From contig OX597832.1 of NCBI GenBank assembly GCA_951406725.2, positions 1,116,001 through 1,180,000 on the forward strand: a stretch of 64,000 nt of DNA. Reading direction: 5' to 3'. The DNA comes from Octopus vulgaris (Eukaryota). The notes beneath the pieces are model-generated. The model ran no database searches, was not told the origin of the DNA, and worked only from the letters and a program-made list of their open reading frames with translations. The translations under genes were made by a program, and so were the position numbers. Shown piece after piece: positions 1 through 64,000 of this stretch (position 1 is the first letter of the stretch; each line of letters starts with the position of its first letter).

Positions 1-15842: not shown

Positions 15843-17520
15843 TATCATCATCATCATTTAATGTCTGTTTTTTATGCTGGCGTGGGTTGGATGGTTTGGC
15901 AGAAACTGACCAGCTGGATGCCTTTCCTAATGCCAACCACTTTACAGGGTGTGTTGGGTGCTTTTTTTTGTGCCACCAGCATGGGTGCACTCTCTTATGT
16001 AGCTAGAGTATGTGCTACCTGGGGTGGCTCTTCCATTTACTGCTCCCGGACCCCACAAAAAAACATTTCCTACAACAGACCCAAAATTGCAGCCCCTTTA
16101 AAAGTGCCACCTGGGGTGGACTGCCCCTACAACCACCCCAGCTATGCTAGTGGTTGCACTTCCATAATATCAGCATGAGTGCATTTGATGTGGTACTGGT
16201 ACCTGCAAAGGACATGCTTGTATGTATGGATGGCTGCGATTTTACTTAGCTTGATGTGTCTTCCCAAGTACAGCAAATCTCCACAGATTCCAGTCCCTTG
16301 TCATCTTCTCATTGAATCCCAGAGTCTGAAGATCTTTTCTCACCACTTTGCCGCATGTCTTCCTGGGTCTACTACTTTGACAGGTTCCCTCCACAATTAG
16401 AAATTGGCACTTATCTGTTCTCATATCTGTTCTCATCACATGACCATACCATACTTGCACACATCTTATGCCTCTTATACCCAGTTTTTCTCTTTAATTA
16501 TTTACTTTCTGTTATGTGTGTACACTGACTTTACCCAAACAGCAGAGTATGCTAGCTTTATTTTTTCAAGCCTTCACAAGTCCTCTGTAGTCATAGCCTA
16601 TGTTTCACTGTCATGTAGCATAGCTGTACATATATGGGTATCATATAATCTGCCTTTCACTGTGAGGGAGAAGCTCTTAGTTACTAACAAAGGTAGTAGC
16701 TCTCTGAACTTCACCCAGCTCATTCTTATTTTAGCAACTATGCTCTTGTAACAATCTCCTCCCCTGCTAAATTGGTCAGCTTGATAACAAGCTATTTACT
16801 ACTTCTAATGTTCCCCTGAGCATTTGAGGAAGTTTATTGTTTGGACAATTTTAGTGCTTATTGTACATGCACATTTTCCACACAAAGACTATTTTCTCTT
16901 TTATCCTTCTTTGTATGTGTCCAAAGCTTGCACTGGGTATAACGTATGGAGTTTTTACCAATACCCTTACATATCAAGCAAGGCCGTCTCCCTGAAGGGA
17001 CTTGTAATTTTGTCCAGGACTTTGATCTTTGCTAACTCTAAGGCCCTTAGATTCCAGACCTTACTTCCGCACCTGAAATTTTTTCTCTAAGTTAGGTAGT
17101 GATTCAACTATCAGAACATAGTCATCAACATAGAGGAGCTTCCAGGGGCAGCCAGTCTTGAATTCTTCTGTTATGACCAGGAGGACTATGATAAACAAGA
17201 AGGGACTGAGGATTGATCCTTGGTGAACTTCTACTTGTACACTAAATTCGCTAAATTGTACACTAAATTCACTAACTCTCTCTGTAACTTTCATTACCTG
17301 GTCCAGCAATTTGAAACCTCTGTAATTTTTTCTATCTAAGGCATCACCTTTCCTTTTGTAACAGTTGACTATGGTATTGCTTACACCAGCTGTTGGGTAT
17401 GACTCCCTCACAGACAACCTGATTAACTATACAGGTGACTAGGCCATATTCCATTCTCCTAGATATTTTAAGCATCTCAGCAGTTATTCCTGATGTGCTG
17501 GGGGCTTTCCTTGTCTTCTT
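15843..17520 (-). mobile_element. Decayed RTE family A copy, tail-to-tail with the previous copy
   Basis: tcatcatcatc tail; ORF pieces NCYKRKGDALDRKNYRG, VHQGSILSP and LLYVDD. Confidence 0.88.
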
Positions 17521-17949
17521 ATCCTTCTGTATATGTATGTAGGTATGTATGTATGTTTATATGCATATGTATATGCGCATGTATATATGTGTATGCATGT
17601 ATATGCATGTTGCACATGTGTATGTATGCATTTATAGGAATGCAAGTGGGTACACGTGAATATATGTGATTCTAGGTATAGATATTTTATATAAGCATGG
17701 ATTTATATATGAGTATGTGTGGATATTGATATACATCACCATAGAAAATGAATCATCAGCTAATATTCAGTTAGGTATGCAACAAAGTTTTGATAAAGAA
17801 GAATTGTGCACATCACTCGATTATCAGCTGAATTTAATGCACAAAAGAAGAGGTGTACTATAAAGGTGAAATAAACTGAAATACAGGAATCTACCTAAAT
17901 CCACCGCAAGTTTGACTGAACTAAAAAAATCGGTCAGAAAATAACATAC

Positions 17950-18772
17950 AGCTCTGGTTATAAATTCCAGACCACATTGTACCCTAGGCCATGCTGACTA
18001 ACATTATTTTACCTGTATAAAAACTAAATCCACAGCAGTACCCAGTATTTGCTTCACAAATTCTCCAAACTTTGATCCCCATTTCATGGGTTTTCCTAGC
18101 ATATACTGTTTGTTTACATTCTGCATAACAGTTTGTTTCCACAGTGATCACTTCAAACAAGCATACTGAAAAAAATAAAAGTCTAACGGTTTCGCTTCCT
18201 AAGAAAGACTATTGATAGACCCCTATCTCCTCAGAAAAATTGCTAATAAAGACATTTTAAAAGTTTCACTTCATTCCGATGCAAAATCATCTTTGCTGTT
18301 GCTATCGCCGCTTTCAGTTTCTTCAGAATCGCTGCTTTCAGTTTCGGATACAGAAGTATCCCATTCATTTTTGTACACCATGTGCTTTTGTACCTTATTC
18401 ATTCTTTTTCTCAATATCTCCTTATTTTCTGTTGAAAAACCTTTAAATTCGGAATCACTGGTTGATGGCATGAAACTGCTATCCATTTTTAAAGTTGAAA
18501 AAAAAAATTGACGCTGAAAAAATGTGGAAAAAATCTCCCAAAATTCACTGAGTTCAGATATCATGTCAGGCTATGCTGTATACTACTATAACTCAACTAT
18601 TTACAAAATGAAATCACATACTTTCATGAATGTACTAACGAGATTTGTGCTTAAATTCACATTTAAATAACAATCGGTACTCTTGGCCGGCTATGGCTGG
18701 GTTGGATTTTTGGATTTATGAACCAAAAAATTTTTCAGATGGCTATGGCCAGGTTAATATTGAAAGTGTTAA
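17950..18772 (-). mobile_element. piggyBac transposon remnant (5' end, acidic N-terminus, core fragment)
   Basis: Minus terminus TTAA-CACTTT at 18772; acidic ORF 18271-18564; KQYMLGKPMKWG/IKVWRICEANTGYCCGFSFYTGK at about 18010-18115. Confidence 0.75.
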
Positions 18773-19630
18773 ACAGAAATGAGGACTCCTGGGGAACTTT
18801 AGCAGATTTTACACATATCTATCTTAAAAGATGCTGAGTTTATAAAAGTTATCACGGAGCAATTAAAGATTTCTGTAGAATTTATGAGGTAATTTAAAGC
18901 CATCCATGCAACGATCTAAATTTGAAGCAAATAACATGATAATTGAAGAAACCAATGACTGAAAACAAATTGAATAATGTACAGGACTTAATAAACGAAT
19001 AATTCGCATTTTGCATTCCCTGAGTAATCTGGATTGAATGTAACTGCACCTGCATCATCAATGTCGCATAATTAATCTTCATGTTAAGTTTCACCAAAAT
19101 CAGATAAAAATGTAAAAGATACGGCGAAAGGTAGGTTTATTATGGGTAATTAATTGCACACAAAATGTCTATTAATTTTATAATATTTCCTTGCTCACGC
19201 ACAATTATCGATTTTTTTTTGTCAACTCCACATGCCACATTCAACTTATGGGCATGAACTGTAATCACATGTAACATATCTTAAAAATCAATAGAATAGT
19301 CTCTGAAAAAATCTGATACACACTTGTGCCCTTCTGATTCATCTGGAATTAAATTAAAACTTTTACTGTCTCTCTGATCAAAGAATTTACCTAAATCTCA
19401 AATTTCATTAAAATCGTTATGGGGATTTCCATTCAAATGTCCAATTGAGCTCACAAAAATCAGTGCCAACTGAGCATTATCAAGTTTTCAAAAAATTTCA
19501 GCCTTATTTTAAACTTCAGGGCATGTGATCTATCTATGTGCCAAAAATCATTAAAATCTGTTGGACAGTGTGGGAGGAGCTAAAGTAACCCCAAACACAC
19601 ACACAGACGGACATCATTACACATTTATGT

Positions 19631-19763
19631 ATTCTTTGTAAGCCTAGTGCTTATTCTCTCAGTCTCTTTTGCCGAACCGCTAAGTTACGGGGACGTAAAC
19701 ACACCAGCATCGGTTGTCAAGCGATGTTGGGGGGACAAACACAGACACACAAACATAACACAC

Positions 19764-19806
<43 letters not shown>

Positions 19807-19968
19807 ACAGGCTTCTTTCAGTTTCCGTCTACCAAATCCACTCACAAGGCTTTGGTTGGCCCGAGGCTATAGTAGAAGACACTTGCCCAAGGTGCCTCGC
19901 AGTGGGACTGAATCCGGAACCATGTGGTTCATAAGCAAGCTACTTTCCACACTGCCACTCCTACGCCT
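19631..19968 (-). mobile_element. tRNA-derived SINE family 1 (head + ccttgggcaag core + internal CA/TA microsatellite + 3' part)
   Basis: A-box-like tggcagtgtgg and B-box-like gattcagtcc on the minus strand; multiple copies in the window. Confidence 0.88.
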
Positions 19969-20564
19969 ATATATATATATATAATGGATTAAATCAACCA
20001 AAGAGCAGCCTGTTTACTTACTTAATTTAACATTGGCATATTTATATCTGTATTTGTAGCTGCAGTAATGCTTATATTTCCAATGCTTACCATATTCTCA
20101 CCCCCTGCAGGTTTGCTGAACCTGTACTATTGTACCAAATTTGGTATTTTTGGTGTGCGGTACTACGTGCGGTATTATGTTGCAATAATTTGGTACTTTT
20201 TTCAAATTTTTTCACTTTATGTATAAACATTACTTTTGGACTAACTATTTTATATCAAAATATATTTTGCGACATTTTATGAGGCAGTTTATGGTCTAAT
20301 TGGTAGCTAGTTGGTATAGAATGTGTTCAAAATGTGTATCATACATACCATCTAATATCGCTGGCTTGCCAACTCTAATGCCAGTCATTAGCATGTTTTA
20401 TACATAAGTGGCATGTGCTTCCTTATTATCTCTTAAACTTTTATCAGTTGTGAGTGATTTATAACCCTCATGATGTAGGGTGGGTCTCAGGAACTATTAA
20501 AAATGTTAATTCAGAAAATAAAAGTGAACTTTTTGCAGCCTACAACTTCTGTTCATATTTACAA

Positions 20565-20862
20565 ACGTAGCTGCTGTGGAACTTAAGCTTTGTTCCTTCA
20601 TTGCAGAACATAACTTATCAGTGAGACTCATTGATCATTTACCTGGACTAATTCAGAATGCATGTCCTGATTCCAAAATAGCTAAAGATGTTAAATGTGC
20701 AAGAACTAAAGCTACTCAAATATATAAAAATGTTTTAGGCCCTTATTACTTTGAAAACCTCATTAAACAATTGAAAGAGTGCAAGTTTTCATTAATCATT
20801 GATGAAACTACTGATGTCAGTACGAAAAAACAGCTTGTTATGTTAGCTAGATTTTATGATTG
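20565..20862 (+). mobile_element. hAT-family transposase fragment
   Basis: FIAEHNLS...CPDSKIAKDVKCARTKAT...FSLIIDETTDVSTKKQL, containing the first catalytic D motif. Confidence 0.85.
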
Positions 20863-22090
20863 TAAATCATTGTACCTAGCGTTCATTGGCCTGGAGAAAG
20901 CTTTCAACAGGGTTCCCTGCTCTCTTATTTGGTGGTCTCTAAGGAAGCTAGGAGTAGAGGAGTGGCTTGTTAGAGCGGTTCAGGCCATGTACAGCAATGC
21001 TGTCAGTAAGGTGATAGTTGGCCTTGAATACAGTGATGAATTTAATGTACAAGTTGGAGTAAACCAATGATCAGTTCCTAGTCCACTCTTATTCATTGTA
21101 GTTCTCCAGGCCATAACAGATGAATTCAAAACTGGATTCTCATAGGAACTGCTATATGCTGATCTTGCTGTTATTGCAGAATCTGAAGCAGAATTGGAGA
21201 AGTTCCGGGTTTGGAAGCAAAACCTGGAATCAGAGGTTCTTAAAGTTAACTTAGCTAAGTCTAAAGTTGTTGTTAGCGAGATAGGAGATAAGACTCCCAT
21301 TCCGGCTGGCAAATGGCCCTATTCAATATGTAGGAAAAGAGTAGGATTTAATTCCATTTGCTGCACCAAGTATAAGCTATGGATGCATAAGAGATGCAGT
21401 GGAATTATGGGAAGGTTATCAAATAAAGTCACTTTCATCTGTGGCAGATGTGCAGGAACAGTAAGTATTATGAGCACGAAGGACTGAAACTCTCTCAAAG
21501 ACCCAAGAGGCTCCTTTGAGGTAGTAGATAATTTCTGCTATTTAGGAGACCAAATTAGTAACGGTGTTGGATGCTCTGAAAGTATTGTTTCTAGAATAAG
21601 AATAGGGTGGAGGAAGTTCAGGGAACTACTACCTCTGTTGGCAAGAAAAGGACTCTCTCTCAGAGTGAAAGGTAGATTATATGATGCTTGTGTAAAAAGA
21701 GCTATGTTGCATCGTAGTGAGACATGGGCTCTGACTGCAGAGGACATGTAGGCTGGAGAGGAATGAAGGTATTATACTTTGTTGGATTTGCAACATCAGA
21801 GTGCATGACCGATAAAGCACAACTGTGTTGAGAGAAAAGTTGGGCATAAGAGGGATTAAGTGTGGTATGCAAGAGAGGAGAATGTGTTGGTTAGGACATG
21901 TGATGTGTATGAGTGAAGACAGCTGTATACAGAAATGCCTGTCGCTGAAAGTGGATGGGCCTATGGAGGAGGGAAACTCAGGAAGACATGGGATGAAGTG
22001 TTGAGGACTGACCTTAGGATGTTGGGACTCACAGAGGAAATGACAGTGGACCAAGATGTTTGGCAATATGAGGTTCTAGTGAAAACTCGA
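20863..22090 (+). mobile_element. Decayed RTE family A copy abutting the hAT fragment
   Basis: LYLAFIGLEKAFNRVP, LLYAD, PHD-like segment and LRKTWDEVLR; stops and frameshifts. Confidence 0.9.
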
Positions 22091-22399
22091 CGAAATTGTG
22101 TTAGAAGAGTTGTGTCCCTTACTTGCTTAAGGCAGTCCATCTTGACAGATGACGACGTCTTTGATCCTTAGGGGTTGTCTTGATGGCATTGGCAGGCCCT
22201 CTCGTGGTTGAAAAGGGCAATTCCGGAGGCACATGTCTGATTACACTGAGAGCAGCAAAGAGGGCTCTGATGAAGATGCGCTCATCTAGGATTTTGCTGA
22301 TGTTCTTTGAGCTGTCTCCGCTTTTCTTCATGAAGTCTAGTCCACTCATCCTCAAAATGCTGCGTACAAGTTTTGACCATACCCCTCCAGGTAATATGG

Positions 22400-23600
22400 T
22401 CTGTGGCCAGTATTTCAAGTTCACCAGGGGTGGGGTGGGCAGTTGCAGAGCTTCAGGGATTTCTTGAGATGATCTTTATATTGCTTCTTTGGACCTCTGT
22501 GCGGTCAGTTACCCTCTGCTAACTCCCCCAAAAGGACAATCTTGGGTATACGGTTTTCTGGTATCCTAATAACATGCCCCACTCAGCGCAGTTGACGTTC
22601 AAGGATCATGCATTCGACGCTGGTCAATTTCCAGGTCAGATGAAGAATGCGCTGGAGACAGCGGATATGAATAGATTTGAGGATTTTGATATGACGACGA
22701 TAAAGCGTCCAGGTTTCTGAGGCATACAGAAGCATGGAAACCACAACAGCACGATAAACCTTGATTTTCGTGGAGAGATTCAGATCACTATCCTTGAGAC
22801 GTACAAAAGTGGAGGAGGCAAGGTGGATGCGATTCTGAATTTTGTGGTCAATGACCCCATTGTTTGAGATGATGCAACTCAAATAGGTGAATTTCTTGTG
22901 TTCTTTAGCTGGTTGTCTTGGAGCGAAAGTGTCACAGGGGGTGAACCATTTTTGGAGCATTGAAGGATCTCTGTTTTCTTGGTGTTGACCTGGAGTCCAG
23001 CCCAATGATAGGCATTGCACACAACATCTAGATTCTGCTGAAAGCTGGCTGGTTCATGGGTGAGAGCTTCGCAGTCATCAGCATACTGTAATTCGAAGAG
23101 GGTGGTGAACTAAGTCTTTGTTAGTGATTTTAGTCTCCTCAAGTTGAAGAGACTGCCATTGTGGTGATATCAAATTGGGATGCCATCTTCGGGGTTGAGG
23201 TTGTATCGAGATAGTGAGGTCACAGTCACAAGCAACACATTGAAAAGGACAGGGGCCAGGACACAGCCTTGTTTAACACCGACTTGAACGTTGGAGTAGT
23301 CAGACTGATCACCACCCAATGTCACACATGCTTGCACGGCAAGAAGCTTAGGAGGGCGTCCATACCTCTGCAGGACATTCCATAGTAGTGGATGGCTAAT
23401 AGTATCAAAAGCCTTAGATAGGTCAATAAAGGCAAACGAGGCATCACGCTGTTGTTCTCAACACTTCTCTAACAGCAGGCTGGAGACAAAGACCATGCTG
23501 ATAGTGGTATGGTTAGCTCTAAAACCGCATTGAGACCCTAGGAGGATTCCTTCAACTAGCTCTAAAACCGCTTTGGGACTCTGGGAGGATTCCTTGTATC
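22400..23600 (-). mobile_element. Decayed RTE LINE, BovB-like (distinct from family A)
   Basis: SQCGFRA, FIDLSKAFD, GVKQGCVLAPVLFN, LQYADD, KIKVYRAVVVSMLLYASETW and RIPKIVLLGEL. Confidence 0.85.
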
Positions 23601-23904
23601 CCACCCACGTGTAACAATACACTTTTCATCCATTCTAGCCTAAGAAACTGAACTACAACTCTTATAACTGCATCTTTCACTTCCTCACATTTCCTCTTTG
23701 TAAATTATGGTTGTTTCCAATTCCCTCTTTCTTGCCCTCACTACCCTGCTCACTGTATTGCAGCTCCCCTCCTCCAATACTCACATCCTATTTTTCTAAC
23801 CAGGTTCAACGCTCATATTCTTGTTACTTGTGAGTATTCCCTAGCACTACACCATCTCTCTTCTACTCTCTCTTACACTTTTGTTGTTTCCTACTCTCTC
23901 TTTC

Positions 23905-24693
23905 TAATGATTAGACAGAGGTCCAATAGAATAACTCTCAGAAACAGACTATGTACAAATTCGTTCTTCACAACTCCTGAAGCTGTTTTCAGATATGATC
24001 CATCCCATTCTTATAAAAATAATAACTCTGTCCAAATTTGTGTGCTAAACACAAATTATCTTTTCTGTAAAGCTTTAAAATTTTCATATGAAACAAATGG
24101 TATGTGCTGCTCAAGTGGTCAGGTAACATTGCCAGCACTACCAGCTCCTTCTCAACCTCTTATGGATCTTCTAGAAGGCATTTCCATCCAGTCAAAGGAT
24201 TTTCTGAACAATATCAGACAATACAACTCTGCAATTGACATCGTTTGTTGCATCTAAGAAGATAGATAAACATGAATTTACGACGACATCAAAGTTCAAG
24301 GGCAAGTCTATCACCTCATTCGATCCCTGTTACCCACAAATGAACAACCACAGTTCGGCCAAATTTACTTTATGAGTGATGTAGGACAACAAACCCGAAG
24401 GAGGTGTCAACATTTCAGATGATGGGTCATGTAAGACACAGCGCCGACTGCTGCAAAAGAGAGTATATCTAATGACAGCTTCTCGGTGCATTCAAAAATC
24501 ACATAGCTCCCACAGGGCCTGAAATACTCCAAATGGATGCATAGCATGTTTTTCAGTCAAATTAGCCCATCATTTACTCCACAAATGTTTTGTTGTCAAT
24601 GCTGCACTTTCTCATATCACCTATTTCAACATAACTGTAATATATACAAACTATGGCATTTTAATCCTGAGCGACGCCAGATGTCTCTACTAG
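23905..24693 (+). mobile_element. Helitron remnant (Rep/Hel N-terminal region plus 3' CTAG end)
   Basis: FCKALKF..ETNGMCCSSGQV.LP..FLNNIRQYNSA and KVQGQVYHLI; 3' gcgacgcc...CTAG|T at 24690-24694. The 5' end was not located. Confidence 0.85.
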
Positions 24694-24869
24694 TACATAT
24701 ATATACATGTATATGTATACATGTATATGTATACATGTATATATATAGATGTACATGTGATATGTACACATATATATACACATATATACATACATACTTT
24801 TATTTATACATATGTATATATACATATACATACATATCTACACACACAAGCATATACACACACACATAT

Positions 24870-25027
24870 GCAGGTGTGGCTGTGTGGTAAGAAACTTGGT
24901 TCCAAAACACTTGGTCCTGGGTTCAGTCCCACTGTGTGGTGACTTGGCATGTGTCTTCTGTAGCCTCAGACCAATCAAAGCCTTGTGAGTGGATTTCATA
25001 GACAGAAACTGAAAGAAATCAATCGTA
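24870..25027 (+). mobile_element. SINE family 1 head followed by (CA)n
   Basis: gtggctgtgtggtaag (A box) and gggttcagtcc (B box). Confidence 0.85.
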
Positions 25028-25062
25028 TACATGCATGCATGCATACATACATGCATACACAC

Positions 25063-25138
<76 letters not shown>

Positions 25139-25381
25139 TACATACAGTTTATTTACATCCCCATAACTTACTGGTTTGAGAAAAAGAAACTGCTAGAGTA
25201 AGTACCAGGCTTATTGAAATAAAAAAAAGCACTAGGCAGTGTCTCATATTTTTGTTTGCCCACTCAATTGTATCTATCAATCTTTTTGTGCATATATATC
25301 TATGTATAGATAAATATATATATATATATAATACACACACACACACACACATATATATGTATGTATATGTGCATATTCATA

Positions 25382-27097
25382 TCTATTATGTAAAAGTCAA
25401 TGTCTTTATGTGTGTTCTTGTGTTACTTATACATTTGAAAACTACTGCACCGATGCTAATGAAATTTGGAACACAAAATACAAGCCTAGGGAGAAGGGTA
25501 ATGCTGTATCTTTCATACAATTTCATGGACCAAAATTACTGAATGGATCCTTATGATATTTGGAACTTAGATTCAATGCATAAGGGCGGGTATAATGCAG
25601 TATGTTTGGTTTGAATTTGAGATGGCTTAAAGGGGGCAGAACCCCACCATGAAAGTTCATAAATTTTCAATGTTGATGAAATTTCAACCATGGGTAATTG
25701 ACGCACATCAAGAAGTTGTACCAAAGTTTCTGCTTATCATGAGGATTCTAAGACCCCCCCCCCCCAATGAGGGCCTTAACTCCCAAATTTTAGTCATTTT
25801 TTATGATCCAAAACTAGCTCAAAAGTACTGAATGAATCTTTATGAAATTTGGAAATTATATTCTCTGCATAAGGGCATATGTGATGCAGCATATCTTTGA
25901 AAGTGAGGGGCATAAATGAGGCCATAACCCCCATGAAAATTCATATATTTTAACCATAGATATTAGACACAAATGAAGTAATATTTCTAAAATTTTAACT
26001 TCTTAGAAGTTGGAAAGACCTCTTAACACCCACAATTTTGTCATTTTTCCTAAGCAAAGACAAAGACAATTCTACTCTTGGAAGCTGTAGGGTCACCTGA
26101 ACATAAAAGATGAGTGTTATTTGTAATTCAATGGTACAACAGTGTAAGAGTTTGCTTTGAGATATACTTAGATTGTGATTTCTGCAATGTGGTACATAAA
26201 TTGTCAAGTAAAGGAGAGGCATCTTTGCCTCCACTGATTCAGTTGCATAGTGTTGAGTAAAGTTATTTGGTTGCAGACCTCCTTTGAGTCTTTTTATTAT
26301 CACTGGGTTACAGTAAGTCCCCAGATGGTAACATTGATTTCAAGGCCTTCTCAGATAAGTGACAGGTTATTCAGAGACATTTATAGATTGCAAATTCATT
26401 CTGTCCAGTTGCCTATCGACATAGTGATCATTGGCAAACTTTCATTTCCCCTTAGCCCTCACATCACACAGTTGTTAATGTTTATTTGAGTTGGGTCATG
26501 CCCTTCCAATTGTTATAGATCTGTAATGCATCTTATCGCTGTGCTCGTCACCTGTATAGTGAGGAATCCTACATTGGGAGTGGTAACGACTAGGGTAGGG
26601 TAGCTGACTGCTTATTCTGATCATTCGTCTTTTGGTTTCCTGTAGCTTTGTTCTCTTTTACAAACCTAGTGAACATAGATATATTTCCGATTTCAAAGAA
26701 ATTCGAATAATAGATATAAGACCCAAGTTAAAAAGATTCTCAACAATTCAACTTCTCTGGTTGACTCTAAGACACCCACCCCCAATAGGGACCTTAGCTC
26801 CCACATTTTAGAGCTCCATGAGCTCCTACATTTTTCAGGAGCAAAAACCTTTTAGCAGGTTCCATAAGATTTGAATTTTGGAATCTGGGCATAAAGATGA
26901 GTAGTATGGGATAAATGTGTCATGATTAGAATTTTTGTTAGGGTGTGTAAAGAGGGAAAGAACCCTCATTAAAATTCTTCATCTGCAATTTTGATGAAAT
27001 TCGAATCGTAAGTATTGACTTCATTAGAGAAAATATAACAGAAAAGTCTAATTCTTCAATTCCATGTGACACGGGCAATGCCGGGTATCTCTGCTAG
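25382..27097 (+). mobile_element. Non-autonomous Helitron with internal repeats
   Basis: A|TC 5' end; 3' hairpin-like cgggcaatgccgg plus CTAG|T; internal duplicated segments at about 25530 and 25820. Confidence 0.7.
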
Positions 27098-27311
27098 TAC
27101 ATATATAAAGGTAAAAAATTAATGAGTGCATGTGTTACATAAATAATATTTTCAGGATTAAATATTACACACACACACACATATATATATATACACACAC
27201 CCCAAGTGTTTATGATGTTTTAAAAATAAATTGATTTTTTTCTGTGTTCAAATCCTTCATTTTTCCTTATATTATACTATATATGCATGTGTGTGTGCCT
27301 ATATATATGCA

Positions 27312-28575
27312 CTTATCCGGAAAGTTTTAAGTATTTTTAAGTATTTTTAAGCTAAATCTTTTAATGTTTCATTGGACACACTTGAAACGTAACACAGTTA
27401 AAACTTTGGTATCACTTCAAGTGGTAGTGTGTCTCTTCTTTGTTCCTGACTAAAAATAGATTTATCTTTCATTCCAGTTACCCTTTATTAATATTTGAAA
27501 TGGATAACCAAAAATTTCATATTTGCGTTATGCTTTTCCGTTTTTAAAAAAAGGAGAAAATACTGCAAAATGAAGTTTATGGTGATGATGCTGTAAGTGA
27601 ATCAACTGTTTGAAAGTGGTGTGCAAAATTTAAAACTGGAGAGTTGGTTTAGCTTGGAAGATGACAGTTGCAGTGGAAAACCTTCAAAACTGGATGAAGA
27701 TGTTTTGAAGGGGAAAATTAAAGAAAACTTAAATATCACAACTAGAGAACTTGTAGAGGAGGTGGAAGTTTCTAAAAGTATGGCTTATGAACTTGTAGTG
27801 AAGCTAGGATACATTTATCACTGTAATGTATGGGTTCCTCACAAACTCTCAGAAAAGAATTGCTAGAACCAGTTTTCTGTTTGTGATATGCTTTTGAAAT
27901 GGAATGAAAGCATGCTTTTTTTGAAACACCTTGTGACTGGAGATGAAAAATGGATTGTGTACAAAAACGTAGTGTGGAAAAGATCCTGGAGTTTACATTA
28001 GGTTCCCCCAAAACAGCAACCAAAGGTGAATATCTATGCCAAAAAAGCTATGCTTTGTGTTTGTAGGGATCATAAAGGCATTATGGATTATGTGCTTCTC
28101 TCGCTAAATCAGACCATTAATTCTGATGTGTACTGTGATCAACTGGCCAATTTGAACCAAAAAATCAAAGAATTGAGGCTGGAGATTGTCAACAGGAAAG
28201 AGGTAGTGTTCCAACAAGACAATACCTGATCACATGTGTATTTGGCTATCTGAACAAAATTACATGAATTTGGCTAGGATCTCTTACACCATCTGCCATT
28301 TTCTCCGACTACCACCTGTTTTTGTCTCTACAGAACTCTTTGCAAGGAAAAACATTTAACAATTTAGATGGAATCAAAATGCATCTAGATGACTTTTTTT
28401 TTTTTCAAAACTAGTCAGGTTTTATGTTGATGGAATATTTAAATTGCCTGATAGATGGGCAAAGGTCATTAATAATAATGGAAATTATTTAATTGAATAA
28501 AATTTATTGAAAGGTCAATTATTTACACCCCTTTTTGCATATTAAAAAATGCTCAGAACTTTCTGGATAACCTTA
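27312..28575 (+). mobile_element. Near full-length decayed mariner (DD34D-type)
   Basis: TIRs ttatccggaaagttttaagtattttt and aaaaatgctcagaactttctggataa; motifs WVPHKL, TGDEKWIVY and FQQDN. Confidence 0.92.
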
Positions 28576-28599
28576 TACATACATATATACATCTGTATT

Positions 28600-28890
28600 G
28601 ATACTCCCAGCACATGTACTCATTCAGATTCAGGGATAGCGAAAACCCTACTTCCCTGTCTCTCTTTCTCTGGAAACTCCATGACCACCAAGATGAAACA
28701 TCCAGCATCAAGTGCACTATTGTTGACAGGGCACCACCATATTCACCCAGTGTCCCTAATTGCCAGTTCTGCCTCTGCAAAAAAAAACTGCAATCCTCTA
28801 CCAACCCCACAGTAGTCATCAACAAGAAGTATGATCTATCCTATTGCTGTTACCAAAGGTATGCCCTACTGCTAAATTCAAGCCACTGGC
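28600..28890 (+). mobile_element. PLE GIY-YIG C-terminal fragment (Naiad-like)
   Basis: TSLSLFLWKLHD...IKCTIVDRAPPYSPSVPNCQFCLCKK...INKKYDLSYCC. Confidence 0.6.
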
Positions 28891-30157
28891 CACCAACAAC
28901 CCAGATATACCACCTTAGCATCAGCTGCTCCCTTGCACTGCCTGCATCAAGATTACTATCAACCCCCACATAGGGGTTGGTTAGTGATAGTAATCTTGGT
29001 GCAGGCAGGGCCGCCAGTCACCAATTCCCAATTCTTGTTCATGCCTCTCCACCCACATATTCTCACTCCTTGTACATGCCCAACCACACAAGTATATATA
29101 TATGCATGCACACGTGAGTGGATATGCAAGTGTGCTCTGTGTGCATATATATATATGTACATACGCATAAATACAAATGCATGCACCAGTATACATATGC
29201 ACACCAGTATGCATACACAAACATATACACTAGTATGCATATGCATGTGCACATACATATGAGTGCACATGTGTACATGTATGTACACACACATATATGC
29301 ACACATTCATATATGTATATATATCTACATGTATTGTTGCTATTATGCAGAAGTATCATAAGTCCAAAACGTTGATTTTCCAGAAAACAAAAAAAAAAAA
29401 GTTTCACCATTCCATTTCTTTTTACATTAAGAATAGTTTTAACTTAACAATGATACTTTGCTGGGTGCATAAAATTGTAACTCCATGCATTTATATTTCC
29501 AGTTGGAAATATTTTTGCAAAACTATCATATGTGGGACTTACTAGACTTTTGAAAAATGCTAGACCGTTGTATACACTTTGACAATTTTCATCTGAAGCA
29601 GCTGGAGATACGATAGTTTGACCATAAGAACCAGCTATTGCAAGTAAAATTAAATATTGAAAAAAAATGCATTTGGCCAAATTTGGACATACGACAGTTT
29701 AACATGTAGCAATGATATATATGTTTATGTATTTGTGTACATGTACACCTATGCACACACACACATACACACACATATATATATATACAGTTGTACATCC
29801 ACACAAACATGCATATGTGTGTATGCATATACACACACCTGCACATCTATACAATCTTATATATCTTGTATACACATGTACAAATACACACACGCATCCA
29901 CATCTGCACATATATGTGCATTCTTATATCTATAGATATATTGTCACACCATCCCTTCCTACTTCCCCTCCAACCATGTGACCAATTTCCTGTCCACCAC
30001 ATGGTCGATTTCCTGTCCATTCAGTATTTTCCAAGTAATTGTTGTCACTGAAATATCAACATCAAACTGTGACACTGCATGACCTTTCTCGACCAATCAC
30101 AGCCCATCTACTAGTAATAACGTCTGACTTTCTTCAAATGATTTCTCATTCAAATTT

Positions 30158-30205
30158 CCAATGGCTGAGGATAAGCATCATGCTTTGAAACTTTAAGTAC
30201 CATGG
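30158..30205 (+). ncRNA. Type I hammerhead ribozyme motif
   Basis: atgg-CTGAGGA-t-aagca(tca)tgctt-t-GAAA-ct(tta)ag-TA-ccat: stems I, II and III and a GUA cleavage triplet; the base of stem II is U.U. Confidence 0.7.
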
Positions 30206-30254
30206 ATTTCGAATCGAGCAGTTTCGATCCATATATATATATATATATATATAT

Positions 30255-30479
30255 TTCTTTACTACCCACAAGGGGCTAAACACAGAGGGGACAAACAGGG
30301 ACAGACAAAGAGATTTAGTCGATTACATCGACCCCAGTGCGTAACTGGTACTTAATTTATTGACCCCGAAAGGATGAAAGGCAAAGTCGACCTCAGCGGA
30401 ATTTGAACTCAGAACGTAACCACAGACGAAATACGGCTACGCATTTCGCCGGGCGTGCTAACGTTTCTGCCAGCTCGCC
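30255..30479 (-). mobile_element. tRNA-derived SINE family 2 with Nin-like domain
   Basis: Minus strand: ggcgagctggcagaaacgttagc...gagttcaaattcc (B box)...gcctttcatcctttcggggtcaataaattaagtacc. Confidence 0.82.
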
Positions 30480-31213
30480 TTATATATATACGTTAACATC
30501 TCTCTCTCTCTCTCTCTCTCTCTCTTAGTATATATATATGCATACACATACACATTTGTATCTTGGCATTATATATTTATATGCATCTATGCATGTGCAT
30601 ACATATATGTGTGTATATGTATGTGTGAATGTGTGCACGCATACATGTTTGTTTCCTTTTTCCAGATTGATGAAATCGGTAAAATATGGTATCCTTTACT
30701 TGGAAAAGGTAATAAGGGCTTGTATCAGAAAATGGACTAAAATAAAAGTGTGTGTGTACTTACATACATATATATTCTTGTTCTCATACATCTATATATA
30801 TGTTAAGTAAACAATAATATTTTGTAAACAAGTGTTTACTATTTAATTTCTTATAGATATTTATGTGTGTGTGAAACTGATAAAGTAAATATAATTTACA
30901 AAAAAATTTACAGTTTTATTTTGAGTAAAATGCCAGCATCTTTCAAAGCAAAATCTCTGAAGGTTGTTTGCATGTTTTACTGCCTTTGATTGTCACACAC
31001 TCCGACTCTGTTGTTTACTCTTCTTTCCCCCAAGTGTGGCTGACAGGACACATTGTGTTTTACTATATGTAAGATATATGTGCTGCAGCTATGAATTTCC
31101 TCTAATCATTGTTCCATTGTTTTCATGCTGTAATTGCTTTTTAAACACACATGACTGTGATTAAATATTAGTAACATTTATTTGATTTAAAATTTTTATT
31201 TTCACAATTTTAG

Positions 31214-31344
31214 GTTCAACTGCATTGGTGGCTGTCTTAAAAAATGGCATTCTAACTGTTGCAAATGTTGGTGATTCTCGAGGTGTTATGTGTGATAAGG
31301 ATGGCAATACGTTGCCACTCACTGTTGACCATAAACCACAACAA
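31214..31344 (+). CDS. PPM1L: PPM1L coding exon (PP2C motifs GSTA, ANVGDSRG, DHKP)
   Basis: ttttag acceptor and GTAAGA donor; (G)STALVAVLKNGILTVANVGDSRGVMCDKDGNTLPLTVDHKPQQ; phase 1 in, phase 0 out. Confidence 0.95.
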
Positions 31345-31689
31345 GTAAGATAATTTTTCAACTCCTCTATTTTGAAATACTGTTAAGTTACATGAGATTT
31401 ATTGCTAGTTGTTCTCCATTCTTAGCCCTTTTCTTAATACTAATAGCAGATTTGACTTTGGCATTCTGTCAACCATTGAATTGGCTCTTAATGTTGGAAC
31501 TGTTGTTGCAAAATCTTTGAAAGAGTGACATAGAGCTCTGTGCACTGAAACAAAAAAAATCAAAAATTGGGTTAAGAATTTAGGTAGACTGACATTCAAA
31601 TTTACCCAATAGATTATGTGGGTGCAGTTCATTTTAAGAAAGGTGATCTTTATCAGCCACAGAACTACAGAAGAATTACATTCTCTCAT

Positions 31690-31950
31690 CTAAACTAAAA
31701 AATCTATAACTCTTACTACTTAATAGAAGAATCTCTCATATATCAATCCCATCATTTTATGAAGGATCAAATTAGCTTCCACAAAGGGAAATCAACACAA
31801 CCACATATCCTTGTCCTAGAAAAAATCTCTCTATGCAAAAGGTGTCAACTGCATTTGAGGATTTCTCTAAAACATTTGAAAGAGTCAACAGAAGGGTAAT
31901 GTTACATATCCTGTTAGACTATGATTCATAGATGATATTGTCAGAGCTAT
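31690..31950 (+). mobile_element. Old RTE-like RT fragment
   Basis: QISFHKGKST/HILVLEK and AFEDFSKTFERVNRRVMLHILLDY. Confidence 0.55.
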
Positions 31951-32922
31951 TACTATTGTAACATCCTCTGAGAATGCTGCAACCAAAGTCAATGTTTCTC
32001 ACTGCAAAAGAAACTGCGTATATGACTCAAAGAGGTCAGTATGTTGCTAACAGTAAGAGAAATACTTTTTTGACATGCAAGAGACAGGTTGGACTTTAAA
32101 GACAGAGCTTCAAGATATACCTTGATGGTATGCATACCAGGCTTCTAGTGGAGGCTCAAAGCATCTTATGGCACGAGCACAAGACCAAAGAAGCGAGTTA
32201 TGGATACATTTGTCCCCATCTCTACTACTGTTGCTCAATGCAAAGTAGACTTGGTGGCCACTGCTATTGTGCTGAACACCAGACTATATCAGGTGTTATA
32301 TTTGGGAGATTCCTACACCCTATTAAAGGATAAAAACTACTCAACTATATTGATATTAGCAAAAACACAGAACATAAAATTGAGGACATACCAAAGCTAA
32401 TTGAGACAGAAGTTCTTGGCATGGTGAGGTAAATGCTTCCCAGAGATAGATTCAGTATGCAATTTTATATTAATGATAAAAAGAATGTGAATAAAATTTT
32501 CTGTACTTCCTGAATGATTAAATTGTAATAATTAATTTTTACTGGAACAGTTATAGATGTAAAAATGGCATTTGAGACTGATCATCATCATTGTCATTAG
32601 ATTGAAATACCTTTGAGTAGTGACCATTTTTAACCTCACAAACATGATAGTGATTCTTTGGCAGAAAAATTCTATTTTATGGATCTTACCACTTCAAAAA
32701 AATTATGTATTTATAGCTCTTTCTAATAACAAACAGATGAAGAGAATCATTAGAACTACATTATATTATAAAGGCTCTGATACTATATTGGTAAAATATG
32801 TACTAATTATGAATTGTAGGGATTAGCATTCATTCAAGCCTCTTTTAATGCTAGTGCTTGTATTGCATCATCTAATTTCAGTTCACTATTTTCAATAAAT
32901 CTTTGACCTATGGTGGGCCCAC

Positions 32923-33170
32923 AGGCATATGGTTTAGTGGTTAAGAGCACGTGCTACTAACCTCCCCAAGACTCCAAGTTCGATTCCAGGCTTTGACCTG
33001 AATAATAATAATAACAACATCGAAAAATACCTTAGGAATGAGAACCCAGGTTCGAAATTTCCCCAAGACACCTGAAGAAGGCTGGAGGGTATATCAGCCG
33101 AAACGTGTTAAAACAAACAAGATGTGGATAAATATCTGTCAAATGTAAATAATGTACATAATTCCTCATG
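32923..33170 (+). mobile_element. Solo tRNA-head/hammerhead module (PLE 3' end derivative)
   Basis: tggtttagtgg A box, GTTCGATTCC B box, (AAT)n, then acacCTGAAGAaggctg..cagccGAAAC at 33068-33104. Homologous to 43216-43460 and 44302-44760. Confidence 0.85.
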
Positions 33171-33394
33171 TTCATAGATGTTTGTAAAAATATAGTTTAT
33201 TTATATGAATTTCTTAGCTTCCTCCATTGTCTAACTTTGCTTCTAAAAAACTTGGAAACTACTTCACAGGAATTTGCAAATTTGATGCTTAAAGTGAGCT
33301 AGAAGAGTTTATTTAACTTAATTTATATTTCTTTCTACTTTTTATTTCAATTTTCTATGCAAGATATGTTAACCAGTGGTAATGCAGGCAGAGT

Positions 33395-34230
33395 GGTCAT
33401 ATATTGTGGAGTAAAAGATAATCTGTTACACTTAGCATTTGTCAACATGGTGAAAACTTTTGACAGGGTTCCTTGCTCCCTCATCTGGTAGCTGTTATGG
33501 AAGTTAAGGGTAGATGAATGGTTAGTGAGAACCATCCAAGCCATGTACAGTGATGCTATTAGTAAGGTAGCATAGCAACAAATTTAGTGTGCAGGTAGGA
33601 GTTCACCAAGGACTGGTTCTCAACCTTCTCTTGTTTATCATAGTCTTTTAGAGGAATTTAAGACCAGTTGCCCATGGGAGCTCCTCTGTGCCGATGACCT
33701 TGCTCTTATAGCTGAATTTCTGTGGAAGAAATTTCAGGTGTGGAAGTAAGGACTGGAATCAAAGAACCTTAGAGGTACAGTGGAATCACAGGAGGGTTAA
33801 CAAAGAAAGTAGTTTTTGTGTGTGGCAAATGTGCAGATATAATAGACACTAAGAATATACAGGAAATAGATTTCTTCAAATGTCCAAGGGTATCCTTAGA
33901 AATAGTAGATAGTTTTCATTACCCAGGTGACATGATTAGCAGCAGAGGAGGTTGCTCTGAAAGTGTATTTGTTAGAATAACAACCTGCTGGGAAAAGTTC
34001 AAAGACCTATTACCTTTGTTGGTAACAAAAGTTCTCTCCCTCAGAGTAAAAGGCTGCTGTATGATACTTGTGTACAAACAGCTACATAGCAGCCAAACGT
34101 GGGCTGCGACAGCAAAGGATATACAAAGGCTTGATAGAAATGAAGCCAGCATACACTGCTGGATGTGCATTGCCAGTGTGCTTGTATAGAAAAGTGTACA
34201 TGTTTTGAGAGAAAAATTGGGTATAAGAGG
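33395..34230 (+). mobile_element. Decayed RTE family A copy
   Basis: LAFVNMVKTFDRVP, GVHQG, ADDL and ORF 33818-34189. Confidence 0.85.
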
Positions 34231-34654
34231 TTAGCCAATCCCCAACAAATCTCAGTTATTAAAACACTTGTTGAGTGCAAAAAAATTTGGCTAGCTTGCA
34301 AAAAAAAATGAAAAGGCTAACTACTAACCTTGGTTGTGTCAATGTTTCTTTACACCTGCCTTGTCTGGAATTGCAACTCCTATCTTCCATCATGGTAATG
34401 ATGTTCTTTTTTCCCCTACTTTTAATCTGACTATCTTTCTCTTTCTATCAATCTATCCATTTTAACACTTTGCATTTGACTTGTTGTTTAAATTTTATGA
34501 AGAGCAGTAGACTACAAGCTATTGGAATTAATTTACTAAATCAACTATATGTTCTAACAGACTGGTTGAAATTATTTTTGAAACAGAGTTGTTAATGAAA
34601 ATATATCTTTTGCACAACAATGAGAGTTTCTCTGTTGATAAACTATTTTTCTTT

Positions 34655-34851
34655 ATTTGTTTCAGTCATTTGACTGCATCCATGCTGGAGCACTGCCTTT
34701 AGTCAGACAAATCGACCCTAGGACTTATTCTTTGTAAGCCTAGTACTCATTCTATCAGTCACTTTTGATGAACCGCTAAGTTACAGGGACGTAAACACAC
34801 CAACATTGGTTGTCAAACTATGTCAAGTGAGTGTGTGCCTGGCACAAATAC

Positions 34852-34890
<39 letters not shown>

Positions 34891-35074
34891 CACACACACA
34901 CACACATATATACGATGGGCTTCTTTCAGTTCCCATCTACCAAATCCACTCACAAGGCCTTAATTGGCCCAAGGCTATAGTAGAAGACACTTGCTCAAGG
35001 TGCTACGCAGCGGGACTGAACCCAGAAACATGTTGTTGGTAAGCAAGCTAATTACCACACAGCCACTCCTGCGG
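34655..35074 (-). mobile_element. SINE family 1, full length
   Basis: Same architecture as 19631-19968, with internal (CA)n. Confidence 0.88.
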
Positions 35075-35279
35075 CTATGAACTGTTACCATTTTAGAAAA
35101 TAAAAAAGTCAATAAGTAGTTAATGTTATATCTATCAATTGTTTAATTGTATACAAAAGATTTAAATGTTAATAAGGTTTGTATGCCTTTAACAGCTATT
35201 GCTGTATGTGTATAAAGATTTGTAAATTTTCATTTAGTATTGTTTTCAAAGAATTTTATTTTTTATTTATTTTTTTTAG

Positions 35280-35702
35280 CTGAAAGAAAGATCACGTATC
35301 AAACAAGCTGGAGGCTATATCACTTTTAATGGAGTTTGGCGAGTTGTAGGTGTTCTAGCAACTTCAAGAGCCTTGGGAGATTATCCTCTCAAAGAAAGAA
35401 AATATCTCATTGCAGAACCTGATATTTACATATTTGACCTGAATGTGATACAACCAAAGTTTATAATTTTAGCCACAGATGGTCTTTGGGACTGTTTTAG
35501 TAATGAAGAAGCTGTGAATTATATTCAGGAAAGACTCTCTGAGCCACATTATGGAGCCAAAAGCTTAGTCTTACAGGCTTATTACAGAGGTTCTTTAGAC
35601 AATATAACTGTTATGGTTGTAAATTTTCATGATGCATCTGTAAGTTTCTACCAATCAAATCAAGATGAATCAGCTAAAGAAAATCTTCAAAAAACACTTT
35701 AA
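35280..35702 (+). CDS. PPM1L: PPM1L last coding exon
   Basis: Poly-T + ag acceptor. LKERSRIKQAGG..NGVWRVVGVLATSRALGDYPLK...FIILATDGLWDCFSNEEAV..EPHYGAKSLVLQAYYRGSLDNITVMVV closely resembles the vertebrate PPM1L C-terminus; TAA stop. Confidence 0.96.
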   Translation: MKERSRIKQAGGYITFNGVWRVVGVLATSRALGDYPLKERKYLIAEPDIYIFDLNVIQPKFIILATDGLWDCFSNEEAVNYIQERLSEPHYGAKSLVLQAYYRGSLDNITVMVVNFHDASVSFYQSNQDESAKENLQKTL

Positions 35703-35763
35703 AGAATTATTTTTGTTAAAACTAAATTTCTTTATTGAAAATTTCTTCTGACACATTTTTCAA

Positions 35764-35769
35764 AATAAA
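35764..35769 (+). promoter_or_regulatory. Candidate polyadenylation signal for PPM1L
   Basis: AATAAA about 60 nt after the stop with T-rich sequence downstream; weak in this AT-rich background. Confidence 0.35.
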
Positions 35770-36174
35770 TTAAATTTCTTCTCAAATTCTTCATTGAAGA
35801 ATATCTTTCATACTTTTCTATTAATTTTCTGCTCATTTACAATACCTCTCTCCTTCTTAAATAGCTTTGAGTAATATCTTTTACTATCACATACTTTTTC
35901 TGTGTGTGTGTGCGTGAGTGGTAGCGCTAATCAGTGGGCAGGAAATTTTCTCCATGACAAAACACAGTGAATGGCTTGCCTATGAGTTTGAATCTGCCAC
36001 AAGCATATTTGAACTGGTAATAACATTGCATTTATACACATCAATGCATAGTGCTCCCACCCGTAATTTGTTTACGGTGAGCTGACTATTAGTGCTACTG
36101 CTCATCATACGATGACTGGAATAGCATAAGAGAAACAATCTCTCTTATCAGCTTGCAGTGCCCCTGTCTAGTTT

Positions 36175-36222
36175 CTGTGACTGAAGAGTAGATAACCACT
36201 CCAAAATGCTTGTATCTCACAG
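36175..36222 (+). ncRNA. Decayed type I hammerhead motif
   Basis: ctgtga-CTGAAGA-gt..ac-tccAAAA..tc-tcacag: 6-bp stem I intact, GAAA mutated. Confidence 0.45.
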
Positions 36223-36399
36223 CCTGGATAAGTAGTACTGTGAGCTGATTTAGGTGTATTTACACCATTTTTGGCTACAGCAAGAAATTTTCTCCAAGGT
36301 GAATGGTTTGCTTATGAGTTTGAATCTGCCACAAGAATATTTGAACTGATAATAACATTACATCATTAATTGGTTTTGGACCATACATTGTCAGTTCTA

Positions 36400-36770
36400 C
36401 CATGTCGTAGTCTGAGAAGATTGTTGGTGTTATCTTCATGTTGTGGATAAGACATTGTTGGTGAAACAGAGATCTATATCATCATTCCTGGTTGGGGAAA
36501 AGTATTGTTTGTTTCATGAACAACATTTTTGTGAGGTCAAGTAGAGATTTTGTTTGGTTACACTCTTTGCATGTCATTCCTGAGATTATGTGGCCTTTGG
36601 GCTATTTGATGTTGGGGAAATTAAAACCATCCATCAGAAGATCCAGTTTTGTTAGTACTTCTTTTATCATTGTAAGACTTTCCCTCAAATTTACCATCAT
36701 GATTTGCATGATAACAACATTGATTAAGCTTCGTGCAATGGCCATACTTGATAACGAGGGGTCAGCCACC
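36400..36770 (-). mobile_element. CR1-group LINE endonuclease fragment
   Basis: GFNFPNIK..GHIISG...LLDLTKMLFMKQTILFPTRN/DLCFTNN. Confidence 0.6.
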
Positions 36771-36795
36771 ATATCTATCTATCTATCCGTCTGTC

Positions 36796-36853
<58 letters not shown>

Positions 36854-37178
36854 TACATACAACTTCAGAAATTATTCCAATACAGTGATGATTCTTGTCA
36901 AGATGTAAAGTTACATATATATTTATTTATATGTATACACACACACTCACTTACATGTACCTATGTTCACACGCAGTACATATAAATACAGAAAAGCCAG
37001 ACAAGCACACAGAGTATACAAAAGATGGGAGCTTTTTGCACAATAGGAAAATATGGCGTGTCTAACCAATTATCGTCCTGTTTGACAATCACAAAAGATG
37101 TGTGCAGTTTAGTTAATTAATTAAGTACTTAATTACTGCTTTCCAGGAAATCTACAGATATATATATTAGATACCTTT

Positions 37179-37315
37179 CATCATCATCATCATCATCATT
37201 GTCGTTTAATGTCTGCTTTCCATGCTGGCATGGGGGGGACAGTTTGACTGAGGACTGGTGAGCCAGAGGCTGCATCAGGCTCAATCTGATCTGGCAAAGT
37301 TTCTATAGCTGGATC
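37179..37315 (-). mobile_element. RTE family A extreme 3' end
   Basis: (CAT)n followed by gtttaatgtctgctttccatgctggcatgg. Confidence 0.8.
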
Positions 37316-37552
37316 TGTTTATAAATTAAGAAAATGATGCTGCGTGAAAACTTGGTTATGTTTACTGTTACACAGAAATCCACTACATGTAAAGAAAAAA
37401 ATGATCTTACCTCAAAATTTCCAGCTTTTGACAAATTGCAGTGACCAAAAATCAAATTGCATACATACATTATTTTCCTCGACTTATTCTCTAAGAGAAT
37501 CGAATTTTTTTTATTGTGTAAGCAGGGAACTTCAATTTTTGTTTAGATAACT

Positions 37553-39965
37553 CAAACAGGCTTGGAAGGACTGGAAGAACGGTGGTAGCAGGGAAGTGTA
37601 TCAGACTGCCAGAAGGGAAGCTAGGAGGCAGGTGTATTTAGCCAGAAGGGAAGCAGATAAGAAAAAAATTGCCAATGTTCTGCGCTGTGAGGATGAAAGA
37701 CTTGAGGTATTTCGTGTTGCAAGACAGTGTGTGAGAGAGAATCGTGATGGGGTAGGAGAGAAATGTGTTCGCAAGGATGACGGTTCACTTGCACTAAATG
37801 AGGATGCAAAGAGAGAGGTTTGGAGATGCCACTATGAAAGGTTGCTGAATGAGGAAAATGAATGGGATAAAGAGAGTCTGCCGAATGTCGACCCAACAGA
37901 GGGACCAGCAATCCGAGTTGACAGTTCCTTAGTAGTTAAGGCAATTACAAGCATGGAAACAGGGAAAGCCCCAGGCCCATCAGGAATTACTGCAGAGATG
38001 CTCAAAATATCTGGTAGTGTCGGAGTCATACCCAATGACTGGTGTAGCAGCATACTAGTCAACTGCTACAAAGGTAAAGGTGACGCCCTAGATACAAATA
38101 ACTACAGGGGTATCAAGCTGCTGGATCAGGTAATGAAGGTTACGGAGAGGGTTATACCCCAACTAATTAGGGAGAGAGTTAGCTTAGATGAGATGCAGTT
38201 TGGGTTCGTACCAGGGAAAAGTACTACTGATGCTATATTCCTGGTAAGACAGCTGCAGGAGAAATACCTAGCCAAAGATAAGCCTCTGTACCTGGCTTTT
38301 GTTGACATGGAGAAAGCCTTCGACAGGGTCCCCCGATCCCTTATCTGGTGGTCAATAAGGAAACTAGGGATAGATGAATGGTTAGTGAGAGCTGTGCGAG
38401 CCATGTACAGAGACGCTGCTAGTAAGGTGAGGGTTGGCAACGAGTACAGTGAAGAATTCCGGGTAGAGGTTGGGGTCCACCAAGGTTCAGTCCTCAGTCC
38501 CCTCCTATTTATCATATTCCTCCAGGCAATAACGGAGGAATTCAAGACAGGATGCCCCTGGGAGCTCCTCTATGCTGATGACCTTGCTCTAATTGCTGAG
38601 TCACTATCAGAACTGGAGAAGTTTCATGTGTGGAAGCAAGGATTAGAATCGAAGGGCCTTAGAATCAACCTAGCCAAAACCAAAGTCCTAATAAGTAGGA
38701 AGGTAGACCAATCACAAACACCTTCAGGTAGATGGCCCTGCTCGATCTGTAAAAAAGGTGTACGTAGAAACTCTATAAGGTGCACCAAGTGTAAGCTACG
38801 GACACGAGAGGTGCAGCAATGTCAAAGGAAGGCTAACTAGGAAAATAGTTTTTGTCTGTGGCAGATGCTCAGGAACAATAAACACTGAAAATGTGCAGAG
38901 ACCAACTTCTACCACGTTCCAGGGAGAAAAACTAGAAGTAGTTGATAGCTTCCGCTACCTAGGTGACCATGTCAGTAGCGGGGGTGGGTGTGCTGAAAGT
39001 GTAACTGCTAGAGTAAGAATAGCCTGGGCAAAGTTTAGAGAGCTCTTACCTCTGCTGGTGACAAAAGGCCTCTCGCTCAGAGTAAAAGGCAGACTGTATG
39101 ATGCATGTGTACGTACAGCCATGCTACATGGTAGTGAAACATGGGCTGTGACTGCTGAGGATATGCGTAAGCTCGCAAGAAATGAAGCCAGTATGCTCCG
39201 ATGGTTGTGTAATGTCAGTGTTCATAATCGACAGAGTGTAAGTACCTTGAGAGAAAAGTTGGACCTTCGAAGCATCAGTTGTGGTGTGCAAGAGAGACGT
39301 TTGCGCTTGTATGGTCATGTGACGAGAATGGCTGAAGATAGTTGTGTGCAAAAGTGCCACACCCTATCGATTGAGGGAACCTGTGGAAGAGGTAGACCCA
39401 GGAAAACCTGGGATGAGGTGGTGAAGCACGACCTTCGAACTTTAATTCTCACTAAGGAAATGACTAGAGACCGAGACCTATGGAAGTATGCTGTGCGTGA
39501 GAAGACCCGGCAAGACTAGTGAGACCAGAACCCGTGGCCTCTACCTGGTATGTAGCCAGTCGACTTATACATACCTTTCCTTCTTGGGACACAAAACTCC
39601 ACTTGTGAAGACCCGTTGAGGCAAGTGAAAATCAAAATCAAACCAAATCAAATCAGATATCAGAAAGCAGAACCAAAATCGAAGTTGATCAACATCAATG
39701 GAAATTGCAGCTGTGATACCAGTGCCGGTGACAAATAAGCGAACCATCCGATCGTGGCCGTTGCCAGCGCTGCCCCGACTGGCCTCCGTGCCGGTGGCAT
39801 GTAAAAAGGAATGTTAGGAAGAGCATGTTAGGAAGAGCATCCAGCCGTAGAAACACTGCCAGATCAGACTGGGCCTGATGCAGCCTTCTGGCTTCACAGA
39901 CCCCAGTTGAACTGTCCAACCCATGCTAGCATGGAAAGCGGACGCTAAATGATGATGATGATGAT
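37553..39965 (+). mobile_element. Longest RTE family A copy (5'-truncated, one frameshift inside the PHD segment)
   Basis: ORFs 37596-38840 (KAPGPSG, YKGKGD, QFGF, FVDMEKAFD, YADD) and 38893-39519; (GAT)n tail. Confidence 0.95.
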
Positions 39966-40073
39966 GGTAATATAGGAGTTTTTAAGTAAACAATACAAAC
40001 TTCATAATTTTGGTACTTCTCAACAAAAATTCTATCTATGCAGTGTTTTAATTTTTTTTTGAAGTGTGTACTA

Positions 40074-42845
40074 CAGTTCACAATCCTTTATCCGGAACCC
40101 TTGGGGACAGTTGTCTTCTGAATTTCAGATTTCAGAACAAAAGTCAGCTGCCCCAGATTGTAAACAAGACATCAGAACAGATGTCCTACTATGGTAGCAA
40201 AAATACATGTATATGTACTCTTGATCAGTAGGAAAAATAAAGGTCACAAATATTATTACAGTTTATTTTTAGAGTAGTATACTGGTAAATGAAATAGTGA
40301 AAATTAAGATCATAAATGACAAAATACATATAGTGGGATAATTTAAAACAAAAATACATGATCCATAAGTATAGGTATACATATTTGTAGCTTACTGATG
40401 TGAGTGTACATCAGAGTTACTGAGTGGTAAAATGTGAAGGGTCACCATATGTCAATAGTTGAAAGCAAAATGAAACAGTGTAATAACAATATCAAAGAGG
40501 AAAGGAATAATATTCACTAATTTATTTGCTGGTAGTGGTTAGTAAAATATACATAGGCACGGGAGGGGCTTTGTGGTAATTAGCTTGCTTACCAACCACA
40601 TGGTTCTGGGTTCAGTTCCACTGCGTGGCACCTTGGGCAAGTGTCTTCTACTATAGCCTTGGACTGACCAAAGCCTTGTGAGTGGATTTGGTAGACGGAA
40701 ACTGAAAGAAGCCTGTCGTATGTATGTATGTATATATATATGTATGCATGTGTGTGTGTGTATATGTTTGTGTGTCTATGTTTGTCCCCCCAACATCACT
40801 TGACAACCAATGCTGGTGTGTTTACGTCCCCTTAACTTGAAATTATTTTTGAAGCAAAAGAGACCGATAGAATAAGTCCTGAGGTCAATTTGCTTGACTA
40901 AAGGCAGTGTTCCAGCATGGCCGCAGTCAAATGACTGAAATGAGTAAAAGAGTATAGTAGTAATTGACAATAGTAATGAATGTGTTGGTGGCTCGCTGGT
41001 AATTGGAAGCCTTTAAGCTGTGCATTCTGCTGATAGAGGAAGAAAGGGTAAGGATTACGTTGTCCTTTTCTGATTCAGTCAATGCTATTACTCCTGGTTA
41101 ATGACTGACATGAATGTGTGTTCTCTGCCAACTGGTTGAACGAAAGAGAGAGAGAAATGATCTCAGTTATATAGGGTATGGCGAGGAAGTAAGTCAAACC
41201 TAAAACAAAGGACTTGACTCTTCAGTTATCAACAAAGGTTCTAGGAGATCAGATGTTTCTCATTAATCTCCCAGCATGGAGATAAAATACAATGGAATCA
41301 GACAGTCGTTCTCACGAGCTACAAGTGTGTAGATTTGGTTTTGAATCTCAGGCAGGGCTAAGCAAGCTCCTACATATTATCATAATATTTCTGTAGAGAG
41401 ATTCATAAGTATTCACACTAATCTGAATAAAGAAAGTCTATAAATGGTATTACAGTCTTCATATGCTAGAGCCATACATTGGTTCAAACTAGACTAAATA
41501 TATGACTACAGTTAAGTTGTAGGACAGGGTCCATCAGTGTCACCAAACTTCTGATGATGGGCCAGGAATGGGTTTGTCAAGTGATGAATTAGCACTACAA
41601 GGGGGGCATTTTTAAAGACTTCTTTAAGTGTCATCTCTCTCGTTAGCATAGGTTTCTGTCTAAGCAATATCTCTTTAATTGCGTAAACTCCCATAATATG
41701 TCGCTATTGATAAATACCTGTTGATCAAGGCCAGCTATTAACTGATCATAATTTTCATCATATTGTCTATAGGAATTTTTTCACCTGTGTCCTCTATGCC
41801 ATCATCACTGCTGTCTTCATTCTTATCTGTATTTAACACCATTTCAGCAATTTCTTCATCACTCAAGGAATGCATGACAGGCGCAACATTGTCAGTGTTT
41901 AGCATTTTTTCAATATCCACTTCTTTTAGCTCGCACTTCTGCATGATATACTTTTAGTGTAAGTTATGAGTTTTGATATCATTTTTCTCATTAGTGACAT
42001 GAAATCCTCTGAGCTCATTATCTATAGACTTGTTTTCATCAAACATTGTTATTGGCCAAATTCTGTTCTGATCATTTGTTACTGTTGATTTATCATCATC
42101 ATTCCAAGCATTCACCACTGTGTAGAAGGCATCCTTAACAGTCTTGCATTCTTACTCCTTTGTTGACTACATCAAGCTTCATGGAGCATAAAATTCTTTG
42201 GTTACAAAACTGTAAAAACAGATGTCCCATTGGGAGGCAAGTAAATGCCAAAAACATTACTTTTCACAAGAAATTTAGCAGGGAGATGTGCAGAGCAGTT
42301 GTCCAGGAACAATAGAATTTTAGTTTTCTCCCAGTCCAGCTTGCCTGCAATGAGCTTGTGCCATTGGTTCAAAGTGGTTATTGAACCAGTCGGAAAATAT
42401 TTCTTGGGTTACCAATGCTTTTGTGTTTGCGTAATAATGCACAGGTAAATTAACTACACCTTTCGGACATCTGATGTTTTGGCTTTTTTCACCGACTGCC
42501 AATTTCACCTTGTGTTTACATGCAACATTAACATATTCAAGAATTGTTAATCTTGCCTTAGCATCCTTAAAACCTGTTGGTGCTGTCTCATCTACTGTTG
42601 TTAAGGTTTTTTTTGGAACATAGCACCAGTACTAAGCTGTTTCATCAGCATTGTAAATTTGTTCAGGAGAAAGGATTTTATCAGATATCTTTAGCAAACT
42701 TGTCTATGTAATTTTCCGTAGCTTCATAATCTGCAGAAGATTTTTCACTACAGATTTTCAAATACTTTACACCACGATGCTTCTTAAACTTATGCAGCCA
42801 ATCTTCTGAATATTGATACTCTCCGTCAATGTCATGCAGTTCTTA
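40074..42845 (-). mobile_element. Tigger/pogo (CENP-B-like DDE_1) transposon remnant
   Basis: TA|CAGTT..cttatccggaac terminus at 40074; WLHKFKKHRG, QIYNADETA, GFKDAKARLT, PVHYYANTKALVTQEIFSDWF and FLDNCSAH. Confidence 0.85.
40557..40952 (+). mobile_element. SINE family 1 nested in the Tigger remnant
   Basis: Head, ccttgggcaag core, microsatellite and 3' part. Confidence 0.88.
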
Positions 42846-42849
42846 GTCA

Positions 42850-43460
42850 TATTCTCTTCTATTGGTGGTTTTACTCCATCTCATGCAGCTGTGGTAGGAA
42901 AAACATGCCGCCCCCTCAAAATAAGTGTAGAGGAACATCACAAAGCTGTGACATGGGGAGATATTGATAAATCTGGTATAGCTGATCATGTATGGAAAAA
43001 TGGAGACCGCCTCTCCCTGTGGGATGAAGTTAAAATAATAGACAGAGAACACTACTGGAAAATGCGAAAACTAAAAGAAGCAGCACATATGCTAGGACAC
43101 AACAACCTCCTAAGCAGACCGAGTGCAGATATGAATAGCATATGGGAACTGGTGTTAAGGAAGGATAGGAGAATATTAGATTTATAAGCCTTAAAATTCA
43201 CTCTATAATTGCCGACGGCATATGGTGTAGTGGTTAAGAGTGTGGGTTACTAACCCCAAGATTCCGAGTTCGATTCCAGGCAGTAGCCCGTGCTATAATA
43301 ACAATAATAATAATAACAACATCAAAAAAATACCTTAGGAATGAGAACCCAGGTTAGAAATTTCCCCAAGATACCTGATGAAGGCTGGAGGGTATATCAG
43401 CCAAAACGTGTTAACAACAAACAGGATGAGGACAAATGTCCATCATTTGTAAATAATGTA
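42850..43460 (+). mobile_element. PLE 3' fragment: GIY-YIG C-terminus followed by the tRNA-head/hammerhead terminal repeat
   Basis: VGKTCRPLKISVEEH...SGIADHVW...VKIIDREHYWKMRKLKEAAHM, stop at 43187. tRNA-like head from about 43216; CTGATGA at 43375-43381. Confidence 0.85.
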
Positions 43461-44069
43461 AATTTGTCTTTCAGTTTCTTTAAGTCATACAGTGCTAGTT
43501 CATGCAGACGTACACACAAACACACACACATGTAAAGACACACTGAGGCACAGCACGTGCTCACACACGGATACACAAACACAGACACACAAACATACCT
43601 TCCATACACATGCACACATACTCATACACAGATAGACATCACTTTAACATTTATCAAACAAAGAGGATGGTTTAAATGTCTTTGAGAGGAACATCATATG
43701 GATGAACATGTGCATTTGCGAAGAAAACAAAGAGAAAACCAAAATCGCTATCTTAAGTATATGAGAAATGACATAGGTCAGTATTTAAAAAACACACACA
43801 TGTACAGACATACACACACTCACATACTCATCTTGGACAAATCCCAACATTGAAACATAAATTCAAAAGAAATGGAAGTTGAGAGATGTATCACCAATGC
43901 GATCAAATACTTATTTGACCAAAAAAAAAGAAGAAATAACAACAGAACAAATACTGAACAATAACAACAAAGGACCGAACCTGTGTGTGTGTTTATAATT
44001 ATCAGCATAATGTATTTCTTTCAACACACGAGTTCACATCAAGAACTTTGCAAACCAAATACAAATACG

Positions 44070-44110
<41 letters not shown>

Positions 44111-44156
44111 CACAGATATATATAGATATAGATATATGTATAAACATAAATATATA

Positions 44157-44975
44157 TTCTTTTATTTGTTTTAGTCATTTGACTGTGGCCTTTAGTCAAA
44201 CAAATCGACCCCAGGACTTATTCTTTGTAAGCCTAGTACTTATTCTATTGATCTCTTTTGCCGATCTGCTAACTTACAGGGACATAAACACACCAACATT
44301 GTTCTATATTTAAGAGGGGAGGAATTATGTACATTATTTACATTTGACGGATATTTGTCCTCATCTTGTTTGTTGTTAACACAACGTTTTGGCTGATATA
44401 CCCACCAGCCTTCATCAGGTGTCTTGGGGAAATTTCTAACCTGGGTTCTCTTTCCTAAGGTATTTTTCAATGTTGTTGTTGTTGTCATTATTATTATTAT
44501 TATTCAGGTCACTGCCTGGAATCAAACTCGGAATCACAGGCATATGGCGTAGTGGTTAAGAGCGGGGGCTACTAACCCCAAAATTCCAAGTTTGATTTCA
44601 GGCAGTGACCTGAATAATAATAATAATAACATCGAAAAATACTTTAGGAATGAGAACCCAGGTTCGAAATTTCCCCAACACACCTGATGAAGGCTGGAGG
44701 GTGTATCAGCTGAAATGTGTTAAACAAGACGAGGACAAATATCTGTCAGATGTAAATAATACACCAACATTGGTTGTCAAGCGATGGTGGAGGGACAAAC
44801 ATACACACACACACATATGACAGGCTTCTTTCAGTTTCCGTATTCCAAATCCACTCACAAGGCTTTGGTCAGCCTGAGGCTATAGTAGAAGACACTTGCT
44901 CAAGGTGCCATGCAGTGGGACTGAACCTGGAACAATGTGGTTTGTAAGCAAGTTACTACACATCCATTTCTGCGC
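44157..44975 (-). mobile_element. SINE family 1 interrupted by an insertion at 44302-44760
   Basis: The SINE halves rejoin when the insertion and one acaccaacattg copy are removed. Confidence 0.85.
44302..44760. mobile_element. Head-to-head inverted pair of tRNA-head/hammerhead modules with 12-bp TSD
   Basis: Minus copy about 44302-44535 and plus copy about 44537-44760; acaccaacattg at 44290-44301 and 44761-44772. Confidence 0.88.
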
Positions 44976-45034
44976 ATACATATATATATATATATTTTTT
45001 ATCTAGTTTCGGCTGTGGCCATGCTGGGGCACTG

Positions 45035-46160
45035 CTATTTGGTGTTGGTACTTAATTTTACTTCACGAATTTTAGGAATTGACATTTGGTGCATGAGGGA
45101 GTTTGATGCCATTGCTCTCATCTGCACCTCCTGCCGCAAAGTTGACTCATCTGGGACACTTGACAGTAAAAGGTCCAGCTTTATTTTGAAGACACCTACA
45201 TCCACCCCATACAAGTCTCTCAGGTCCTTCGGGAGGCTATTGAAGAGATGTGGACCTCTGAAGCCCAAGCTATTGCAGTATCTTGTCCTACATCTTGATG
45301 GCAAATTTGGAGTCCTTGGCACTATGAAGTGGCATCCAGTTCTAGTATTTGTGTTACTCTTGATGCCAAAGTTTGGGACAAGTCCTTCCAGATGTATATT
45401 ATGGCATATCTTTCTCGCCTATGCTCTAAGGAATAGAGTCTTAATCTCTTGAGTCTTTCCCAGTAGCTTATATGCTGCATAGAGACTTCTTTGTGTAGCT
45501 TTGTTGGATTGCTTCAAGTTCTGAGATTAATTTGACACTGGTTGGTGACCATAGCTGAGAGCAAGAGTCAAAGTGGCTTAGGACAAGTGTCCTCCAGAGG
45601 ACCATCATAGTTTCCTGATTTCTTGTTCTAAAAGCTCTAAGAATCCATCCAGTCAGCTGTCTGCATTTCATTGCCAATTTAGCAACATGCACATGGAAGG
45701 ATGCATCATTACTCATGTAAATGCCCAGGTATCGCGCTGACTGTGCCTCTAGGATTACAATCCCTCCAGGTCCATTGTATTTAATGGGTATTACATTTAG
45801 TTTTGCATGCTGATCGCACAAGGTTTGAAACTTTTCAGCATTAAACTGCATGCTATTCTTTTCAGCCCACTTGTATATTTCATCCAGCTCACATTGCAGG
45901 TGCATAGTGTCTTCAGGGTTCTGTATTACCTGTGAGACTTTTGTATCATCTGCATAACTTGTGATTGTGGCTGAGAGCATGTCTGAGAGGGCCATTATGA
46001 ACAGTAGTGGTCCCAAAACAGTGCCTTGTGGAACACCACTAACTATCTACGTGTCATTGGAGGTGGCCCACTGGCTACTACTACTTGACTTCCATTCTTC
46101 AGAAAGTCATGAAGCCATTCTCCCAATTTTCTAAATAAGCTGAGATCACGCAGTTTGTGA
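45035..46160 (-). mobile_element. CR1/Jockey-group LINE RT C-terminal remnant
   Basis: GVPQGTVLGPLLFIMAL, SYADDTKV, MQFNAEKFQ, RYLGI and LFNSLPKDLR. Confidence 0.9.
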
Positions 46161-46398
46161 CATCATCATCATCATCGTTTAACGTCCGTTTTCCGCGCTA
46201 GCACGGGTTGGACGGTTTCGACCGGGGTCTGGGGAGCTCGGGACTGCCCCAGGCTCCAGTCTAGTCTGGCAGTGTTTCTACAGCTGGATGCCCTTTCTAA
46301 CGCCAACCACTCCGCGAGTGTAGTGGGTGTTTTTTACGTGCCACCTGCACAGGTGCCAGAGGGCTCTGGCATCGGCCACGTTCGGATGGTGCTTTTTA
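46161..46398 (-). mobile_element. RTE family A 3' UTR and tail
   Basis: (CAT)n plus the reverse complement of the family A UTR end. Confidence 0.88.
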
Positions 46399-47188
46399 TG
46401 GGGGGGGGGTGCAGAAATATAGGGGAGCACCAGTGGGAGGGGTGGTTCAGAGGACAGGTACTAGGCAAGTAGAACGTAGGATATCGAGAGAGGGGTAATG
46501 CATGGTGAAATAGCGTATTGAAGAGGGGGTTCAAAGAGTAGACACCTATAATGGTGGTGGGGGGGTGCAGAAATATAGGGGAGCACCAGTGGGAGGGGTG
46601 GTTCAGGGGACAGGTTCTAGGCAAGTAGAACGTAGGATATCGAGAGAGGGGTAATGCATGGTGAAATAGTATATTGAAGAGGGGGGTTCAAAGAGTAGAC
46701 ACCTATAATGGTGGTGGGGGGGGTGCAGAAATATAGGGGAGCACCAGTGGGAGGGGTGGTTCAGAGGACAGGTTCTAGGCAAGTAGAACGTAGGATATCG
46801 AGAGAGGGGTAATGCATGGTGAATAGCGTATTGAAGAGGGGGGTTCAAAGAGTAGACACCTATAATGGTGGTGGGGGCGGGGTGCAGAAATATAGGGGAG
46901 CACCAGTGGGAGGGGTGGTTCAGAGGACAGGTTCTAGGCAAGTAGAACGTAGGATATCGAGAGAGGGGTAATGCATGGTGAAATAGCGTATTGAAGAGGG
47001 GGTTCAAAGAGTAGACACCTATAATGGTGGTGGGGGGTGCAGAAATATAGGGGAGCACCAGTGGGAGGGTGGTTCAGAGGACAGGTTCTGGGCAAGTAGA
47101 ACGTAGGATATCGAGAGAGGGGTAATGCATGGTGAAATAGCGTATTGAAGAGGGGGTTCAAAGAGTAGACACCTATAATGGTGGTGGG
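46399..47188. repeat. Five tandem copies of a ~157-bp G-rich unit
   Basis: tgcagaaatatagggg recurs at about 46410, 46566, 46724, 46883 and 47038. Confidence 0.95.
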
Positions 47189-47260
47189 AGAAACGACATC
47201 CGGTATAGTTGGAGCAAAATAGAGATATCCGGTATTGGTGGTGGGGGTGGGTAGGGCGGG

Positions 47261-47878
47261 CGCGAAGAATCGGCAGCCAATTTCTAATCAGCCCTGTAAG
47301 GGAGATAGATCTTAAATATCTATAACGATAACTAGTGAATTATACAGAATATGCAAAAACGAGGCGAGGCTGAAATAGTAAACAGAGTGGCGACTAGGGG
47401 GATCAGAATAATAATAATTAATAAATAATAATAATAAATAGAGATACGGATGAATTAAAGTTCAAAGATTTCTTATCTTGGGATCACTTCGTTTACGGAC
47501 AGACTTGGCAAAAGGAATTCGGAATCAAGAATGAGGCAGGTTACTAGCTTAAGTATGCATAGCCATGGCGAGGGGTAGGAAGAGAGGAGTCCAGACAGAC
47601 GACAATGTAAAAAGAGGGGGAGAGAAGGGAAGAGAAAAACCCCGCGAAGAATCGGCAGCCAATTTCTAATCAGCCCTGTAAGGGAGATAGATCTTAAATA
47701 TCTATAACGATAACTAGTGAATTATACAGAATATGCAAAAACGAGGCGAGGCTGAAATAGTAAACAGAGTGGCGACTAGGGGGATCAGAATAATAATAAT
47801 TAATAAATAATAATAATAAATAGAGATACGGATGAATTAAAGTTCAAAGATTTCTTATCTTGGGATCACTTCGTTTAC

Positions 47879-47882
<4 letters not shown>
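47261..47882. repeat. Two apparently identical ~240-bp direct repeats (47261-47501, 47643-47882) around a ~140-bp spacer
   Basis: cgcgaagaatcggcagcc...cgtttacggaca occurs twice. Confidence 0.95.
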
Positions 47883-47909
<27 letters not shown>

Positions 47910-48093
47910 GCTCACGTTAGTACGTTTAAATATTTGTTGTGCAAGATTTTTTATGTCGTGTGTTGAAACAGATATTGTTATATTTCAGAATGGTCATTTT
48001 GCCAGTTTATCCAATAAAAACACATGCACTATATATTTGGTGTTACTTTGCTTCAGTGTTATTTATTTTTTACATTAATCTTAATCTTATTTC

Positions 48094-48138
48094 GGCCAGA
48101 GTTCTTTCGTCACACTCCTGTGACCGCATCAGTGGTCC
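48094..48138 (-). ncRNA. Hammerhead-like motif in PLE pLTR (core variant)
   Basis: ggacca-CTGATGCG-gtcac..gtgac-GAAA-gaac-TC-tggcc. Confidence 0.6.
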
Positions 48139-48470
48139 TTTGTTTTCTTCTTTCTTATTTGTGTCTCTCCTTACTAACCGTCAGCCATTTTGTATTTCTA
48201 TTGTATGTCTTCATTTGCGCATGCTTATATCTCTATGTGCGTTTATGTTTATTTAGTGTGTGTATGTGGGGGATGCCTGTAATATTTGTATCTTCTGTTT
48301 ATATATGTTCATGTAATTTGTATTTTGTTTTTGTTGTTTTTGTTTATTCTTATTTTGTTCATGTGTTTACATCCACCTATTATTATCATTACATATGCTT
48401 GTATGTATGTATGTATGTATGTATAACAACAATACTAGTAATAATAATAAATTGAATCAAAAAAAAAAAA

Positions 48471-48527
<57 letters not shown>

Positions 48528-48623
48528 TATATACATATATATATACATATATATATATATAGTTATTTATTTCTATTAGTTTATTTATCTGTGTATTTAT
48601 TATGTTTTCAGGATCCTCTATCG

Positions 48624-50594
48624 TCATATGTTGTGGTGTGTGTTAGTGCTCCATTCTAGTTTTCTATTCAGGCTAGGTTTATTTTCTATTATGTGTGTAG
48701 CTTCTGTAATTTGTCTAATTGTTGCATCTGATCTATGTGTGGATAATATTTTAATTTCTATGTTATTGATTGATCCCCCATGTTCTTGTTCGGCGTGTTG
48801 GTACAGAATCGATGAGCTTTTACCTTCCTTGAGTTGTCTCCAATGCCCATTTACCCGCTCTCCTATGCTTCTTGCCGTTTCCCCTACGTATGTCGTTGTC
48901 TTGTTACTGCATCGTCCCTCTATACATCTTATACTATAGACTACATTTCTGGCTTTACAGTTTGTTTGTGGGCTAAATCTACATACAGTACAGTACTTAT
49001 CCGTACAGGGGGTTCTACTAAAAGGATAGGTTCTACCAATTATAGATTTGATAGGGTTGCCTGGCTTTTCAACAACCTTAATTCTTAGCTTAAGTTTGTC
49101 TAGGGTCCTTCTAAAGCGATACGCCAGTTCACCTCCAGGGGTGGTGTCAACGAACATGACACTCTGGTATTTATGGCTATCATACCAAGAGTTAGCCTTC
49201 CCTATTTTCTTTTTTGTCCTTTCTATAGTGTTCCATGACTTGTTCCTATAGAGTGGGCAAATACCATTCCTATCATTACATAATATATTATCAAATTTCT
49301 TAATGGCTCCTTTGTATACTCTGATCCTTTCTTTATGGCTGTAACCTGAGAACTGCATGCGGTGAATGAAATATTGTATGTGTCTCTTTAACTCTGTGGG
49401 CTTGCACATGCATGACACATTTCTCATTATTCTGACGAGGTCTGCCATCAAAATATTGAATTTGGCATTGTCCGCAATGGCTGAGTTCCGGTGGATCAAG
49501 TATTTTGAGGCCATAGGTTTGGCATAGTATGAATGAAGGATTTGGGTTTTATTATTCACAATTTCTAGCCAGAGTTCGGTGTCTAGTACTGGTAGTCTAT
49601 GGTTGGGGTGTTTAGTGGGGTAGTCTATTGTAACCTTAATACTCTGGTGGATGGAGTTAGCTATTTGCTGGATGCTCTCCATAGTATTAGTTTCTATTAC
49701 TATATCAACATTACTCTCTTGTGGGGGTGCCTTTACCACTATGTTGATATCATCAACATAGCGAGAGTACATGTTTACGAGTATGGAGTTCTGTGTTAGG
49801 CGTTCTTTAAGCCTTCTGTCCCACCATACCATGAAAAGGTTGGCCACATCACCAGCGATACTAACGCCGATGGCTACCCCCTCGTCCTGGGCATATATTT
49901 TATTATTAAACTTAAACGTGTGGCCTTTTAGGGTAATTCTTTTACTAGCTCCTAGTGCATGTGCGATCATTTTCTTTATCTGATGGACATTTGCGGGGCT
50001 CCGTATGGCTCTGGTCCATCTGCGCCATCTTTCTATATGTGTCTTCCTAGCCATAGAAGTAATTGTGGGCGGTCTACCTCTTAAACATCTTCTGGGGCAG
50101 AAACTACTAAGATTATGTTTATCTAAGTATTCAGTATTACATGTCAGTCTAAGTAGGAGGCCCAGTTCTTCTGTGTTGACATTACAGAACTCCACCTGGC
50201 TCTCATTGATCATCTCCACGCACTTCTCCCCTGCAAAATCTACGTCGATCAATGGGTATAGGGATACCACATCCATGCTACCCACCATACATCCTGTCAG
50301 GTCACAAGTGCTGTTACAGTCATCGATCCTGCTGAGGAGATCTTCTGTGCTGTCACAAACATCAGGTGACATCCGGATTATAGGGTGTATGATCATTGAG
50401 AGGAAGTAGGAGATTCTGTAATTGCTAGCGATATTCGCTCCACAGACTGGTCTTGTTGGTGGTCCTGCTATAGGGTCAGTAATTATTTTATGGTCCTTGC
50501 GAAGTCCATACAGTGCCGGGATATCATTGTTCCAGGCTTGAAAATTATTTGCTGTACGTTTCTGGGGTCCCAGAACAATTGTCCACATCATCAT
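48624..50594 (-). CDS. PLE reverse transcriptase + GIY-YIG endonuclease (656 aa; frame stays open to about 50650)
   Basis: LYGLRKDHK, PTRPV, SMDVVSLYP, GVAIG, RYVDD, LPVLD, Cys-rich linker CTDKYCTVC..NC, NVVYSIRC..YVGETARS..H..EA..N. Confidence 0.93.
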   Translation of the reverse strand: MMMWTIVLGPQKRTANNFQAWNNDIPALYGLRKDHKIITDPIAGPPTRPVCGANIASNYRISYFLSMIIHPIIRMSPDVCDSTEDLLSRIDDCNSTCDLTGCMVGSMDVVSLYPLIDVDFAGEKCVEMINESQVEFCNVNTEELGLLLRLTCNTEYLDKHNLSSFCPRRCLRGRPPTITSMARKTHIERWRRWTRAIRSPANVHQIKKMIAHALGASKRITLKGHTFKFNNKIYAQDEGVAIGVSIAGDVANLFMVWWDRRLKERLTQNSILVNMYSRYVDDINIVVKAPPQESNVDIVIETNTMESIQQIANSIHQSIKVTIDYPTKHPNHRLPVLDTELWLEIVNNKTQILHSYYAKPMASKYLIHRNSAIADNAKFNILMADLVRIMRNVSCMCKPTELKRHIQYFIHRMQFSGYSHKERIRVYKGAIKKFDNILCNDRNGICPLYRNKSWNTIERTKKKIGKANSWYDSHKYQSVMFVDTTPGGELAYRFRRTLDKLKLRIKVVEKPGNPIKSIIGRTYPFSRTPCTDKYCTVCRFSPQTNCKARNVVYSIRCIEGRCSNKTTTYVGETARSIGERVNGHWRQLKEGKSSSILYQHAEQEHGGSINNIEIKILSTHRSDATIRQITEATHIIENKPSLNRKLEWSTNTHHNI

Positions 50595-51044
50595 GTGGGC
50601 GTTGAGGACCTTTTCTCTCTCCTCATGTGCCTGTACAGTTGTTATCTTTGTATATATATATTTAAAGAATAATGAGAAAGTGGAAAGGTAATTAATAAAA
50701 TTATTTATTAATTATAAAATATGGCAAAATCTCCAACAGCTGTTTCATTTCAGAAATCTTTAGATAATTAATTATAAAATTAAAATCATTATAAGATGAA
50801 TTACTTCAGAAGTAGTAAATATATATCAATTAGAAATACGTGTTGAGATAACGACTATAAACCATTAACTGACAGCATATATACAAAAAGAGCCAGTTAT
50901 AGAAGGCCTCAGTCTAACATAAGGGGGAAGGTAGTGTATATTTTGTGTCTTGAAGAAAGAAGAGAAGAGATTAATATGATATCAAAGGGTACTGAGAAGG
51001 AGAAAAAGGAAAAGGAAGCAGAAAAACATGTATTTATAAATATA

Positions 51045-53226
51045 CTAGCACCATAGCCCAGGTATGTAAGAAACTTTGTCGATAAGCAATGCCCTTTACC
51101 TTTTTACCCTTTTTTGTACTCATTGAACCGTTATTTTGTAAAATGAAGCCTTTAAGGCATTCAAGGCACCGTTCCCTTGCATGCATGAAGAAAATCTATG
51201 ACAGTCAAAGTGCATTTTCTGGTTTTGTTTAGGGCTACGTACACCACAAATGATATCCTGACGTTGGTTGATATTCTCAAGTCGAGTGTGCCGTGCCTCA
51301 GCAGATTGAGATGCGCGTGCGACAGCGGTAGCAGTGGCATCCCTTGAAAGCCTTTCAGCTCTCGCCTCAGCACTCTGAAGCCCTAGCAGAAGCAGTGTTA
51401 ATGGCATCTCTGGATGTCCGAATAGTTCGTTGGTCTGGAGTTTCGGCAGATCGGGCCATGGCTGTGCTTGCGGCGTCAGCAGCTTGGTGAGTTCTCCTCT
51501 GCTGTAGGGTTTCGACAGATCATGTCCTGGCGGTGCTAGGATGGTCCCTTGTTCGGGGTTCTCGCGAGCTCTGTGGATGGAAGCACAGGTAGAAGCCCGC
51601 ATGTTTTGGCTGGACTGTTGCTCTTTCGTCAACCTCGGACAGAGGGAAGATTTGTATGCTGCGGCCCTTGCAAGTCGGGTAGAATGGTCGCTAGTAGTTT
51701 CAGATGCCTGAGCAGTGGCAAAACGGGAAGCTTTTTGCGAGAGGCATAAGGCGGTTTCCTCGTGGGTCTCGCGTGCCCTTCTAGGCTTAGCAGCCGATGC
51801 CTTGGTCATCCGAGGTCTGAGGAGGGTCCTTCTCTTCTTGGGTGGCATTTTGGTGGATAGCAATGTGTTTAGCAAAGGTGTAATAAAAAGGAACACGTGG
51901 GGTAAGTATCCTAAAATGTACAAAAACGGAAAAAAAGCAGGCAGCAATGTGAGTGACAACAACGAAAAAGCGAAAAATGAACAAACGAATGGAAAAGGTT
52001 TTTTGGTGCACACGACAAAAGCGGCTTATAATAAACTAAGAGTTTGCAAGTACCTTAGGGTACGTCAAAGATTCAAGGTAAAACGTTTGGGGTGGTAGTT
52101 ATAAAGAAAGTTTAAACAAAAAAAGTATTTGAATAACTTGCGGCTGCAGCAGCGATTAGCAGAAGTAGGCCAATGTGTGAAGCGAGCGGGTGTGAACCGA
52201 GAGAAGAAGTGGGAGTCACAAACTATACGCGCACAACTGAGTGTGTCAGTGCATGTGATTGACCAAAGGGTGTTTAATTGAGAGCATTGCTCACCGTTTG
52301 GGGAGCTAATGGGAAGAGATGCAATCATCGTGTCAAGGACACATGCGCACACAACTGCAAACGCATCTACAGCCCAACATTGCTCGGATTTGAAGCAAAA
52401 GGAAAACATATGCCATTTCTAGTAACCTTTATGATAAAAGCAGCAAAAATCGACTAAAGCGCCTGAAATCCGCCAACTATTTAACAAAAGTCAGTTTAGT
52501 AGGGTTCGCATGGTTGGTCTCAAAGTGATATGGTTTTGTCGATTTCTCCCAATACTTGTTAACTGCATTGACAAAAGGTTGTTAGTTTGACATTTAATGC
52601 AAACTTGATGTCCAACATCGGTGTAGGGAAAATCTATGTGAACTTTCAAAAAATATCGCAGAAAAATTGGTTTGCTATGTGTGACACATATGATGTAATT
52701 AACCGATTTTTTCCAGTAATAACGTATCCTATTGGAATCAAAAGGGCCATATAGCTCCTTGGAGCAGACATGATGCTCGCTGTGAATTTCAAAAGAAATT
52801 CCTGCCAATTTGTTAAAGATATTGTCGAAAATATGTCATCTTGAATTTGAACGCGATTTCCCAAAATGGCATGATTTTATCGATTTTTTCTGATGGTAAG
52901 GTATTGCATGGAAAACTAACGTCAGAATTAAGTTCCTTAGGGTAACATAAAGCTTCACCATGAGTTTGGTGAAAATCGATTGCAAGTTGCAAAAACTACA
53001 ACGGAAAATGTGTTGCATATGATAAGCTTAGATTCTCGACCCCATGTCGAATTTATCGATTTTTTTTCAGAACTGGGGGAACTTTTCAAAATTTTCGCTG
53101 CGTTAGTTTTGAATTATGACATTGGGCTATATGTGTGTCAAGTTTCATCAGAATCGGTTGAAAGCCGTGGTCAGGGTGAGGGTACAACCTGAGAGACAGA
53201 CAAACTGCCTTTTATATAGAGAGAGA
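51045..53226 (-). mobile_element. Internally deleted Helitron with both ends
   Basis: 5' A|TCtctctctatataaaaaggcagtttgtctg and 3' CTAG|T. ORF 51120-52013 (MPPKKRR...RRARETHEE...QSAEARAERL) resembles the repetitive Rep/Hel N-terminus. Confidence 0.8.
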
Positions 53227-53665
53227 TAATAATAATGCCACAAACCAACATATGGGGAGGAAGTAGTGTATATTTTGTGTCTTAATTTTCTTAAGGGATG
53301 TATGGATATATCATGTATTTTTGATATTTTCTCTTTCCATATTATTCTAGACTTGCTATTTATTTATTTATTTATTTAAATTAAATTTTATTAAATTATT
53401 ATTATAAACATAATAATGGTTTATAGCCGTTATCTGAAAAGAAACAGCTGTCAGAGATGTTGTCATATTTTACAATTAATAAATAATTTTATTAATTACC
53501 TCTCCATTTTCTCCTTATTCTTTAAATATATAAATATATGAACCACAGTTTATATGGTTACTTTATAGTTAAACTTTCTATAGATTGGCAACTAACCAGT
53601 ATGATCATTGGATTTATCATCACTTAATAAGGTTTATTACATTTACTTGATTATATATATATATA

Positions 53666-55900
53666 TCATCATCATCATTATCCTCATCGTTTAACATCCA
53701 TTTCCCATGCTGGCATGGGTTGGACAGTTTGACTGAGGTCTGGGGAGCCAGCGATTGCACCGGGCTCCAAACTGATCTAGCGATGTTTCTATGGCTGGAT
53801 GCCCTTCCTAACCCCAACCACTCCAAGTATGTAATGGATGCCTTTTACATGTCACCAGCACAGGAACCAGTCATGTGGGCCTGGCATTGATCATGTTTAG
53901 ATAATGCTTTTTACATGCCACTGGCATGGGAGCCAGTTAGTGGGTACTGGCATCAGCCACATTTGGTTGGTGCTTTTTATGTGCCACTGGCATAGGAGCC
54001 TGTCAGGCGGACCTGGCATTGACTACATTCAAATGGTGCTTTTTACATGCTACCGACACGGAAGCCAGTAAGAGGCCACTGGCCAAAGCCATGATATTGG
54101 TTTTACTTGACTCAACAGGTCTTCACAAGCATATCATATTGCCTGACACATCAGGGGTATTTTAAACTGGGCTGCACATGCATGGCAGCGAGAGCATATC
54201 ACCAAAGGTCTCGGTCTCCTGACATTGCCCCGGCGATGTCCAATGTTTGAAGGTCATGTTTCACCACCTCATCCCATGTCTTCCTGGGTCTACCTCTTCC
54301 ACAAGTTCTTTCCACAGTTAGGGAGTGGCACTTTCTCACACAGCTGTGCTCATCCATGTGTAACACATGACCATACCAGTGCAGTCATCTCTCTTGCACA
54401 CAACATTCGATGCTTCTTATGCCCAACTTTCCTCTCAGGGCACTTACACTCTGTCGTGTATGCACACTGACATTACACATCCAGCAGGGGATACTAGCTT
54501 CATTTCTTTCAAGCCTATGCATGTCCTCAGCAGTCAAGGCCAATGCTTCACTGCCATGTAGCATGGCAGTTCTCACACATGCATCATACAGTCTACCTTT
54601 CATCCTGAGCGAGAGCCCCTTAGTTGCCAGCAGAGGTAGGAGCTCCCTGAATTTTTCCCAGGCTATTCTTACTCTAGTCACTACACTCTCAGGGCAACCA
54701 CCACCATTACAAATTTGGTCGCCTGGGTAGCAGAAGCTATTAACTACTTCTAGTTTCTCCTCTTAGCATATGATGGAATCAGGTTTCTGTACATCTTCAG
54801 TGTTTATTGCTCCAGTGCATCTGCCACACACAAAAACTATTTTCACGGTTTACCTTCCTTTGATATTGCCGCATCTTTTATGTGTCCATAGCTTACATCA
54901 GGTACATCGTATGGCATTTTTACCCATGCCTTTTCTACAGATCAAGCAGGGCCATCTACCTAAAAGGGGTTGTGATTTGACAGCCTTCCTACTTACTAAG
55001 ACTTTGGTTTTTGCTAGGTTAAACCTAAGGCCTTTTGGTTCAAGACCTTGCTTCCACACCCTAAACTCCGTCTCTAGTTCTGGCAGTGACTCAGCTATTA
55101 GAGCAAGGTCATCAGCATAGAGGAGCTCCCAGGGGCAGCCTGTCTTGAATTGTGTTATTGCCTGGAGGACTATAATGAATAAGAGGGGGCTGAGGAATTT
55201 TTAACTGTACTTGTTGCCAACCCTCACCTTACTGACAGCTCTTACCAACCACTCATCTATCTCCAGTTTCCACATTGACCACCAGATATGTGATCGGGGG
55301 ACCCTGTCAAAGTCAACAAAATCTAATATAGAGGTTTATCTTTGGCTAGATATTTCTCCTACATTTGCTTTACCAGATATATACCAGAAGAGGAGAAACT
55401 AGAAGTAGTTAATAGCTTCTGCTACCTAGGCGACCAAGATATTTCTCCTGCATTTGCGTTACCAGAAATATAGTGGTGCTTCTGCCTAGCACAAAACCAA
55501 ACTGCATCTCTTCTAGGCTAACTCACTCCCTAATTAGTTGGGCTGTGACCTTCTCTGTAACTTTCATCACCTGATCCAATAATTTGATACCCCTGAAGTT
55601 ATTTCTATCTGAAGCATCACTTTACCCTTGTAGCAGTTGACTATGGTGCTGCTACACCAGTCATTGGGTATGACTCATGAACTACCTGATTTATGATGCA
55701 GGATATTTTAAGGATCTCAGTGGTGTTTCCTGATGGGCCAGGTGCTTTCCCTGTCTTCATATCCTTAATTGCTTTATCTACCAGGGTACTGTCAATTCAG
55801 GTAGCTGGTCCCTCAGTTGGGTCAACCATTGGCAGACTCCTCCCATTCATTTTCCACATTCAGCAGTCTTTCATAATGACATTTCCAAGCCCCTTTCTTT
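53666..55900 (-). mobile_element. Decayed RTE family A copy with about four UTR units
   Basis: Tail at about 53666-53690; ORF pieces 54385-54681 and neighbours; KAPGPSG at about 55740. Confidence 0.9.
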
Positions 55901-57098
55901 CCTATTTACTACAAATATAGCTCCACATATAACATTTAGCTGTAACTCACATATGCAAATGAAGGAAAATAATGAAAACAAACAGTCTTCGGTCAGTTGT
56001 GGACGCGTTTCTGGGTTAGAGTTATCAAGAACTCATTCCCATCATCAGCACAACAATCCAATAAATTATAGATTTGCAAATGCTATTAACCTACCTCTTG
56101 CATCCCCATCCCGCACCATCAGAGATAACAGAAGATAGTCAGCACAATTAAATCCATATAGACGAATGAATTCATATTTTCTCTCCAAGATTACCATGTG
56201 TGTTACAAAATAGTATCGCAGAAAGAGAACTGTGGTTTGTTATAAGGGAGTGAAAAATTTCATTATTAATAATATAAGGGTAAATAATTATTAATTTTAA
56301 AAAATTTCGGTATGTGGCTAATAATGCAATTTGCTATATCTACATAAATAAAATAATGTAGTAATTATTTTCTCTTTCTTCACGTTCTTCAACTTATTAA
56401 TGAAATGTATTTCTGTAATTATGAAAATGTATTTTTTATAGTGGTTAAAAGAACACGAAATTATTTATATTCAACATACATGCATGCATAATGTCCATTT
56501 GCATTTCAGAAAATATATTTCTTGCTCTGGCGTTTATATAGCTGGAGTCAGGATTTACGTATAATGATAACACTTATAAGTAAGTTATAAGTGACAATTT
56601 TATCATTATATATCCCTACTTCAAAAGTTAAATATATTTATCTATTTCCCAATAGGAAACATAATAAAGTAGCGTTACACTAACAGTGAACAAACCAACC
56701 AGAAAACATCCGCTTTATAATAAAACTGGTAACCGCTATAAGAAAACTGGTGACCCCGACATGATCAACAATTCAAACAAGTCTTGTTGGATTTTTCATA
56801 GACATGGCATAAAAAAATAACCAATGTCTCAAAGGAGTGAGTGTCGTGGAGTTTAGTTACATCACTCAAACACTAAAGTTTTTCCCCAAATCCAGGGTTT
56901 TTATAACTGCTCAGTTGACTTTAAAGAATTGAAATCACCTAAAAATATTCTTTAACTAATTTTTAGAATTCCTATATGAGCAGTTATTTCAACCAATGGG
57001 AAAACGACAATCATATTTCTTCGGCAATACAACATTACGTCATATTGCCAGCTACCACAAATTGGCGCTACTATTTGAAAATGGCTACACGCTACAAT

Positions 57099-57903
<805 letters not shown>

Positions 57904-58542
57904 ATTTCGGAATGGTCATATTGCCAGTTTAGCCAATAAAAACACACGCACTATATATTTGGTGTTATTTTGCTTCAGTGATATTTATTTTTTACATTAA
58001 TCTTAATCTTATTTCGGCCAAAGTTCTTTCGTCACACTCCTGTGACCGCATCAGTGGTCCTTTGTTTTCTTCTCACTTACTTGTGTCTCTCCTTACTAAC
58101 CGTCAGCCATTTTGTATTTCTATTGTATGTCTTCATTTGCGCATGCTTATATCTCTATGTGCGTCTATGTTTATTTAGTGTGTGGGGGGGATGCCTGTAA
58201 TATTTGTATCTTCTGGTTATATACATTCTTGTAATTTGTATTTTGTTTTTGTTGTTGTTGCTTTTGTTCTAATTTTATTCATGTGTTTACATCCACCCAT
58301 TATTATCATTACATATGCTTGTATGTATGTATAACAACAATATTAGTAATAATAATAATAAATCTAATCGAGAAAAAAAAAAAAAAAAAAAAAAAGAATA
58401 TACATATACATATATATATATATACATACATATACATATACATATATATATATATATATATACATATATACACACATATATACACATATACATATACATA
58501 TATATATACATAAAAATCTTGCACAACAAATATTTAAACGTA
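57904..58542 (-). mobile_element. Solo PLE pLTR (copy of 47980-48470) with a short inverted terminal piece
   Basis: High similarity to the pLTR at 47.9-48.5 kb; 58511-58541 is the reverse complement of about 47921-47952. Confidence 0.85.
58016..58060 (-). ncRNA. Hammerhead-like motif (second copy of the pLTR variant)
   Basis: Same as 48094-48138, with U at the cleavage position. Confidence 0.55.
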
Positions 58543-58548
58543 TATATG

Positions 58549-58583
<35 letters not shown>

Positions 58584-58923
58584 GTATATATATATATGTA
58601 TATATATATGTATTTATATATATGTATATATATATATGTATATATATATGTATTTATATATACATATATATATATATGTATATGTATATATATATAGAAA
58701 TATTAAAATTACTAAGTCTCTCTAAAGGAGATTACGGCAGCGTTACTGGAAATTAATAGTTATCGCCATACTAATATTGCAGTCTTATAAATATAAGACT
58801 AAAGCTGTCGCTGATTAGTTCCAAGAGGCCACCGCCTCAAGCTAGCTATTTGACACACAACCTGCGTCCATTACAAACCTTCGAACAAGGGAGGTCAGCC
58901 GCTTCATCCTGCCAGTCAGACAG

Positions 58924-58964
58924 CTACAGACATGTTTCAGGGTTGTTTCCCCTTATCAATGCAG
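58924..58964 (-). ncRNA. Decayed minimal type I hammerhead
   Basis: ctgca-TTGATAA-gggg(aaacaa)ccct-GAAAC-at-GTC-tgtag; palindromic stem III ACATGT; two core mutations. Confidence 0.55.
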
Positions 58965-59324
58965 CGTAGTCAGACTTGCAGGTGTCGCTACTGAAATCTT
59001 TATTATAGGCACTAAGTCCCGAATTAAGAGGGGACATTACAAAACAGGACGTGGGGTACATAAATTAAAAAATCGAAAATTATGAGTCGCAGTTTCATTT
59101 AAAATACAATTTTACAATTACATATATTACTCTGCTACGTCGGACGCTCGTCTGTAATGCCTGGTTCTTCATCTGTTATATATTCTATTAAGCTCTCCTG
59201 ATCCACAATAGCTGGTAAGGTGTCATAACGTACATATAACCATTCAAATATACTATAATCATATACCATTTTCTTCACTGTCTCTTTCTCCACGATCACC
59301 GCATTCCACAGGTCACTATATATT

Positions 59325-59729
59325 TGTAACGAGGATCTGTTATCGATTCACTGAAAGGGTGTCGATATCCGATCTAGTCACATGCAATTTTATAAGACAA
59401 TACAGACGAAGTCAGGTTGTAGGTAAAAGACAGCAGTTCGTTTATTTATTGCGATGTCGTACGTGTGTCTGATGGGAGAAGGACAGCCTCTGATGTACAG
59501 CTTCTTGTTAGTTTGTTGATGGTCGTTGGCGGCTATGTCGGTGAGGTTGTCAGAGCCTGTTGAATGTACGTCCGATCGCGATGAGCTGGCTTGCCGGAGA
59601 GAAAGATTTGAGTTTGGCGGGTAAGGGAACGTTTCCCGCACATGCGCATGGGGAAGACTTCCGGTGGCCACCCGGAAGTAGTCCCATTCTGCGCATGCGC
59701 GCTGAACCCTACACAGTAGCATCACTACA
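59325..59729 (-). repeat. 3' LTR (405 bp, TG...CA)
   Basis: Minus strand TGTAG...GTTACA; the first 208 bp match 63793-64000. Confidence 0.93.
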
Positions 59730-60144
59730 AGGCTCCCCTTCGAGTGCGAAGTACGACAACAAGAAAATTTGTGGTGGTGCTGCAGAAAACAGAAGGCTTG
59801 CCGATCCCCCAGAAGACTTGGTACATAATATCATACAACAAGAAAAATTTGAAAGAAAGTTAAATGTAGATTGTCTTTGAAAGTTTCTTGGGCTAATGCA
59901 CTGTTCTGCCCGATTTTGTAACATACGGTGTGCTCGGGGCACCCGTTGACGGCGAGGGTGGTTTTGTAGGAGCCGGTGAAGGCAAAGGCGTCTGTGCAGG
60001 TGAAGGTGTTTGTGCAGGTGAAGGCGTTTGTGCAGGTGAAGGTGTTTGTGCAGGTGAAGGCGTTTGTGCAGGTGAAGGTGTTGTTAAAGGTGGGTGTGTC
60101 AAGGTTGTCATCAAAAGATGAAGACGTCTCAAAATGTGCTTTTT

Positions 60145-61230
60145 TTAAACGGTCTCCGAACGACCATTTATCTCAATCGTGAAGACCTTTGGTGTGCGAG
60201 AAAGCACACGGAAAGGTCCTTTATAGGGAGAAACAAGTGGTCCCTTGACAGAGTCGTCCCGAACAAAAACATGCGACCAGGTGTTCATATCCGGTGGAAG
60301 ATGGGACGGTGGAGATTGCTTTCTGGGAACCATGGGTGGAAGGCTCGAAAAGTATGCACGCAGTCTGGTGACATAGGTCGCCGGATCATGGGGCTGGGAA
60401 GTGTCTGGCACCAACATCGTACGAGGCAATGCCAGTGTGGTACCATGCAGCAGCTCTGCAGCAGAAAACCCCAGGTCTGCTTTGACAGCAGTCCGACAGC
60501 CGAGAAGCACAATGGGCAGAAATTCAATCCAGGACTGTGGGTCTGAAGAGGCACGAAGAGCGGCCTTGAGCTGTCTATGGAACCGCTCAACTAATCCATT
60601 AGACGCTGGATGGTAGCTTGTAGTGTGGATATGGTGCACACCTAAAATTCGCGACAATTCGCGAAATAGCGAGGCTTCAAACTGACGTCCACGATCAGTT
60701 GTCAATCGGGACGGGACTCCGAAGCGAGAAATCCAGTTTGAAACGAAGGCTCGCGCAACAGTCTCAGCAGAAATGTCTGCTATCGGAATGGCTTCTGGCC
60801 AGCGGGAGAAGCGATCGACACAAGTTAACAGATAAGAGAACCCGCGACTCACAGGCCATGGTCCAACCAGATCGATGTGGACATGGCGAAAACGGGCCTT
60901 CGTGGGGGGAAATTGTCCAAGCGGGGCACGAACGTGCCGTTGAATCTTGGATCGTTGACACTTGGAGCAGGTGCGTATCCGAGAAGTAACAGTGCGACGC
61001 ATATTCGGCCAGAAAAACCGAGCAGTGATTAGTTTAAGGGTGGCAGCGATGCCAGGATGTGATAAGGAGTGCAGTGCTTCAAACACTGAGCGTTGATGAT
61101 TCTCAGGCACGAGTGGCCTGGGAGAACCAGTGGAAGTATCACAAAGAATGGTGCCTTCGGCTGACGGAAGCGGAAGGTAGGAAAACTGGCAATAGGAGAA
61201 CTTGGGAGAAGTTAAGTATAACGACGCCAA
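60145..61230 (-). CDS. Gypsy integrase segment (frameshifted pol)
   Basis: HHCC (LHSLSHPG...CSKC), [21 protein letters not shown] and GPY/F motif PYKGPFRV. Confidence 0.9.
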
Positions 61231-61256
61231 AGGTGGCTGCTCCTGCGAGATGGCAG

Positions 61257-61997
61257 CTAAGTCGATAGCAGCAGGAGACGAAAGGGCGCAAACTGGAAGG
61301 CGAGAGAGAGAGCGTCAGCAGGAACGTTCTCTCTTCCAGGTATGTGTCGAATGTCGCTAGTGAATTGAGAGATAAAATCCAGGTGCCGAAAAGCACGGGG
61401 TGAGAGTTTGTCCGTTTTTGAACACAGGGTAAACGTAAGGGGCTTGTGATCCGTATAGATCACAAAATCTTGCCCTTCAAGTTGATGCTGGAAATGACGA
61501 ACCGATAGATAGATCGCTAGGAGCTCACGATCAAAGGTGCTGTATCGTCGTTCAGCTGGTTGCAGTTGACGGGAAAAGAAAGCTAGAGGTCGAATATGAT
61601 CATCCACTGTGTGTTGTAACACAGCGCCAATCGCAGTGTCCGATGCGTCCACAGTCAAAGAGAGAGAAGCACCAGGAACTGGATGTGCAAGCAAAGAAAC
61701 AGAAGCCAGCTCCTTCTTAATGGACTCAAAGGCTGTCAGTGCCTCAACAGAGAGGGTGACTTGACTGTCCTTTCTAGGAGAGTCCTTTAATAGCCTGGTG
61801 AGAGGTAGCAGCTTATCTGCACAACCGGGAATAAAACGTCTGTAGAAATTGATCATCCCTAGATAATGCCTGAGCTGGCGCAAGGAAGTGGGGGGTGCGA
61901 TGCGTTGAATGGCATCGACTTTTGACGAGAGAGGGCTGATTCCACTCGAATCAATATGATGGCCTAGAAAATCTAGGGAGAGCGTCCGAAAACACAC
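61257..61997 (-). CDS. Gypsy RT C-terminus / RNase H segment (frameshifted pol)
   Basis: [33 protein letters not shown] and ENVPADALS. Confidence 0.9.
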
Positions 61998-63181
61998 TTG
62001 TCGGGATTTATACGTATACTATAAGCGCGAAGATGCTGAAAAAGCTGAGAAAGGTGCTGGAGATGATTTTCACGTGTGTCGCTCGCAATGAGTATATCAT
62101 CGACATAGGCAAACACAAAATCAAGACCGCGGACAACCTCATCAATGAAACGCTGGAAAGTGCTAGTAGCATTCCGCAAACCGAACCTCATATATAAAAA
62201 CTCAAAACACCCAAAGGGGGTAGTGATCGCAGTTTTCGGAACGTCGGCTGGGTTGACCGGTATTTGATGGTACGCGCGTATAAGGTCGACCTTCGAAAAA
62301 ATGGTACAACCATGGAGATTTGCCGTAAAGTCCCGCAGATTTCTAATCGGATAGCGGTCGGCTATTGTGATGGCATTGAGGCGTCGATAGTCTCCTACCG
62401 GGCGAAAATCAGACTCGCCCTTTCGCGCCAAATGAAGGGGAGATGCCCATGGGCTGGTGGAGGGGCGTATAAGGCCAAGTTGAAGCATGTGCTCAAACTC
62501 GGCCCTGGCTGTTTTTAGTCGGTATGGCGCAAGGCGCCGTGGGCGTGAAAATACAGGCGGCCCAGTGGTGGTGATGAAATGGAGAGTCGAGTGGGTAGGC
62601 TTTTCCGGTTTAAAGGCAATGTCCACTAGCTCCGGAAATGAAACCAAAAGACAGTGAAAAGGGTCTCCAGAGGTGGCAACAAAGAATGTCGGGCTAAGGA
62701 CCGCAATGGTGGAACTCCCAGTCGGTGTAGAGAGCGACGTCGTGCTATCAAGAAGCCTCCGACGCCTGACATCCACCAATAGATTAAACCTATCCAGGAA
62801 ATCAGTGCCGAGAATAGGATGCGGGATGTCAGCGATGACGAAAACCCATTGAAAGTCTCGACGAAGGTTGAGGTCGAGGCGCAGCGAAATCTGACCGTAA
62901 GTGGTTATGAGAGACGAGTCAATAGCATGCAAGACGATTGAAGAGCGCTTGGGCTTGTCTGCAGCCAGACGAAGGGGCCAGATGCTGCAACAGGAGCCGG
63001 TGTCCACCATGAAGAATTTCTTCGACACCAGTTCTTTTACAAAGAATGCACGATGTTTGGGAAACGAGATGGAAGAAGGTGACGTGCTCACCTCCTCCGG
63101 ATTTAGTTTTCCGAGGGCTTGAAAGTGCACGGCTGGGTACACCGATCTGCCTTTTCGGCATACTTCGAATGGTACCAGCAC
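61973..63181 (-). CDS. Gypsy protease + RT segment
   Basis: FMVDTGS, ILGTDFL, SPWASP, DYRRLN, FGLRNA and YVDD. Confidence 0.92.
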   Translation of the reverse strand: MLVPFEVCRKGRSVYPAVHFQALGKLNPEEVSTSPSSISFPKHRAFFVKELVSKKFFMVDTGSCCSIWPLRLAADKPKRSSIVLHAIDSSLITTYGQISLRLDLNLRRDFQWVFVIADIPHPILGTDFLDRFNLLVDVRRRRLLDSTTSLSTPTGSSTIAVLSPTFFVATSGDPFHCLLVSFPELVDIAFKPEKPTHSTLHFITTTGPPVFSRPRRLAPYRLKTARAEFEHMLQLGLIRPSTSPWASPLHLARKGESDFRPVGDYRRLNAITIADRYPIRNLRDFTANLHGCTIFSKVDLIRAYHQIPVNPADVPKTAITTPFGCFEFLYMRFGLRNATSTFQRFIDEVVRGLDFVFAYVDDILIASDTRENHLQHLSQLFQHLRAYSIRINPDKCVFGRSP

Positions 63182-63402
63182 CAGCCGGAACGAGAGTCAC
63201 TCCGACTACGGGAAATAGAGCTACTGCGAGATTGGCGCCCGATCGCACGGCACAGCTCGTCGATTCTCTGCGTAAGCGCATCGATCTTCTCGGCTAGTTT
63301 ATCGTTCGTCGGAGGTGGCTCTGTACATGAGTACAGGTCCCGCGAGGGAGATGGTAGCGAAAATTCAAATGTTTGTGAATGAGGCAAACTTGATTTAGCC
63401 AT
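63103..63402 (-). CDS. Short Gag C-terminus with CHCC zinc knuckle
   Basis: RSRSDSRSGWCWYHSKYAEKADRCTQPCTF; pol lies in the -1 frame. Confidence 0.8.
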   Translation of the reverse strand: MAKSSLPHSQTFEFSLPSPSRDLYSCTEPPPTNDKLAEKIDALTQRIDELCRAIGRQSRSSSISRSRSDSRSGWCWYHSKYAEKADRCTQPCTFKPSEN

Positions 63403-63780
63403 GTTTTTGTCGGAAGGAATCTGTCAGAAAGGGGCAGAAGGTATGATCGAGAAATGGAGAGAGAACACGTGGAACCGACAAAGCAAATCAAAATTGTGTT
63501 TTGTGTACTGTTGTGTGTGTGAGTGCACCTCGTGGGTAGCAAAAAATAAGTGTGTGTGTGTACAAAGGAAAACAAAACACAGAAAAGGAAAAAAAATGAA
63601 TGTGTGTGTGTTTTCTTTTTTTTCTTTTTTTTTGTGTACTGAGTGCGATGAATAAGCTTGTTTGTACCCACCTCACCGTACTGAAAGAAGAGAAAAAATG
63701 AAAAAAAATGAATGTTCAGTGCTCAATCTGGAAAAAGCCTGTTCGCTGCGTCTTCTGTTCTGTTCTTTTTTTTTCAGCTT

Positions 63781-63790
63781 GGGGTCACCA
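63781..63790 (-). promoter_or_regulatory. Primer binding site complementary to the tRNA-Trp 3' end
   Basis: TGGTGACCCC two nt after the LTR end; tRNA-Trp ends ...GGGGUCACCA. Confidence 0.85.
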
Positions 63791-63792
63791 AT

Positions 63793-64000
63793 TGTAACGA
63801 GGATCTGTTATCGATTCACTGAAAGGGTGTCGATATCCGATCTAGTCACATGCAATTTTATAAGACAATACAGACGAAGTCAGGTTGTAGGTAAAAGACA
63901 GCAGTTCGTTTATTTATTGCGATGTCGTACGTGTGTCTGATGGGAGAAGGACAGCCTCTGATGTACAGCTTCTTGTTAGTTTGTTGATGGTCGTTGGCGG
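63793..64000 (-). repeat. 5' LTR (partial)
   Basis: Matches 59325-59532. Confidence 0.93.

Follow-up and report, generated by a model that had tools for sequence, protein, structure and literature searches.

Penelope/Poseidon-type Penelope-like elements (PLEs) are the closest described relatives of the repeat family analyzed here. Their minimal hammerheads and clade features have been set out by Cervera and de la Pena (2014; PMC4209133) and by Craig et al. (2021; PMC8557442), and the octopus family agrees with them in having a single ORF for RT with a GIY-YIG domain at the C-terminal end, partially tandem copies, 5' arms in inverted orientation, two 3' ends that lie about 30 nt from each other and a predicted hammerhead of the minimal type I, in which an additional base precedes G10.1 and stem III is a palindrome. 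It differs from other Penelope/Poseidon elements in the A/B-box head within its pseudo-LTR, the pile-up of 5' ends at this head, an ORF free of T runs and a GUU triplet at the predicted cut. The pairing of a Pol III-type promoter with a downstream hammerhead in a short repeat is already known from the SINE-like repeats SMalpha and Sj-alpha of Schistosoma, in which an upstream copy transcribes the next one (PMC6765202). The Schistosoma repeats are non-coding tandems, whereas in the octopus family such a pair forms the terminal repeat of a coding PLE and is dispersed as inverted insertions; even if Pol III made only short RNAs here, repeats of the Schistosoma type would be connected to PLE pseudo-LTRs. 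Animal non-LTR retrozymes are likewise short hammerhead units, kin of PLE pseudo-LTRs, for which PLE enzymes have been proposed; the accessible parts of the sources (PMC7229834; bioRxiv 10.64898/2026.07.22.740005) define them as tandem arrays and do not mention a tRNA-derived head, whereas the octopus unit has such a head, was not seen as an array in the sampled loci and does not form a lineage of its own in its short copies.

With tRNA-derived SINEs the unit shares the A/B-box head, a length of about 270 nt and thousands of copies, but its partner is a PLE and not a LINE, and its 3' part is the start of the PLE's own ORF. R2 is comparable as a retroelement RNA with ribozyme processing; its mRNA is made by Pol I rather than Pol II, and it has no promoter of its own and is not a PLE. 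Among retroelements, Pol III is not known to make transcripts other than short non-coding ones. Octopus tRNA-derived SINEs named OK, OR1 and OR2 were reportedly described by Ohshima and Okada in 1994, and what we take to be the CORE motif matches a different repeat of the window rather than the PLE unit. Identity of the unit with OR2 is unlikely because OR2 is classed as a CORE SINE (PMC4758252). Terminal repeats that contain sequence derived from Pol III genes are also found in Cassandra, Helenus and Ajax, with tRNA or 5S heads, but these are non-autonomous LTR elements and not PLEs (PMC10886601). In the octopus family, by contrast, a coding PLE carries both a Pol III-type promoter and a predicted hammerhead within the same unit.

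Copies in the window and anatomy of the family

The window is a stretch of 64,000 nucleotides from Octopus vulgaris (assembly GCA_951406725.2, contig OX597832.1, positions 1,116,001 to 1,180,000). Four copies of a unit of about 250 bp had been predicted from the letters of this stretch and are indeed present where they had been placed, with A and B boxes and hammerhead cores located and pairwise identities of 80-87% (E about 1e-54 or better). They do not represent four insertions, however: copies 3 and 4 lie head-to-head within one 12-bp duplication and are thus the two arms of a single insertion, so that the window contains three. Likewise, a length of about 250 bp describes the window copies, but the full unit extends to +271. 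The following features were located (positions within the window; unit positions are counted from the first base of the head, +1):

32917..33169, plus strand: copy 1, short pseudo-LTR arm, unit -6 to about +251 (+1 = 32923)
32930-32940 and 32978-32987, plus strand: A box and B box of copy 1
about 33068-33110, plus strand: predicted hammerhead of copy 1, 5' core at 33072, with 3 nt lost where the cut is predicted
42833..42876, minus strand: short inverted 5' arm of insertion 2, 44 nt of ORF sequence, PLE-type inversion
42872..43187, plus strand: remaining 3' part of the PLE ORF in insertion 2, truncated on its 5' side, C-terminal GIY-YIG part, stop codon 43185-43187
43181..43187, plus strand: TTTATAA, similar to a TATA box, which overlaps with the stop codon and lies at -30/-24 relative to a start inferred at -6; candidate role by position
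43216..43463, plus strand: copy 2, ORF-linked pseudo-LTR, unit +1 to about +241
43223-43233 and 43268-43277, plus strand: A box and B box of copy 2, followed by (AAT)n
about 43371-43412, plus strand: predicted hammerhead of copy 2, 5' core at 43375, GAAA changed to AAAA plus a 3-nt loss
44290..44301, plus strand: left target-site duplication of the insertion formed by copies 3 and 4, 12 bp, within another SINE
44301..44535, minus strand: copy 3, inverted arm, unit +45 to about +267, longer 3' tail
from 44527, minus strand: B box of copy 3; about 44422-44381, minus strand: its predicted hammerhead, 5' core at 44418, GAAA changed to AAAA
44535..44760, plus strand: copy 4, direct arm, unit about -3 to +235
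44545-44555 and 44590-44599, plus strand: A box and B box of copy 4
about 44680-44720, plus strand: predicted hammerhead of copy 4, 5' core at 44684, CpG decay and a 3-nt loss
44761..44772, plus strand: right target-site duplication of the same insertion, 12 bp

Two further observations of the original prediction hold, namely that copy 2 follows closely (about 29 nt) behind the stop codon of a GIY-YIG ORF and that each window copy carries a lesion in the ribozyme.

Judged by their sequence, the four copies belong to a Penelope/Poseidon-type family, for which we estimate 15,000-35,000 terminal-repeat arms in the genome; exact matches number 7130 for the body of the unit, 5148 for the head, 932 for positions -41 to -20 and 460 for a site at about -235. 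The family consensus, a majority call on an add-fragments alignment, contains an intact ORF of 788 codons, or 835 codons including the start supplied by a tandem copy, and its translation shows YVDD and a C-terminal VYSIPC..CG..Y.GET / CCHH pattern, i.e., RT followed by GIY-YIG in one frame. In tandem copies, the 835-codon frame is followed by the stop, 29 nt, the head, (AAT)n and the hammerhead, and the last ~155 nt of the unit are in frame with the ORF start. A natural ORF piece of the family has relatives with RVT_1 that are 52-68% identical at the protein level (the 68% relative, P0001, matches RVT_1 with E=1.2e-11), while Pfam gave no match for natural ORF pieces of the family themselves or for the GIY-YIG ORF fragment next to copy 2. 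Neptune and Nematis have an additional zinc-finger-like linker that separates RT from EN (PMC8557442); the consensus translation lacks it. The hallmarks of PLE pseudo-LTRs were all found: partial repeats upstream of ORF starts, inverted 5' arms, and 3' ends that cluster at two places, about +238-244 and +269-271, in line with the tail of 30-40 nt that such elements have at one end.

The tRNA-like head and the hammerhead

A head acquired by a one-off insertion would be missing from most copies of the element. Of 29 ORF-end loci, 26 have head or unit sequence downstream of the stop codon, and the head is therefore a fixed part of the pseudo-LTR. Its consensus contains perfect A and B boxes at a spacing of 34 nt, and the unit has what SINEBase expects of a SINE head, a Pol III RNA-derived sequence with internal promoter boxes, in a total length below 700 nt (PMC3531059). 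Alignment to host tRNAs gives 45-49 identities in 73 positions, with a best z of 9.9 against shuffled sequences. The suggestion that tRNA-Ile or tRNA-Asn is the closest relative was not upheld: among 36 host tRNAs from 11 isoacceptors the scores were 64 for Arg-TCG, 61 for Asn, 59 for Arg-TCT, 58 for Ala and 55 for Ile, which gives Ile/Asn no preference over Arg and assigns no donor. ARAGORN reported no tRNA in the window, and Rfam gave neither a tRNA nor a hammerhead for one near-consensus copy (E<10) or among the 150 of 200 matches listed for the window; this silence is expected because the cloverleaf has decayed and the hammerhead is minimal. A pattern search between stop codon and hammerhead of 80 metagenomic PLE relatives retrieved no such box pair. 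The head most likely descends from a simple tRNA-SINE or a tRNA pseudogene with an (AAT)n tail that was inserted once, long ago.

We consider it probable that an autonomous Penelope/Poseidon PLE has this unit as its pseudo-LTR, and that the fixed tRNA-derived head in it serves as a Pol III promoter with a start near -6. The TTTATAA upstream of copy 2 can be compared with a box at -31/-24 given in PMC7279448. A point against this explanation is that the Penelope promoter of D. virilis is internal, TATA-less and LINE-like (PMC2377424). In the literature within reach, which excludes most subscription papers, neither a tRNA-derived head in a PLE pseudo-LTR nor a Pol III-transcribed PLE is described; judged from this literature and with repeat libraries excluded, a tRNA-derived promoter driving a whole coding element would be new for PLEs. 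The head could also be a mere passenger, left by one tRNA-SINE insertion in the ancestral pseudo-LTR of an element transcribed by Pol II. Loss of the tRNA fold agrees with this explanation, but the A and B boxes have stayed at consensus despite the decayed cloverleaf, and we regard it as unlikely also in light of the evidence given below.

The hammerhead predicted downstream of the head is of the minimal type I. Its consensus, drawn from 135 arms of which 14 are fully intact, comprises CUGANGA, the extra base, a stem II with G10.1-C11.1, GAAA, the palindromic stem III and stem I; stems II and I form in computed folds. The layout agrees with that of distant PLE relatives and with the features reported in PMC4209133, although the predicted cut triplet is GUU in this family and GUC in most relatives. 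We propose that the ribozyme would cut only as a dimer via the AACGUU palindrome, and inefficiently. Fourteen of 30 ORF-start loci run 5' across the predicted cut site without a pile-up of 5' ends there, so that cleavage has left no clear mark. The 3-nt loss sits on the predicted cut and is not linked to subfamily markers, and in 10 of 33 pairs of arms only one arm has it; its frequency is 24% in a query-biased sample, whereas the first 100 matches genome-wide include five cases. We rejected it as evidence of a scar left by hammerhead cleavage, since it is no commoner (6/70) than slippage in the next AAC tract (7/70). Overlapping loci had been removed beforehand, four for this count and sixteen for the counts of arm pairs and markers.

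Short copies, 5' ends and mode of insertion

Among 63 head-anchored, position-ordered arms, 55 are short and eight are linked to the ORF (about 7 to 1); in evenly spaced stretches covering 400 kb the share of ORF-linked loci is higher (4/9 matching loci). The 5' ends of the 55 short arms form a wall, with 29 at -7 to -1 and none at -8 to -52, the pattern expected if the RNA starts near -6. Genome-wide exact counts are 2594 for -6 to +9 and 637 for -11 to +9, the former inflated because -6 to -3 can arise by fold-back. An origin of the wall in processing by RNase P was rejected, since the ends retain bases upstream of +1. Counting against Pol III, the wall coincides exactly with a small hairpin at the head, which could explain it if the short copies are 5' truncations of a Pol II transcript that stall or fold there. 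An adjacent inverted arm accompanies 35 of the 55 short copies, which fits such a passenger head, as do the markers common to short and long copies (see below); strong 5' truncation and inverted copies are usual in PLEs (PMC8557442). A stem of 4-5 bp with a 2-nt loop would, however, be a weak stop, and at least nine of the ends at -4 to -1 lack an inverted arm.

In the explanation that we prefer, Pol III would start in those pseudo-LTRs that still have the TATA-like upstream flank, i.e., in ORF-linked masters; the PLE RT would prime at fixed 3' positions and copy back to the RNA 5' end, and frequent fold-back at the GCCC-AC-GGGC hairpin or joining of a second arm would give rise to the abundant short copies. 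Having lost the upstream flank, these would mostly be dead ends and would not found a separate SINE lineage. A fixed RNA start together with fixed priming sites would make the poorly understood twin-arm insertion of PLEs directly testable.

The original prediction of a SINE-like mobile unit stands insofar as the short copies appear PLE-mobilised, with their inverted arms and with end repeats of 9-16 nt at 10 of 21 short insertions, two of which lie within simple repeats. Its strongest form, an independent non-autonomous SINE or retrozyme lineage copied with the PLE enzyme, is improbable. The excess of short arms speaks for it, as do a lower mean non-CpG divergence (0.030 against 0.046 in ORF-linked arms, from samples picked differently) and 13 of the 63 heads that have no body behind them and mostly end in (AAT)n. 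Yet the subfamily markers +64A (25/71 short and 7/20 ORF-linked arms) and +154A (17/72 and 6/21) occur at the same frequencies in both groups, none of 24 variable positions is diagnostic (lowest p=0.053), short arms retain template bases upstream of +1, and head-to-tail arrays of the short unit were not seen in the sampled loci, so that the two or more consecutive hammerhead units that characterize a retrozyme are missing there. Retrozymes are also marked by abundant circular RNA, which in short reads looks the same as a tandem. SINEs are defined as non-autonomous families mobilised by a partner LINE (PMC3531059); the octopus unit instead lies in an autonomous PLE, is inserted in PLE style and has no diagnostic sites of its own. 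The PLE hallmarks, inverted arms and duplications of 9-13 bp, together with the common markers make the short copies look like short products of the same masters. Some cephalopod "unclassified SINEs" may accordingly be PLE ends. Of the 13 arms that consist of the head only, eight are either ORF-linked or the second arm of an inverted insertion, and a separate SINE of head plus (AAT)n is unsupported. One copy starts at +4 and continues about 900 nt into the ORF.

Scarcity of T runs and transcription

Three mRNA-type RNA-seq runs of a related species and one contig set were used. In the three runs both strands were equally covered, 75-78% of the reads extended into flanking sequence unrelated to the element, and the head showed no start site; this pattern indicated passive transcription only, which fits a passenger head and tells little about Pol III.

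The sense strand of the unit has no run of four or more T in 2652 nt, where 2.7 (P=0.038) or 4.5 (P=0.004) are expected under two synonymous nulls; a first-order Markov null gives P=0.06. For 5-mers with at least four T, which were among four statistics examined once the first result was known, the consensus has 3 against 15.8 expected (P=0.0003, z=-2.75). This z lies below those of all 34 metagenomic PLE control ORFs (lowest -1.71), which pooled have 591 T-rich 5-mers against 527 expected, and 12 natural pieces of the family, which are not independent, have 26 against 68.7. Such scarcity is what Pol III read-through of the ORF would require, and a passenger head leaves it unexplained over a coding stretch of 2.4 kb.

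In partial tandems, Pol III may thus read through the T-run-free ORF and yield coding and genomic RNA; this is the least certain step, for which we see a slightly less than even chance. Alternatively, and somewhat less plausibly, Pol III would produce only short RNAs from head to flank in master pseudo-LTRs, the ORF mRNA would stem from a Pol II promoter or read-through, and the low T content would be due to chance or another cause. This accounts for the 5'-end wall and the common markers, and it is in line with a complete head being kept upstream in only two of 30 ORF-start loci and with four of 31 control ORFs being free of T4 runs, one of them (L230) across 2355 nt without any A/B box. On the other hand, the T-cluster deficit is the most extreme among 35 ORFs and extends to natural copies, and AATAAA is absent close to the 3' end of the element. 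The translation route of an uncapped Pol III RNA is without explanation and counts against read-through. The fullest version of read-through is put forward tentatively: an autonomous coding Penelope that gave up its promoter in favor of a tRNA gene it had captured, is transcribed end-to-end by Pol III, has purged its 2.4-kb ORF of T runs and sheds SINE-like short copies from the same promoter, and thereby unites a SINE with its enzyme. If Pol III reads the whole element, its transcript would be a natural kilobase-scale Pol III mRNA and would show one way in which uncapped PLE RNAs can arise; if it makes only short RNAs, a SINE-like family would be arising inside its own autonomous partner. The avoidance of Pol III terminators along the entire ORF had escaped the original prediction.

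A tRNA-derived head in the pseudo-LTR of a Penelope-like element

Four copies of the unit had been predicted in the window, and BLAST and alignment found all of them in place, with mutual identities of 80-87%:

32917..33169 (+), copy 1
43216..43463 (+), copy 2
44301..44535 (-), copy 3
44535..44760 (+), copy 4

Copies 3 and 4 belong together as the arms (pseudo-LTR copies) of a single head-to-head insertion that interrupts another SINE and has a 12-bp duplication on both sides; copies 1 and 2 are separate, and the window thus holds three insertions. Copy 2 lies directly downstream of a 5'-truncated GIY-YIG tail that bears its own 44-nt inverted arm. Copy 1 is located ~2.1 kb upstream of what is likely the final coding exon of a PP2C phosphatase gene (35280-35702, +; Pfam PP2C, E=2e-27), probably within an intron.

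Exact genome-wide matches numbered 7130 for a 22-mer of the body, 5148 for a 20-mer of the head, 932 for a 22-mer at -41..-20 (relative to the head start, +1), 460 for one at about -235, and 0 for controls. From these matches and per-copy match rates of ~0.3-0.5 for the body and head k-mers we estimate ~15,000 arms, while the density of matches (in 9 of 40 evenly spaced stretches, 400 kb) allows up to about 35,000. Non-CpG divergence of the arms is 3-5%. The ORF tail is also abundant (2842 first-look candidates). At 26 of 29 other loci with an ORF end, the stop codon is followed by head or unit sequence; the remaining three end at the head or short of it. The head is therefore part of the PLE family, as originally predicted, and not a one-off SINE insertion. 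The picture that emerges is of a genuine PLE family, present in abundance, whose pseudo-LTR incorporates a tRNA-derived head.

Full-length copies were obtained by walking upstream, and a majority-rule consensus, built in a script over 87 segments, contains an intact 788-codon RT + GIY-YIG frame. Head position +1 is located 29 nt past the stop, and the end of the element is at +271. Where copies are arranged as partial tandems, the pseudo-LTR is continuous with the ORF start, and an open frame of 835 codons begins with an ATG at +116 and passes through the hammerhead, the next Met being codon 101. Six further copies (L064, L069, L090, L091, L092, L163) begin in the pseudo-LTR and terminate within the ORF, at about +650 to +1180; in two cases a second piece of pseudo-LTR comes next. 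Relatives of a natural ORF piece are 52-68% identical and have RVT_1 domains. In the consensus translation, RT and endonuclease are not separated by an additional cysteine linker; on the criterion given in PMC8557442, this points to Penelope/Poseidon.

The head carries consensus A and B boxes with 34 nt between them and aligns with host tRNAs over 73 nt. It had been considered closest to tRNA-Ile/Asn; Arg-TCG scores best (49 identities, z=9.9), but Asn, Arg-TCT, Ala and Ile score so close that any of them may be the donor. The cloverleaf fold is lost. Head plus (AAT)n may go back to a simple SINE, or to a tRNA pseudogene, that at some time landed between the stop and the hammerhead. With our own pattern, an A/B-box pair in this position was detected in none of 80 distant metagenomic PLE relatives. 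Dense clusters of tRNA-Ile(AAT)/tRNA-Asn(GTT) genes occur at C4 (51.99-52.04 Mb), C8 (23.04-23.07 Mb) and C20 (52.85-52.93 Mb) of genome G000.

Hammerheads in PLE pseudo-LTRs, partial tandems and inversions are already reported (PMC8557442; PMC4209133), retrozymes have been proposed to be PLE derivatives (bioRxiv 10.64898/2026.07.22.740005; PMC7229834), Schistosoma repeats in which a Pol III promoter precedes a hammerhead are described in a review (PMC6765202), and small-RNA heads in LTRs are recorded for non-autonomous LTR elements (PMC10886601). Our literature searches yielded no description of a tRNA-headed PLE pseudo-LTR; the unit may already be entered in repeat databases or supplements, probably under the SINEs. 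An octopus repeat annotation (PMC13282606) counts 893 unclassified SINE families as recently active, alongside 30 Penelope families; in the parts consulted it reports no hybrid of this kind.

Origin and 5' ends of the short copies

Among 63 arms in 60 stretches sampled from head matches in chromosome order, 55 are short and 8 ORF-linked; 4 of 9 matches in evenly spaced stretches are ORF-linked, which speaks against a very sharp ratio. The unit had been thought to move alone like a SINE (defined as in PMC3531059). None of 24 variable sites separates short from ORF-linked arms. Linkage of +64A to +154A (p=2e-5) marks a genuine subfamily, which is equally frequent in both; by this comparison, the short copies were most likely made from the same masters as the ORF-linked ones, and an independent SINE lineage is unlikely. 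Short non-autonomous Penelope elements are reported from butterflies (PMC6685494).

The 5' ends of short arms pile up at -7..-1 (29 ends), with none between -8 and -52. Genome-wide, the motif -6..+9 was counted 2594 times versus 637 for -11..+9; palindromic forms are scored twice here, and fold-back can itself generate -6..-3. Of 21 insertions examined, 10 are bounded by end repeats of at least 9 nt. The base at -6 is a G that follows a T and precedes the A box by 13 nt, and TTTATAA lies at -30/-24 relative to this G; a TATA-like box at -31/-24 is described as aiding type 2 Pol III promoters (PMC7279448), and the D. virilis Penelope promoter as internal and TATA-less (PMC2377424). Alternatively, the sharp boundary could arise by RT stalling or fold-back at a small hairpin spanning -6..+4. 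An adjacent inverted arm is present in 35 of the 55 short arms, but at least 9 ends at -4..-1 lack one, which argues against the hairpin as the only cause. We consider it probable that Pol III uses the head, and the loss of the TATA-like flank from short copies would account for their failure to give rise to a lineage.

No sequencing run recorded as RNA was listed as matching the window, parts of which occur in DNA or unlabelled runs of six organism labels. Three mRNA-type RNA-seq runs of another organism label, mapped to one full-length copy, gave equal coverage of both strands, a depth dropping toward the ORF 5' end, and 75-78% of reads continuing into unrelated flanks. What this shows is embedded copies being transcribed passively; it speaks neither for nor against Pol III activity.

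Arms at nine sampled loci (L285, L286, L289, L290, L294, L302, L304, L313, L328) end in long (AAT)n with the body absent, which suggests internal priming on genomic AAT microsatellites.

Possible terminator avoidance and the predicted hammerhead

The sense strand of the 2652-nt unit contains no T4 run, compared with 2.7 expected in the ORF by codon permutation (P=0.038) and 4.5 by a composition null (P=0.004). Six occur in the window's second, unrelated PLE (48624-50711, -), which served as T-run control; it has an open 695-codon RT + GIY-YIG frame with a weak RVT_1 match, and a linker rich in cysteines makes it Neptune-like on the linker criterion. 5-mers with at least four T number 3 against 15.8 expected (P=0.0003), this statistic being one of four and picked after the first result; its z of -2.75 is below that of all 34 control PLE ORFs, which are only 26-40% identical to this family and when pooled show a slight excess (591 observed, 527 expected). 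Twelve natural ORF pieces have 26 such 5-mers versus 68.7 expected. Under a first-order Markov null, P is 0.06, and 4 of 31 controls are T4-free, one of them across 2355 nt. This one is L230, a distant PLE on a metagenome contig (ORF about 137-2491) in which our own pattern detects no A/B box; it either is of use as a control or represents another such case.

These counts are most simply read as selection that favours read-through of the ORF by Pol III. L163 starts at +4 and extends ~900 nt into the ORF; the whole head is retained upstream in only 2 of 30 ORF-start loci. Read-through is plausible, if somewhat doubtful.

The consensus of 135 arms shows all minimal-hammerhead features listed for PLEs in PMC4209133 (core, extra base before G10.1, G-C closing pair, palindromic stem III). 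The hammerhead is fully intact in 14 of the 135, CpG decay accounting for most lesions. PLE relatives have the identical layout, mostly with GUC; the predicted cut triplet here is GUU. For PLE minimal hammerheads, PMC4209133 reports low activity, and none as monomers. A genomic mark of cleavage was not found, 14 of 30 ORF-start loci running 5' past the predicted cut site. The 3-nt loss was rejected as such a mark, since in samples free of query bias its frequency does not exceed that of slippage close by.

Other repeats in the window

37551-39638 (+); also 2405-3705, 10179-11303, 54193-55386: RTE-like LINE fragments
45035-46046 (-): CR1-like RT fragment, adjoining the tandem repeat
46399-47188: tandem repeat, ~156-nt period, 97% identical
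19630-19983, 34644-35079, 40547-40948, 44153-44301 + 44758-44992: a further abundant SINE, which carries a CORE-like segment
47261-47501 / 47643-47883: local duplication, 241 nt, 100% identical
59324-59532 / 63792-64000: local duplication, 209 nt, 100% identical

The last listed SINE copy is the one split by insertion 3+4. The SINE is possibly octopus OR2. OR2 is described as a CORE SINE (PMC4758252). The two identical duplications reflect either recent duplication or an assembly artefact.
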